From positions 64,001 to 128,000 of the forward strand of contig CAVTHK010000003.1 in assembly GCA_963734495.1 (NCBI GenBank): a DNA stretch of 64,000 nucleotides, read 5' to 3'. The position numbers and the translations under genes were made by a program. The notes below the pieces were generated by a model. The model had not been told where the DNA came from. It did not search any database and worked only from the letters and a program-made list of their open reading frames with translations. This DNA is from an uncultured Spirochaetota bacterium (GTDB lineage: Bacteria; Spirochaetota; Spirochaetia; SZUA-6; CAVTHK01). Positions 1-64,000 of this stretch are shown piece after piece. Each line of letters opens with the position of its first letter. The stretch's first letter is position 1.

Positions 1-61
1 CGGCGGAAACGCGGGCCCCGGGCGGGTGTGAGCGGGACGACATCGCGAAGGAAAAAATTGC

Positions 62-90
62 TTGACCGCAGGAACGGGCCATGATAGCGT
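62..90 (+). promoter_or_regulatory. sigma70-type promoter upstream of RRM gene
   Basis: TTGACC(62-67)-N17-TAGCGT(85-90) with extended -10 TG at 82-83. Confidence 0.55.
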
Positions 91-346
91 CCGGCAATAC
101 CTCAAGTTGAGGCGTATCGATCTGGCTTTCGGTCTGCTGAATTCGAAAATTTCCCCCTGCCTGGGCAGCGTCGAGCTCTCAGATGCCGTGGCCGGTCTGG
201 CCGCGGTCGCGCAAGCACAAGGATCGTCTGTCTCCGCGTGTCTTCCCTGACCCTGCCCCTCTCAACAGCCGCCGAATTGCTCTCACCGTTCTCGAGGAGG
301 CCATAAGCACGGCTTTCGAGGCCGTGATATGGAAAGGAGTAGGGAC

Positions 347-646
347 ATGGGCAACAGGATTTACGTCGGCAACATGAACTACGCGACGACCGAAGACGAG
401 CTGCGGGACCTGTTCGCGCAGTACGGCGAAGTCAAGCGCGTGACGATCGTCACCGACAAGGTGACCGGTCGGCCCAGGGGCTTCGCGTTCGTCGAGATGT
501 CGAGCGACGATCAGGCTTCGGCCGCGATCGCGGGCCTGAACAACTCGCAGTTCGCCGGCCGGCAGCTGCGCATCGACGCCGCGCAGGAGCGGCCGCGCAG
601 GGGCGGCGGCGGCGGCGGCGGCGATCGAGGCGACTACGCCCGATAG
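347..646 (+). CDS. RRM-domain RNA-binding protein with Gly-rich tail
   Basis: RNP2 IYVGNM and RNP1 RGFAFVEM motifs, GGGG tail, AAGGAG RBS before ATG 347. Confidence 0.95.
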   Translation: MGNRIYVGNMNYATTEDELRDLFAQYGEVKRVTIVTDKVTGRPRGFAFVEMSSDDQASAAIAGLNNSQFAGRQLRIDAAQERPRRGGGGGGGDRGDYAR

Positions 647-654
647 CTGAACGC

Positions 655-692
655 CGGGGCGCCGGCGCTCGTCGCGGCCGGCGCCCCCTTCT
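655..692 (+). terminator. intrinsic terminator-like hairpin
   Basis: GGGGCGCCGGC...GCCGGCGCCCC stem followed by CTTCTT right after the RRM stop. Confidence 0.6.
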
Positions 693-838
693 TCCGCAAT
701 CCCCTCCCCGGGAGACCGGGGTCCCCCCTGCCCGGAAAGCCTGTATTCGACGCACCTCCGCAGATCGTACGTTCCCCATGACCTGGCGAACCCCCCGAGT
801 ACAGGGGGTCTACGAGACGCCAAGTCTGAGGGGGAACC

Positions 839-1751
839 ATGGCAGCAAGCGCTCTGAGCGAGCTTTCGAAGGCAATGGCGGACGCGGTCGAGCGGGCGGC
901 TCCGGCCACCGTCCTCGTGGACGGCCGCGACGGCTATCCCGCGAGCGGCGTCCTGTACGGGCCGGGCCTGGTGCTCACGGCGGACCACGTCGTCGAGCGC
1001 GACGAAGGCATCCGCGTGATGCTGGGCGATCGCAGAGAGGCCTCGGGCAAGGTGGCCGGCCGCGACCCGACGCGCGACCTCGCGCTCGTGCGCCTGGCCG
1101 AAGCCGCCGGACAGGCCGCCGGCGTGGCGCCCGAGGCGCCGCGCGTCGGCGAGCTGGTGCTGGCCCTCGGCAGGCCGACGGACGAGGGCATCCAGGCAAG
1201 CGTCGGCGTGGTGGGCATCACGGGCGGCCGCTACCAGGGCTGGCGCGGCGGCTCGGTCGAGGGCGTGATGCGGACGGACGCGGCGCGGTTTCCCGGCTTC
1301 TCCGGCGGGCCGCTCATCGACGTCGAGGGACGGGTCGTGGGCGTGAACACCTTCGGCTTCCGGTTCGGCTCCTCGCTGACCATCCCCGTCGCGTCGGCGT
1401 GGGAGATCGCGTCGCGGCTCGAGCAGGGGCGCGGCGTGCGCCGCGGCTATCTCGGCATACGGAGCCAGCCCGTCGAGGTGCCGGAGAGCGTTTCCCTCGG
1501 CCGCAGGCAGGAGACCGGCCTGCTCATCATCGGGCTCGAGAAGGCGAAGCCCCGCCGATCGCGCGGGCCTGATGGTGGGCGACCTGATCGTGGGCCTCGG
1601 CGGGGAGCCCACGCCCGACCACCAGTCGCTGGTCTCGAAGCTCAACGCGGACCTCGCGGACAAGGAGATCAAAATTGAAGTCGTGCGCGCGGGCAGGGTC
1701 GAGACGATCGCCGTGACGCCCGGCGCTGCGACCGGACCGAGGCGGCGATGA
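839..1751 (+). CDS. HtrA/DegP-like S1C serine protease with PDZ domain (frameshift ~1550)
   Basis: TADH, RDLALV, PGFSGGP triad motifs; PDZ RGYLGI...SPADRAGLMVGDLI continues in another frame to TGA 1749-1751. Confidence 0.85.
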
Positions 1752-2363
1752 TCGCCGCCTCCCGCGACCTGTCGCTGCTCGCGGCCTCGCTCTGCCGCGG
1801 CGTGGTGGTGGTGCGCACGTCCGCGGGCGCCGCGGGGGCGGGGATCGCGTGGGACGGGCTGGTGCTCACCAACCGCCACGTGGTCACCCGCGGAGAGCCC
1901 GTGGTTATCTTGGAGGACGGGACGGAGATGGAGGCGCGCATCGAGATCGTGGACGAGGCCCGTGACCTGGCGCTGCTCCGCGCCGCGGGGCCGGACGGCT
2001 TTCCTCCGATCGCCCTGCCGCGCGCCGCGCCCGGCGCGGTTCGCGTGGGCGAGCCAGTGCGTCGCGATCGGGCACCCCTGGGGCAGCCCGGGCGTCGTCA
2101 CGATCGGCGTCGTCAGCGGGCTCGTGCGCGCCGACTCGGCCGCCGGACCGATCACGCTGATCCGCACGGACGCCGTGCTCGCGCCCGGCAACTCGGGCGG
2201 CCCGCTCGCGAATCTCCGCGGCGAGCTGGTGGGCGTAAACACGATGGTCGCGGCAGGGCGGCCAGGGTCTCGCGATCCCCGTGTGGGAAGCGGAACGGCT
2301 CCTCGGCCGCGCGCGATCCGCGCGCGCGCTGAGCCGGCTCCGGCCGAGGAGATGCTCGTCTGA
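1748..2363 (+). CDS. trypsin-like serine protease without PDZ (frameshifted, end approximate)
   Basis: TNRH, RDLALL, AIGHPWG, PGNSGGP across two frames; ATGA overlap with the upstream gene. Confidence 0.8.
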
Positions 2364-2980
2364 TCCGCGTCGGCCTGGTGGCAGCCAGCCTCGCCGTGCG
2401 CGCCGGCCTCCACGTGCTCGTCGCGGAGCGCCGCAGGATCGAGGTCACCGGCGAAGCGGCGTCGTTCGCGGAGGCTGCCGACCTGGTGCGGCGGTGCGAC
2501 GTCCTGCTCGCCGCCGATCCGGGCGCGCCGGTCCCGGCGGACGCGCTCGCCGGGCTCGAGCCGCCGCCCGCGCTGCTCGTGCTGGCGCGCGGCCCCGCGG
2601 ACGTCGCGCCGCTGCTCGAGCTGCCGCCGCGCGCCCTGCGCGCCTGGGGCGCGGTCGGGCTGGACGCGCCGGCCGCCGAGCTGCGCGCCGCCGTGGCGGC
2701 GCTGGCCGAAGGCCTGAACGTGGCCCCGCGGCCGCTGCTGCAGGGGCTGCTGCGCCGCCCGCGCGCGGCCGACGGCCCCGCCGCGCGCCTCACGCCGCGC
2801 GAGGTCGAGGTGCTCGGCCTCCTCGCCGAAGGCCTCGCCAACAAGCAGATCGGCGCCGAGCTCGGCATCAGCGACCACACCGTCAAGTTCCACGTCGCCT
2901 CCATCTACGCGAAGCTCGAGGCCGCCAACCGCATCGAGGCAGTGCAGGCCGGGCTGCGGCAGGGCCTCTTGAGCGTCTGA
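2360..2980 (+). CDS. NarL/LuxR-family regulator with degenerate receiver domain (start approximate)
   Basis: LTPREVEVLGLLAEGLANKQIGAELGISDHTVKFHV LuxR HTH. Confidence 0.85.
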   Translation: MIRVGLVAASLAVRAGLHVLVAERRRIEVTGEAASFAEAADLVRRCDVLLAADPGAPVPADALAGLEPPPALLVLARGPADVAPLLELPPRALRAWGAVGLDAPAAELRAAVAALAEGLNVAPRPLLQGLLRRPRAADGPAARLTPREVEVLGLLAEGLANKQIGAELGISDHTVKFHVASIYAKLEAANRIEAVQAGLRQGLLSV

Positions 2981-3047
2981 AAGGCGCGACCCGACTTGAC
3001 GACGGCGTCGCGACGGCCGGCGATCGGGGCAGGATGCTCGAAGGGAG

Positions 3048-5616
3048 GTGACGCGGGCGAGCGAGCGACGAACCGGGCGCTGCGCGTGATCGGCCCCGCG
3101 GTGGGACTGGGCTCTTCGCGGCGGCCGTCGCGGTCCTTCACCGCGAGCTGCGCTCCTTCCAGATCGCGCAGATCACGGCGGCCCTCGGGACGGTCCCGCG
3201 GCGGCCGGGTCCTGCTGGCCTGTGCCGCGGCGGCCGCGAGCTACCTGGCGGCCGCCCTCTTCGACGCGCTCGCCATGCTGTCCGTAGGCAGGAGGCTCGG
3301 TTTCGCCAGGGTGGCGTTGGCCTCGTTCATCGCGACCTGCTTCAGCAACAGCATGGGCTTCGGCCTGCTCACGGGCGGCTCCGTGCGCTATCGGCTGTAC
3401 TCGTCCTGGGACCTGTCGCTCGCGGAGATCGCCCGGGTCCTGCTCTTTTTCTCCAGTCACGCTCTGGCTCGGTTTCCTCGCGCTGACCGGCGCCGTCTTC
3501 ACCTTCGAGCCCCTGGCGCTTCCGCCCGGGCGTGAAGCTCCCGTTCGCCGCGGCGAGGCCCCTCGGCATCGTCTTTCTCGCCCTCGCCGCGGGATACCTT
3601 CCCCTTGCTCTCCTGGTCAGGAAGCCGCTGCGCGTCGGCGGCCTGGAGATCTCCCTTCCCTCGGCCCGCTTCTACCCCTTCCAGCTCGGCGCCTCGATCG
3701 CCGAGTGGGCGCTGGCCGGCGCCACGCTCTATGCGCTCCTGCCGCGCTCGATGGGGCTGTCCTTCGCCGCGTTTCTCGGCATCTACCTCCTCGCGCTCAC
3801 GGCCGGGATGCTGAGCCAGGTGCCCGGCGGGCTGGGCGTCTTCGACACGATCCTGCTGCTGCTTCTCTCCGGGCGCGCCGACGTGCCGAGCATCCTCGCG
3901 GCGCTCACGTTGTACCGCGTGGTCTACTACCTGGCGCCGCTGGGAATAGCGGCGCTCTCGCTCGCGCTGTACGAGCTGCTGCACAGGCGGGAGACCGCGG
4001 CGCGGGCGGCGCGCTTTTTCAGCCGGTGGAGCGCGACCATCGTGCCGCCGTTCCTCTCGCTGGCCACGCTGTTCGCCGGCGCCGTGCTCCTGTTTTCGGG
4101 CGCGACCCCAGCGGTCAGGGACCGGATGCGGCTTCTGGGCCGGCTCGTTCCTCTCCCCGTCATCGAGGGATCCCACTTTCTCGGAAGCCTGGCGGGCCTC
4201 GGCCTCCTGCTGCTCGCGCGCGGGCTCCAGCGCCGCGTGGACGCGGCGTACGTGGCGGCGGCGATCCTCCTGGCCGCCGGGATGGTCTTCTCGCTGCTCA
4301 AGGGCTTCGACTACGAAGAGGCCGCGATCATGGGGATCGTCCTCCTCGCGCTGCTGCCGTCGCGGCGGCATTTCTACCGGGTGTCCACGCTCTCGAGCCG
4401 GACGTTCAGCCCCGCGTGGATCGCGGCGGTGGCGGCCGTCGTGGCCGGGACCGTCTGGCTCACGCTGTACTCGCACAGGCATCTGGAAGTCTCGCAGCAG
4501 CTCTGGTGGCGGTTCACGCTGCGCGGAGACGCGCCGCGCTCTCTGCGCGCGCTCACCGGCGTCGTCGTGACCCTCATCGTGTCGGCGGTGTGGGTGCTGC
4601 TGCGGCCGGGGCCGTCGTACCCGGAGCCGCGGCCCGTGGATTGGGGGCTGATCGAGGGCGCGGTGCGCGCGTCGCCGCGGGCGCTGGCCAGCCTCGCGTT
4701 TCTGGGCGACAAGCGGTTCCTGCTCTCCCCCGCGGGCGATGCCTTCATCATGTACGGGGTGGCGGGGGCGTACGTCAGCATGGGCGACCCGGTGGGGCCC
4801 GAAGAAAGGTGGCGCGATCTGGCCTGGGAGCTCCGCGCGCTCGCGGACCGTCACGGCGCGCCGGTCGCTTTCTACGAGGTGGGGGCCTCGAGCCTGCCCT
4901 TGTACCTGGACCTCGGGCTCACGGCCATGAAGATCGGCGAGGAGGCCCGCGTGGCTCTTCCGGGCTTCACCCTCGAGGGCGCCGAGCGCAGGGGGCTGCG
5001 CTACGTCGTGAACAGGCTCGAGCGGGACGGCTGCTCGTTCCAGGTCGCGCCGCGCGAGGGAACACGGCAGCTGCTCCCGGAGCTCGCGCCGGTTTCGAGC
5101 GCATGGCTGGCGGCGAAGCGGATACGGGAACGGGCGTTTTCGCTGGGCAGCTTCCGCGAGGACTACCTCGCCCGGTTCCCGGTGGCCGTCGCGCGGCAGG
5201 GGGAACGGGCCGTCGCTTTCGCGACCATCTGGGCGTGGGACAACAGGGAGGAGGCATCGGTCGACCTCATGCGCCACGTTTCGGACGCGCCCAACGGCAT
5301 CATGGACTACCTCTTCGCGAAGCTCATGCTGTGGGCCCGCGAGCAGGGCTACCGGTGGTTCAACCTGGGCATGGCGCCCTTCGCGGGTCTCGAAGAGCAC
5401 CCGCTGGCGCCTTTCTGGAGCCGGGCCGGAGCCTTCCTCTTCAGGCACGGCGAGCAGTTCTACAATTTCCAGGGCCTGCGGCAGTACAAGGAGAAGTTCG
5501 GCCCCGAGTGGGCTCCAAGGTATCTCGCGGCCACCGGAGGGATGGCGCTGCCCGCCGTGCTCACCGGGCTGGCCACGCTTTCCGCAGGCGGGGTCGCCGG
5601 CGTCGTCAGGCGCTGA
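3048..5616 (+). CDS. mprF: bifunctional aminoacyl-phosphatidylglycerol flippase/synthetase (N-terminal frameshifts, start approximate)
   Basis: multi-TM region (GGSVRYRLYS, VPGGLGVFD), C-terminal MGDPVG, KIGEEA, DLMR, FYNFQGLRQYKEKF motifs. Confidence 0.92.
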
Positions 5617-5680
5617 TATAAAGGGTCCTCCTGGCGGCGCGCGTGCGCGTGCGCTATCCTGCTCCGAGGGGGTGCGGGCC

Positions 5681-6409
5681 GTGCCATTCGACGTGATCGT
5701 GCTCGCGGGTACGCACCTCGTGCGCCAGCAACTGGGTCACTGCCTCGTTCCGCTCGGCGCGCGCATCCGGGAGTTCGCCGCCGCCGAGGAGCTGCTGCCG
5801 CGCATCGAGTCGCTGCCTGCGGACCTCCTGGTCATGGACGCCGACGGCATGGGCCGCTCGTGGAGGCTGCCGGCGCGCGCGGCGCAGCTGCGCGGGAGCC
5901 CGCCCGTCGTGCTGCTCGGCGCGCGCTTCGGCTTCGATGAGGCGCACGACGCTCTCGCGTTGGGAGTCTCGGCCGTCGTGCTCAAGCCGTTCCGCAGGGA
6001 AGAGCACACCGGGCGGCTCTACGATCTCGTGCTCAAGCACAGGCGGATCAAGCCCCGGCGCTCCGAGCCGCGATTCGTGCTGGACGACGGCGCCCCCGTG
6101 CGACTCGATTACCAGGACCGTGACGGCGAAGGGTCGGGGCTCGTTGCCGAGGCGAACCGCGGCGGCATCAGCGTGGCCGTCGCGAGCGGGCGCGAGGACC
6201 GCCTCCCGGCGGGCTCCTTTGTGCCGGAAGCGACCCTCTCCGTCGGCGACACCGTGGCGCACCTTTCGGCCCACGTCGTCCACCGGGCCGACGACAGGGC
6301 GGGCCTTCGCGTGCACGAATGGGGGGAGGGCAGGCAGAAGATGCTTCGACTCTTCGAAGAGCTCGCGTCCCGCGCCTTCGGCGCGAGGAGGGACAAGAGG
6401 AAATGGTAG
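5681..6409 (+). CDS. degenerate receiver + PilZ-like domain protein
   Basis: REC-like N-terminus (DLLVMD...VLKPF); RRSEPRF (RxxxR) and NRGGI resemble PilZ c-di-GMP motifs. Confidence 0.6.
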   Translation: MPFDVIVLAGTHLVRQQLGHCLVPLGARIREFAAAEELLPRIESLPADLLVMDADGMGRSWRLPARAAQLRGSPPVVLLGARFGFDEAHDALALGVSAVVLKPFRREEHTGRLYDLVLKHRRIKPRRSEPRFVLDDGAPVRLDYQDRDGEGSGLVAEANRGGISVAVASGREDRLPAGSFVPEATLSVGDTVAHLSAHVVHRADDRAGLRVHEWGEGRQKMLRLFEELASRAFGARRDKRKW

Positions 6410-7203
6410 GACTCGTGGCTTTCGTTCCGCCCCTGCTGGCCGCCGCGCTGCTCGTCGCCGAAGTCGCGCTTCCGGGCGACCTCATCGTGCCGCTGGCTTC
6501 GTCGTGGCCGATGTATGTCGGCCTGTCCGCGGCTGTGCTCGCGGCCATCCTCGTCGCGGCCTGGGGCCGGCGGGACAGCGCGGTCCTCGCGAGCGCCTGG
6601 CTCTTCCTCTTCTGCGGCATGATGCTGCTGTCGCTCTCCGAGCTGGTCGAGCTGGTCGGTTTCCGGGGCGACGCCTGGGTGTCCGACCTCTTCGAGACCG
6701 CCGCGTTCTTCCCCCTGCTGATCTTTACGGGATATGTGGCCGCCCCGCTGCGCATCCTCGTCGTCGGCCGCAGGCGCACGGCCCTCTATGCGGTCCTCGC
6801 CATCGTGCTGATCCTCGTCGTCGCTCTGCTCACTCTGGCCCCCTGGCTGAGGCCGGGCCCCGGGGCGCACGGCGGCCCGCGCGTGCTCCGTGTCGTCAAG
6901 CCCGAGCTCGACGCCGTGCTGCTGATGCCGCTGGCGCTCCTGCTGCTCGCGCTCGGCGCCGCGCGTCACGCGGCTCCGTACGTGTTCGTCGGCCTGGGGC
7001 TGCTGGCGATGCTCCCGACCGACCTGCTCAATCACTATCACCTCGCGAACGGCCTGGCGATCGAAGAGGAGCTGGCCGCGCTGCTGTCGCTGGTGTCGCA
7101 GCTCTACGTGCTGATCGGGGCCGTTTCGTGCGCGATGGAGGGCATGCGCCGGGCGCAGCGCCTCGACGACGCGCCGGCGGAACAGCCGGCGCGGCCCCGA
7201 TGA
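6403..7203 (+). CDS. polytopic membrane protein of unknown function
   Basis: about 7-8 hydrophobic segments; ATG overlaps the upstream stop. Confidence 0.7.
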   Translation: MVGLVAFVPPLLAAALLVAEVALPGDLIVPLASSWPMYVGLSAAVLAAILVAAWGRRDSAVLASAWLFLFCGMMLLSLSELVELVGFRGDAWVSDLFETAAFFPLLIFTGYVAAPLRILVVGRRRTALYAVLAIVLILVVALLTLAPWLRPGPGAHGGPRVLRVVKPELDAVLLMPLALLLLALGAARHAAPYVFVGLGLLAMLPTDLLNHYHLANGLAIEEELAALLSLVSQLYVLIGAVSCAMEGMRRAQRLDDAPAEQPARPR

Positions 7204-8084
7204 TCCTCGCGCTCGCCGCGGCGCTCTGCATCTCCTCGGCGGCGGCGGCTGCCGCCGACGTTTCAGTGGACTTTGCCGAGCTTCTGCATTTCGACGAGGT
7301 CTACCGCGCCGTCCGTCACGAGACGGTCGCGCAGGTCCTCTCGAAGTGGAGCGGCTACTACAGCAGCCTGCAGGTCGTGGAGCTCGCGGCGACGAGGAAC
7401 CGCTACCTCGTCGGCATCGCCGCCGCCACGGGAAACCAGGAAGTCGTGGTGCGCGGCACGGCGAACATCGTGAACGCGCTGTACGATGCCGAAGCCCGCA
7501 TGGAATGGATGCCGGAGCTCGGCATGAGGGTGCACCGCGGGTTCGCGTCCATGGCGCGGGTGATCTACCAGGACCTGCGGCCGCGCCTCGACGGCAGCCG
7601 TCCCCTCGTGCTGTTCGGGCACTCTCTCGGCGCCGCGGAGGCGGTCCTCGTCGGACTGCTGCTCGCGCGCGACGGCTACCCCGTGCGCCGTGTCTACGGC
7701 AGCGGGCAGCCGAAGATCACCGACGCGGAGGGCGCGGCCAGGTACGCCGGCTTTCCCGTGCTCCGTGTCTCATGCGAGCTCGATCCGGTCCCCCTGCTGC
7801 CCCCGCGCCTTGTGGCGCTGGAGCATCCGTACGTGCACTTCGGTCCGGAGATCATCCTCCTCGACGGGCCCTACTACGCCGAATCGCCCGTGCGCCGCGA
7901 GGCGGAAGCGCGCGCCGGCTCTGTCTGGGCCGTGCTCAAGCAGACCGGAGCGCGGGATGCGATCCGGGACCACCTGATCCCCAACTACCTGGACAAGGTC
8001 CGTGGCAAGCAGAGCGGCGCCGTCGAGGTGCCTTACGCGGACCGGCTCCGCTACACGCGGCCCGAAGGCGCGCCGGCCCCGTGA
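7200..8084 (+). CDS. secreted class 3 lipase
   Basis: signal peptide, VRGT oxyanion motif, HRGF, GHSLG nucleophile elbow, DPVP, late DH. Confidence 0.85.
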   Translation: MILALAAALCISSAAAAAADVSVDFAELLHFDEVYRAVRHETVAQVLSKWSGYYSSLQVVELAATRNRYLVGIAAATGNQEVVVRGTANIVNALYDAEARMEWMPELGMRVHRGFASMARVIYQDLRPRLDGSRPLVLFGHSLGAAEAVLVGLLLARDGYPVRRVYGSGQPKITDAEGAARYAGFPVLRVSCELDPVPLLPPRLVALEHPYVHFGPEIILLDGPYYAESPVRREAEARAGSVWAVLKQTGARDAIRDHLIPNYLDKVRGKQSGAVEVPYADRLRYTRPEGAPAP

Positions 8085-8099
8085 GCGGGTGCGCGCGGG

Positions 8100-9005
8100 T
8101 CACCCGGCGGGCTCCGGCGTCGCGGGCACGAGCAGCACCGGGCACGAGCAGGCCGCGCAGACGCGGCTGCCGACGCTCCCCGCCCAGAACGCGCCCGTTC
8201 CGGCCTTCCCGTGCGTCGCCATCACGACCAGGTCGCTGCGCAGGGAACGCGCGGACTTGAGGATGCGTCTCGCCGGGTCGCCCCGGAGGACGCGCGTCGC
8301 GGCCGCCAGGCCCGCGGCGTTCATTTCGGCCGCCCGCGCGGCCAGGTAATCGCGAGCCTGCGACTCCGACAGATCGAGCACCCGGGCCGCGGTGCCGGGC
8401 AGGAGGCGGCTCGCGGCCCAGCTGCCGCCGCGCAGCGAGCCGAACGTCGGGACAACGGTCAGCAGGTCCATCCTCGCGTCGAACGCCCGCGCCAGCTCGG
8501 CCGCCGAATCGAGAGCCGGCACGTGGGAGGGCTTGCCGTCGAGCGGCACCAGGATGGACCGGCACGCAAAGGGCCCCTTCCAGGCGGGCCGCACCATGAG
8601 CACGGGGACGCGGCCGAGCGCCAGCGACTTCTGCGCGAGGCTTCCGAACAGGGCCTCGCCCACGCCTCTTCGGCCGTGGACGCACATGACGAGCATGTCC
8701 GCGTTCAGCTCGCTGCCGTGCTCCGCGATCCCCCGCGCGACGTTCACCACCTGGCCCGTATCGACGTGGAACCTCACGGTCAGCCCCCCGGGAAAGCGCG
8801 AAGCCGCGAGGCCGGCCAGGTAGCGCTCGGCCGTCTCGGCTGTGTGCAGGTGAGGCTCGCCGTGGATGGTCCGGGGCGGCTCGCGCTCCAGCAGGTGGAG
8901 CAGCGTGACCGACGCCCCGAGCCGCGCCGCGATGGCCGAGGCGAGAGGGAGCGCCGCTTCGGCGGAGTGCGAACCGTCCAGCGGGACGATCAGGTGAGCT
9001 GTCAT
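8100..9005 (-). CDS. tandem-domain universal stress protein
   Basis: two USP repeats (IVPLDGS...MCVHGR...GSLAQK; LVPLDG...MATHG...GSV). Confidence 0.92.
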   Translation of the reverse strand: MTAHLIVPLDGSHSAEAALPLASAIAARLGASVTLLHLLEREPPRTIHGEPHLHTAETAERYLAGLAASRFPGGLTVRFHVDTGQVVNVARGIAEHGSELNADMLVMCVHGRRGVGEALFGSLAQKSLALGRVPVLMVRPAWKGPFACRSILVPLDGKPSHVPALDSAAELARAFDARMDLLTVVPTFGSLRGGSWAASRLLPGTAARVLDLSESQARDYLAARAAEMNAAGLAAATRVLRGDPARRILKSARSLRSDLVVMATHGKAGTGAFWAGSVGSRVCAACSCPVLLVPATPEPAG

Positions 9006-9010
9006 TCAGT

Positions 9011-10309
9011 CTACCTCCCGGTGATCAGCTGGACGAGCAGAAAGATGTTGAGCGCGATGATCACCGCGGCGACGATCGATGCGATCGCCGTGGTCAGGGG
9101 CCTGTTGCGCAGCGGGCCCATCAGGTCGCGGTTGCTGGTGAACACGACGAGCGGGACGACCGCGAACGGCAGGCCGAAGCTCAGGACGACCTGGCTGATG
9201 ACGAGCGTGCGCGTCGGGTCGAGGCCCGAGGCGATCACCGCGAGGGACGGAGCGACCGTCACGAGGCGGCGCAGCCAGATGGGGATGTGCCGGCGCAGGA
9301 ATCCCTGCATGATCACCTGGCCCGCGCTGGTGCCGACCGTGGACGAGCTCAGGCCGGAGGCCAGCAGCGAGACCGCGAAGATGGCGCTCGAGGCGCGGCC
9401 GAGCAGCGGTTCGAGCGTCTTGTGCGCCTCCTCGATCCCCGCGACGTTTGTCATCCCGCCGGCGTGGAACGTGGCGGCCGCCATCATCAGCATCGCGGCG
9501 TTCACGAGCCCGGCCACGCTCATGGCGATCACGACGTCGACCAGCTCGAAGCGGAAGAGGCGCCGCAGCTGCGGGGCGCCGCTCGTCTTGATGCGGTCCT
9601 GCATGAGCGCAGAGTGCAGGAAGATCGCGTGAGGCATGACGGTCGCGCCGAGGATCCCGGCGGCCAGGATGATGCTCTCGGTGCCGGCAAAGGCAGGCAC
9701 CACCGCGTGGTAGGCGACCTTGCCCCAGTCCGGCCGGTCGAGGATGGTCTCCACGAGATAGGAGAGCGCGATGATGCCCACCAGGACCGTGATCGCGATC
9801 TCCAGGGGCCGGAAGCCCCGGCTCTGCAGGCCCAGGATCAGGAACGTGACGATGGCGGTGAGCAGGCCTCCGAGCCACAGCGGGACGCCGAGCAGCAGGT
9901 TGAACCCGATGGCCGCGCCGAGGAACTCGGCGAGGTCCGTCGCCATGGCCACGGCCTCCATCAGCACCCACATGCCGATGACGACCGGCCGCGGGAAGCT
10001 GATGCGGCACTGCTCGGCGAGGTTCGTCCCGGTCGCGATGCCCAGCTTGGCCGACAGGGTCTGGAGCAGCATCGCCATCAGGTTGCTGGCGACGATGACC
10101 CACAGCAGCGTGTAGCCGAACTCGGAGCCGCCCTGGATGTTCGTGGCGAAGTTGCCGGGGTCGACGTAGGCGACGCTTGCGATAAAGGCTGGGCCGAGAA
10201 AGGGAAGAAGGCGGGCGAGGCCGCGGCGGCCTCCTCCTTCCAGCGCCTGGCGGGCCGCGCTCCTGGTCGCACTGTCAGCCTGGTCAGATGCTCGCTCGTC
10301 CACGGACAC
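9011..10309 (-). CDS. mntH: Nramp divalent metal (Mn2+) transporter
   Basis: YVDPGNFAT and ATVMPHAIFLHS signature motifs. Confidence 0.95.
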   Translation of the reverse strand: MSVDERASDQADSATRSAARQALEGGGRRGLARLLPFLGPAFIASVAYVDPGNFATNIQGGSEFGYTLLWVIVASNLMAMLLQTLSAKLGIATGTNLAEQCRISFPRPVVIGMWVLMEAVAMATDLAEFLGAAIGFNLLLGVPLWLGGLLTAIVTFLILGLQSRGFRPLEIAITVLVGIIALSYLVETILDRPDWGKVAYHAVVPAFAGTESIILAAGILGATVMPHAIFLHSALMQDRIKTSGAPQLRRLFRFELVDVVIAMSVAGLVNAAMLMMAAATFHAGGMTNVAGIEEAHKTLEPLLGRASSAIFAVSLLASGLSSSTVGTSAGQVIMQGFLRRHIPIWLRRLVTVAPSLAVIASGLDPTRTLVISQVVLSFGLPFAVVPLVVFTSNRDLMGPLRNRPLTTAIASIVAAVIIALNIFLLVQLITGR

Positions 10310-10354
10310 GATCCTGGACCCTCGCGGGCACTTCGATCAACGGGTCGGGCGCGG

Positions 10355-11419
10355 TCACTTCGCCCAGCACTGGAGCGGCTGCTGCCGCTTGAGGCACTCG
10401 TTGCAGGAGATGCAGGTCGAGGCCTGAGTCTCGCCCCGCTGCAGGCTGCGCACCAGGCCGGGCTCCCGGATCAACGGGCGGCAGAGCGAGACGAGATCGA
10501 CCCTGCCCGAGCCCACGGCCTCCCGCATCCGGCCGATGGAGCGCCAGCCGTTGACCGAGGCGACCGGGATGCCGAGCGCCGCCTTGAAGGCCTGAGCCTC
10601 CTCGAAGAAGAACCCTTCCTTGTCCGGCCCCGTCGGCCGGCGCATGTTCATCCCGGGCCGCATGCCGCCCGACACCTCGACCGCGTCGAGGCCGAGCGCC
10701 TCGGCCGCCTTTGCCGCCTCGATCGCGTCCGCGACCGCGAGCCCCGCGGGGACGCCGTCGTGCGCGGCGATCTTGAGCAGCAGCGGAAAGCCGCGGCCGA
10801 GGCGGCGCCGGATGCCGGCGACGACGGCCAGAAGCAGGCGGGCGCGGCCGCCGATGCTGCCTCCCCAGCCGTCGGTCCTGCGGTTGGTGAGCGGCGAGAG
10901 CGTCTGGTTCACGAAGTAGCCGTGCGCGCCGTGGATCTGCACGCCGTCCAGCCCCGCCTCGGCGGCGCGGCGGGCGGCCTCGACGTAGCCCTCGACGATC
11001 GCGGCCGCCTCCTCGTCGGTAAAGGCGCGGGCTTCGGGCACGTCCTCCCGCGGCGACGGGGCGAGCAGCGGCCCGCCGCGCAGCCCCTGTCTGACGTTGG
11101 CGCCTCCGAAGTTGATCTGCGCGACCAGCCGCGCCTCGCCGGCGCCGTGAACCGCCGAGGCAAGGCGCGCGAGCCCCGGGATCCTGTCGTCTTCGTCGAT
11201 TCCGAGCATCCCGGGGGAGCACTTGCCGTCGCGCCGCACGTAGGCGTGGCCCGTCACGATCAGCCCGGCGCCGCCGCGTCCGAGCGCGCCGTAGAGCTCC
11301 ACCTGCCGGTCCGTCACTCCGCCGCGTTCGTCGGCCGAGAAGTCGTGGGTCGCCGAGCGCATGACCCTGTTGGAGACGCGCAGCGTCCCGATCCGGATCT
11401 CGGAAAAGAGGTCAGTCAT
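10355..11419 (-). CDS. NADH:flavin oxidoreductase (Old Yellow Enzyme family)
   Basis: NRVMRSAT, DGVQIHGAHGY, SPLTNRRTDGWGGS, C-terminal CISCNEC. Confidence 0.92.
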   Translation of the reverse strand: MTDLFSEIRIGTLRVSNRVMRSATHDFSADERGGVTDRQVELYGALGRGGAGLIVTGHAYVRRDGKCSPGMLGIDEDDRIPGLARLASAVHGAGEARLVAQINFGGANVRQGLRGGPLLAPSPREDVPEARAFTDEEAAAIVEGYVEAARRAAEAGLDGVQIHGAHGYFVNQTLSPLTNRRTDGWGGSIGGRARLLLAVVAGIRRRLGRGFPLLLKIAAHDGVPAGLAVADAIEAAKAAEALGLDAVEVSGGMRPGMNMRRPTGPDKEGFFFEEAQAFKAALGIPVASVNGWRSIGRMREAVGSGRVDLVSLCRPLIREPGLVRSLQRGETQASTCISCNECLKRQQPLQCWAK

Positions 11420-11458
11420 CGCGCGGTGAGTATAGCACCGGACGCGCGCCCGTTTCCC

Positions 11459-11520
11459 TTGACGCCCGCAGCGGGCCAAGGTTATCTTGGTGGAAACTAT
11501 GGAAACTAGACGGGTTTCCA
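11459..11520 (+). promoter_or_regulatory. sigma70 promoter and putative TetR operator
   Basis: TTGACG(11459)-N18-TATCTT(11483); inverted repeat TGGAAAC-N7-GTTTCCA at 11500-11520 plus an extra TGGAAAC half-site at 11491. Confidence 0.6.
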
Positions 11521-12167
11521 AAGTGTCGAGGCCTTCGGTCGTCCGGCCGGGCTCGCTGCCCGACGCGCTGCTGGCCCGGGCCGCGGACCTCTTTTTCGAC
11601 CGGGGCTTCGCCTCCGTCACGACCGCGGACGTGGCGTCGGCCGCGGGCATCAGCAAGAAGACGCTCTACCGCCTGTTCCCGACCAAGGAGGCGCTGCTGC
11701 TCGCCGCCGTGCGCCGCGAGATGGAGGCGTTCTCCGCGAGGCTCGATGGAATCATATCCTCGCCGGGCGCGGGCCCGCTCGCGGTCATGCGCGAGTTCCT
11801 GCGGGCGCTCGCGGGGCAGATGGCCCGCGTCGGCAAGGTCCTCGCGAGCGATGTGCGGCGCCTCCCGGCGCTCTGGCAGACGATCGACCGGCTGAGGCAG
11901 GACGTCCTGGTCGGCCGCCTCGGCCGGCTGCTGGAGCGGATGGTCGCCGACGGGATCGTGCGCGACGACATCGACCGCAGGCTGATCACCGAGCTGCACT
12001 TCGTACTGATCCAGAACCTGATCACCCCCCAGCAGATCTTCCGTCTCGAGATGTCTCCCGTCTCGATGCTCGAGGGAGTCGTCAAGATCGTCTACGGGGG
12101 CATTCTCACGGGGCGCGGGCGGCGCGGGATGGCGCGGGAGCTCGCACAGGGAAAGGAAAGCACATGA
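11499..12167 (+). CDS. TetR/AcrR family regulator
   Basis: LFFDRGFASVTTADVASAAGISKKTLYRLFPTKEALL HTH. Confidence 0.92.
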   Translation: METRRVSKVSRPSVVRPGSLPDALLARAADLFFDRGFASVTTADVASAAGISKKTLYRLFPTKEALLLAAVRREMEAFSARLDGIISSPGAGPLAVMREFLRALAGQMARVGKVLASDVRRLPALWQTIDRLRQDVLVGRLGRLLERMVADGIVRDDIDRRLITELHFVLIQNLITPQQIFRLEMSPVSMLEGVVKIVYGGILTGRGRRGMARELAQGKEST

Positions 12168-13127
12168 GGATCCTGCTGCTCGCTGCTGCCGCCGTCGCCG
12201 TGCTCGCCGCGTGCCGTCCGGAGGACGGCAGCATCGGCGGATCGGGCACTCTGGAGGCCACCGAGGTGAGGGTGGCGAGCGAGGTCGGCGGCCGCGTGGC
12301 CTCCCTGTCCGTCCGCGAGGGCGACCGGGTGCAGAGGGGCCAGGTGATCGCGCGGCTCGACGACACCGACCTGCGCCTCGCGAGCGATCAGGCCCGCGCC
12401 GCCGCGGACCTGGCCCGGGCGCAGCTCGACCTGACGCTCAAGGGCGCGCGCGAGGAGGACATCACCCAGGCCGTGGAGAACTTGGCGCAGGCCGACGAGA
12501 ACGCGAAGCGCGCCGGCGAGGACCTCGCGCGGATGCGCGACCTGTTCGCCGGCGGCAGCGTCACGCAGAAGCAGCGCGACGACGCCGAGACGCGCGCGAC
12601 GGTGGCGGCCGCCCAGGCCCGGGCGCGCGCGGGCTGCACTGGACAAGCTCCGCACGCTCGTGCGTCCCGAGGAGGTCCGCGCGGCCCGCGCGCGGCTGGA
12701 CCAGGCCGACGCCGCGCTGCGTCTGGCCGAGCGGCGGGTCGGCCAGGCCGCGGTCGAAGCCCCGATGGACGGCGTGGTGGCCAAGCGCGTCGTGGAGGAG
12801 GGCGAGATCGCCGCGCCCGGCTTCCCGCTGGCCACGATCGACGACCTCTCCGTCGTGCGCCTGGTCGTGTACGTGCCGGAGCCCGACCTCTCGCGCGTGC
12901 GGCTCGGGGCGGAGGCGCAGGTGAGCGTCGACGGGCTCGAAGGCCGGACCTTCGGGGGACGGGTCACCTTCATCTCGCCGGAGGCCGAGTTCACGCCCCG
13001 CAACGTCCAGACCAAGGAAGAGCGCGCCAAGCTGGTCTTCGCGGTCAAGATCGAGCTCCCCAACCCCGACGGCCTGCTCAAGCCGGGAATGCCGGCGGAC
13101 GCCCGCATCGCGGGGGCAGGGCGATGA
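12164..13127 (+). CDS. HlyD-family efflux membrane fusion lipoprotein (frameshift ~12625)
   Basis: lipobox LAAC, GTLEATEV, VREGDRV, ISPEAEFTP, LKPGMPAD. Confidence 0.9.
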
Positions 13128-14111
13128 GCGACCCCGACGGGCGGCCCGCGCGCGGCGGCCGCCCGGCCGTCGAGATCGACGACGTGTCCCGCAGCTACGG
13201 CGAAGCGACAGCACTGCGGGGCCTCACGCTGGAGCTCGACGAGGGCCTGAGCCTGGCGCTCGTCGGTCCGGACGGCGCGGGCAAGACCACGCTCTTCCGC
13301 CTGCTGACCGGCCTCGCTGCCCGCCGAGCTCCGGGAGGCTCCGCGTGCTCGGGCTCGACCCGCGGAGCGAGGGGGCGCGGCTGCGCCCGCTCCTCGGCTA
13401 CCTCTCGCAGGGCTTCAGCCTCTACGGCGACCTCACGGTCGGACGAGAACATGCAGTTCTTCGCGGAGATTCACGGCGTCCGCGGCTACCGCGCCCGCCG
13501 CGACGAGCTGCTCGAGCGCATGAACCTGGTCGAGTTCCGCCGCAGGCTCGCCGAGCGCCTCTCGGGAGGGATGAAGCAGAAGCTCGCCCTCGCCTGCGCG
13601 CTCGTCCACTCGCCGCGGCTCCTGCTCCTCGACGAGCCCACGACCGGAGTCGACCCGGTGTCGCGGCGCGAGTTCTGGCTGCTGCTGAGCGAGCTGCGCG
13701 TGCGAGGGCATGGCGATGGTGCTGGCCACGCCCTACCTCGACGAGGCCGAGCGCTGCGACCGGGTGGCGCTGCTGAACAGGGGCGAGCTGCTCGCGAGCG
13801 GCCGCCCGCTCGAGCTCACGTCGGCCCTGGCCTCCCGCTTTGTCGAGGCGGTCTGCCGGGAGCCGCGCCGGGCCAGGCGCGAGCTGCTGGCCGCGGGATG
13901 GCGGGACGTGCAGCTCTTCGGGGACCGCGTGCACGTGGCCGTGAGCGACGCGGACCGCGAGCTGCCCGGGATCCGCGAGCGGCTGGAGGCTGCCGGCGTG
14001 GGGGTCTCGTCCGCGCGCGTCGTCGCCACGAGGCTGGAGAACGTGTTCGTGAGCCGGCTCACGGGGGCATCCGCGCCCGAAGCCGGAGCGTCCGGTCGAG
14101 GAGGGGCTTAA
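13124..14111 (+). CDS. ABC transporter ATP-binding protein (frameshifts)
   Basis: GPDGAGKTT, LSGGMKQK, LLLDEPTTGVD. Confidence 0.88.
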
Positions 14112-15467
14112 GTGAATCTCCGGTTCCTTCGCCTGTGCATGCTGCTCGCCGCGGCTTCCGCCTGGGCCGGGGACGAGCTTCCCGCCTCCCTCGACGCGTG
14201 CCTGGACCTCGGCCTGCGCGCGCACCCCAACTTGCGCGCGGCGCGGCTCGCCCTGGACGCGGCCGACGCGGCAGTGGGCGAAGCGCGCGCGGCGCAGCTG
14301 CCCGCCCTCGTGCTGAGCGGCTCGGCCACGCGGTTCAGCGACGAAGACACCGGCACTCTCGCCACGCCCTTCGGCCCGGTCGCGCTCGCGCCCTGGATCC
14401 AGGATCGCTTCTCCATGGGCGCCAGCCTTCGCCAGAACCTCTTCTCGGGGTTCGCGGTGCGGTCCCGGATACAGGCGGCCGCCGCCGCAAAGGAGGCGGC
14501 GCGGCGCGACCTCGCCGCGGAGACCGGCCGCATCGCCTACGAGATCGAGGCCGCATGGTGGGGGCTCGCCGCGGCCGTCGAGGCGCGCGGAGTCGTCGAG
14601 GAGAGCCGCCGTCTTCTGCGGGTCCACGTGTCCGAGACCGAGCAGTTCCTCTCGCAGGGGCTCGCCACGCGCGAGGAGCTGCTGCGCGTCCAGAGCGAGC
14701 TGGCCGCGGCCGAGCTGCGCGTGACCGAGGCGGCCAGCACCGAGCGCCTCGCGCGATCCCGGCTGGCCCTGATGGTCGGCCTGGGCCGCGACGCCTCGGG
14801 CGGCCCGACCTCCGTGCCGGCGGTGCCCGATCCCGCGGCGGCCGTCGAGCGGCTCGGTCCGCTGGACTCGCTGGTGGCCGGGGCCCTCGGCGACCGCGCC
14901 GAGCTCGCGGCCATGGACGAGCGGATCCGCGCCGCCTCGGCGGCGGCCACAGGCGCCCGCTCCGGCTTCTTCCCGAGCGTGTCCCTCGACGGCGCTCTCG
15001 TCTGGGCGCGGCCCAACCCGCTGCTCTTCCCGCCGCAGGACCGCTTCGACGCGACCTGGCAGATCGGCGTGTCGGCCTCGGTGAACGTGGGCGGATACGG
15101 GGCGGTCGAGCGGAGGGTCCGCGGGGCGGAGCTGGAAAAGGAGCGCCTCGCCGCGCAGCGCGACGGCCGCGCGACGCAGGTCACGCTCGAGGTCGCCGAG
15201 AGCTACGAGACGGTGCGGCGCGCGGCCGAGCGCATCGTGAGCGCGCGGGCGGCGGCGGCGCGGTCGGACGAGGCGCTGCGCGTCGTCCGCGACAAGCGCG
15301 CGGCCGGCCTCGCCCGCGCGACGGACCTGCTCGACGCGGAGCTCGATCTCATGCGCGCGCGGCTGGACGGGAGCCGCGCCGCGATGGACCTCCGCGTGGG
15401 GCTGGCCGCGCTGCGGCGCGCCGTGGGCGGCGGGCCGCCGGCACCCGCAACGGAGGCCGCGCGGTGA
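14112..15467 (+). CDS. TolC-family outer membrane efflux protein
   Basis: signal peptide, two OEP-like helical repeats, efflux operon context. Confidence 0.88.
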   Translation: MNLRFLRLCMLLAAASAWAGDELPASLDACLDLGLRAHPNLRAARLALDAADAAVGEARAAQLPALVLSGSATRFSDEDTGTLATPFGPVALAPWIQDRFSMGASLRQNLFSGFAVRSRIQAAAAAKEAARRDLAAETGRIAYEIEAAWWGLAAAVEARGVVEESRRLLRVHVSETEQFLSQGLATREELLRVQSELAAAELRVTEAASTERLARSRLALMVGLGRDASGGPTSVPAVPDPAAAVERLGPLDSLVAGALGDRAELAAMDERIRAASAAATGARSGFFPSVSLDGALVWARPNPLLFPPQDRFDATWQIGVSASVNVGGYGAVERRVRGAELEKERLAAQRDGRATQVTLEVAESYETVRRAAERIVSARAAAARSDEALRVVRDKRAAGLARATDLLDAELDLMRARLDGSRAAMDLRVGLAALRRAVGGGPPAPATEAAR

Positions 15468-16397
15468 GCGAGGTGCGGCCGCCCGCTCCCGCGGCCATCG
15501 CGGCGGCGGGGCTCACGCGCCGGTTCGGGCCCTTCGTGGCCGTGGATGCGGTCGACCTGTCGGTCCCCCGCGGCGCGGTCTTCGGCCTGCTCGGCGCCAA
15601 CGGCGCCGGCAAATCGACGCTGATCCGCATCTTCTGCGGCCTGCTGCTGCCTTCGCAGGGGACCGCGACGGTCGCCGGCATCGACGTGGCCCGCGACCCG
15701 GAGCGGGTCAAAGCCCGGATCGGCTACATGTCGCAGCGCTTCTCGCTGTACCTCGACCTGACGGCGCGCGAAAACCTCGCGTTCTTCGGCGGCGTGTACG
15801 GGCTGAAGAACTCACGGCTCGCGGAGCGGATCGCGTGGGCGATCGAGAGGACCGGGCTCGGCCGCGACGCCGATCGGACCGCCGGCAGCCTCCCGCTGGG
15901 CTGGAAACAGCGCCTCGCGCTCGCCTGCGCCCTGCTGCACGAGCCGGAGATCCTCTTTCTCGACGAGCCGACCTCGGGAGTCGATCCGCTGGCGCGCCGC
16001 GCCTTCTGGGACGAGATCGACGGCTTGTCCGAAGAGGGGCGCACCGTCGTGGTGACCACGCACGTCCTCGAGGAAGCCGAGTACTGCCACAGGGTCGCCC
16101 TGATGCACCGGGGACGGATCGTCGCCGAGGGCACGCCGTCCGACCTCAAGCGTTCGGTCCCCGGAGTCTTCGAGGTCGATTGCGAAGATCCCCTCGGCGC
16201 GCTCAAGCTGATCCGCAGGCTGGCGGCCGGCAGCGCGGCGCTGTTCGCCGGGGGGCTCCACGTCACGCCCGCGCAAGGGCGTGTCCATCGACGACATCGT
16301 CGAGCGGCTGCGGGCGTCCGGGGCCGCCGTGCGCTCGGTGCGGGCCGCCGAGCCCGGCCTCGAGGACGTGTTCGTGCGGCTGGTCGAAGGAGCGTGA
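15464..16397 (+). CDS. ABC transporter ATP-binding protein (late frameshift)
   Basis: GANGAGKST, LPLGWKQR, LFLDEPTSGVD. Confidence 0.9.
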
Positions 16398-16400
16398 TCC

Positions 16401-17534
16401 GTGATCGGCAGGGTGTGGGCCGTGGCGCGGAAGGAGCTGCTTCAGTTGGGGCGTGACACGCGGTCGCTCGCGGTTCTTTTCTTCACGCCTGCCTTCCTTC
16501 TCGTGATGTTCGGCTATGCCGTGAGCCTCGACGTGAAGCACGTGCCCCTCGCGGTCGTCGACCTCGACCGGACGCCCGAGAGCCGGGCCTTCGTCAGGGC
16601 GTTCACCGCGACCGAATACTTCAGGGACTCCGGGGCCAGGCCGCAGGCCCCGCGCGAGGTGGACTCGCTGCTCGCTTCCGAGCGGGCGCGGCTGGCCATC
16701 GTGATCCCGCGGGGCTACGGCCGCGACGTGATCCGCGGCCAGCGGCGCGTCCGTGCAGGTGATCATAGACGCGGCCAACGCCTCGGCGGGCGCGGCCATG
16801 CTGGGCTACGTGGCCGGCATCTCCGAGGCGCAGGCGCTCGCGGCGGCGCCGGCCGGGGCCTCGCAGGCCGCCGCGGCCGGGCGGCCGCGCATCGAGCTGC
16901 GGCCCCGCATCTACTACAACCCGGAGCTTTCGAGCGCGGTTTACCTCGTGCCCGGCCTCGTGACGCTCATCATGATGATCACGGGCGTCGTCACGACCGC
17001 GCTCACCATCGTGCGCGAAAAGGAGCGGGGCACCATGGAGCAGGTCCTGGTGTCCCCCCTGAGGCCGGCGGAGCTCATCCTCGGAAAGACACTGCCCTAC
17101 ATGCTCGTCTCGCTGGTTTCCGCGGGCGCGGTGCTGACCGCGGGCGTGCTGCTGTTCCAGGTCCCCGTGCGGGGCAGCCTCCTCGGGCTGCTCCTGGTCA
17201 CGATCGTGTTCCTGGCCGCCTGCCTCGGGCTCGGGCTCCTGATCTCGAGCGTGGCGGCCACGCAGCAGGCCGCGTTCCTCATCTCGATCATCTCGACGCT
17301 GCTGCCGAGCTTCGTGCTGTCGGGCTTCGTCTTTCCGATCCGCAACATGCCGGTTCGCCGATCCGGCTGCTGACCTTCCTGATGCCGTCGCGCTACTACC
17401 TCGCGGCCATACGCGACATCCTGCTCAAGGGGGCGGGCGTCGCCGTGTGGTGGGACCAGGCGCTCGGGCTCGTGCTGTTCTCGGCCGCGGCCCTGGCCCT
17501 TTCGTCCGCGCTCATGCGCAGGAGGACCCTGTGA
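16401..17534 (+). CDS. ABC-2 type permease (frameshifts)
   Basis: KELLQLGRD, YNPEL, VREKERGTMEQ, LSGFVFPI. Confidence 0.88.
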   Translation: MIGRVWAVARKELLQLGRDTRSLAVLFFTPAFLLVMFGYAVSLDVKHVPLAVVDLDRTPESRAFVRAFTATEYFRDSGARPQAPREVDSLLASERARLAIVIPRGYGRDVIRGQRRVRAGDHRRGQRLGGRGHAGLRGRHLRGAGARGGAGRGLAGRRGRAAAHRAAAPHLLQPGAFERGLPRARPRDAHHDDHGRRHDRAHHRARKGAGHHGAGPGVPPEAGGAHPRKDTALHARLAGFRGRGADRGRAAVPGPRAGQPPRAAPGHDRVPGRLPRARAPDLERGGHAAGRVPHLDHLDAAAELRAVGLRLSDPQHAGSPIRLLTFLMPSRYYLAAIRDILLKGAGVAVWWDQALGLVLFSAAALALSSALMRRRTL

Positions 17535-18653
17535 GCGGCCTCGGGCGGATGATCGTCAAGGAGCTGCAGCAGATCCGCAGGGACCGCAGGTTCCTCGCGA
17601 TCCTCTTCGTCTCGCCCGTGATCCAGCTCATCCTGCTCGGCTACGCCGCCAACCTGGACGTGAGGCAGATCCCGACCGTGGTCTGCGACTTCGACCGGAC
17701 CGCGGAGAGCCGGGAGCTCGCCGCGGGCCTGACCGCGTCGGGGTTCTTCGAGGCGACGGGCTCGCGTCGCCACGCTCCGCGACGCGGAGCAGGTGCTGCG
17801 TTCCGGCCGCGCGTGGCTGGTCCTGGTCATCCCCAGCGGCTACGGCAGGGACATCGTCGCCTCGCGGGCGGCGACGGTGGAGCTGCTGGTCGACGGCAGC
17901 GACTCGAGCGCGGCCACGATCGGCTCGAGCTACGCCGCGCAGGCCGTCGCGTTCGCGAGCCGGAAGCTCTTGTCCGACGCGCCCGCAAGGCTCCCGGGCA
18001 TCGCCCCCGTCATCGAGGTGCAGCCGCGGATCTGGTACAACCCGGAGCTGCGCAGCTCGCATTTCATGGTTCCGGGCATGCTGGGCCTGCTGCTGATGCT
18101 CGTGACGATGGTCCTCACCGCCCTCGCCATCGTCAAGGAGAAGGAGGCCGGCACGATGGAGCAGCTCGCGGTCACGCCCATCCGGCCCGCGGCGCTGATC
18201 CTCGGCAAGCTCATCCCCTTCGTGATGATCGGGCTGATCGACGTGCTCCTGGTGGTCGCGGCGGCGACGATCGTGTTCGGCCTTCCCATCAAGGGGAGCC
18301 TCTTCCTCCTGCTCGCGCTGTCGCTGCTCTTCATCCTCACGTCGCTCGGGCTCGGCCTGTTCGTCTCGACCCTGGCCCACACCCAGCAGCAGGCCATGAT
18401 GATGGCAGTCTTCTTCGTGATGGTGCCCATGGTCTTCCTCTCCGGCTTCGTGTTCCCCATCGAGAACATGCCGCCTTCGATCCAGGCCGTCACGTACCTG
18501 ATGCCCCTGCGCTACTACTTCACGATCGTGCGGGGGCTCTTCCTCAAGGGGGTGGGGCCCGCGGAGCTCTGGGACGAGGCCGCCGCCCTCGCGGTCTCCG
18601 GCGCCGTGGTCTTCGGGCTGAGCGTGCTGCGCTTCCGCAAGCGCCTGCAGTAG
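17531..18653 (+). CDS. ABC-2 type permease (frameshift ~17770)
   Basis: KELQQIRRD, WYNPEL, KEKEAGTMEQL, LSGFVFPIENMP. Confidence 0.88.
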
Positions 18654-18681
18654 CGGCCGGGCGGCGCGGCCGCCGGCGGGC

Positions 18682-19287
18682 TCACGCCTCGATCCGGAGG
18701 ATCCGCCCCCAGCGCGAGCGCGGCCGCGAGGCGGTCCAGTCGAAGACTTCGCCGCGGCCGCTGCGGGTAAAGGAGCGGGCCAGCCGCTCGAAAGGGCTGC
18801 GGCCGGGATCGGCGATGAGCACCAGCCTGACGCCGGCCGCGAGAGCTTTGCGGATGACGCCGCGCAGCGTCGGCACGAGCGAATCCCAGAAGCAGATGTC
18901 CGACCCGATGAGCACGTCGGTCCGGGCGAGGTAGGCGGGAGCGAGCGAGGCGAACCCGACCTGCAGCTCCCGGATGCGCACGCCGTTCGCGGATGCGTGC
19001 AGGCGCAGGAACTCGAAGACGTCGGGATCCTTGTCCACGGCGGTCACGCGGGCCCCGTACTTGCGCGCGCAGTAGATCCCGGTGAGGCCCCACCCGGCGC
19101 CGAGCTCGAGCAGACGGCGGCGGCGCGGCAGCGGCCGCCGGCTCAGGTAGTCGATGAGCAGCCAGCTCGAGGGCCAGTGCTTGTTGCCGTGGATGGAGGG
19201 CACCGCGGAGCGCTTGAGCTTGCGGACTTCGGGATGGGTGGAGAGGAGGGCGCGCACCCCGTAGGCGCGGATCATCGTCCTGGGCAT
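18682..19287 (-). CDS. class I SAM-dependent methyltransferase (lysine-MT-like family)
   Basis: HWPSS, LLELGAGWGL motif I, LIGSDICF, IADPGR. Confidence 0.85.
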   Translation of the reverse strand: MPRTMIRAYGVRALLSTHPEVRKLKRSAVPSIHGNKHWPSSWLLIDYLSRRPLPRRRRLLELGAGWGLTGIYCARKYGARVTAVDKDPDVFEFLRLHASANGVRIRELQVGFASLAPAYLARTDVLIGSDICFWDSLVPTLRGVIRKALAAGVRLVLIADPGRSPFERLARSFTRSGRGEVFDWTASRPRSRWGRILRIEA

Positions 19288-19382
19288 ACGCGCACGATAG
19301 CGGCGCGGCGGGACGCTGGCAACAGGCGCGTGCCGGACCCGCGCCTTGCGGCCGCGCTCCCGCGCGCTGTAGTCTTTCCCGC

Positions 19383-20454
19383 GTGTTCGCGCTCAAGCCG
19401 GACTACGAGCAGGTGCTCGGCCGCTTCTCCGCCTGGTGGGAAGGGGCGGTGCTCGACCGCGCCGTCGCCTCCGTCAGCTATCCGAAGCCGCCGCGGGAGC
19501 GCGTCCCGCTGCCCGAGTCGCGGCATGCGAGCCTGCGCGACCGCTGGATGGACGCGGGCTACCAGGTCGCGCTGGCCGAGGCGACGTTCGCCAACACGGT
19601 GTTTGCCGGCGACGCCCTGCCCATCGTGCACCCCAACCTCGGGCCCGAGGTCTTTTCCGCCTTCTACGGCTGCCCGCTGGAATTCGGCGAGACCACGTCC
19701 TGGAGCCGGCCGCATCCTCGAGAGCTGGAGCGACGCCGCGTCGCTGCGGCTGGACGCGAGGAACGAGTACTTCCGCGCGATCCTCGAGATCACGGACGCC
19801 CTGATCGAAGCGGGCCGCGGCCGCTTTATCGTGGGGTACACCGACATCCACCCCGGCGGCGACGCCGTCGCGGCGTTCCGCGACCCGCAGCAGCTCTGCA
19901 TCGACCTGCTCGAGCAGCCGGGAGCCGTCCGCGACCTGGTCGAGCGCGTGACGGACGACTTCATTTTATTGTTCGACCTCTACCATGAGAGGCTCGCGGC
20001 CGCCGGAATGCCGAGCACGACCTGGCTGCACGCCGTCTCGCCCGGCAGGATGCACGTGCCGTCCAACGATTTCTCCTGCATGATCTCGCGCGCCGCCTTC
20101 GAAGAGATCTTCCTGCCGGGCCTGTTGCGCGAGTGCGGGCACATGACCCACAACATCTACCACCTGGACGGGCCCCAGGCGCTCCGTTTCCTCGACCTTC
20201 TTCTCGAGATCCGCGAGATCCACGCGATCCAGTGGGTGGCGGGCGCGAACAGGGACCGGTGGAGCGACTGGATCGACGTCTATCGCCGCATCCAGAGGGC
20301 GGGCCGCTCGTTCGTCGTGACGCTGCCGGCCGCCGATCTGGGCCTCGCCTTCGAGGTGCTGAGGCCCGAGGGCGCGTGGCTCTCGATCACAGGCGTGCGC
20401 GACGCCGCGGGTGCCGAGGCGGCGCTCGCCGCGGTGAGGCGCTGGAGCCTGTAG
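19383..20454 (+). CDS. URO-D/MtaA-like TIM-barrel protein (frameshift ~19710)
   Basis: PNLGP, TDIHPGGD, SNDFSCMIS, YHLDGP, IQWVAG motifs of URO-D-like proteins. Confidence 0.7.
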
Positions 20455-20491
20455 GCCGCGTCCCCGCCGACTCCGCGGGGCAATCCATGCA

Positions 20492-20516
20492 ATCCATGAC
20501 AGGCCCGCCGGTTTAG
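20492..20516 (+). promoter_or_regulatory. candidate ECF-sigma promoter, copy 1
   Basis: ATCC-N13-CGGTTTAG; the same architecture recurs at 21591-21615. Confidence 0.5.
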
Positions 20517-20542
20517 TAGCTTAGCAGGAGAGGAATGCCTCG

Positions 20543-21562
20543 ATGAGAACCGAACCTGCGACCGTCGTCGACCCGGGCTCGTCCGACGAAGCCTGCATGC
20601 GCGACCTGGCGCTCCGCAAGCGCGAAGCGCTCAAGCCGCTCTTTGCCCGCTACGCGCCCCTCGTGTTCCACATCGCGGCGCAGAGCCTCGGATCCGATGC
20701 GGCCGAGGACATCGTTCAGGACGTCTTCCTCTCCGTGTGGCGCAAGGCGGAGACCTTCGATCCGCGCCGGGGCGCTTTCCGCCCGTGGCTGCTGCAGATA
20801 GCGCACTACCGCGTCCTCAACGAGCTGCGATCGCGCAGGCGCAGGCCGCGCCTCGATCCCGCGGTCGACGGCGAGGCGCTCGACGAGATCCCGGGCGTCG
20901 ACGGCGAGCCGGTCGAGGCGGTGTGGCGCTCATACCGCAGCGAAGCGGTGCGCGCCGCCGTGGAGAAGCTGCCGCCGCAGCAGCGCCAGGCCCTGAGCCT
21001 CGCCTTCTTCGAGGAGCTCAGCCACGACCAGGTCGCGGCGGTCCTCAACCTCCCGCTGGGGACGGTCAAGTCCCGCATCAGGGCCGCCCTGCACAGGCTG
21101 CGATTCCGGCTCGCGCCGCTGAGCGCGGCGGTCCTCGCGCTGGCGGTGCTCGGAGGGGCGGGCGCGTGGCTCTTTGTGCAGCGCCCCGCGCAGCAGCGCG
21201 CGGGCCGGGCGCTCGCCATGGTGACGGCAAGCGACATCACGACGATCCACGTGCCGCCCGCGTCGGGCGCCCCGCCCGCGACCCATGGCTCCTACAGGGG
21301 CAGGCCCGGAACGCCGACGGCCGTTCTCGCGCTGCACAGCTTCGCAAAGGCTCCCGCCGGAAAGACCTACCAGGCGTGGGTCTCCAGCGGCGGCCTGTGG
21401 ACCTCGATGGGCACGGCGACGCCTGATGCCGAAGGGAACGCGGTGGTCGTGGCCGAGGGCGAGGCGTTCACGCAGCTGCCTCTTGTCGTCGAGGTCACGG
21501 TGGAGCCCAGAGGCGGCAGCGCGCAGCCGACGGGACCGGCCATCATCCTCTGGACTCGATGA
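20543..21562 (+). CDS. ECF sigma factor fused to a TM helix and RskA-like C-terminal domain
   Basis: sigma2 AEDIVQDVFLSVWR, sigma4 LPLGTVKSRIR, TM SAAVLALAVLGGAGAWLFV, RskA-like YQAW...VTVEPRGGSAQPTG; one continuous ORF. Confidence 0.85.
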   Translation: MRTEPATVVDPGSSDEACMRDLALRKREALKPLFARYAPLVFHIAAQSLGSDAAEDIVQDVFLSVWRKAETFDPRRGAFRPWLLQIAHYRVLNELRSRRRRPRLDPAVDGEALDEIPGVDGEPVEAVWRSYRSEAVRAAVEKLPPQQRQALSLAFFEELSHDQVAAVLNLPLGTVKSRIRAALHRLRFRLAPLSAAVLALAVLGGAGAWLFVQRPAQQRAGRALAMVTASDITTIHVPPASGAPPATHGSYRGRPGTPTAVLALHSFAKAPAGKTYQAWVSSGGLWTSMGTATPDAEGNAVVVAEGEAFTQLPLVVEVTVEPRGGSAQPTGPAIILWTR

Positions 21563-21590
21563 ACGCGCGGGACGCAGCGAACGTCCGGTG

Positions 21591-21615
21591 ATCCGATCGC
21601 GCGCTCGCGGTGTAG
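21591..21615 (+). promoter_or_regulatory. candidate ECF-sigma promoter, copy 2
   Basis: ATCC-N13-CGGTGTAG upstream of the cupredoxin gene. Confidence 0.5.
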
Positions 21616-21686
21616 ACGGTGGTGTAAGGCACGCCGGCTCGCACCGCAGTGGCAGACACAAAGAGCGCGGCGTGAGGAAGGACGCC

Positions 21687-22961
21687 ATGAGATTCCCAAG
21701 GAAGCTCTCCTTGAAGGTTTCGGCACGGATGGCAGGCCTCGCGTTCGGCCTGGTCCTCGCCGTTTTCGCGACTGCCGGCGCGAGCGCCGCCGGGCCCAAG
21801 GCGTACGTGGGCCTGTTCAAGGACAACGCCGTCGCCGTGATCGATACGGGCACCGACCGGCTGCTGAGCACCATCCCGATCCCGCCTGGTCCGCACGGCC
21901 TGGTGATGGCCCCCGACGGTTCCACCGTGTACGCGAGCAGCGACGGCGACTCCACGGTAAGCGTGATCGATACGGCGCGGGACGCCGTCACCTCCAGCAT
22001 CCAGGTCGGTCAGTCCCCACACGGCCTTGCGATCACCCCGGACGGCGGGACCGTGCTGGCCGCCGTGTTCGGCGCGAGCCAGGTGGTCTCCATAGACACG
22101 GCGACGCGGACGGTCTCCGGTTCGGTCGCCGTGGCCAGTCCCCACAACATCGCGATGAGCCCCGACGGCCGGACCGCTTACGTGGCCGCGCAGGGCAAGG
22201 GCGCCCTGGCGATCGTCGTCCTGGACGTCGCGACGCTGCGCCAGACGGGAATCGTGCCGCTGGACAAGACCCCCCGGGCCCTGAGCGTGAGCCCCGACGG
22301 AAGGGACCTCTACTTTACGCTCGCGGGCTCCGACGCCGTGCAGGTGCTCGACACCGCGACGAACGCGATCGTCCACCGCGTGCCCGTGGGCGCCTCGCCG
22401 CATCTCCCGCTCGCCGACGCGAGGGAGGTGCTCGTCGTGAGCCAGGGCCCCGGGACGCTGTCGCTCATCGACCCGGCGACCGAGAAGGTGAGCGGAATCG
22501 TGAAGGTCGGCACCCTCCCGCACTGGATCGCGCCGGCGCGCGGCGGCCACTCCGCATGGGTCACCGACGAAGGCTCCAACGACGTCTCGGTCGTGGATCT
22601 CGACTCGATGACCGTGGTTGCCACGATCCCGGTGGGCAACGCCCCCCGCAAGATCGTCGTGCAGCCGGGCGCGGCGGTGAGCTCGCTCGCCCCGCGGTCC
22701 GTGGTCGCGGTGCAGACGAGGATCTCGGGGTTCGCCTTTGACGACACGGTCGCCGTCACCGCCGGCGGCTCCGTCACCTGGACCAATGCGGACCCCGTGC
22801 CGCACACGGTCACGAGCGACACGGGGCTCTGGGCTTCGGGCGACATCGCCGCGGGGGCGCGCTTCTCGATGCGCTTCACTACCCCCGGCAGCTACGGCTA
22901 CCACTGCGAGAACCATCCCTCCATGCAGGGTACCGTGGTCGTGAATTCCGCGGCCTCATAG
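21687..22961 (+). CDS. exported YVTN beta-propeller protein with C-terminal plastocyanin-like cupredoxin domain
   Basis: signal peptide; repeats like VSVIDT...IQVGQSPHGLAITPDG; type-1 Cu ligands PHTVT and YHCENHPSM. Confidence 0.88.
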   Translation: MRFPRKLSLKVSARMAGLAFGLVLAVFATAGASAAGPKAYVGLFKDNAVAVIDTGTDRLLSTIPIPPGPHGLVMAPDGSTVYASSDGDSTVSVIDTARDAVTSSIQVGQSPHGLAITPDGGTVLAAVFGASQVVSIDTATRTVSGSVAVASPHNIAMSPDGRTAYVAAQGKGALAIVVLDVATLRQTGIVPLDKTPRALSVSPDGRDLYFTLAGSDAVQVLDTATNAIVHRVPVGASPHLPLADAREVLVVSQGPGTLSLIDPATEKVSGIVKVGTLPHWIAPARGGHSAWVTDEGSNDVSVVDLDSMTVVATIPVGNAPRKIVVQPGAAVSSLAPRSVVAVQTRISGFAFDDTVAVTAGGSVTWTNADPVPHTVTSDTGLWASGDIAAGARFSMRFTTPGSYGYHCENHPSMQGTVVVNSAAS

Positions 22962-23203
22962 TCGAAATTGAAGGAAGGCTCGCCGCCGGCGACGGCTGAT
23001 GATCGGCCGTCGTCGACGGCGGCGCCGCCTCGCAGCCGCACCCGCCGCATCTCCGCGCCGGGGCCGGCCGCACTGCGTCGTCCGACGCCGCTGCGGGCTG
23101 GGCACGCCGGCGAGGGCTCGCTACTCTTCCCGGTATGGGCACGACTTCCTGTCACGGAGCGGGAGACAGCCCCGACGCCTCCCGGCCTCTCGAGGGAGCA
23201 CGA

Positions 23204-23734
23204 ATGAACGCGCTGTTCTCCGCCGGCAGGTTCACGGTGCGGCCCGTCGCGAGCGGCGACGTGGCATCGACGCTGCAGGTGTACGAGCAGTGCGAAGACT
23301 TCCTGTCGCTCGGCCCTGTCCCGAAGGCCTCGCGCGCCATGGTCCTCGCCGACATCGAACACTCCGCGCAGGCAGGCGGCGTCTACTGCGGCATCTGGGA
23401 CGAAGCGGGGACGCAGATCGGAATCCTCGACTTCGTTCCGGAAGCGGGCGAACGAACCAGCTTCCTCTCGCTGCTGATGATCTCGGGGCCGCACAGGCGC
23501 AAAGGTCTTGGAAGCGCGGTGCTCGCCGCTCTCGAGTCCCATCTTGCGACGAGGTATGGGACGCTTGTGCTCGAATCCGGGGTGCAGGTCAGCAACGGAC
23601 CGGGCATCGCGTTCTGGGAGAAGCACGGCTTTCGGATAGACCGCGATCCCAGGCCGATGAGTGACGGAACGACGGCCTACGCGATGTCCAAAAGGGTCTC
23701 CGCGGGTTCGGTGCCTGCGTCGGCGCCGCCGTGA
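23204..23734 (+). CDS. GNAT family N-acetyltransferase
   Basis: HRRKGLGSA acetyl-CoA motif, AFWEKHGF. Confidence 0.85.
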   Translation: MNALFSAGRFTVRPVASGDVASTLQVYEQCEDFLSLGPVPKASRAMVLADIEHSAQAGGVYCGIWDEAGTQIGILDFVPEAGERTSFLSLLMISGPHRRKGLGSAVLAALESHLATRYGTLVLESGVQVSNGPGIAFWEKHGFRIDRDPRPMSDGTTAYAMSKRVSAGSVPASAPP

Positions 23735-23830
23735 ACGTGATTTCGTGGCCCAGGCCGGACAAGGAGGCCGGGCTGCGGCGGTTGACGCGGCGGGCGGGCG
23801 AATGATACGGCGTGACGCGGAGGAGGGCGC

Positions 23831-24205
23831 ATGGCAGCGGAAACGGAGTACTCGATCAACCTCGCTGAGAGGTTCGGTCCCCTCGAGCTCATCGACGCCG
23901 CGAAGCTGGCGGCCGAAGTGAAGGACGAATGGTTCAACCAGACCCTGTGCCGCGTCAACGATTGCGTCGTGCGCCTGGGAGTGTTCAAGAAGGGGGAGTT
24001 TCACTGGCACAAGCACGACAAGGAGGACGAGTTCTTCCTTGTCCTGCAGGGGACCTTCATCATTGATCTCGAGAAAGAGCGCGTCATCCTCGGACCTCAC
24101 CAGGGCTTCATGGTCCCGAGAGGCACGGTCCACAAGACGAGCGTCGCGGAGCCCGCCGTGGTCATCATGGTGGAGGCGGCCACGGTCAAGCCGACCGGGG
24201 ACTGA
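23831..24205 (+). CDS. cupin domain protein
   Basis: GEFHWHKHDKEDEFF and VPRGTVH cupin motifs. Confidence 0.9.
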   Translation: MAAETEYSINLAERFGPLELIDAAKLAAEVKDEWFNQTLCRVNDCVVRLGVFKKGEFHWHKHDKEDEFFLVLQGTFIIDLEKERVILGPHQGFMVPRGTVHKTSVAEPAVVIMVEAATVKPTGD

Positions 24206-24223
24206 CCGAGGAGGGCCGAGGCG

Positions 24224-24832
24224 ATGGACGACGAGAGCCTTCGCGTGATCCTCGTCGGCGGCACATCCCACACCGGGAAATCGACGCTGGCAGACGGGCT
24301 CGCGGGCCGGCTGGGCTGGGAGCACCTGTTCACCGACACCCTGAAGCGTCACCCTGGCAGGCCGTGGAAGACGCCGCAGCGCGAGGTGCCCGAACACGTC
24401 GCTGAGCACTACCTGTCGCTGCCGGTCGAAGAGCTGCTGGCGGACGTTCTCAGGCACTATGGGAGCCTTTGGCCCCGCATTCAGGACATCGTCTCGGCGC
24501 GCCTCGCCGACCGATCGCAGCCCGGCCTCGTGATCGAGGGCTCGGCGGTCTGGCCGGAGAGCGCGGCATCGCTGCCGTCGCGCCGCGTCGCCGCCGTCTG
24601 GCTCACGGCGGGCGACGGCTTCCTGCGGGAGCGAATCCGGGCATCGAGCGGATTCGCGGCCGCGTCGCCCCGCGAGCGGGCGATGATCACGAAGTTCGTG
24701 GAGCGAGCGATCGCTTTCAATTCCCGCATGATGGAAGCCGTGCGGCGGCTCGGGCTCGGCAGCCTGAACGTCGAGGGTCTTTCCCCGGTCGGTCTGTGCG
24801 CCGCGTGCCTCGAGCTCGTCGGATGTCGCTGA
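24224..24832 (+). CDS. P-loop kinase (2-phosphoglycerate kinase-like)
   Basis: GGTSHTGKST Walker A, VIEG. Confidence 0.75.
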   Translation: MDDESLRVILVGGTSHTGKSTLADGLAGRLGWEHLFTDTLKRHPGRPWKTPQREVPEHVAEHYLSLPVEELLADVLRHYGSLWPRIQDIVSARLADRSQPGLVIEGSAVWPESAASLPSRRVAAVWLTAGDGFLRERIRASSGFAAASPRERAMITKFVERAIAFNSRMMEAVRRLGLGSLNVEGLSPVGLCAACLELVGCR

Positions 24833-24841
24833 GCCGGCGAC

Positions 24842-25402
24842 CTACGCCGCCGGCTCGTAGCAGAGCAGCACGTTCCCGTTGGCGAAGGCCCGCGTCTTCG
24901 TCAGCTTGAGAGGCAGCCTTTTCGAGACGCCGTCGAACAGAAGCTTTCCCTGGCCGAGGACGACCGGGTAGACGACGATCTGGTATTCGTCGATCAGGCC
25001 TTCGCGGGCGAGCTGAGAGACGATGCTGCCGCTGCCCAGGATCGCCATCCCCCTTCCGTTCTCTTTCTTCATCCGGCGGACCTCCGCAGCCAGGTCGCTC
25101 TTGACCACCCGGGTGTTGCTCCATGTCGCCTCCCCGAGCGTCTTCGAGAACACGACCTTCGGCAGCGCGTTCATCCGTTCGGCGACCACGGGCTCGTTCC
25201 GCATCGCCATCGGCGTCGGCCAGTATTGGATCATCAGCTCGTACGTCTTGCGCCCGAACAGCAGCGTTCCCCCGCCGCTGGCGTTGCCCGCCACGAACGT
25301 GTTCCACTCGGGGTCGCTCCTGTGAGCCCAGCTCAAGTCGCCGTCCGCGCCGGCAAAGAAGCCGTCCAGCGTCACCATGCTGAAAGCAGACAGTCTCTGC
25401 AT
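24842..25402 (-). CDS. dihydrofolate reductase/RibD C-terminal family protein
   Basis: TLDGFF, LLFGRKTYE, ILGSGS, PVVLGQGKLLF. Confidence 0.9.
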   Translation of the reverse strand: MQRLSAFSMVTLDGFFAGADGDLSWAHRSDPEWNTFVAGNASGGGTLLFGRKTYELMIQYWPTPMAMRNEPVVAERMNALPKVVFSKTLGEATWSNTRVVKSDLAAEVRRMKKENGRGMAILGSGSIVSQLAREGLIDEYQIVVYPVVLGQGKLLFDGVSKRLPLKLTKTRAFANGNVLLCYEPAA

Positions 25403-25445
25403 GTCACTCCTCCTTGGTCCCCGATCGCGGGGCTCTGCCATGACA

Positions 25446-26226
25446 TCACACGTCCGGGTGCGGACCCAGGTACTGCAGCGAGCCGGGCGTCGTCAGCAGC
25501 TCGCCCGTCTCCAGCAGGGTCTTCAGCCCGGACAGGACCATCGGCCAGCCGCCGTAGAGCTCGGGGCGCGCCCCGTCGCGAAGCTGGTCGTGGGTGACCG
25601 TGAGCCGGCACGAATCGCCGACCGGCTCGATCTCCCAGGTGACCCGCGAGGTCCCCTCGCTCTTCGCGTCGTCGCTCCAGAGCGCCCGATAGCTCTGGAC
25701 GAGCCTGCGCGGCGGATCGACCTCCAGGTTCTCGCCGTCGAAGATCGTCATGTCGGGCCGCTGGCGCGGGATGCCCTTGTAGCGCGAGCCGGGCTTCCAG
25801 TCCGATATCACCTCCACCCCGAAGTTGTACTTCCGCCTCATCCCGGGGTCGGTGATCGCCTGCCACAGGCGCTCCGGCGTCGTCTTTATGTAGATCTCGA
25901 AGACCTTCTCCATAGATCCCTCCTCGATCCGTTTCTTGAGCCCGGTCAGCGTCTGCCGTCCAGGGCTCCGTGTACTTGTCTATCCATCGATCATGGATCA
26001 GGCGGATCGGCACCGGGTTCAGGAAGTGCAGCTTTTCGCGGCCGCGCCGCTTCGTGACGATGAGGCGCGCCTCCTCGAGCACGCGCAGGTGCTTCATGAC
26101 GCCGAACCGGGTCATGGTCGCCCGCCGCCCGAGCGCGCTGAGCGTCTGCCCGTCCCGCTTGAACAGCTCGTCGAGGAGCCTTCGGCGCGTCGGGTCGGCG
26201 AGGGCGCGGAACACCGCATCATCCAC
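25446..26226 (-). CDS. ArsR-family HTH regulator probably fused to an SRPBCC (AHSA1) domain (indel ~25958)
   Basis: FRALADPTRRRLL HTH; after the indel LTGLKKRIEEGS runs in frame into MEKVFEIYIKTTPERLW (25446-25913). Confidence 0.8.
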
Positions 26227-26232
26227 GCGGGA

Positions 26233-26262
26233 AATATATGTGACCAATTGGTCACCTGTCAA
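26233..26262 (-). promoter_or_regulatory. sigma70 promoter with ArsR-type operator palindrome
   Basis: TTGACA-N18-TATATT on minus strand; perfect palindrome GTGACCAATTGGTCAC at 26240-26255 in the spacer. Confidence 0.75.
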
Positions 26263-26299
26263 GCGCGGACTCGACGACGGAGGCTCGGGCGTGAGGCGG

Positions 26300-26776
26300 G
26301 CCGCCCGCGCGGGCTGATCCGATGGGGACAACCGGCGGGAGAAGAAGATGCCCCTGGGGTACCTGGTCCGCAGCGACGCGGTCACCGCGGTGCCTCCCAC
26401 CTCCACGGGCTGGTCCGGACCGGGGAACTGCCAGATTCCCGGCGTCGCCGGCGTCGACGTGCAGCGCCACATACAGGAAGGTAGCGGCCCGTGCGTACGC
26501 GAGGCCTGTATTGTCGATGTTCACCCTGACCCATCGGTTGAGGCCGGGCTTGACCGCAGCGTGCCCGACCACCGATCCGGCTTCGTCGTCTCGCTTGGTG
26601 TAGACAGCGATCCAGCCGGGTCCAGGGCTCACGACGTCCTGCACGAGGATCGAATCGTTCTGGAGTCGCTGGTCGAAGAGCACGATCGAGGGCCTGGTCG
26701 GGTCCGGCGTGCTCTGACACCCCGTGACCGCCGCTGCCAGGGGGAGGAGGGCACAGAGCGCAAGCGCGACTTTCAT
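26300..26776 (-). CDS. lipoprotein with DUF7282-like domain (frameshift ~26440, end approximate)
   Basis: lipobox VTGC; DQ...VVSPGPGWIAVY...ALHVD...FPGPDQPV pattern. Confidence 0.55.
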
Positions 26777-26825
26777 GGACATAGTGTACGCCTCTCGCCC
26801 GCACCGGGGAAGGGGAGGGGCGTCT

Positions 26826-27662
26826 TCACTGGCCGGCGGCGGAGACGAGGTCGCCGTAGGCCTCCTGAAACCCGGGGTCGAGCCACAGCCCGTTGTGGTC
26901 GCCGCCGCGCACGATCACCAGCTTCTTGTCGCGGGCGGGCGACGCCTCGAAGAGGGCGGTCGCCATCCTCGGCGAGGTGATGCGGTCGCGCGCGCCGCCG
27001 GCGATCAGCGTGGGAACGCTCACGCCCCGGATGCGCAGGAGGTTGCTTTCGGCGAGCAGCGACGGCTCGACGTCGAAGCGCACGAAAGGCTTCGCGTACC
27101 ACGGCACCAGGTAACGCAGCGTCTCTCGGCCGTCCGTCGCCGGGTTCTGGAGCACGAGCGCGCCGACGGGCCGTTCGGAGGCGACGAGGGTCGCCGCGAA
27201 ACTGCCGAGCGAATGGCCGTGCGCGATGATGCGGCGGGGGTCGGGCTCGAAGCGCTCGCGCAGCACCTGGTAGGCGCGCAGCGCGTCGGATCTGAACGAG
27301 GCCACGGTCGGCGTCCCCTGGCTCCTGCCGTAGCCCCTGTAGTCCATCATGAAGAGGTTCACGCCGTGGCCGGTGATCGCCTCGGCAAAGCCTTTCGAGT
27401 CCGCGAGGAAGAAGGCGTTGCCCCCGAAGAACAGCACCGTCGCCCGCGCGGCCGGCCGCCGGATGTACCACGCGTTGAGGCTCGTTCCGTCGTCCGCCGC
27501 GAAGAAGAAGTCGTCGGCCGCGACTCCCGCGCCGGACGCGGTCACGGTGCCCGGGCGCGCGAGAAACAGCGACTGCTCCCCGACCGCGATGCGCGCGCAG
27601 GCGCCGATCGCGAGCGCGGCGGACGCCGCCGCCGCGGCGCGTCCGAAGCTGCGTGACCTCAC
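26826..27662 (-). CDS. alpha/beta hydrolase (ABHD-like), possibly a lipoprotein
   Basis: FGGNA, DYRGYGRS, GHSLGS, late D and H; TTGACG-N17-TAGCTT 7 nt before GTG. Confidence 0.88.
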   Translation of the reverse strand: MRSRSFGRAAAAASAALAIGACARIAVGEQSLFLARPGTVTASGAGVAADDFFFAADDGTSLNAWYIRRPAARATVLFFGGNAFFLADSKGFAEAITGHGVNLFMMDYRGYGRSQGTPTVASFRSDALRAYQVLRERFEPDPRRIIAHGHSLGSFAATLVASERPVGALVLQNPATDGRETLRYLVPWYAKPFVRFDVEPSLLAESNLLRIRGVSVPTLIAGGARDRITSPRMATALFEASPARDKKLVIVRGGDHNGLWLDPGFQEAYGDLVSAAGQ

Positions 27663-27780
27663 GCCGACGAAGCTACGGACGCCTCGGCCGCCCGTCAAGG
27701 GGGCGCACCGGCGTCGCGCGGGCTTGTAGCCGGCTGGAGCCGGGTGGTAAAGTCGGATCGTCGCGCTTCGGGAGGGCAGT

Positions 27781-29539
27781 GTGAAGGTACGGATCGGCGA
27801 CCGCGAGATCGAAGCCGAGCCCGGAGCTCATCTGCGCGAGCTGCTGCTGGCCAACGACTTCCTGTTCGATTTCCCCTGCGGCGGCAGGGCCTCCTGCGGC
27901 CAGTGCACCGTCGACGTCGAGCCCGGCTCGGCGGTCACGGGCCCGCAGCGCCACGGCCGCCCGCTCGCCTGCAAAGCCGTGCTGTGGTCCGACTGCACCG
28001 TGCGCCTGCGGGAGCAGGCGAGCGCGTGGGCCGCCGCGGCCGCGACCGAGGAGGCGCTGACCGACGAGGCCGACCGGCTGGTCCGCAGGCTCGCGGTCCA
28101 GCTGCCGGAGCCGTCGCTCGCCGACCAGCGCTCGGACTGGCGGCGCCTGAGCGACGCCCTCTCCGCGGCCGGAATCCAGGCCGACATGCCGGAGCCCTCC
28201 GCGCTCGAAGGCATCGCCGCCGCCCTGCGCTCCGGCGGCTGGAAGGCGCACTTTCTCGTCGAGGGCTCGCGCCTTCTCTGCCCGTGGTCCGCGGCCGATG
28301 GCTACTACGGCTTTGCGGTCGACCTGGGCACGACGACCGTGGACGTGGCGCTGTACGACCTGGAGACAGGAAGGCAGAAGGCGAGGCGGACGCTCTTCAA
28401 CAAGCAGGCCGCCTACGGCGCGGACGTCATCTCGCGCGCGCAGGCGTTCCGCACCTACCGCTCCGCCGTGCGCCGGGCCGCGGCATCGACGATCGCGGAG
28501 GCGGCCGAGGCTCTCCTCGAGGAGACGGAGGTCGCGGCGGCGAACGTCGTCCGCACGGTCGTCGTCGGCAACCCGATCATGATCCACATCCTGCTCGGGC
28601 TCGACCCGGTGCAGCTCACCCACGCGCCATACATCCCGCTGGTCACGGAGCCGGTGCGCCGGCCGCCGGCCGATTTCGGCTGGGGCTTCCAGGGCAGAGG
28701 GATGGTCGAGACGCTGCCGCTGATCTCCGCTTTCGTGGGGGCGGACACGGTCGGCGTGATCGTGGCGCTCGGCCTGCCCGCCGCCGACGGGACCTCCCTC
28801 GCCCTGGACATCGGGACCAACGGCGAGATCGTGCTCGCGCGCGGGGGCGTGCTCGCCGCGACCTCGGCGGCCGCCGGCCCGGCGTTCGAGGGGGCGCAGA
28901 TCGCCTGCGGCAGCCGTGCCGTGGCCGGGGCGATCACGCACGTCTCCTTCGAGGCCGGCGCGGTCGCCTGCCGGGTCCTCGGCGGAGGGCCGGGCCGCAG
29001 CATCTGCGGCACGGCGCTCATCATGGCGGTGGCGGGCATGCTCGAGCACGGCGTCGTCGACGAGACCGGCCGCATCGTCGCGCGCCGAGGAGATCCCGGC
29101 CGCGGCCCTGCGCGAACGGGTGTTCGAGCGCGAGGGGCAGGCCGCCTTCGCCCTCACCGACGACCGCGCCGTCTTCGTCACGCAGAAGGACGTGCGCGAG
29201 CTGCAGCTCGCCAAGGCCGCCATCCGCACGGCGATCGAGAGCCTGCTCGCGGAGAGCGGCACCGCCTGGTCCGAGGTCGACCGCGTGCACCTGGCGGGCA
29301 ACTTTGGCGCGGGCATGAGCGTGACCGCCGAGATGAGGATCGGTCTGCTGCCGCGGATGCCGGTCGAGCGCGTCGACGCCGTCGGAAACGCCGCGCTGCG
29401 CGGCGCCGCGCTCGTGCTCCTGTCCCGCTCCAGCCGCGAGGCTGCCGCGGAGGCGGCTCGCGCCTGCCGCTTCGTCGAGCTCGCGGGCAGGCCCGAGTTC
29501 CAGGACCGCTTCGCGGACGCGATGCTCTTCCAGGACTGA
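27781..29539 (+). CDS. RACo/ASKHA (DUF4445) reductive activator of corrinoid proteins with N-terminal 2Fe-2S domain (frameshift ~29085)
   Basis: CGGRASCGQC...LAC, DLGTTT, DIGTNGE, AAGPAFEG, QLAKAAI, LAGNFG, GNAAL. Confidence 0.9.
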
Positions 29540-29709
29540 GCTCCCGCCCGGCTGGGCCCATCCCCCGCGGCCCGAATTGTGTCTATCCGTTTTGCCTCCC
29601 CCAGGTGTTCCATTGAGGGTGCCGCGCCGCAAGAATCGGGTGGATCGCGGCGCCGCCTTCGGTGATCTTGTTCACCTGATGCGGGTGCGGGCCGCACGAG
29701 GAGACGGGG

Positions 29710-29899
29710 ATGCACAACTGGTACGAGATGTACGTCGTCGGACGGGAGCGGGCCGCGGACAGGCTGCGGCACGTCGCGGCCCTGCGCCGGAGCGACGAGG
29801 TCCGGGCGCAGCGCGCGCATCCTCGCGGCGGGCAGCGCGCCGGATTTCTCACGTTGATGCCGGGCCTGCGGCAGCGCGGACAAGGAGGCCGAGGCGTGA
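29710..29899 (+). CDS. small hypothetical protein (may be separate from or fused to the DUF2917 gene)
   Basis: GAGGAG RBS before ATG; GTGA overlap with the next SD-preceded start. Confidence 0.4.
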
Positions 29900-30187
29900 G
29901 GGCTACGCTCGTGCTGGCGGCAAACGAGGTGATTTCGATGCAGGCGCGCGGCCTGCCCTGCCAGGTCACGTGCGTGGCCGGGACGGCTGTGGGTGACGGT
30001 CGAGCGGTCGCGCGTCGATTACGCGCTCGAGGCCGGAGAGCGGGTCACGTTCACCGCACGCGGCAAGGTCGTCGTCCAGGCTCTGCGCACCGCGACGGTC
30101 AGGCTCGAAAGCCCGGGCATCGGCCCGCGTCGCCGTGGGCTCGGCGCTGAGGCCGGAGCTGCTCCCGGGGTAGCCCGCCCCGGGTAG
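29896..30187 (+). CDS. DUF2917-like small protein (frameshift ~29985)
   Basis: AAGGAGG RBS; VTCVAGT-(L)WVT...DYALEAGE...VVVQAL pattern. Confidence 0.6.
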
Positions 30188-30198
30188 CCCGGGAGCAG
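30159..30198. terminator. hairpin between convergent genes
   Basis: CTGCTCCCGGG...CCCGGGAGCAG 11-bp inverted repeat. Confidence 0.45.
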
Positions 30199-30213
30199 GG
30201 GCCTCGCTCGCGT

Positions 30214-31086
30214 TCAGGCCGCTCCCACCGTCTCGCGCAGCGTGAGCGCCGCTTCCCAGCCGAGGATCGCCTTCTTCCGCAAGGGGCCTTCGCCGTAGTT
30301 GCCGAACTCGCCCATCTTGCGGATGACGCGGTGACAGGGGATGAGGAACGGGATCGGGTTGCTGCCGACGGCGTTGCCCACGGCGCGGTTGGCGCCGGGA
30401 GCGCCGATGTGCCGCGCGATGTCCTCGTAGGTGACCGCCTTGCCGAGGGGGATTCGCAGGAGCGCCTCCCAGACCTGGATCTGGAAGTTGGTCCCCCGGA
30501 CGAACAGGTGCAGCGGGGCGGGCTCGTGGTCTGGCGAAAAGGAAAAGACCTGCGCCGCCGTGTCCGCCGTGGCTTCGGCGTCCTGCCTGATCGTGGCGCC
30601 CGACCAGCGGGCACGCAGGTCCTCCACCAGCTTCGTCTCGGGCGCCTCCTTGACGAACGAAAGGCCGCAGATCCCGCGCGGGGTGAGCGCCAGCAGGCAG
30701 CGGCCGAACGGGGAAGGGTGAAAGCCGTAGGCGATCTCCAGCCCCTCGCCGCGCCGCTTGATCTCACCGGGGGTTACCGCCTCGCAGGTGACGAAGAGCT
30801 CGTGCAGCCTGCCCGGGCTCGACAGCCCCGCCTCGTACGTGGCGCTGAGCACGTCGTGGGACTCCTCGAGGAGCCTCCTCGCGTGCGCCTTGGTCACGAA
30901 CTGGAGGAACCGCTTGGGGCTGATCCCGACCCAGCGGCTGAACAGCCGCTGGAAGTGGAACTCGCTCAGGCCCACGGCCGCGGCGATCTCCTCCAGCGAT
31001 GGCTGCCTCGCCGCCCGCGTCTCGATGAACCGGATCGCGGCCTCGACCCTCGCGTAGTCCTCGGCAAGCTGCTCCATGATCGTCAT
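30214..31086 (-). CDS. ada: AraC-HTH + methylated-DNA-protein-cysteine methyltransferase (Ada-like, lacking the Zn domain)
   Basis: SEFHFQRLFSRWVGISPKRF, GTNFQIQVW, PCHRV active site. Confidence 0.88.
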   Translation of the reverse strand: MTIMEQLAEDYARVEAAIRFIETRAARQPSLEEIAAAVGLSEFHFQRLFSRWVGISPKRFLQFVTKAHARRLLEESHDVLSATYEAGLSSPGRLHELFVTCEAVTPGEIKRRGEGLEIAYGFHPSPFGRCLLALTPRGICGLSFVKEAPETKLVEDLRARWSGATIRQDAEATADTAAQVFSFSPDHEPAPLHLFVRGTNFQIQVWEALLRIPLGKAVTYEDIARHIGAPGANRAVGNAVGSNPIPFLIPCHRVIRKMGEFGNYGEGPLRKKAILGWEAALTLRETVGAA

Positions 31087-31190
31087 TGTTCCAGCTCCGC
31101 GGCGGGCGGTTCGCCCCCGCCGCGACTCCAAGTATTGCGACGCGGGGGCCGGCGGGCAACCCGGTTCTTGCTGCGGGGTTGGCGGAGGCC

Positions 31191-31944
31191 TTACCCGTTT
31201 TCCGCGCGGATGATCTCGTCCCAGTCGTAGACGCCGGCGATCCGCTGCCCCGGCTCCAGGACCAGGAAATCGCGGGCCCCACTCGCCGTCGACGAGCCTG
31301 CGCAGCAGCTCGAGGCTGCCCGCGAGGCGGGTGTATTCGCGGCCTTCGGCGCGCGCCCGCTCCTCGCATCGGACCGCGGCGCCGAGGTGCGCCGTCTCGG
31401 GCACGTCGATGAACACGAGCCGGTTGCCCTTGCGGGCCGGGGCCGACATCGCCTCGCAGATGTAGCGCGCGTTCTCCTCGCCGTACTTCTCGACGTACTC
31501 GCGGTACACCGCGTCCGAGGGTCCGCCTTCGAGCCCTTCGTGGAAGGGGGCGACGGCGCGCTCGCCGTATCCGGTCGAGGAGAAGGGCTGGCTCGGGTTG
31601 TCGCGGAAGAGGCGCTTGAACTCCTGCCGCGAGCCGAGGAGGAGCGTGCAGCAGTCGTGCGCGCGCGGGATCACGACCCGCGTGGCGCCGGCGCGCAGCC
31701 CCGCGGCGGCGTTGCCGCACAGCCCGTAGCCGAGCAGGATCGCGTCGTAGCCGGCGCCGTCGGCGGCGGCGATCTTCTGCTGGATGAGCGCGCGCAGGCT
31801 CTCGCTGTGGCGGTGGGCGTCGAGCTCGTTGAAGTCGAGGTCGAAGATGTTGGGGCTGCGCGACACCAGCCAGCAGAGCTCGCGCAGCAGCGCGTTGCAG
31901 GCGAGGAGGCGGAGCTTGAGCGGTCGGCCGGTCACGGCCGCCAT
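31191..31944 (-). CDS. DUF1638 domain protein (late frameshift; start may be GTG 31935)
   Basis: LLAC, LGYGLCGN, RAHDCCTLLLGS, KYGEENA motifs. Confidence 0.85.
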
Positions 31945-31967
31945 GCTAACGAGCGGCGCGTCCCCGT

Positions 31968-33155
31968 TCAAGCCCGGGCGCGCTGTCGCCGCTGCCGGCG
32001 GTATTCGCGGGGCGCCTGGCCGAGCCGCTTGCGGAAGACCTTGCAGAAGTAGCTCTGGTCGCCGAAGCCGCACTCGATCGCGATCTCCCGAAGCCTCCGG
32101 CCGGGGTCCTCGAGCAGCTCGCACGCCCGCTCGACGCGGAAGCGGGCCAGCGTCTCGGTGAACGTCGCGCCGCAGCGACGGGTGAAGAGGCGGGAGAAGT
32201 GCCCTTCGGACAGATGGGCGATCGCCGCGGCCTCCGCGCGGGAAATCGGCTGTCCGAGGTTCTTGCGCATGAACTCGAGCACGGGGGCGAGCGAGGGCAG
32301 CGGCTCGCCCGCCGGCCTGCGGAACGGCGTCCCGATAAAGGCCTCCAGCCACGACGTGAGCCACCGGCTGAGGTGCTCCTCGTCCCCGATGCGCGAGAGC
32401 TCGCGCAGGAACGAGCTGCCGAGCGCGAGCAGCTGGCGGGGATCGGCGCCGCGGTCGACGGCCGAGCGGTTCATCAGCACGACCATCTCGAGCAGCAGCG
32501 TCTTGAGCACGTCGAGGTCGCGCAGGCCCGCGTGGTAGACGCCGAGCAGGATGCGGTTGATGGTGGCGCGCGCCCGCTCGCGGTCGCCGTCGGCCATGGC
32601 CTCGAGAAGCTCGTGCTCCTCGCGCAGGTAGATCTCGCGGGGGTCCTGGTAGGGGAGGCTCTTCGCGGAGTGGATCGCCTCGGCGCGGCGGGCGTGCGAG
32701 CTGCCTTCGCTCCGGTTCCAGCGCATCAGCGCCTCGCTGCAGGCGTTCGCCGCGACGGCCTTGTCCATGAGCTCCCACGCGAGGGCCGTGATCGCCCGGG
32801 CGCGCTCCAGCTCCACCGCCTGCGCCCCCGGCACGCCGCCGGCAGCCCTGCCGTTCGCGCGCTTTTCGGCCGCGAAGAGCCCGCCGAGAACACGGTTGTT
32901 GTCGGTCGCGGGCACGCACCAGACGTAGACGCCTTCGTTGTCGAGAGCGATCGCGGGCTCGCCCCATCGGGCCGCCTCGCTCACCATCAGAGGCAGGTCG
33001 ATCCCGCGTCCGGGCGCGCGCTGCCACGGGTAGCCCGCGCCCCAGACCCGGCGCACGCCGTCGCCGTCGGCGAAAGCGAGCTCGAGACCCGTGCTGCCGC
33101 GGTACTCGCGGACCGCGCGTGTGACGTTCGAAGGACACCGGGCAGAGCGCGCCAC
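31968..33155 (-). CDS. AraC-family regulator with PocR-like sensor domain
   Basis: EAARWGEP N-terminal sensor-like region; LSEGHFSRLF, CGFGDQSYFCKVFRK HTH. Confidence 0.88.
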   Translation of the reverse strand: MARSARCPSNVTRAVREYRGSTGLELAFADGDGVRRVWGAGYPWQRAPGRGIDLPLMVSEAARWGEPAIALDNEGVYVWCVPATDNNRVLGGLFAAEKRANGRAAGGVPGAQAVELERARAITALAWELMDKAVAANACSEALMRWNRSEGSSHARRAEAIHSAKSLPYQDPREIYLREEHELLEAMADGDRERARATINRILLGVYHAGLRDLDVLKTLLLEMVVLMNRSAVDRGADPRQLLALGSSFLRELSRIGDEEHLSRWLTSWLEAFIGTPFRRPAGEPLPSLAPVLEFMRKNLGQPISRAEAAAIAHLSEGHFSRLFTRRCGATFTETLARFRVERACELLEDPGRRLREIAIECGFGDQSYFCKVFRKRLGQAPREYRRQRRQRARA

Positions 33156-33288
33156 GTCACGATCGTACCATTAAGAGGCACCATGTTCCAAGGCCGGCCG
33201 CCTGGTCCTATCGCCTCACAGCAGCGCCAAAGAAGCGCACGAGCCGACAAGTCCGGGCGGCTGCCTTCATTCTATTCTCATTTCCGCC

Positions 33289-34644
33289 ATGACTGGAAAA
33301 GAGATCGTCCTCGCGACGCTGGCCCACGAGACGCCCCCGCGCACCCCCTGGGTGCCGTACACCGGGGTGCACGTGGGCAGCCTCATCGACGCGCCCGCCG
33401 ACGAGCTTCTGCGCAGCGCCGACCTGCTCGTGCGCGCGCTGCGCGAGGCCCATCGCCTCTACGCCCCCGACGGGCAGCCCGTCGTCTTCGACCTGCAGAT
33501 CGAGGCCGAGGTCCTCGGCTGCGGCCTGCTGTGGGCCGCCAAGGCGCCGCCTAGTGTGAGCTCGCACCCTCTTGCCGCGGCCAAGGGCGTTCCGCGGAGG
33601 CTGCCCGAGCGAGGCGATGGCCGGCTCGGCCTGATCCTCGACGCCATGACAAGAATGAAGAAGGAAGTCGGCCGCCGCACCGCCCTCTACGGCCTGTTCA
33701 CGGGGCCGCTCACGCTCGCGTCCCACCTGCGGGGGACCGAGATCTTCCTCGACTTCTTCGACGACGAAGGCTACGTGCGCGAGCTGCTCGACTTCTGCAC
33801 GCGGGTCGGCCTGCGGATGGCGGAGCTCTACGTCGAGGCGGGGATGGATGTGATCGCGGCCGTGGACCCGATCGTCTCGCAGATCTCCCCGGACGCTTTC
33901 CGGCAATTCGTGGCGCGCGGGTTCGCCGTGCAGTTCGAAGCGATCCGCGCCGCGGGCCGCGCGAGCTCGCTGTTCGTCTGCGGCGACGCGACCAGGAACC
34001 TCGAGGCCATGGCCGCCACCGGCCCCGACTGCCTGTCGGTGGACGAGAACATCGACATGAAGGCGGCCAAGCGCGTCACCGACGCCGCGGGCATCGCGCT
34101 CTCCGGCAACCTTCCGCTCACGACCGTCATGCTGCTCGGGAGCCAGGCGGACAACCAGAAGTACGCCCTCGACCTGATCGACGGCATGGGACGGAAGGAC
34201 TTTGTCCTCGCGCCCGGCTGCGACATGCCCTACGACACGCCGAGGGCGAACCTGGTCGGCGTGAGCCAGGCTGTGCACGACGAGCGCGCGACGCGGGCCT
34301 ACCTCGAGCACTACGTGCGCCGCGACGTCGACGTCCCGGTCGAGATGCCGGACTACGAGCACCTCGCGGGCGCGCTCGTCGAGGTGTTCACGATCGACTC
34401 CGCGACCTGCGCGGCCTGCGGATACATGAAGGCGGCGGCGGACGAGGCGGGCGCGGCGCTCGGCCCGCGCGTCGAGGTGGTCGAGCGCAAGATCTCGACC
34501 CTGGAGAACATCGCCCGCGCGCGGAGGCTCGGCCTGGCGCACCTGCCGGCGATCGTGGTCAACGGCAGGCTCGCCTTCAGCTCCGTGATTCCCGGCCGCA
34601 GGGCCCTGTCCGACACGATCGAGGCGGCCCTCCGACGCCCGTGA
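33289..34644 (+). CDS. MtaA/CmuA (URO-D family) methyltransferase-like protein with C-terminal thioredoxin-like domain
   Basis: FDLQIEAE, GPLTLA, FVCGD, LAPGCDMP; C-terminal TCAACGYM (CxxC) ...LPAIVVNG. Confidence 0.85.
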   Translation: MTGKEIVLATLAHETPPRTPWVPYTGVHVGSLIDAPADELLRSADLLVRALREAHRLYAPDGQPVVFDLQIEAEVLGCGLLWAAKAPPSVSSHPLAAAKGVPRRLPERGDGRLGLILDAMTRMKKEVGRRTALYGLFTGPLTLASHLRGTEIFLDFFDDEGYVRELLDFCTRVGLRMAELYVEAGMDVIAAVDPIVSQISPDAFRQFVARGFAVQFEAIRAAGRASSLFVCGDATRNLEAMAATGPDCLSVDENIDMKAAKRVTDAAGIALSGNLPLTTVMLLGSQADNQKYALDLIDGMGRKDFVLAPGCDMPYDTPRANLVGVSQAVHDERATRAYLEHYVRRDVDVPVEMPDYEHLAGALVEVFTIDSATCAACGYMKAAADEAGAALGPRVEVVERKISTLENIARARRLGLAHLPAIVVNGRLAFSSVIPGRRALSDTIEAALRRP

Positions 34645-34675
34645 CCGCCGAGTGACGTCCTCCCCGGCCGCCCGG

Positions 34676-34729
34676 TTAAGAAACGCTTAAGCCGCGCGCA
34701 AGCCTCTCGTCAACCGCGGGTGTTACGCT
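34676..34729 (+). promoter_or_regulatory. OmpR-type direct repeats and extended -10
   Basis: TTAAG(34676), TTAAG(34687), GCAAG(34698) at 11-bp period, then TGtTACGCT. Confidence 0.5.
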
Positions 34730-34818
34730 CCCAAGCGGGGAACTCGCCCGCGGCTCCCGCAGGCGGCGGGCGCGTTGAAGGCGCGGCCGTGGCCGTTTAT
34801 AGTGGGAGTCCGACGCTG

Positions 34819-36285
34819 ATGACCATCCGAACGAGGATCCTGGCCGCATACCTCGCGATGCTCGTGATACCGCTCGGCCTGATCGTGGGCATCGACCGCG
34901 TCCTGCGCTCCTATCACCAGGGCGACGCGATGCGGGTCCTCCGCTTCCTGCAGCCGCGGACGCCGTACGCGCGGGTGGCGCGCGACATGGGCGTCGCCAT
35001 GCGGCTGATCAACCTGCAGATCCTCAACGATCCGGACCAGTTCGCCTCGGCCGCGTTCATGCGCACGCTGGACCCGCCGATCCACGACCTGGGGTTCGTC
35101 GTGAGGCGCGGCGACACGATGATCTACGTGTCGCCTTCGCTGGAAGCCTCCGCCCTGCCTCTGCTGCCGAAGTTCGCGGCGCAGCCGAGGACCGAGCCGC
35201 GGCCCGAGTCGGAGTCGGGCGCGCCCCCGGAGCGGGCCGTGCTGGGCCAGTGGGACTTCCGCTTCTCGGACCGGACGCCGGGGAGCCTGTTCCTGGTGCG
35301 CGGGGCGGACCGCACGTACCGTCCGTTCCCCGATCTCAACGTGCTCATGATCCTCTCCGCCGTGTTCGTGCTGGCCCTCGGCAACGGCGTCATCACCTTT
35401 TTCGTGGCCCACAGCATGATCGGGCCCCTGCGCGCGCTCGAGCAGGCCGCGGAGCGCATCAGCGGGGGCGACCTGGAGACGGCGATGGCGCCGCTGCGCA
35501 GGCGCGGGGACGAGATCGCGCGCGTGCGGGAGGCCTTCGAGCGGATGCGCACGGGCCTCAAGGAGTCGCTGGACAAGCAGCGGGAGTACGAAAGGAACCG
35601 CCTCGAGCTGATCGCGAGCATTTCCCACGACCTGCGCACTCCCGTGACGACCATCCGGGGCTACGCCGAAGGGCTTCGCGATGGCGTCGCCGCGAGCCCG
35701 GAAATGCGGGCGCGTTACGAGCAGACGATCGTGGACCGGGCCGAGACCATGGACCACCTGATCGAGGAGCTGTTCCTGCTGTCGACCCTGGAGCTCAAGC
35801 AGGCGCCGTTCTCCTTCCACGAGCTGGATCTCAGGGCGTTCCTCGAGGACAGCGTGGAGGATCTGCGGCGCGTCCATGAGCGGGTCGCCATCACGCTCGA
35901 GAGCGGCCCGGGCCCTGTTCCGGTGAGCGCCGACCCGTCCCAGCTCCGGCGGGTCATCGAGAACATCGTGGAGAACGCGGTCCGCCACTCCGGCCGCGCC
36001 GAACCGCGGATCGACGTGCGCCTGGAATGCCGCGACGACGGCGGCGCGGTCGTGGAGATACGCGACAACGGGCGGGGCATCCCCGAAGAGGCGCTGCCCC
36101 ACGTGTTCGAGCGCTTCTACCGCGCCGACGCGGCGCGCAGCGCGCCCGGCAGCGGGCTGGGCCTCACGATCGCGCGGCGCATCGTCGAGGCGCACGACGG
36201 CACGGTGCGCGCGGAGAACCGCAAGGAGGGGGGGGCCGCGATCATCATCACCCTGCCGCGCCTCGCCCGGGGGCCGTGCCCGTGA
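34819..36285 (+). CDS. HAMP-domain sensor histidine kinase
   Basis: two TMs, HAMP, SHDLRTP H-box, NAVRH, DNGRGI, GSGLGL. Confidence 0.93.
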   Translation: MTIRTRILAAYLAMLVIPLGLIVGIDRVLRSYHQGDAMRVLRFLQPRTPYARVARDMGVAMRLINLQILNDPDQFASAAFMRTLDPPIHDLGFVVRRGDTMIYVSPSLEASALPLLPKFAAQPRTEPRPESESGAPPERAVLGQWDFRFSDRTPGSLFLVRGADRTYRPFPDLNVLMILSAVFVLALGNGVITFFVAHSMIGPLRALEQAAERISGGDLETAMAPLRRRGDEIARVREAFERMRTGLKESLDKQREYERNRLELIASISHDLRTPVTTIRGYAEGLRDGVAASPEMRARYEQTIVDRAETMDHLIEELFLLSTLELKQAPFSFHELDLRAFLEDSVEDLRRVHERVAITLESGPGPVPVSADPSQLRRVIENIVENAVRHSGRAEPRIDVRLECRDDGGAVVEIRDNGRGIPEEALPHVFERFYRADAARSAPGSGLGLTIARRIVEAHDGTVRAENRKEGGAAIIITLPRLARGPCP

Positions 36286-36965
36286 AGCGGCTGCTGATCA
36301 TCGAGGACGATCGCGCGATCGCGGAGCTCGAGCGCGACTACCTCGAGGCCGACGGCTTCGCCGTGGACATCGAGCTGGACGGCGACGACGGGCTGCGCAA
36401 GGCGCGGGCGACCGCCTACGACCTGATCCTCCTCGACCTCATGCTCCCCGGCCGCAGCGGGTTCGACGTCTGCCGGACGCTGCGCGGCTCGAGCGAGGTG
36501 CCGATCCTCCTGGTGTCGGCCCGAAGGGCCGACGTGGACAAGATCAGGGGCCTGGGGCTCGGCGCCGACGACTACATCACCAAACCCTTCAGCACCGCCG
36601 AGCTCGTGGCGCGCGTCAAGGCGCACCTGGCGCGCTACGAGCGCCTGCGCGGAGGCAGGGGCGCGCTTCCGATCACGGCGGGCGCCCTCGCGCTGGACCC
36701 CGAGTCGATGCGCGTGACGGTCGCGGGCCGGGAGGTGACGCTGACCGCCCGCGAGTTCGGGATCCTGGCGCTGCTCGCCTCCCACCCCGACCGCGTGTTC
36801 AGCCGCGAGCAGATCTTTGAGCGGATCTGGGGCGAGGGGGTCTTCGGCGACATCTCCACGGTGACGGTTCACATCCGCCGCATCCGCGAGAAGATCGAGG
36901 CGGACCCTTCGCAGCCGCGGATCATCGAGACCGTGTGGGGGATCGGCTACCGGCTCAAGGCTTAG
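36282..36965 (+). CDS. OmpR-family response regulator
   Basis: IEDD, LLDLMLP, GADDYITKPF, winged helix TVHIRRIREK...TVWGIGY. Confidence 0.95.
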   Translation: MKRLLIIEDDRAIAELERDYLEADGFAVDIELDGDDGLRKARATAYDLILLDLMLPGRSGFDVCRTLRGSSEVPILLVSARRADVDKIRGLGLGADDYITKPFSTAELVARVKAHLARYERLRGGRGALPITAGALALDPESMRVTVAGREVTLTAREFGILALLASHPDRVFSREQIFERIWGEGVFGDISTVTVHIRRIREKIEADPSQPRIIETVWGIGYRLKA

Positions 36966-36995
36966 CCCCGCCGCGCCGCGGGGCCGTTCGCCGCG

Positions 36996-37280
36996 TCACT
37001 CGTGCGAGATGCAGGCGCTGAACACGTGCCGGGGCTCGAAGCGGACCCAGTCGCCGGGCTTGATCCCGGCGGCCGCCGCGGCCCCGCCGCTCGACGCGCC
37101 TGCCTCCGTGACGGTCTCGACGTTGCCGACAAAGGCGTCGCCGCCCTCGGGCTCGAAGGTGCGCACCTGCACCCACGCCTCGCCGAGCCGCAGGAAAACC
37201 GGCCTCCTGCGCCTGATGGGATTCGCGGGCCGCTCGCCTGCGGCGCCGAATACCGTCCACTGGGGTTTCTTGACGTCCAC
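36996..37280 (-). CDS. small hypothetical protein
   Basis: AGGAGG RBS before GTG; protein-like composition ending GIKPGDWVRFEPRHVF. Confidence 0.55.
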   Translation of the reverse strand: MDVKKPQWTVFGAAGERPANPIRRRRPVFLRLGEAWVQVRTFEPEGGDAFVGNVETVTEAGASSGGAAAAAGIKPGDWVRFEPRHVFSACISHE

Positions 37281-37449
37281 TCTGGCCCCTCCTGGGTCTG
37301 GTTCCCGGCCATGATATACAGAGAACCCGGGCCGCCTCAACGGGCCCTCAACCGCCTGTCAACCGGCCCGGGCCCGCGGGGGCCTGCTCCGGTGCACGCC
37401 CCCGCGGCGCTGGAGATTAAGGCTTGCGCGGGCGATATATAGAGTAGAC

Positions 37450-39589
37450 GTGACCACGCCCTCGCCCCAGACTGCACCTCCTCCCGCCGAGGTCTGCTGC
37501 GTCAACTGCAAGGCCATCTACGAGTATGTCCTGCGCCGCCGGCGGCAGGAGGCGAGCCGGGTCTTCGAGAACCTGCCGGCGCCTTACGACAAGCTCGAGG
37601 ACCCCGCCGCGTTCCTCCTCAACGAGAACAACTGGATTCCGAGCGAGGTGGTGGTGCGCCTGTTCGAAAACGCGCGCCGGATCGTCCAGGACGACGACGC
37701 CCCGTTCGGGATCGGCTTCGAATCGGTGACGCAGAGGCGGCTCGGCTACATCCAGCGCTTCTTCATCAGCACCCTCATGACGATCCCGGGCGTCATCAAG
37801 AGGGTGAACGAGATCAACGCCAAGTTCAACACGACCAAGCGGGTCCAGGTGCTCCACGCGGGGCCCGGGCGCATGACGCTGCGGCTCTTCTGGAACACGA
37901 ACGGCGTGCTCTCCGAGGACATCTGCAGTTACAACAAGGGCATCTACTCGGCGGTGCCGACCATCTGGGGCCACCCTCCCGCGCAGGTCGACGAGCCGTT
38001 CTGCCACTTCCGCGGCGATCAGTTCTGCCAGTTCGACTGCACGTGGGAAGCCGGCTCGCGGGCCAGGGCTTTCCTCGAGAGCCTGCTCACGCGCAAGAGC
38101 CACCTCCTCGACGCGCTCGCGGAGATCGAGAGGGACAAGGACCTGATCAAGACCAAGTTCCGGGAAATCTCCGAGCTCAACGCCGATCTCCGGGACAAGG
38201 TCGACAAGCTGGAGGGCATCAACAGGGCCTCGCGCCTGCTCGCCTCCTACAGGAACGTCGACGAGTTCCTCGACCTCACGATGAAGACCGTGGTCGACGT
38301 CCTCCATTTCGACCGGGCGATCCTCATGCTCGTCGACGCCTCGGGGGAGAACCTCGTCTACGCGCACTCGACGGGGGCCGATCCCGCGCTGGTCCAGCGG
38401 GTCAAGGGATACCGGGTGCCCCTGTCGCGCGACAGCAACGTGATGGTCCGCGTGCTCAAGTCCGGGCAGCCGGTCCTGATCGAGAACGTCGAGAAGAGCG
38501 GGCTCAATCCCCGAGAACGTCATCCTGTCGGCCATCAAGACCTTCTCCTTCTGCGTCTGTCCCCTCGTGGGCGCGGACGCGCGCGCCATCGGGGTGCTCG
38601 GCGCCGACCGCGTGCGCCGGGAGCCGCTCACCCGCAGCGACCTCGACTACCTGTCGATCTTTGCCAACAACATGGCCGCGTTCCTGCACAGGGCGCAGGC
38701 CCACGAGCAGCTCGAGCAGATCAGCGCGGCGTCCGGGAGGTTCGTGCCCCGCGAGCTGCTGGAGCAGCTCGGCCGCGGGAGCATCACGGACGTGCGGCTC
38801 GGCGACCAGGTGCAGAAGGAAATGTCGATCCTGTTCTCCGACATCCGCTCCTTCACCTCGCTCTCCGAGACCATGACGCCCGTGGAGAACTTCAATTTCC
38901 TCAACTCCTACCTGGGCCGCGTGAGCCCGTTCATCCGAAAGCACAACGGGTTCATCGACAAGTACCTGGGCGACGGCATCATGGCTCTCTTTCCCGGAGG
39001 CGCCGAGGACGCGGTCAACACGGCCATCGAGATCGTCCGCTACCTGCCGCTGTACAACACTCAGCGCGAGCGCAGCGGCTACCAGGCGATCCGGATCGGC
39101 AACGGGATCCACTCCGGCAGTATCATGCTCGGCACCATCGGCGAGGAGGCGAGGATGGAGGGGACCGTCATCGCCGACGCCGTAAACCTCGCCTCGCGCC
39201 TCGAGGGGCTCACGAAGGTCTTTGGAGGCTCCATCGTCGTGAGCGAGCGCGTGCTGTTCGGCCTGAGCGACCCCAACAAGTACAACTGGCGCTTCGTCGG
39301 CAAGGTCCGCGTCAAGGGCAAGAAGAACCTCGTGTCGGTGTTCGAGATCTTCGACGCGGACGACGAGGAGACTCTGGGACTCAAGGCCGCCACCCGCGAG
39401 GTCTTCGAGCGGGCGGTCCACTACTTCCACGGCGGGGAGTTCCGTGACGCGCACATGCTGTTCGACAAGGTGCTCGAGCGCAACCCCCGCGACCGGGCGG
39501 CCCTTCTCCTGCGCGGCCACAGCGAGTCGTACGCCGCGCACGGGCTCCCCCAGGACTGGGACGGCGCCCTCGATTTCGACCCCTCGTAG
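37450..39589 (+). CDS. class III adenylate/guanylate cyclase with V4R-like and GAF domains (frameshift ~38515)
   Basis: SDIRSFT, DKYLGDGIMA, DAVNLASRLE; N-terminal CSYNKG...CHFRGDQFCQF; GAF-like middle. Confidence 0.88.
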
Positions 39590-39668
39590 CGCGGGCGTTC
39601 GCCGCCGCGTCGTTCACGATCCGCATTGCAGGGGCGCCCCCGCGGCTGTCAATCGCGAAGGGGGACGG

Positions 39669-40518
39669 TCAGGCCAGCAGCCGCCGGATGCGCTCCTCGG
39701 CCGCGGGGTGCGTGAGCCACAGCCGCCTGCCCGCGGACTGCGGGCGCGGCAGGAACAGGTCCCAGAAGCTGCGCTGCGAGCGCTCGAGCTGCGTCAGGGC
39801 CGAAGCGAGGCCGCGCGGGTCGCCCGTGAGCTCGGCAGCGGTGCGGTCCGCCTCGAACTCCCGCGTTCGGGAGAGGGCGAGCGCGAGCAGGACGCTCGCC
39901 ATGGGGGCGAGCATCAGCAGCAGGACCAGGCGGAACGGCACGGTCGCGGCTCCCATGGCGAGCAGCGGGAAGTTGAGCACGAGCAGGATCACTCCGAACG
40001 TCGAAAGGGCGCGCGTGAGGCGGTGGATCGACTCCGCGAGCCCGAGCAGCCAGAGGTCGCGGTTCCTGATGTGGGCGATTTCGTGGGCGAGCACGCCCGC
40101 GAGCTCGCGTCCGTCCAGCTGCGCGAGCAGGCCGCGGGTCAGCACGATGACCGGCCGCCCAGGCTGCCCCACGCTCAGCGCGTTCGGCATGGCGTGCGGG
40201 CTCAGGTAAAGCCTGGGGACGGCGGGCAGATCGGCGCGGCGCGCGAGCTGCCGCCACGAGATCGTACAGGTCGGAGCTCTCGAACGGGGAGAGCGGGCGG
40301 GCGCGGTACAGCGACAGCGCGAGCTGCGGGGCAGCCGACGAGCTCGACATCAGCGCGAACGCCGCGAACCCGACGGCGAGCAGCAGCCCCCACCTTCCGA
40401 GCAGGGCGCTCCCGAGCGCGGCGCCCAGCGCCAGCATGAGCCCGAGGAGAAAGAGAGTGAGCAGCGCATTCAGCCAGCGCGAAAGACCGGACATGTTGTG
40501 CAGCGTCAGTGTTCTCAC
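39669..40518 (-). CDS. htpX: M48 zinc metalloprotease HtpX (frameshifts ~40200-40255; start may be ATG 40494)
   Basis: PNA, HEIAH, SRTREFEAD, THP motifs. Confidence 0.88.
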
Positions 40519-40743
40519 GACAATTGCGATGCACGAACCGTGCCGGGCGCCTTGCCCTAACCTTTTTCAGGATTGACAGTTGAAGGTCGCCGCCGGCGGG
40601 ACCGTCCCGATCGGGTCCCGATGGACCCTGCGGGCCGCCTCCGCTGTGTCATTGTGGACCACCCGGCCGAAGCCCTGGACGGGCCGCTGACAGGCGCGGC
40701 GAGCCGTGGTAGGATGGCGAATCTTCACGTGACGGGGAGGCAG

Positions 40744-40996
40744 GGAGAAAGGGACGACAGCGCGCCCTCCCACGGGCGCCAGATCTGAAGGGGAAAACGG
40801 AAGTCCGTGAGAGTCGGACGCGGTCGCGCCGCTGTGACCGGGAGTCCTCACATAGAGGACAAGCCTCACCCGCTGTTGCCACTGTCGCGTCGACGGGAAG
40901 GCGCGGGGGGCGGGCCCGGGAGCCAGAAGACGATCCTCTCCAGTCTCATCGACGCCGCGGCTGAATGCCGGCGGCACTCTTTCGCGAAAAAAGAGT
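40744..40996 (+). promoter_or_regulatory. cobalamin riboswitch
   Basis: AAAACGGAAG, GTGAGAGT, GCGG-TCGCG-CCGC-TGTGA, GCCACTG, GGGAAGG, GAGCCAGAAGAC B12-box; L5 TCGCG complementary to L13 CGCGA; upstream of a TonB-dependent receptor. Confidence 0.9.
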
Positions 40997-41017
40997 CGGG
41001 TGAGGTCCTCACCTGCG

Positions 41018-41040
41018 AGGCCCCATCCGGGGCCTTTTTC
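41018..41040 (+). terminator. riboswitch expression-platform terminator
   Basis: AGGCCCC-ATCC-GGGGCCT-TTTT. Confidence 0.75.
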
Positions 41041-41076
41041 GGGCCCTCGCGAATGCTCATCGGGAGAGCATCACTC

Positions 41077-43074
41077 ATGACAACTGCATCGCGTTCGCCG
41101 CCGTGCTCGCCGCCCTCTCGGCCGCGGGGCTCGGCGCGCAGCCCGCGGATGTCGAGGTGATCGTCACCGCGAGCCGCATCGAGGAGCCGGCCGCGTACGG
41201 CGGCCGCGTCGGTGAGCGTGATCACCGCCGAAGACCTCGTCGCCTCCGGCGAGCCGACGCTGGTCGACGCCCTCGAGCAAGCTCGCCGGGGTGTCGTTCC
41301 GCAGCACCACCGGAGGGCCGGCGCAGGCCGAGGTGTCGATGCGCGGCTTCGGCGACGCATCGGTCACCCGCGTGCTCGTGCTCGTCGACGGCCGCCGCGT
41401 CAACAGGCCCGACCTCGCCGGCACCAACTGGCTGCAGGTGCCGGTCGAAGACGTCGAGCGCGTGGAGGTCGTGCGCGGCCCCGCCTCCGTCCTCTACGGC
41501 GACCACGCGGTGGGCGGCGTCATCAACATCATCACGAAGAAGGGCGGCGAGAAGCTCTCCGTCACGGCGTCGGGCATGGGCGGGAGCTTCGGCTCTTCAA
41601 CCAGGAGCGCGTGGGCGTCAGCGGGCCCGTGGCCGGGGCGCGCATCGCGCTGAACGGCGAGCGCAGCTCGTCGGACGGCTACCGCGACCGGTCCGCCTGG
41701 AGCTCGCTCGGCGGCGGCGCCGACCTCGACGGGCGCCTCGGCGCGGCGTCGAGGCCTCGCTGCGCCTGGGCTACAACCAGACGGATTACCAGCTGCCCGG
41801 CGCGCTCACCAAGGCCCAGTTCGAGACGATCCCACTCAGGCGGCAGACCCGGCACCGACGACCGGCCCGCGACCGGACCTTCAACGCCGATGCCGGGTTG
41901 AGCTGTCGCGGCTGGCGAGGCAACGCTCGAGCTGCGGGGCAACGTGACGTACGCGTGGAACGCGGTGGAGAACGAACATCCTTTCGTTCTTTCGCCGTCG
42001 TTTTCCGACGTCACAATCCAGACCCTGTGGGCGACGCCGCGGGCGACGCTAGTCCGGGACGTCGACGGCAGGCCGCTCACCCTGATCGCGGGTGCCGACC
42101 TGTACGTGGGACGGCCTGAACCTGCATCGGCTACACCGACAGAAAGCCGCGACACGCGTTCCGCCGACGCGGACGTGAGCCGGGCCACCGCGGCGCGTAC
42201 GCCACGGCCTCGTACGCTGCTACTCGATCCGCTCACGGTGGAGGTCGGGGGCCGCTACGAGCTGGCGCAGGGTCGCGGCCGAGGCGTCACCTGGGCGCGC
42301 CGCTCGACGACAGCAAGGTCCTCATCGGCTGGGCCGCCAACGCCTCCCTCGTCTACCGGCCGATCGAATCTCTCCGCGCCTGGCTCAAGCTCGACCGCGT
42401 CTACCGCTACCCGGCGCTCGACGAGCAGGTGTCGTACTACAACGGCTTCGGGCCCGAACGCCTTCAACTCCGACCTCGCGCCGGAATACGGGTACGGCGC
42501 CGACGCGGGCGCGTCGGTCGCGCCTGCCTGTCGGGGTGCGCGTGTCGCTCGACGGGTACCTCCTCGACATGAACGACGAGATCGCGTTCAACGGCCGACG
42601 GAGCGAGCGAACGAGAACCTCGACGGCAAGACCCGCCACCTCGGCGGCACAGCCGAGGCGTCGTGGGGCGCCGGCCCGGTGACGCGTCAGCGGCTCCTAC
42701 TACCGGCCAGCTCACGACGTTCCGCGCAGGGGCGAACGACGGCAACCAGGTGCCCGCTCGTCCCCAACCACACGGTGAGCGGCGAGGCGACGCGTCAGGT
42801 TGCCCTTCGGCGCTGGCCGCCGCGGCCACGGGCCGCTACGTCGGCGAGAGCTTCCAGGGCGGCGACAACGCCAACACGCAGGACAAGGTCCCCGCGATAT
42901 TTCGTGCTCGGCGCCTCGGTAACCTGGACGCCCTCCTTCGTGCCCGGGAGGCTGGAGCTCTTCGCGGGCGTCGAGAACCTGCTCGACGAGCGGTACGTGT
43001 CGTACATCTACTACGACGGCTACTACCCCGCGCCGGGACGCAGCTGGCGCGTGGGCGGCTTCTACCGGTACTGA
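41077..43074 (+). CDS. btuB: TonB-dependent receptor, likely cobalamin uptake (many frameshifts)
   Basis: VIVTASR TonB box, VLVLVDG, VERVEVVRGPASVLYG...GGVINIIT plug, VENLLDERY...PGR...YRY C-terminus; B12 riboswitch upstream. Confidence 0.8.
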
Positions 43075-43083
43075 GGCGACGGG

Positions 43084-43708
43084 ATGGTGAACGAAGGCGC
43101 GGTGTGGGGCGGTCGCTGCTCGCGGCTGCGGCGCTTCACGCGGCGGTCGTCGCCGGCGGCAGCCTGCTGCCGCCCGCGGCACGCGCCGCCGCGCCGGCGC
43201 CGCGGCCGGTAGCGGTCGAGGTCGCGGTCGAGCTGCCGCCGCGCGGCGCCCCGCCTGCTGCGGCCGCACCGGCGCCGGCGTCCGGAGGCCGCCGCGCGCG
43301 CCGTCGCCGCCGGCGCGCCGGCGGCGCGAGCGCGCCGCGCCAGTCGCCGCGCCGGCGCCGGAACCCGCGGCTGCCGGCGGCGGCGCCGCTGTCGCGGCGG
43401 ATGCCGCGTCCGCGGCTGCGGCGCAGCTGGCGGTCGTCTTTACCAGGCCGCGGCCGCTGCGCGATCCCGCGCCCGCCTACCCGGCGAGCGCGCGCCGGCG
43501 CGGCGAGCAGGGCACGGTGCGCTGCCTGGTGCGGATCGACGCCGCGGGGCGGGTCGAGCAGGCCACGGTGATTTCTTCCAGCGGATCGAACGCGCTCGAC
43601 CGGGCGGCGGTCGACGCGGTGGCGGCGACCGCCTACGCGCCGGCGCGCGCCGGCAGCCGCGCCGTGAGCGGCGAGCTGGTCGTGGCCGTGCGCTTCGTGC
43701 TGCGGTAG
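43084..43708 (+). CDS. tonB: TonB-family energy transducer (frameshifts)
   Basis: N-terminal SLLAAAALH TM, Pro/Ala-rich linker, GTVRCLVRIDAAGRV...SSG...LDRAA...VRFVL. Confidence 0.75.
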
Positions 43709-43734
43709 CGCCGCGCCGCGGGGCGCGGGCGCCG

Positions 43735-46701
43735 CTACGCGGGCTTGCGGACCACCGCGTGCCCCTTGCGGCCGTCGATGATCGCCTCGAGCGGCCGCTC
43801 GAGGCGCAGGTGAACCCAGCCGCTGGTCCCGCTCGCGGTCGCCCCCCTCGCCGCGGGCGTCTGCGCGAGCAGCCAGTCCCAGTCGACGAAGCTCGCATCC
43901 GATCCCCACGGCACGCTCAGGTAGCCGACGCTCATGGCGATGATCTGGTTCAGGAAGTGCGACCCGAACGAGGGGTCCACGCGGAAATCGACGAGCTCCA
44001 CCTCGACGAGGACCTTCACCTGTGAGATGTCCTCCCACGCAACTGGGATGCCGAGGCTCGGGTCGCGGCTGCCCCAGCGGCCGGGCGCGATGATGATGCA
44101 CGGCCGCCGCTCGGCCGGCTAGGGCGCGGTTGATCTCCGCCAGCTCGCGGGCCATCTCGGCGGAGCGCCGCGATTCGAGACGGCGCGGAGTCGCGAAGAC
44201 CACGTCGAACAGACCGCCGATCCGGCCGTTGCCGCAGGCCCGCTCGGACCGCATGAGCCACTGCGGCCGGTCTGCCGCGGGCAGGTCGGCGCTCCCGGCC
44301 TCCATCCCGCCGATCGATCTGGCCGCCAGCACGGAGAGCCGTGGCTGCGCGCCGCCCTCCATGGCGAACTCGATCTCCACCGGCGCTCCCGTGGCGGTCC
44401 TGAGGACGTCGAGCAGGCCCTCGAGCGCGGGCGCGAGGGGAAGGGCGTCGTACTTGAGGATCGGGGCAAAGTTCACCACGCGCGGCCCGGGCACGGGGTC
44501 GCCGGGCTCCATTCTCCCGTTGGCGGCGTCCCAGGTGGACACGCAAAGCCGCAGCGCAGCGCCGTCCGCGTCTGCGATGGGCACCCGCCTCAGGGCGCTG
44601 CCGCCCGCGGGGCGCCGGGCGGCCAGGTCCAGGGCGAAGAGCTCGGTCTGTCCGTCGGCGAGCTGCTGGTCGGGTGAGAGCCGGTCGGCCCCGGGAGCGC
44701 GCGGCGAGAATCGGAACGCGGGGCCGCCGTCAGAGACATACGCGCCCAGGCCGACCCACAGCGACGCAGCCCCGTCCTCCTGCCGGAAACCGGCGGGCGG
44801 ATAGTAGTCGTGCGAGGCCGCGACGCCGGAGAGCATCGGGTACCAGAGGCCCCCGTGTTCGCTGCCCACGACCTCCTGGAGCACGACGGCGATCTTCTCC
44901 TCTTCGCTCTTGGCGGCGACCGCGTCAAAGGCCTGCCGCCGCGCGGTCCGAGAGCACCGCCGCGAAGGCGAGCTTGACCGCCCGCTCGAGCTCCTCGAGC
45001 CGGGAGCCGACGCCGCGCCCCGTTGTTCGCGAGCAGCCGGGTCTCGTAGACCCCGGCAAAGGGCTGCGCGGCCGAGTCCTCGAACAGGCCCGTGGCCCGG
45101 ACCGAAAGGGGCCGCGCAGTGCGCTCGAGGTAGCGGCGCAGCCTGTCCCTCAATCCTTCGGACAGCGATCCCGCGAGAAAGCGCTCCTCCACCGAATGTC
45201 GCTGCGCGCGGCCGTCGAAGAGGTCGGCCAGACCGTTGGAGGCCACGAAGCGGGCGAACTCCTCGGTGCCGATGACCGCGGTCGGAGGCACGCAGACGCT
45301 CATCCCTTCGACGAGGGCGCCGAGCCGGCAATCCTCGATCAGCATGTGGACAAAGGCGATCGCCCGCCCCCTGCCGCCGAGCGACCCGGGCGCGAGCCGG
45401 AGCACGACGGGCCGGCCGTCGAGCAGCGCCTGGTCGAACGGGAGCACCTCACCCCGCGTCTTGTCCGCCTGCACGGCGGCGAACACCCCGATCAGGCGCT
45501 GCCTCATTTCGGCCGTTGCGCGGAAATCGCTCACGCGGATGGGCTGGATCTCGCGCGCGATGCGGATCTCGCCCCGGGCCATGAGCCACGCAGAGAAGTG
45601 GTTGCGCTCGGCGTGGTAGACGAGCGACTCGTCGGGCACCCGCGGCAGCAGCGCGCGGAGCTCGTCGAGCGTCCTCGCGCGGCCGATCGGCAGCCCCTCG
45701 CGGTCGCGGAACACGAAGTCGCCGAAGCCCAGCCGCTCGAAGACGAAGGCGGTGAGGCCGGCAGTGAGGTTATCCGCGTTCTTGTCGAGGAAGTCCGCGT
45801 TCAGGGCGCGCGCCGTCGCGGCGTGGCCGCGCTCGGACGACTGCACCAGGATCGGCAGATCGGGCAGCATCCCGCGGACCGCCTCGATCAGGCGCACGCC
45901 GGCCCGCTCGTCGAGCGCGCCCCCGCGGGCGAAGGCCACGTCCGAGATCAGGCAGAGGAGGTGGTCCTTGTGCTCCCCGACGATCGCCAGGGCTTCCTCG
46001 TAGGACCGCGCGAGCAGCACCTTGGGGCGGGCCCGCATCCTCAGGAGCTTCTTCGCCTCGTTGAGCCGCTCCTCGGCGATCAGCGCCTGGGTCTGCTTCA
46101 TGATCTCGGAGTAGAGAAGGGGAAGGTAGCGCGAGGCGTAGCGGATGGAATCCTCGACCAGCAGGATGACGCGCACGAGGCCGATGGCGGCGTCCGTCGC
46201 GACGTTGGCCCGGTCCTCGACGAGCTTGATCATCGCCAGGAAGATCTTGGCGTCGCCGTTCCACACGAAGACGCCGTCCAGCAGGCCGGGCTCCGGGCGG
46301 CCGGCAGCGAAGGGGATCTCAGAGCTTCCCCGCAGCAGCAGAAGGATCGGCAGCGCGGGGTGCGAGGCGCGGATGCGGCGCGCGAGATCGAGGGGGGCGC
46401 TCTCGTCGATCCGCGTGGTGAGGATGACCATGTCGAACGAGCGGCGCGTCAGCGCCTCCATGGCCTCGCCGCCGGAAGCGGCGCCGGTGATGCGGGGAGC
46501 GCTCGAGAGGCTGAGCTCGTGGTACTCTCCGAAGATCTGCTCGGCGAGCCGGTCCTCCTCCTCGAGGACGAAGGCGTCGTACACGGTCGCGACCAGCAGG
46601 ATCTCGCGGACGCGGAAGGCCATGAGGTCGTGGTAGACGTCGTTGTCGGTCTTGTGACGGCGCAGGCTTTCCGAAAGCAATTCGAGCGGCCGCTGCCTCA
46701 T
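43735..46701 (-). CDS. receiver-like + PEP/pyruvate-binding (PPDK/PEP synthase N-terminal) domain protein (frameshifts)
   Basis: YHDLM..RVREILLV, VILLVEDS, RARPK, NHFSAWL, ED..QPFAGVY, IEFA, PGRWGS, SFGSHF. Confidence 0.8.
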
Positions 46702-46796
46702 CGATACCAGGATAGCCAGGACGCCCGGCCGCGGGCAATCCGCCGGCCGCGCCGCTCTCCTTGCCGCCGCGCGTCCGTTTCGGCTAAGCTCGGCGC

Positions 46797-47449
46797 GTGA
46801 CGATCGTCGAGCAGCTCGCGCGCATCGATTTTCTCAAGGGAATCAGCCCGCAGAGCCTGGCTGCCCTCGCTGAGATCTGCGTCCCCAAGCGCGCGAGGAA
46901 GCGGCAGATCCTCTTTCTCGAGGGCCAGGAGGCTCATTCGATGTACCTCCTGATCCAGGGCGCGGTGCAGCTGTACCGCGACACGAGCGACGGCCGCGAG
47001 ATCGTCATCAGGACCATCCAGCCGGGGGAGACCTTCGCGGAGGCGATCCTCTTCGAGCACGACAGCTTCCCGGTGAGCGCCGTGACGCTCGAGCCGAGCT
47101 TCCTCCTGCTGCTGCCGCGAAGGCAGGTCTCGTGCCTTCTCGACAACCCCAGGTTCCGCGACAACTTTGTCGGGATGCTGATGTAGAAGCTGCGCTACCT
47201 CTCCGACCGCATCGTGTACCTCACGGCGCAGGACGTGGAGGGCCGCTTCCGCGGCTTTCTCGAGACGACCTACGGCCGGCGCGACGACCTACAGCCTGCC
47301 CATCTCGAAGAAGGACATCGCCGCGGAGATCGGCACGAACCCGGAGACGCTGTCGCGGCTGTTCGCGCGCCTGCGCCTGCGAGGGGACGCTCGAGGCGCG
47401 CGGCCGGACGCTGCGGGTCAGGCCGGGCTTCTGGAAGGGCTCGGAGTAG
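46797..47449 (+). CDS. Crp/Fnr-family regulator (internal TAG at 47184-47186 and indels, probably errors)
   Basis: LFLEG, GETFAE cNMP domain; SKKDIAAEIGTNPETLSRL HTH. Confidence 0.82.
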
Positions 47450-47525
47450 AGGTCGCGGACCCGGCGCCCGGGTCAGGGGCGACGGGGGCCGCCGGCTCGC
47501 GCCCGCGGCCCCTCGGGCCGCGCGA

Positions 47526-48354
47526 TCAGTTCGGGCCCTGCACCGCGACGGGGATGACGATCCAGCCGTAAGGCGACTTGCACTCGATCGTGCCGCCCAC
47601 GGCGAACCTCAGGTTCTGCGCCGGTGAGCGCGCTCAGCGCCATGCTCAGGGTCTTGCCCGGCCTGTTCTCCATCCGCAGCGTCACGGTCCCCGTGCCGTT
47701 CGGGCGGATCTCGGTCGAGTCCTCGCTGTGGAGCATGCGTGTAGCGCTGCTGGTTGATGTCGAGGTAGTGTCTCACCGAGTCGATCGTGAGCGGGAACGC
47801 GTTCGTGTTCCGGACCCAGATGCGGACGCGGAACACGTCGCTCACCGGCGTGCCGTCGACCCCGGCAAAGGCCACCTCGGGGATCTTGGGAAGCGGGATG
47901 CGTGACCTCGTCGCCGGAACTGCATCGGGTCCCCACCCCGAGTCCGAGGCCGGGAAGACGGTCCCGCGGAAGGCGACCCTCATGGCGCCTTCGGCCAGGA
48001 TGCCGATCGACTGGTCGAGGATGTCCTTCATCGCGATCTGGAAGGGAAAGGTCACGGTCTGATTCCCGCCGCCTTTCGTGCGCTTCATATCGGCGAACGT
48101 GTCCGTGAACAGCGGCTTGTCCTGGAGGTCGACCCCGTAGTCGACGCGTTCGGAAGCTCGAGGTTGCTCGATGAGCGGTTCTGGATCACGATCTTCGCCT
48201 CGAACTTGACCAGCGTCGGGCTGAATGACCGTCGAGGCGAGGCGGCTCACGCGCACGGTCGGCGGCTCCGATGACCGCGGGCCCCTGGCTCGCGCAGCCC
48301 GCGATCAGCCACAGCGCCGCGAGCGGCGCGGCTGATTCTCGCAAGTCTCCGCAT
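47526..48354 (-). CDS. LEA type 2 (WHy)-like lipoprotein (frameshifts)
   Basis: GGAGGAG RBS, IAGC lipobox, two beta-rich repeats with a VRNTNAFPLTI motif. Confidence 0.6.
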
Positions 48355-48369
48355 GGCGCTCCTCCGCTA

Positions 48370-49774
48370 CTAGATCATCGGCATCTTTGCGGCCGCGGCG
48401 CCGGGCCGGCCCCGGCAGCCGGCCGAGAGCTTCGGGATCATGTCGCCGTGCGCCTCGATGAGGTCGTCGCAGAGGCTGCGGATCTCGTCGAGGCGTGAGC
48501 TCCGCGGCGGTGTGCGGGTCGAGCATCGCGGCCTGGTAGACCTTGTCCCGCTTGCGCGTGAGCGCGGCCTCGATCGTGAGGAGCTGCACGTTGATGTTGG
48601 TGCGGTTGAGCGCGGCGCACTGCTCGGGCAGGTCGCCGACGTAGCAGCCCTGCACGCCGTTGCGGTCGACGAGGCAGGGCACCTCGACGCACGCCGTTCT
48701 CCGGCAGGTTGGTGATCAGGCCGCGGTTGAGCGACGTTGCCGTCGATCCGCGCGGGCCGGCCCGTCAGGATCGCCTCCATGATGTAGGAGCCGTACTCGT
48801 GCGTGCGCGTGTGCGACAGGTCGCGGGTTGGTCGACGAGCGTCTTGCTCTGCTTCTTCCACCGCTCGATCTGGCGGATGCAGCGGCGCGGGTACTCGTCG
48901 AGCGGGATGGCGAACTCCTCGATCAGCTCGCGGGTGAGTGCGCTTGATCCAGTAGGGCATGTACTCGGCGCTGTGCTCCGAGCTCTCGGTGACGTAGTAG
49001 CCGAAGTGCCGCATGATCTCCAGGCGCACCATGTCGCTTGTGCTTGGCCGCGCCCGCCTGCGCGCGCCTTCGCGTTGAGCTCCGCGGCCCGCGCGCTTGA
49101 TCTCGGGGTAGAGGTCTCTGCCGTTCTCGCTGATCTCGAGCAGCCAGGCCATGTGGTTGATGCCGGCGATCTGTCCACTTGAGGTCGTCCGCGTTCTGGC
49201 AGCATGCCGAGCAGCTCGAGCAGCCTCGGCGACGCACGACTGCACCGAGTGGCAGAGGCCGACGGTGCGGATCGGCGTGGCGAGCGAGCAGCGCGCCGGT
49301 GATCATCGCCATCGGGTTGACGTAGTTCAGGAACCAGGCGCTCCGGGCAGACCTCTTCCATGTCGCGGGCGAAGTCGAGCACGACGGGGATCGTGCGCAG
49401 GGCGCGGAAGATGCCGCCGATGCCGAGCGTGTCGGCGATGGTCTGGCGCAGGCCGTACTTCTTCGGGCACCTCGAAGTCGATGACGGTGGCCGGCTCGTA
49501 GCCGCCCACCTGGATGGCGTTGACGACGAAGTCGGCCCCGCGCAGCGCGGCCTTGCGGTTCTCGACGCCCAGGTGCGTCGTGATCGCGGGCGCGGCCTAG
49601 TTGATGTTGGCGTTCAGCGTGTCGAGCACGATCCTTCGACTCCTCGAGGCGCGTGCCGTCGATGTCGTAGAGCGCGATCTCTGCGTCGTGGAGGGCGGGC
49701 GAGAGCATGGAGTCGCCCAGGATGTTCCTGGCAAACACCGTGCTTCCCGCGCCCATGAAGGCGATTCTGGCCAT
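48370..49774 (-). CDS. family 4 glycoside hydrolase (alpha-galactosidase/alpha-glucosidase; many frameshifts, end approximate)
   Basis: [11 protein letters not shown] motif, [32 protein letters not shown]. Confidence 0.88.
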
Positions 49775-49889
49775 CAGGTCTCCTGCCTGGCCGGGCCGCC
49801 CGGCGGCTCGCGGGTCGCCGTGCCGGGCGCGTCAATCTGCACCGGGGGCGGCGCCGGCTGTGGCAATGCGACGGCGGGCGGCGGCCGGC

Positions 49890-50417
49890 CTCACGCCGCG
49901 CCTCCCGCCGGTCGAGGTAGCGGGCCACGAACTGCTCCTGCTCCGAGGTCTCCAGCGCGGAGCGGATGCGGCGGACGCGCGCGGATCGCGGACGCGGCGT
50001 CGAGGTCGACGGTAGCGGCCCATCACGCAGGCAGAGGACCAGCCCGGTCCGCCCGACGCCCGCGAAGCAGTGGACGCAGACCGGCAAGCCGGCTCTCATG
50101 CGCGCGATGATGCCCTCGATGAGAAGGTCGAAGGAAGGCAGGTCCGCGGGGACGCTGAAGTTCTCGATGGGGTGAGAGACCCACTCGATGCCCAGCTTCC
50201 GGCAGAAGCGGGGGAGGTCGGCTGGCACCTCGAGCAGCGACACGAGCGCGCGGACGCCGCGGTCGTGGAGATCGGCCAGGTCCGCGCGCAGCGTCCCGCC
50301 CTGCCCCAGCCAGCCGCTGCCCGGCAGTGCGGCGCCCGCGAGGAGCCCTTCGACGACCCAGGAGAAGTTGCCGGTCACCGCGCGGGCGTCCTGCCGCGGC
50401 CCGGGCGGCGCGCTCAA
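49890..50417 (-). CDS. dual-specificity protein phosphatase (end approximate)
   Basis: NFSWV, VHCFAGVGRTG (CX5R), ETSEQEQF. Confidence 0.82.
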
Positions 50418-51035
50418 GCGCGGAAGCCCTTGAGATACGGGATGCGCGCGGCGGTCCGCTTGATCGCCTCCGCGTTGGCGAGGAGCGTCGCCGTGCTGTC
50501 CCAGGTGCCGTCGACGAGCACCTTGCGGCCCGCCTCCGGCATGTCGAGCGGGATCTGGTACCCGCCGGCCTCGACCACCTTCTTCTCAAGATCGATCCGG
50601 ATCTCCGTCCCGGGCTTCTCCTCGACCAGGTGCATCAGCATCTCGGCTTCCTGCGCTGGCTCACGCGGACCGTCGGAATGCCGAGGGCGCTGCAGTTGCC
50701 CGCGAAGATCTCGGCGAACGACTCGCCGATGATCGCCTTGATGCCGAAGCGCATGAGCGCCTGCGGCGCGTGCTCGCGCGAGGAGCCGCAGCCGAAGTTG
50801 CTGCCGACGATCAGGACGCTCGCGCCGCTGTAGCGGGGGTCGTTGAAGGGGTGGTCCTTCTTGTTGCCCTCCTGGTCGAAGCGCACGTCGTTAAAGGCGT
50901 ACTTGCCGAGCCCCTCGAACGTCACCGCCTTCATGTAGCGGGCGGGGATGATGCGGTCGGTGTCGATGTCCGCGCCGGGAACGGGAATGCCCGCGCGCCC
51001 TTGATCGCGCCCCTGCTCGCAGTGCTTTCGGCCAT
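50414..51035 (-). CDS. leuD: 3-isopropylmalate dehydratase small subunit (frameshifts)
   Basis: [37 protein letters not shown]. Confidence 0.93.
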
Positions 51036-51039
51036 GTTC

Positions 51040-52455
<1,416 letters not shown>

Positions 52456-52465
52456 GGTTCACAAA

Positions 52466-52495
52466 ACGATAGCGGGAACACGGATCGGCCGTCAA
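52466..52495 (-). promoter_or_regulatory. sigma70 promoter of leuCD
   Basis: TTGACG-N18-TATCGT, 10 nt before the leuC ATG. Confidence 0.55.
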
Positions 52496-52861
52496 CCTGC
52501 CCGCCTTGCCTGCCCGCCCGGTCGGGCGGGGACGGGATCACGGAGGATTTCGGGCTGCTTGCGGCCGCCCTGCTGGGCACCGGATTCCTCGTGGCCCGCG
52601 GCCGAAAGACGGCCGCCTCGTCCGACGCGCGGAAAGCCGCCAGAAAGTCGCCGATATCCCCGACTTCGTAGTCATCGATGCCGCGCCGCGGGTCGAGCTG
52701 CCCGAGCTGACGTCGCTGGCGCGCCTGGAGCACGATCTCGAGGCCGAGACCGTCGTGCTCCAGGCGGGCGCTTCCTGTCGCGTCCAGGAGCCTGTCGGAC
52801 TTGCGGCTGACCGCCGTTCCCGCCGCTTCCGCGGGTCTGGGCACGGCGGACCGTGCCCGAT

Positions 52862-53366
52862 CTAGAACGTGCTCACCGGGCCGGGCATGATCAGGACCTT
52901 GCCCGTGCGCACCATCTCCATGACCCCGAACGACCCGAACACGGTGTGGACGTTGTCGAGCTTGGTCGTCTCTCCGGTCACCTGGAGCGTGACCGTGTCC
53001 TCGGTGAGGTCGATCGTCTCGCACTCGAACACGTGGGCCATCTGCAGCACTTCGGCCCTCTTGTCGGAGGGGCACTTGATCTTGACCAGGGCCATCTCCC
53101 GCTCGATGACCGTGTCCTCGGTGTGGTCCTTGGCGTGGACCACGTCCACCAGCTTGTTGAGCTGCTTGAGGATCTGGTCGAGCGTCTTGCGGTCGCCGGT
53201 GGCCGAGATCGTCATGTGCGAGAAGGAGGGGTCGTGCCCCCCGGAGACCACCAGGCTGTCGATGTTGTAGCCCCGGCGCGCGAACACCAGCGCGATGCGG
53301 ATGAGAACGCCCGGGCTTGTTCGCGACATACAGGCTGATCGTGTGCTTGTCGTCGTTCTTCGCCAT
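52862..53366 (-). CDS. ilvN: acetolactate synthase small subunit (frameshift ~53308)
   Basis: NKPGVL.RI..VFARRGYNIDSL ACT domain, KQLNKLVDV, EMVRTG. Confidence 0.93.
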
Positions 53367-53403
53367 CTTTTCCTCCATCGGAGCGGCGTCTGCCGCGCCC
53401 CGG

Positions 53404-55173
53404 CTATTTCGCCCGTTTGCCGTCCCTCGAGGAGGGCCGCGGCGCCTCGAGGATCATGTCCTTGACCGCGGCTCCCGACGGGATCATCGGGAACACGTTG
53501 TCTTCCTTCTCGACCTCCGCGTCGATGACGCACGGGCCGTCGTTGTACGCGAGGGCCGCCTTGAGGATCCTCTTGAGGTCGGAGCTGCGCTTGATGCGGA
53601 ACCCCTTGACGCCGTACGACTGGGCGAGCTTGACGAAGTCGGGGTTGCCGACCAGGTCCACGCCGGAGAGCCGGTTCTCGTAGAACAGGTTCTGCCACTG
53701 CCGCACCATGCCCAGGTAGTGGTTGTTGATGATCACGACCTTGACCGGCAGCTTGTTGATCTGCGCGGTGGCGAGCTCGGAGAGCGTCATCTGGAAGCCG
53801 CCGTCGCCGACGATCGCCACGACCATCCGGTCGGGGTGGGCGAGCTGCGCCCCGATCGCGGCCGGGAAGCCGAAGCCCATGGTGCCGAGGCCGCCGGAGG
53901 TGATCCACTGGAAGCGCTCGTCGATCTTGTAGAACTGGGCCGCCCACATCTGGTGCTGGCCCACGTCGGTGACCGACGATCGCCTTGCCCTCGGTGAGCT
54001 CGTACAGGGCGTCGATGACGTGCTGCGCCTTGAGCTTGCCCTCCTTGCGGTACTTCAGCGGGTATTCCTGCTTCCAGCGCGTCGATCTGCTTGAGCCACT
54101 CCGTCGTGTCGCCGGGCTTGACCAGGCGTGTTCAGCGTCTCGATCACCGGACGCGCGTCGCCGATGATCGCGCAGTCGACCTGGATGGTCTTGTCGACCT
54201 CCGACGGGTCGATGTCCACGTGGATCTTGACCGCGGCCGGGCAGAACTCGCTCACCTTGCCGGTGATGCGGTCGTCCCAGCGGCTGCCGATCGACATGAT
54301 CAGGTCGCACTCGACCACGGCCTTGTTCGCGTAGGCGGTCCCGTGCATGCCCAGCATCCCGAGGCTCAGCTCGTGGCTCTCGGGGAAGCCTCCCTTGCCG
54401 AGCAGCGTGTTCGTCACCGGGATGCGCATCTTTTCGGCCAGGATCCGCACCGCCCGCCCGGCATCGGAGATCACGGCCCCGTGGCCGATCAGCAGCAGCG
54501 GCCTGTGAGCCCGCTCCAGCATGGCCGCGGCGCGCTCGATCTGCTCGATGTCGCCCTCGCTCGGGACGCTGTAGCCGGGCAGGTGGAAGTCCTCGTGGTG
54601 GGTCGGGTCGATCGGCGTGTTCAGCACGTCCTTGGGGATGTCGATCAGCACCGGGCCCGGCCTGCCGGTCTGCGTGAGGTAGAAGGCCTCCTCGAGGATC
54701 CTTGGGAGGTCCTTCGCGTCCTTGACGAGATAGGAGTGCTTGACCACGGGGTACGAGATGCCCGACACGTCGGCTTCCTGGAAGGCATCCATGCCGAGCA
54801 CGTTGGTGTTGGCCTGCCCCGCGATCACGATCATCGGCGCGGAGTCCATCAGGGCGTTGAGCAGGCCCGTGATCGTATTGGTGGCCCCCGGCCCCGAAGT
54901 CACCAGGACGACGGCCGGTTTGCCGGTCGCGCGGGCGTAGCCGTCGGCCATGTGAGTGGCGCCCTGCTCGTGGCGGGTCTGGATCAGCCTGATCGGCGAA
55001 TCGACGAGGGCGTCGAAGATCGGGATGGAAGCGCCGCCGGGGATGCCGAAGACGAACTCCACGCCCTGGCGCTGGAGGATGTCGACAAGCACATCGCAGG
55101 CCCTCCGCAGCTTGGGTGCGGGCTTCTGTGCCGTGGTCTGCCTGTTGTCGGTCTGAACTAGCACTTCAGACAT
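53404..55173 (-). CDS. ilvB: acetolactate synthase large subunit (frameshifts ~53975-54130)
   Basis: [33 protein letters not shown]...NN ThDP motif. Confidence 0.95.
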
Positions 55174-55206
55174 ATCAGCCTCCTATGATTCCAGCGAATT
55201 GACGTG

Positions 55207-55235
55207 AACCTATAGAATATCTCCGAGACTGTCAA
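55207..55235 (-). promoter_or_regulatory. sigma70 promoter of ilvBN
   Basis: TTGACA-N17-TAGGTT in an AT-richer intergenic region. Confidence 0.55.
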
Positions 55236-55370
55236 GAGCCGAACAGAAGATCAACGGCCACGAGGCTGACTTCGGGGATCGGATCGTCGCAACCGCCCTG
55301 AATCTAACCGTCAGATCCTAAAACGTGAAAGTCTTGCTCGACAACTCACTCGAGACAGACCGAGACGATC

Positions 55371-56900
55371 TCATGCTGTGAGGCTGGCGGTGTTCAGCAT
55401 CTTCTCCGTCGCCTCAGCGGCGGCGAGGACCTGGTCCGAGTTGACGCCCCGCGTGACGAACGTGGTCTTCCCCTTCCAGGTGATGAAGCACTGGACGAGC
55501 GCATCGGTCTGGCCCGTCGAGGGGATGGTGATCTGGTAGTCCACCAGAGACGGGCACGCGAAGCCCAGCCGGTCGGTGATCTTGCGGATCGCGTTCATCA
55601 GCGCGTCGTACCCTCCGTCGCCCAGCGCGCTCTCCTCGTACTCGGTGAAGGCCTCGGCCCCGTTGGGCCTGTGGGCCAGCTTGACGGTCGCCATCGGCTT
55701 CATCCCCGTGCTCGAGACCACGACGCACGAGCGCATCTCGAAGTGCCGCTCCGCGGGCGTCTCGAGGACGTCGGAGATGATGTAGGGAAGGTCCTCGGGC
55801 GTGATGGACTTCTTCATGTCGCCGAGGCTGATGACTCTCTCCAGGACGCGCTTCTTCTGGTCCGCGCTGAGCTCGATGCCCAGGGCCTCGAGGTTGTAGT
55901 CGAGGCTGGATTTCCCGCTCAGCTTGCCCAGGGCGTACTGGCGCTTGCGCCCGAAGCGCTCCGGCGCGAGCCGGCTCGCGTACAGGTTGGCCTTCTTGTC
56001 GCCGTCCGCGTGGATGCCCGCCGTCTGCGTGAACACGTTCTGCCCCGAGATGGGCTTGTTGAAGGCGACCCTCCGGCCCGAAAAGATCTCGACCGTCTGG
56101 CTGATCCCGTACAGGGCCTTCTCGTTGATGCGCGACTCGACTCCGAGAAAGTCGCGGACCGCGACGACCGCTTCGTCGAGCGAGGTGTTGCCCGCCCGCT
56201 CGCCGACGCCGTTGACGGTGCAGTGGATGCCCCGGGCACCCGCCCCGACCGCGGCGACCGTATTGGCCGTGGCGACGCCGTAGTCGTTGTGCCCGTGGAA
56301 GTCGAAGTGGCGGTCGGGATAGGCGCGGACCATCTCGGACACGAATTGCGTCACCTGGGCGGGGTGCAGGATCCCGAGCGTGTCCGGGAGCATGACCCTG
56401 CGGATCGGAGAATCGCGGAGCTCGTCGAGGAGAAAGCGGACGTAGTCCGGCGATTCGATCATCCCGTTCGACCAGACCTCGAGGTAGATGTTGACGAGGA
56501 CACCCCGGCCGGCCGCGTAGTCGATCGTGTCGCGGATCTCCTTTGCGTGCTGCTGCGGCGTCTTGCGCAGCTGCTTGCTCAGGTGCTCGAGGGACGCCTT
56601 GGTCAGCAGGTTCATGACCCGGCCCCCCGCCGCGGTCATCCAGTCGACCGATGCCTTGATGTCGGTGAACCCGAGCACTTCCACGCGTTCTTCGAGCCCA
56701 CGTTCCCGCGCCCATGCGGACACCTTGGCCACCGCCTCCTGCTCTCCGGGGCTCACCTTCGCGCTCGCGATCTCGATCCGGTCGACGCGGACCTCCTCCA
56801 GCAGGATGCGCGCCAGGTTGAGCTTCTCCTCGGGCGCGAAGCTCGCGTCCCGCATCTGCTCGCCGTCGCGAAGCGTCGTATCCATCACCTCGACGACCAT
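55371..56900 (-). CDS. cimA: (R)-citramalate synthase / 2-isopropylmalate synthase family with C-terminal regulatory domain
   Basis: DTTLRDGEQ, HGHNDYG, GERAGN, QTAGIHADGDKK, YALGKLSG; Ile-rich leader upstream supports CimA. Confidence 0.8.
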   Translation of the reverse strand: MVVEVMDTTLRDGEQMRDASFAPEEKLNLARILLEEVRVDRIEIASAKVSPGEQEAVAKVSAWARERGLEERVEVLGFTDIKASVDWMTAAGGRVMNLLTKASLEHLSKQLRKTPQQHAKEIRDTIDYAAGRGVLVNIYLEVWSNGMIESPDYVRFLLDELRDSPIRRVMLPDTLGILHPAQVTQFVSEMVRAYPDRHFDFHGHNDYGVATANTVAAVGAGARGIHCTVNGVGERAGNTSLDEAVVAVRDFLGVESRINEKALYGISQTVEIFSGRRVAFNKPISGQNVFTQTAGIHADGDKKANLYASRLAPERFGRKRQYALGKLSGKSSLDYNLEALGIELSADQKKRVLERVISLGDMKKSITPEDLPYIISDVLETPAERHFEMRSCVVVSSTGMKPMATVKLAHRPNGAEAFTEYEESALGDGGYDALMNAIRKITDRLGFACPSLVDYQITIPSTGQTDALVQCFITWKGKTTFVTRGVNSDQVLAAAEATEKMLNTASLTA

Positions 56901-56932
56901 GCCGATCCCTCCTCGACGTTGCGCCCCGCGCG

Positions 56933-56966
56933 AAAAAAAAGCCGTGAGCGCCAGGCCCACGGCTTT
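56933..56966 (-). terminator. attenuator terminator upstream of cimA
   Basis: AGCCGTGGGC-CTGGC-GCTCACGGCT followed by a T run on the minus strand. Confidence 0.85.
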
Positions 56967-56986
56967 GTCTTGCGCGCCGTCCCCTT

Positions 56987-57073
56987 TCAGGGAGACGTGG
57001 GCCTCGCGCAGGCGCCCGCGACGGTAATGAGGATGATGATCGCGATGTCGCAGGCCGCGCTGTCGTGCCGCAC
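56987..57073 (-). CDS. Ile-rich attenuator leader peptide (28 aa, MRHDSAACDIAIIILITVAGACARPTSP)
   Basis: GGAGGAG RBS, GTG start, codons ATC GCG ATC ATC ATC CTC ATT; followed by antiterminator/terminator. Confidence 0.8.
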   Translation of the reverse strand: MRHDSAACDIAIIILITVAGACARPTSP

Positions 57074-57099
57074 CTTCCGTCTCCTCCGAAGTGGAAAGC

Positions 57100-57129
57100 A
57101 GTATACGGGCCGCTCGCTTCCCGTGTCAA
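57100..57129 (-). promoter_or_regulatory. sigma70 promoter of the cimA leader
   Basis: TTGACA-N18-TATACT. Confidence 0.75.
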
Positions 57130-57156
57130 CCTGGAGTTGGTCCTTCCCGGACGGAC

Positions 57157-57715
57157 TCACTCCTCGGAGATCGCGTCGAGGGCTTCCTCGTTCGCCTGCA
57201 CGGTCCGCAGATCATCCGCGTGGACCTGCGCCCTGTAAAGGGTCTCGGTCTGCGCCATCTGCTCCGTGAGGCCCTCGAGCTGGGCTTTGAGCCCCGCCTT
57301 CTGGTCGGCGGGGATCTGCGGGTTGCGTTCGATCTCCGCGAGCTGCGCCGCGATCTCCGCGGCCGCCTGTGCGCGCGTCTCTTCGAGCTTGAGGGTCAGG
57401 TAGGAGTAGAAGACGGCCGTGAACTTCCGGAACTGAGCGTCGCCCCACCCGTACTTGCCGAGGATCTTCTGCGCGTCCGCGTTGACCTGCAGGGCGCCGA
57501 GAACCCCCGGCAGGGCGTTCGGGGTCCCCGCCTCGGGGGCCTGTTGCTCCCCGATCCCGAGCTGTGAGAGCTCGGCCATCAGGGACTTGAAGTCGCCGAT
57601 GAACTTCTTGACGTCGGCGTCGCTGAGCAGCGGCCGGGCAGGCGCCTGCGCGACCGCGGCGGCGACCGCGGCGAGGACGGATGATCAGGACGAACAGGGC
57701 GCTGCGCTTTCTCAT
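57157..57715 (-). CDS. exported helical hypothetical protein (frameshift ~57680)
   Basis: signal peptide MRKRSALFVLII..., LLSDADVKKFI, coiled-coil C-terminus. Confidence 0.65.
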
Positions 57716-57764
57716 GCCGGAGAGCATGCTACGCCCGCGGCCCGGCCGTCCAGCGTCGGAGCGC

Positions 57765-57794
57765 AAAAGAAAGGGGAGCCTCGCGGCTCCCCTT
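57765..57794 (-). terminator. intrinsic terminator
   Basis: AAGGGGAGCC-GCGA-GGCTCCCCTT-TCTTTT on the minus strand. Confidence 0.8.
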
Positions 57795-57809
57795 CGCAAC
57801 GGATGTCGT

Positions 57810-58298
57810 TCAGGTCCTGTCGCCGCCCCGCGGGCCAGGTCCCCAGTTGCCGCCCATCATGCCGGGGCCGCGCATTCGGCCGCCGCGCCCGCCGGGACCC
57901 ATGGCCCCCGGGCCAAAGCCGCGCTGGTCGATCGTGTACTCCTTGCCGTTGACGACGGCCTTGGTCACGAGCAATCCCTTCTCGTTCGCGTCCCTGCACC
58001 ACGGCGCGTTCTCGACGAGGTAGCCTTCAACCTTGATCGTGTCGCCCTCCTTGACGTCGATGTCGTTGCGGTAGCGGCCGGGCACCATCAACGCGTACTC
58101 TTCCTTGTCGGTCTTCAGCGTCGGGTGCCAGTCGTCGAACGACAGCTTGCCGGTGACTTCGGTCTTGGTCTGCGAGCCCCAACCGCGGGCCGAGGGCCCG
58201 GCCGGGGGAGTCGTGTCATCCTTGGTGCCGCGCGCGAACGTGGGAGTCGCCAGGACTGCGGCGACGAGCAGTACGATCGTAAGGACTTTCGCCTTCAT
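57810..58298 (-). CDS. exported small beta-rich protein with Gly/Met/Arg-rich tail
   Basis: GGAGG RBS, signal peptide ending TFARG, tail GPGAMGPGGRGGRMRGPGMMGG. Confidence 0.8.
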   Translation of the reverse strand: MKAKVLTIVLLVAAVLATPTFARGTKDDTTPPAGPSARGWGSQTKTEVTGKLSFDDWHPTLKTDKEEYALMVPGRYRNDIDVKEGDTIKVEGYLVENAPWCRDANEKGLLVTKAVVNGKEYTIDQRGFGPGAMGPGGRGGRMRGPGMMGGNWGPGPRGGDRT

Positions 58299-58334
58299 TT
58301 GTTTTCCTCCATATCAGGCGTTCTGCCCTTGGTA

Positions 58335-58352
58335 ATGCATGAGGCGTGCCAG
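58335..58352 (-). promoter_or_regulatory. sigma54 (-24/-12) promoter
   Basis: CTGGCACGCCTCATGCAT with exact GG-N10-GC spacing. Confidence 0.65.
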
Positions 58353-58564
58353 GTGAGGGCGCCCGGCGGGCGCGCGCGGAGGCAAGAAACCGGGAATTCG
58401 ATCTCTCGGAGCCGGAAATTCCGAACGGGACACGACTGCCGGCTCGGGGCCGGAGCGAGCCGTGCGCAGATCCTGCGCGGGGATCGTTTTCGCGCAGTTC
58501 CCGCGCATCGGCTCGCATGACCGGCGGCTCGGCGCGAGGCGGCCATCGGGGTTACCATAGCGCC

Positions 58565-59284
58565 ATGTCGCGTTTCCAGGTGATCGGCTTCGACGCGGAC
58601 GACACGCTGTGGCACAACGAGCGTCTGTACGCCGAGACGCAATCGGGGTTCCGGAAGCTGCTGTCGCGATACCACAGCCCCGAGTGGGTCGACGAGCGCC
58701 TCCACCAGACCGAGCTGCGCAACCTGCGGCATTTCGGTTACGGCATCAAGGGGTTCACGCTCTCGATGATCGAGACCGCGATCGAGCTGACCGACGGCCG
58801 CATCAGCGGCGTTGAAGTGCAGAGCATCATCGACTCGGCCAAGCGGATGCTCGCCGCCGACGTGGAGCTGCTCGACCACGCGGACGAGACCCTGAGGAGC
58901 CTGGCCGCGGACTACCCGCTCATGCTGATCACCAAGGGGGACCTTCACGACCAGGAGGCGAAGATCGCGCGCTCGGGCGTGGCCGGCCGTTTCCGCCACG
59001 TGGAGATCGTGAGCGACAAGAGCGCCGAGAGCTACCGCGCCCTGCTGGAGCGCCACCGCATCGCGCCCGAGCGCTTCCTGATGGTGGGCAATTCCCTGCG
59101 CTCGGACATCCTGCCGGTCCTGGCGATCGGCGCGGCCGCCGTCTACGTCCCCTACGAGCTCACGTGGGCGCACGAGGCCGCGGAGCGCCCGCCCGCGGGG
59201 CAGGCGGGCTACCACGAGCTCGAGCACCTCGGCATGCTTCCCGACCTGATCCGCAGGCTGGAGAGCGGAGGTCAGTACACGTAG
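58565..59284 (+). CDS. HAD-superfamily hydrolase
   Basis: FDADDTLW motif I, ITKGD, MVGNSLRSDI. Confidence 0.92.
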   Translation: MSRFQVIGFDADDTLWHNERLYAETQSGFRKLLSRYHSPEWVDERLHQTELRNLRHFGYGIKGFTLSMIETAIELTDGRISGVEVQSIIDSAKRMLAADVELLDHADETLRSLAADYPLMLITKGDLHDQEAKIARSGVAGRFRHVEIVSDKSAESYRALLERHRIAPERFLMVGNSLRSDILPVLAIGAAAVYVPYELTWAHEAAERPPAGQAGYHELEHLGMLPDLIRRLESGGQYT

Positions 59285-60351
59285 CGGAAGCCGGTCGTGA
59301 GGGCGAGGTCCCCGGACCGGCCCCATCCGTAGGTGTCGTCGCTGTCGCCGAGCTGCACCGATGCGTAGGCGAGCAGCGTCAGGCCGGTCTGCATCTTCCA
59401 GTCGGCGCCGAGGACGCAGAGAGCGCTCACGTCGATCGGGGAGACGAAGCTGCGCGACAGAAGCGAGAGCTTGGGTCCGATGTTCCAGACCACCTCGGGG
59501 TACAGCAGCAGCCCGTATTCGCTCGAGGCATCACCTTCGGTCCACCGGCCTCCGGGGCGGACGAGCGCCTCGAGACGGACCGCGAGATCCGTGCCGTCCG
59601 GCAGGCGCACCACGTGGTACAGGCCGCCGCTCGCGAGCAGCGTCTTCGGGAGCTCATCGGGGGCGACGCCGTTTTGCGGCAGCGCCGCGGAAGCGGCGAA
59701 GTAAACATCGAAGAAGAGGCTCCCGTGCAGGCTGACGAACGGGTTGTGGGTGCCGTCCGAGCCGCGGTAGAGGGTGCCGGCCTCGATCTGCGACCCGCCG
59801 ATTCGCCCCAGAAACCGCGCACCCGCGGCCGCTTGTCCGATGCCCGGGGTCTCGGCAGTCGTCAGGTCGAGCCCGGGAGCGAGAGCCGTAGCCTCGACAA
59901 AGGAGAACGGGCCCAGGGGCACGAACACGGTCGTCTGCCAGACGGCCAGGTCGCGCAGCGACTCGGCGGTCAGGTCCGCCGTGGAGCCGATCGGGCCGAA
60001 GATCACGTCGGCTGCGTTGTAGAAGAAACCCTGGCCCCACGAGATGGGGGCGAGCCCCTGTGTCGCGCGCCAGCCCGGCGTGCGCACGCGGACGTACGCG
60101 CGCGACACCGCCGCTTCGGTCGTCTCGCCGACGCGGGCCTCGAGCGCGAGCTGGCCGCGCACGCTTTCGGTGGGCGCGGCGTCCAGAAAGACCCGCGCGA
60201 GCGCCGAGCCGGCGAGGCCCGCCTCGAAGTCGTCCAGCCGCGTGAGGGTGTCCAGCAGCGTGAGCTCCACCGCGGGTTTCACTTCCGCCCGCGCCCCGCC
60301 CGCGGCGAATGCCGCGAGCACGAGAGCGCCGATCAGCCTCTTCGTCACCAC
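59272..60351 (-). CDS. putative outer-membrane beta-barrel protein
   Basis: signal peptide, amphipathic beta pattern, ISWGQG motif, C-terminal aromatic FRYVY. Confidence 0.65.
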   Translation of the reverse strand: MVTKRLIGALVLAAFAAGGARAEVKPAVELTLLDTLTRLDDFEAGLAGSALARVFLDAAPTESVRGQLALEARVGETTEAAVSRAYVRVRTPGWRATQGLAPISWGQGFFYNAADVIFGPIGSTADLTAESLRDLAVWQTTVFVPLGPFSFVEATALAPGLDLTTAETPGIGQAAAGARFLGRIGGSQIEAGTLYRGSDGTHNPFVSLHGSLFFDVYFAASAALPQNGVAPDELPKTLLASGGLYHVVRLPDGTDLAVRLEALVRPGGRWTEGDASSEYGLLLYPEVVWNIGPKLSLLSRSFVSPIDVSALCVLGADWKMQTGLTLLAYASVQLGDSDDTYGWGRSGDLALTTGFRYVY

Positions 60352-61085
60352 GTGAGCTCTCCCAGCGAAAAGATCTTCGGCGGCAGGGGCCGGTCGATCT
60401 CGATCTCGCTGACGACGAACTCCGTCGACGAGCCCCGCCGCAGGCTGTCCCGCAGGGTCATGCGCGTGACCACGTTCCTGCCGGCCACCCGCCGGATCTC
60501 GTTCACCTCGATCTCCTTGAGCAGGGTGCCGGAGCGCGCGAACTTCTGCGCCTTGCGGAATATGAACAGCTCCTTGTCGATCCAGAGCGTCTGCCGGTAG
60601 TAGGGCACGTCGCGCTTCGTCGCTTCCAGCGTGACCCGGTAGCAGGAGCGGCCGTCGACGATGTCGCTGCCTTCGAGCGTCGCCCTGTAGGACTTGAGGA
60701 GGCTCTTGCCTCCGGTCATGTCGTCGTAGGACATGTCCGATCCGAGCACCGCGTCCCTGAGCGCCGCCCCCTGCAGGCGGATCAGTTCGGCCGCGTCCGG
60801 GTAGTAGAGGTAGATCTCGTCCTTCGTGCGGAGGATCTTCGTGCCGCGCTCCTCGGCGCTCGTGAACTCGATGAGCATCGTCTCGTCGCCGCGCGAGTAC
60901 GAGACGAACGTGCTTTCTCTCGCGCCGAAACGGTCGCGGACGGTCATCGAGCCGGCGGAGCGCGCGGTGTCGAAGACGATGTTCCGCTCCATCCGCGTGA
61001 TGATCTCGTCGGCCGTCTCGGCCCGGGCAGCCGGGGCCGCGAACGCGGCGCACAACAGGGCGCAGGCGGGCAGGATTCCCTTCAT
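60345..61085 (-). CDS. outer membrane lipoprotein-sorting (LolA-like) protein
   Basis: ERGTKIL, LGSDMSYDDM, YYRQTLWIDKE, KIFSLGEL. Confidence 0.85.
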   Translation of the reverse strand: MKGILPACALLCAAFAAPAARAETADEIITRMERNIVFDTARSAGSMTVRDRFGARESTFVSYSRGDETMLIEFTSAEERGTKILRTKDEIYLYYPDAAELIRLQGAALRDAVLGSDMSYDDMTGGKSLLKSYRATLEGSDIVDGRSCYRVTLEATKRDVPYYRQTLWIDKELFIFRKAQKFARSGTLLKEIEVNEIRRVAGRNVVTRMTLRDSLRRGSSTEFVVSEIEIDRPLPPKIFSLGELTW

Positions 61086-61086
61086 C

Positions 61087-62319
61087 TCAAGTCGACCTCA
61101 GCGCTTCAACAGGTGTGATCCGGGCGGCGCGGGCCGCGGGCAGGAGCGAAGCCGCGCCCGCCACCGCGGCGGCGTACACGAACACGAGCAGCGTCGACCT
61201 CACGCTCAGGACCGGGCGCAGCACGCCCGAGATCTCGAGGTCGACCCCTTCCATGGCGGCGCGGAAGTCGAGGCCCGTCACGGAGAGCGGGAGCGTGATG
61301 GCGGCGCCGGCGAGCACGCCCGCGAGGGAGCCGATGATCCCGAGCGCCAGCGCCTCCAGGAAGAACAGCCGCACGATCTGGCTTCCCTGCATGCCCATGG
61401 CCGCTATGGTGCCGATCTCGCGCGTGCGCTCGTAGATCGTCATCATCGTCGTGTTGACGATCACCGTGCTGCCGAGCACGAAGAACAGGAGCGCGATGAT
61501 GTCGTAGGAAGTCGAAGCCATGGCCATGAGCGACCAGCTTGTCCGCAGCGATCGCCAGCTCCTCGCCTCCGCCTCCGGCCACCCGCGGCCGGCGAGCGCG
61601 GCCTCGAGGCGGGCCGCCGCGCGCACGCTGTCCGCGCCGCCGCGCAGCTTGACGAGGATCTCGGTCACCGAGTCGTCCATCCGCGCGAGGCGGCGGGCGC
61701 GGTCGAGCGGGAGCCACACGCACTTCGCCTCGAGAGCCGCGACCGGGAAGCGCGCGAGCGCGGCGACCTCCACGGTCACGGCGTTGGTGCCGCGGCGCAT
61801 GGTCGTGGCGAGCAGCGTGATCCGGTCGCCGACCCCGACCCCCAGCTCGCGGGCGAAGCGGGCGCCGAGGATGGCCTCGCTCGACCCGGGGCGGGGCGGT
61901 CGCCCTTCGACCAGGCGCCGCGAGAGGCCCTGGAAGCGCTCCTCGCGCGCGGGATCGTAGCCGTAGACGAGGGCGGCCACCATCCGCTCGCCGCGGTAGA
62001 CCGCGGCCGGCAGCTCGATCCTCGGCGCGACGGATGCGACGTCGGGGTCGGCCTCGACGAGCGACGCCGCGTCTTCCGCGCGCTCGACGCGCAGGTGCAG
62101 CGGCGCGAGCTGCTCGTAGCGGTCATAGTCGCGGTGGCGGATGCGCACTTCCCCCGAGACGAAGGTGTGGAGGTTGTCCGCGAGATCGCGCTTCATCCCC
62201 TCGAGGATCGAGAACATCAGCGTGATCGCCATGGCGGCGACGGCGATGGCCGCCATGGAGAGGAGGCTGCGCCTCCTGTTGCGCCGGATGTTCCTCAGGG
62301 CCATGGCTGCGAGCTTCAC
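61087..62319 (-). CDS. FtsX/LolE-like ABC permease
   Basis: RNIRRNRRRS, NTTMMTIYERTREIGT, PVEALR. Confidence 0.9.
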   Translation of the reverse strand: MKLAAMALRNIRRNRRRSLLSMAAIAVAAMAITLMFSILEGMKRDLADNLHTFVSGEVRIRHRDYDRYEQLAPLHLRVERAEDAASLVEADPDVASVAPRIELPAAVYRGERMVAALVYGYDPAREERFQGLSRRLVEGRPPRPGSSEAILGARFARELGVGVGDRITLLATTMRRGTNAVTVEVAALARFPVAALEAKCVWLPLDRARRLARMDDSVTEILVKLRGGADSVRAAARLEAALAGRGWPEAEARSWRSLRTSWSLMAMASTSYDIIALLFFVLGSTVIVNTTMMTIYERTREIGTIAAMGMQGSQIVRLFFLEALALGIIGSLAGVLAGAAITLPLSVTGLDFRAAMEGVDLEISGVLRPVLSVRSTLLVFVYAAAVAGAASLLPAARAARITPVEALRST

Positions 62320-62330
62320 AGGTGAGCCTC

Positions 62331-63602
62331 CTACACGGCCCTCAGGCAGTCGGTGATCGACATCGAGAGGGCGCGGCGCGTGGGCACGAACGCCACCCCG
62401 ACCGAAAGGAGCACGCCGAAGACCGCGGCGCCCGCCATCGCCTCGGGGTGCCACGCGCCCCGGAAGACGCCGCTCACCCGGTAGCCGATGTCCATGGTCC
62501 GCATCGCCGCCGAGAAGTCGATGCCCACGTTGACGATCCAGAGGCAGAGCAGCGACCCGAGCGCGAGGCCGAAGGCGGAGCCGATCACGCCGATCCCCGC
62601 GGCCTCGAGCAGGAAGAGCCGGCGCACCTGGCGATCGCCCATTCCGAGCGCCCGCAGCGTCCCCAGCTCGCGGACGCGCTCGTACACCGCCATCAGCATC
62701 GTGTTCGAGACTCCCACCGCCGCGATGATGAACACCAGCAGGAGAAGGATCCCGCTCCCCTTCTGCTTCTGCTCCGCGAGGGCGACATAGTCCGCGGCGA
62801 GCGTGGTCCAGTCGAGGACCTCGATGCCGGGGAACTCCGGCCGCAGCGCCGTCTCGAGATCGGCGGCCTCGGCGCCGGCGCCCCTCGCCGCTCGCGCGTC
62901 CGCTCGCTCCGGGAAGCGCAGGTCGATCTCCGTCACCGCGCCGCCCATCGCCAGCAGGTCGTCGGCCATGTCCAGCGGGACGAATACGGAGCCGCGGTTC
63001 ACTTCGGGGTTGGGGCAGGAGACGATCCCGGCCACCGGAGCGTCGAGGGTCTGGTAGTAGCCGTCCCGGGTGCGGGTCACGATCGTGACGGGGTAGCCGA
63101 CCTCCGCGCCGAGGTCCTCCGCGAGCCACGAGCCGAGGAGCACCGCCTCCTCGCCGCGCCTGAGGTAGCGGCCGGCGGTGACGGTCTCGCGGAAGCGAAA
63201 GACCCGGTCGTCGCGCTCCGGATCGATCGCCTCGACCCTGACGCGCAGCGCGCCGTCCTCGGGGAACGGGTCCTTTCGCACGACCAGCTCGCCGCCGAAG
63301 ACCGTGCGAGGCGTCGCGGCCACCCCTCGCGCCGCGAGGCGCTCGAGGATCGGTTCCGGCCGTTCGATCGCCGGGTCGAGCGGGAGCTGGTCCTTGTCCT
63401 TCCAGTACCCCCGGGCCAGGACGCGGGCGGAGCCGGTTTCGTACCAGACGAGGTTCCGCTCCGATTCCCTCTCGGCTCCAAGCAGGAGCGAGTCCGCGAG
63501 GAGGTAAATCCCCAGCCCGACGCCCAGAGCCGCCGACGTGATGAGCGTGCGCCTGCGGTACCGCAGCAGGTTCTTCCACGCGAGGGCAGCCAGGAACCTC
63601 AC
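62331..63602 (-). CDS. FtsX/LolE-like ABC permease
   Basis: [36 protein letters not shown] before GTG. Confidence 0.88.
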
Positions 63603-64000
63603 GGCTGCGCCTCCCGCCGCGGCGGGGACGCGCCTCTCGTCCGAGGCGATCGTCCCGTCGTGCAGGCGCACGAGCCGGTGCGCGCGGCCCATCACCATCG
63701 GGTCGTGCGTGGAAAAGACGAACGTCGTGCCGTGCCGCTCGTTCATGCGCTCCATCAGCTCGAGGATCGCGCCGCCGTTGTCCGAGTCCAGGTTGGCCGT
63801 CGGCTCGTCGGCGAGCACGATGGCGGGCTGCTTGACCAGCGCGCGGGCGATCGCCACGCGCTGCTGCTGGCCGCCGGAGAGCTTGCCGGGCAGGCTGTTC
63901 TCGCGGCCCGCGAGCCCGACCTCGGCCAGGAAGGCCCTGCTGCGCTCGCGCGCCTCCCGCTCCCCGGCGCCGAGCAGCGACAGCGCAAGCTCCACGTTCT
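63599..64000 (-). CDS. LolD/MacB-type ABC ATP-binding protein (5' end beyond the window)
   Basis: [29 protein letters not shown]. Confidence 0.9.

Follow-up and report, generated by a model that had tools for sequence, protein, structure and literature searches.

The 64-kb window analysed here, a 64,000-nt stretch from an uncultured Spirochaetota bacterium, carries on its forward strand an uninterrupted ORF with an ATG start, whose 339-residue product combines in one polypeptide sigma region 2, sigma region 4, a transmembrane (TM) helix following directly and an RskA_C domain, as read from Pfam matches and hydropathy (Table 1). The original prediction had proposed both this ORF and its sigma2-sigma4-TM-RskA_C architecture, and both are borne out: the Pfam cut-offs are passed, there is a single TM segment, and the two stretches named in it are present, YQAW at residues 276-279 and VTVEPRGGSAQPTG at residues 318-331. 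Genes around the fused gene in the window look frameshifted, with suspected sites near 17790 and 19700.

Table 1. Features of the fused sigma gene and its surroundings, in window coordinates
Feature	Position	Strand	Basis
Tandem 9-nt duplication, CAATCCATG x2, overlapping the -35 element	20481..20498	+	Sequence reading
Putative ECF-type promoter for the sigma gene, ATCCA-N13-GGTTTA, its last base 28 nt upstream of the ATG	20492..20515	+	Motif match
Ribosome-binding site, AGGAGAGGA	20526..20534	+	Sequence reading
CDS, sigma2-sigma4-TM-RskA_C protein, 339 aa	20543..21562	+	ORF reading, Pfam, homologues
Sigma-70 region 2, residues 33-101	20639..20845	+	Pfam PF04542 (Sigma70_r2), E 9e-20; AF2 pLDDT >90
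Sigma2-sigma4 linker, predicted disordered, residues 103-121	20849..20905	+	AF2 pLDDT <50
Sigma-70 region 4, residues 134-187	20942..21103	+	Pfam PF08281, PF04545
Single TM helix, residues 194-212, which continues the final helix of sigma4	21122..21178	+	Hydropathy 2.03 over 19 residues
RskA_C domain, predicted extracytoplasmic, residues 216-339: juxtamembrane helix and 8-strand beta-sandwich	21188..21559	+	Pfam PF10099, AF2
Second motif copy, ATCCG-N13-GGTGTA, 73 nt ahead of the next gene	21591..21614	+	Motif match
Likely target gene, exported YNCE-type beta-propeller with C-terminal cupredoxin domain	21687..22961	+	Pfam

The sigma part looks functional, judging from its strong region 2 and region 4 scores, invariant helix-turn-helix residues and a cognate-looking promoter. 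It scores 103.3 bits with the ECF superfamily model TIGR02937 (cut-off 42.9), which places it among the ECF (group 4) sigma factors; the Sigma70_r4_2 match spans residues 134-185 (E 2e-15), no sigma-region families beyond r2 and r4 occur among the Pfam matches of the protein, and PDB entry 4nqw is matched by the sigma part at E 5e-14. Residues G173, T174, K176, R178 and R180 of sigma4 are invariant in an alignment of 37 family sequences (A1), among which the sigma2-sigma4 linker differs in length. The best NCBIfam subfamily is PRK12519, at 144.4 and below its cut-off of 222, and the SigK model NF007228 gives 114.9 bits (E 3.5e-33) against a cut-off of 226. The earlier description of the sigma domain as SigK-like therefore stands only in part: the promoter motif discussed below resembles the ECF18 consensus, but the protein falls short of the SigK threshold and lacks the cysteine pair of SigK, C18 being its only Cys. 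Alignment A1 has no conserved Cys column.

Residues 194-212 are the only 19-mer of the fused protein to exceed 1.6 on the Kyte-Doolittle scale, and the scan puts the TM helix exactly where it had been placed originally. A TM window lies at the equivalent position in 36 of the 37 aligned family members, separated from the GTxKxRxR motif of sigma4 by 2-14 residues, and the AF2 model has residues 172-227 as one continuous helix joining sigma4, the TM segment and the ectodomain. The TM helix contains Pro/Gly. RskA_C (PF10099) matches residues 195-332 (E 3e-12; 47.4 bits against a cut-off of 29.4), so that, as in RskA anti-sigma factors, a single TM segment is followed by an RskA_C match above the gathering score. 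The ectodomain is modelled with a pLDDT of 95.6 and a pTM of 0.89.

The fusion constitutes a conserved, monophyletic-looking family. Full-length homologues with the combined Sigma70_r2/r4 and RskA architecture are plentiful, the same four Pfam domains being found in 120 of 120 close homologues among the matches listed, and of 150 listed representatives at the 50%-identity level about 39 can be aligned over their full length, at 37-55% identity. A genome-locus search with a 12-sequence alignment (A2) located the fused form at 26 loci in MAGs from at least eight phyla, so that the homologues are not always split into two genes; 22 loci are intact. In a tree of 23 fused and 41 split sigma cores a single branch separates all the fused ones from the split ones (UFBoot 99 / SH-aLRT 86), and a single change between the split and fused states suffices on 200 of 200 bootstrap trees.

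It is thus very improbable that a sigma gene and a truncated rskA were brought together through misassembly or a frameshift error, or that the gene is a non-functional remnant. Although the fused gene is split into two frames at three loci (L007, L024 and L027) and in a relative (G002), has no match in a 99%-complete genome of the same genus (G001), and has frameshifted-looking neighbours in the window, the unbroken architecture shared by all of the listed homologues and by the intact loci of many phyla, the strong conservation of residues throughout (mean column identity 47% over the 37 sequences of A1) and the conservation of the promoter largely refute this explanation. In addition, independent contigs, from sequencing runs that belong to two other studies, span the junction over 21010-21384 and 21055-21241 without a single gap, in agreement with the original argument that a simple indel joining two genes does not explain the fusion. 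Eighteen sequencing runs are listed as containing the sequence, each with a share of at most 0.18, and no RNA run is among them.

The fused protein has no Pfam match to zf-HC2 (PF13490) or RskA_N (PF22618) at E<=0.01; the canonical RskA-like protein of the same genome, used as a positive control, matches zf-HC2 at 8e-8. Six-frame translation of the 6 kb on either side of the gene contains no ZAS-type anti-sigma domain, and the +1 gene encodes the beta-propeller/cupredoxin protein rather than an RskA-type anti-sigma factor. Both the lack of a cytoplasmic anti-sigma domain and the lack of a separate, adjacent anti-sigma gene are thus as claimed. In this genome, which is 83% complete, the sole zf-HC2 match falls in a canonical sigma/anti-sigma pair that is encoded elsewhere, on contig C5. 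The distinction extends to the family: an anti-sigma domain (ASD) profile gave 48 matches among the split loci (L029-L082 except L054, together with L001) against two in the 26 fused loci and the window, and only one of the two adjoins the fused gene. In locus L006 the fused gene is immediately preceded by a small zf-HC2 ORF (Pfam E 2.7e-9).

The bipartite motif ATCCR-N13-GGTKTA occurs twice in the window, where 0.01 matches are expected, with one copy preceding the fused gene and the other the next gene; a sigma-70-type promoter was not found within 20300-23200. The motif recurs in 18 of the 26 fused loci, where it precedes either the sigma gene or metallophosphoesterase/cupredoxin operons, and when the window is included there are 22 matches across 19 of 27 loci, each of them a short way ahead of the sigma gene or of a metallophosphoesterase or cupredoxin gene next to it. 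The whole genome has six matches and a reversed control none. As a predicted promoter of the fused-family genes this motif is new in this analysis, and in sequence it resembles the ECF18 consensus, quoted from the ECF Hub as GCATCC / CGTAT (PMC13492112), its -35 element being CATCC-like. Of 91 loci, just two contain the ECF204 promoter form GGAAC-N13-19-CGGTGTA, and in both it is on the minus strand at a distance from the sigma gene, so that no link between the actinobacterial split loci and ECF204 could be made.

The canonical sigma/ZAS-TM-RskA_C pair on contig C5 carries the ATCCR-N13-GGTKTA motif too, and the motif may therefore be read by that sigma factor, also or instead. The shared motif suggests cross-talk and, together with the zf-HC2 ORF in L006, lends some credence to a scheme in which the tether is not the inhibitor: a trans-acting anti-sigma factor would restrain the sigma, and the fusion would mainly localize or destabilize it. 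Possible candidates for such a factor are a soluble ZAS protein and the ASD that the canonical RskA-like protein carries. We regard this as rather unlikely, given that an adjacent ORF of this kind is found in only 1 of 27 loci, that the single ZAS of the genome adjoins its own sigma gene and that the fused sigma cores form a clade apart from the split cores.

Among characterized systems the closest in layout is IutY of Pseudomonas putida (ECF243), in which a sigma factor, a TM segment and a periplasmic anti-sigma region succeed each other and activation proceeds through Prc and RseP (PMC5411451). As in the fused protein, one polypeptide holds a cytosolic ECF sigma, a single TM segment and a periplasmic domain of anti-sigma type, and there is no cytosolic sigma-binding N-tail; truncated forms of IutY are constitutively active (PMC5411451; reviewed in PMC8999054), and its authors called it 'unique' (PMC5411451). 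The tethered sigma thus has an experimental precedent and on this comparison is less unprecedented than the original prediction implied. The two differ in that the periplasmic part of IutY is FecR-like, whereas Pfam assigns that of the fused protein to RskA_C, and in that IutY takes part in iron signalling with a TonB-dependent receptor as its partner, whereas cupredoxin, beta-propeller and metallophosphoesterase genes are the neighbours here; Pfam annotation of four neighbour clusters gave no receptor. Activation by proteolysis has been demonstrated for IutY; the fused form is a family spread over at least eight phyla.

SigK and RskA of M. tuberculosis (ECF19) and the ECF18 pairs share with the fused protein the ectodomain family PF10099, a related sigma and a CATCC-like -35 element, but SigK and RskA are two proteins and RskA binds SigK through an N-terminal ASD, which the single fused protein does not have. 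RskA is a substrate of the site-2 protease Rip1, and SigK forms a redox-sensitive disulfide from the pair C133/C183, the signal that starts the cascade being still unknown (PMC7509140); in place of this regulatory pair the fused protein has only C18. The actinobacterial groups ECF48, ECF52 and ECF53 likewise combine an ECF sigma with a membrane-spanning C-terminal extension, which holds a zinc finger and TM helices and for which proteolytic release is proposed (PMC7826278 Suppl. Text S2; PMC8999054). Their ZAS domain is kept between sigma4 and the TM region, however, and their ectodomains are of other kinds, for example carbohydrate-binding, whereas in the fused protein sigma4 abuts the TM helix with no zf-HC2 and the ectodomain is RskA_C. 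Across the family, 37 of 37 sequences have no more than 2-14 residues between the sigma4 motif and the TM helix.

Comparison with the groups of ECF classification 2.0 was made at the level of their text descriptions. ECF204 has anti-sigma factors that contain an RskA domain and that are joined to the ECF 'in some cases', and its predicted -10, CGGTGTA, is like that of the present motif, but the group is described as confined to Actinobacteria, with a GGAACC -35 and separate ASD-bearing anti-sigma factors. ECF206 and ECF207 resemble the fused family in their ZAS(+RskA-like) anti-sigma factors and in a neighbourhood of calcineurin-like phosphoesterase and cupredoxin genes, but these anti-sigma factors too are described as separate and ASD-bearing, and in ECF207 the -35 is GGAATAAA and the -10 GTC. 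The descriptions searched, those that concern RskA or C-terminal extensions, include no sigma4-TM-RskA_C group, which may be explained by the fact that every example of the fused form in the genome scan comes from an uncultured bacterium. PMC3420878 mentions neither ECF26, cupredoxin nor phosphoesterase, and a phrase search for membrane-tethered, -bound or -anchored sigma factors returned, in the literature text it covered, nothing on the topic.

We favour, as the most likely mechanism and with somewhat better than an even chance of being correct, inactivity imposed by the tether and relieved by regulated intramembrane proteolysis. The protein would act as a one-polypeptide transmembrane signalling sigma factor, with the complete ECF core (sigma2, flexible linker and sigma4) in the cytoplasm, the last sigma4 helix running almost without a linker into the TM helix, and the RskA_C beta-sandwich on the extracytoplasmic side. 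The tether itself would stand in for the missing anti-sigma domain, since a sigma4 held flush against the membrane is proposed to keep the sigma from forming a productive promoter complex with RNA polymerase. A signal in the envelope, sensed by the ectodomain or affecting it, would lead to site-1 trimming and then to site-2 (Peptidase_M50) cleavage within the Pro/Gly-containing TM helix, and the sigma core so freed would transcribe ATCCR-N13-GGTKTA promoters, including that of its own gene in positive feedback and those of genes whose exported products are cupredoxin-domain, beta-propeller and metallophosphoesterase proteins. Peptidase_M50 genes are present in the genome, although site-2 proteases occur in every control genome and their presence here says little.

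No protease gene is conserved beside the fused gene across the loci, an observation that counts against this mechanism and in favour of a sigma acting while anchored, with polymerase recruited to the membrane and the ectodomain gating activity through the sigma4-TM helix or through oligomerization, in the manner of ToxR or CadC. Such an arrangement would couple the transcription of exported proteins to the membrane, and it accords with the predicted rigid helix 172-227, which links the sigma4 recognition helix with the ectodomain, and with the exported appearance of the likely regulon members. We nevertheless think it unlikely, because the sigma4 helix-turn-helix motif lies so close to the TM window that a complex as large as that of polymerase and DNA would hardly fit. 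Membrane-bound regulators of the ToxR/CadC type have longer linkers. The analogue that has been studied, IutY, moreover needs cleavage (PMC5411451).

The nature of the signal can only be guessed from the predicted regulon. The product of the gene next to the fused gene matches YNCE (3e-16), Copper-bind (3.4e-9) and Cupredoxin_1 (2.7e-7) in Pfam, its homologues adjoin the fused gene in 10 of the 27 loci, and N-terminal sequences suggest that the cupredoxin-domain, beta-propeller and metallophosphoesterase products are exported; our guess is copper, redox or periplasmic electron transfer. The original suggestion of copper or redox has no more than circumstantial support, from the motif-bearing cupredoxin neighbours and from a SOD-like fold of the ectodomain, tempered by the fact that the best fold matches of the ectodomain model, to Cu,Zn-SOD, reach a Z of 9.4 where typical best background is 7-8, a modest margin, and that only one His in the ectodomain is invariant. 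Foldseek comparison of this model with the PDB gave no match at E<=0.001, and a profile search of PDB sequences with the ectodomain gave nothing meaningful (best E 0.031). A GT autocleavage motif like that of FoxR was considered as well and rejected from alignment A1, in which G290 is conserved but a Thr at the next position is not. A distinctly unlikely variant is that the protein never leaves the membrane, a copper/redox sensor of SOD fold switching the sigma through the rigid helix so that the regulon is transcribed at the membrane; if true, this would be a membrane-resident sigma factor operating with neither an anti-sigma factor nor proteolysis.

In the uncultured bacteria that carry it, which represent several phyla, the fused protein is thus probably a sensor of some envelope signal and is probably activated when proteolysis releases it from the membrane. 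A conserved multi-phylum family in which a sigma core is wired by one TM helix to a sensor ectodomain would indicate that a tether alone can be a stable regulatory solution, of which IutY is to our knowledge the only experimental example so far. The family is attractive as a compact one-protein transmembrane switch, may offer a handle on what the RskA_C domain senses, and should be easy to test because its predicted promoter is sharp and its predicted regulon small. In the window this promoter has one peculiarity, the tandem duplication that overlaps its -35 element (Table 1); one related metagenome contig is without 9 nt at 20480.

The fused sigma gene lies where it was predicted, as an unbroken, ATG-initiated ORF of 339 codons at 20543-21562 (+), and its product matches Sigma70_r2, Sigma70_r4_2 and RskA_C, with no Pfam match to zf-HC2 or RskA_N at E<=0.01. 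The sole 19-residue window with a Kyte-Doolittle value above 1.6 spans residues 194-212 (nt 21122-21178), exactly the transmembrane (TM) segment of the original prediction, and the observation of a sigma2-sigma4-TM-RskA_C ORF is confirmed. Its description as SigK-like stands at the level of the ECF superfamily, to which the N-terminal half belongs (NCBIfam TIGR02937, 103.3 bits versus 42.9), but not at that of SigK itself (NF007228, 114.9 versus 226), the protein falling under all NCBIfam subfamily and equivalog cut-offs.

Features of the fused sigma gene, its product and its surroundings (nucleotide positions in the window unless residues are indicated)
Feature	Position	Strand	Remarks
Promoter motif, copy 1	20492-20515	+	ends 28 nt 5' of sigma ATG
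Ribosome-binding site	20526-20534	+	strong; AGGAGAGGA, 5' of fused sigma ORF
Promoter motif, copy 2	21591-21614	+	ends 73 nt 5' of next gene's ATG (21687)
GNAT acetyltransferase	23135-23734		downstream of sigma
Cupin_2 protein	23831-24205		downstream of sigma
P-loop protein (AAA_18/33)	24224-24832		downstream of sigma; weak match
Unannotated ORF	24842-25441	-	downstream of sigma
Sigma70_r2	residues 33-101		Pfam E 9e-20, above cut-off
Sigma70_r4_2	residues 134-185		Pfam E 2e-15, above cut-off
RskA_C	residues 195-332		Pfam E 3e-12, 47.4 bits (cut-off 29.4)
Sigma2	residues 15-100		confident in AlphaFold2 model
Disordered linker	residues 103-121		between sigma2 and sigma4 (AlphaFold2)
Single unbroken helix	residues 172-227		last sigma4 helix, TM segment and juxtamembrane helix (AlphaFold2)
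Beta domain	residues 233-338		AlphaFold2

The fusion is real, conserved and not peculiar to the window. A search of 5.8 billion proteins returned 1147 at E<=0.001, and all 120 homologues among the matches listed (283-370 aa, 54-100% identity) carry Sigma70_r2, r4 and r4_2 together with RskA_C. An exhaustive search of 1.84 billion cluster representatives gave 139 below 1e-30; about 39 of the 150 among the matches listed run from query residue 28 or earlier to 324 or later at 37-55% identity, the others being fragments or sigma-only proteins. In an alignment of 37 fused sequences (47% mean column identity) none has an insertion between the end of sigma4 and the hydrophobic segment, and 36 have a single TM-grade window in the same place, beginning 2-14 residues past the GTxKxRxR recognition-helix motif. 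When one genome per GTDB species was scanned, at least 26 loci (L003-L028) proved to have a full-length or contig-cut fused copy, a lower bound since the 499 confirmed relatives were reduced to the best 80; every one is in a MAG, the labels including Spirochaetota, Chloroflexota, Thermomicrobiales, Isosphaeraceae, Thermoanaerobaculia/Acidobacteriota, Binatia, Myxococcota/Polyangiaceae and Actinomycetota. Leads from a language-model atlas include same-size clusters of 58, 68 and 197 members, with Chloroflexota, Acidobacteriota and Myxococcota the commonest phyla, and larger sigma plus RskA_C clusters of 564 aa (Pseudomonadota) and 473 aa (Actinomycetota, 30% with RskA_N) that probably keep an anti-sigma domain (ASD).

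An artefactual join at the junction, within 21080-21200, was a concern attached to the original prediction. It was addressed with assembled contigs. Although no sequencing run shares more than 0.18 of the sampled words, metagenome contigs from runs of two different studies span the sigma/RskA_C junction without gaps, one over 21010-21384 (375 nt, 7 differences) and the other over 21055-21241 (187 nt, 22 differences), and no indel within 20543-21562 was reported. Fused copies in two overlapping frames occur elsewhere, at L007, L024 and L027 and in a relative's genome (G002:C494:1601-2555), reflecting pseudogenes or misassembly in the MAGs concerned; the three loci, together with L026, which is cut by a contig end, were left out of the sigma tree and the ectodomain alignment.

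The predicted lack of both a cytoplasmic ASD and a separate anti-sigma gene was borne out for ASDs of the zinc type (ZAS). A profile built from 18 ZAS domains of +1 genes in split pairs found 48 matches among the split loci (L029-L082 except L054, with L001 added), but just two when the 26 fused loci and the window (+-6 kb) were translated in six frames, none of them in the window's own neighbourhood. One, at L017, comes just behind another sigma-like ORF (8468-10405), some 3.3 kb further along than the fused gene in the downstream direction, and is read as part of a separate ECF pair. The other is a 133-codon ORF (1748-2149) directly upstream of the fused gene of a Thermomicrobiales MAG (L006), the sole fused locus of 27 with an adjoining zf-HC2 ORF; its 75-residue ASD is a genuine zf-HC2 (2.7e-9), followed by a low-complexity Arg/Gly/Pro-rich tail with no TM helix. 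Within the window's genome (83% complete) the profile and Pfam zf-HC2 match only a textbook split pair on contig C5 (L001, G000:C5:134934-138335), in which an ECF sigma factor of 213 aa is followed by an anti-sigma protein consisting of zf-HC2 (HLASCPLC), one TM helix and RskA_C; the split arrangement recurs in a Spirochaetia MAG (L030).

Only the sigma core was used for a maximum-likelihood tree, in which 23 fused sequences (the window and 22 intact loci) were set against 41 split ones (39 sigma-only loci of the same scan, the canonical pair of the window's genome and the L030 pair). A branch supported at UFBoot 99 / SH-aLRT 86 has all the fused cores on one side, and a single change of fused/split label suffices in 200 of 200 bootstrap trees, which is compatible with a single origin, albeit not proof of one, because the bootstrap had yet to settle fully and the tree is arbitrarily rooted. 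The closest relatives of the window's sigma factor (L003 and L004) are in MAGs labelled Spirochaetota. A fused copy (E<=1e-30) is present in four of 40 relatives of the window's genome. These are four of the six genomes of a single other genus; three of the copies are full length at 60-62% identity and one is in two frames. The fused gene has no match in the only further genome (99% complete) that belongs to the window's own genus. This patchy distribution suggests that the gene is accessory and horizontally moving.

The upstream regions of the fused genes have in common a motif of two parts at constant spacing, [A/C]ATCC[A/G]-N13-GG[T/C][G/T]TA. As ATCCR-N13-GGTKTA it matches the 64-kb window twice versus 0.01 expected, a count reached in none of 100 shuffles, and the second copy precedes a gene for a YNCE-type beta-propeller that has a cupredoxin domain at its C terminus. 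The whole genome has six matches versus none for the reversed pattern: two in the window, one upstream of the C5 sigma gene, one before a SAM-methyltransferase gene and two apparently intragenic. The exact motif is present in 18 of the 26 fused loci, each time on the gene's strand, and in none of the split loci L029-L082 other than L054, probably itself a fused copy truncated where its contig ends. Across the 27 fused loci (window included) the motif occurs 22 times, in each case just upstream of one of three kinds of gene: the sigma gene itself (9 loci), a metallophosphoesterase or cupredoxin-domain gene heading an operon that ends in the sigma gene, or a downstream metallophosphoesterase-cupredoxin pair. 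The -35 element resembles that of ECF18, for which the ECF Hub is quoted as giving GCATCC / CGTAT (PMC13492112), and the -10 element matches the CGGTGTA of ECF204 (Suppl. Text S2, PMC7826278); neither a sigma-70-type promoter nor a + strand terminator was found in 20300-23200. We infer that the fused sigma factor acts at this motif, and read the arrangement as one in which it would activate its own gene (positive autoregulation) and a compact regulon for exported redox or copper proteins.

Calcineurin-like metallophosphoesterases are neighbours in 14 of the 27 loci, beta-propeller/cupredoxin or cupredoxin-only proteins in 10 and a small Cupredoxin_1/COX2-like protein in 6, with at least one of these kinds in 18. 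None of the window genes at 23135-25441 is in the neighbour clusters common to other fused loci. In a Myxococcota MAG (L020), the region upstream of the fused gene (750-5940) contains a metallophosphoesterase gene as well as four small ORFs related to cupredoxins, and the locus has three motif copies. The C5 motif (ATCCR-N13-GGTGTA, 341-364 of L001) is upstream of the canonical sigma and ZAS-TM-RskA_C pair, so that cross-talk between the two systems through a common promoter motif is possible. Another lies at 1501-1524 of L083 (G000:C1:371554-374577), just 5' of the SAM-dependent methyltransferase gene, which may be a further regulon member. A tandem 9-nt duplication at 20481-20498 (CAATCCATG x2) creates two overlapping -35-like elements in the window, and one related metagenome contig is without one copy (9 nt missing at 20480).

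The full-length AlphaFold2 model has a mean pLDDT of 85.8 and a pTM of 0.45. Modelled alone from a 23-sequence alignment, the ectodomain (21188-21559) is predicted with high confidence to form one helix and eight strands (pLDDT 95.6, pTM 0.89). Foldseek returned nothing at E<=0.001, and in an independent fold search the top nine rows were Cu,Zn superoxide dismutases (SODs) and SOD-like proteins, the best being 6flh_A (Z 9.4, rmsd 2.8, 99 residues aligned), with M. tuberculosis SodC at Z 7.8, a B. subtilis SOD-like protein at 7.3 and domain 2 of the copper chaperone CCS at 6.6-6.7. Because unrelated models typically reach a best Z of 7-8, the likeness of the modelled domain to the Cu,Zn-SOD Greek-key fold is modest, a resemblance only and no sign of function. 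It may hold for RskA_C domains generally, for which a sequence search finds no solved structure. Invariant residues among the 23 sequences include a single His (H248), Y276, W279, W286 and E321; there is no conserved Cys or Met, and a classical copper site is therefore not evident.

The functional interpretation in the original prediction is partly supported. The best-supported account is that inhibition imposed by the tether would be relieved by regulated intramembrane proteolysis: the sigma core would be held inactive at the membrane until a signal prompted cleavage and release. The linker between sigma4 and the membrane is of near-zero length, the TM helix contains Pro and Gly residues, and the sigma core looks functional and has a cognate-looking promoter motif. 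Peptidase_M50 genes are present in the window's genome, and likewise in every control genome. Many family members have the Ala-rich TM sequence LGVAAVAL, and we speculate that, by analogy with RseA, a site-2 protease (S2P) cut there could leave a ClpXP-type degron on the freed sigma factor, giving a pulse response.

The concept of a tethered sigma factor is not new, having precedents in IutY and the other ECF extensions. The layout of IutY, from P. putida, is likewise sigma-TM-periplasmic-domain; its activation requires Prc and RseP, and truncated IutY is constitutively active (PMC5411451). A 2022 review regards IutY as the only experimentally characterised case and predicts its mechanism for ECF48/52/53 too (PMC8999054); the extensions of those groups are ZAS plus TM (PMC7826278). 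The S2P Rip1 cleaves canonical RskA, for which neither the signal nor the site-1 protease is reported to be known (PMC7509140). The re-classification of ECF sigma factors notes TM-containing extensions without known domains in ECF57, ECF220 and ECF216, anti-sigma factors with an RskA domain in the exclusively actinobacterial ECF204, where they are 'in some cases' joined to the ECF, and a phosphoesterase/cupredoxin neighbourhood like that of the fused loci in ECF206/207, whose ZAS anti-sigma factors are, however, separate (PMC7826278). Among the descriptions in its Suppl. Text S2 that mention RskA, and nearly all of those that mention a C-terminal extension, no group is presented as sigma4-TM-RskA_C without an ASD; proteins of this kind may nonetheless be included in Tables S1-S5, the ECF Hub or InterPro architectures. 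The fused family is one of conserved, ASD-less sigma-TM-RskA_C proteins, probably of a single origin and apparently spread horizontally, with what appears to be its own promoter motif and a predicted cupredoxin-rich regulon; that conserved motif and small predicted regulon are what is new here.

The gene upstream of the window's sigma gene (19383-20454) is in two frames, starting in the 19383 frame and ending in the 18997..20454 frame; neither part matches a Pfam family, and the presumed break near 19700 is bridged by none of the metagenome contigs compared. A pair of neighbouring ABC-2 permease genes at 16401-18653 also appears frameshifted. In the first (16401-17534) an Arg/Gly-rich middle lies between ABC-2-like ends, and the second begins in the 17447 frame and goes on in that of 17793-18653 (Pfam ABC2_membrane_3, 2.5e-38); these could be assembly indels or pseudogenes.
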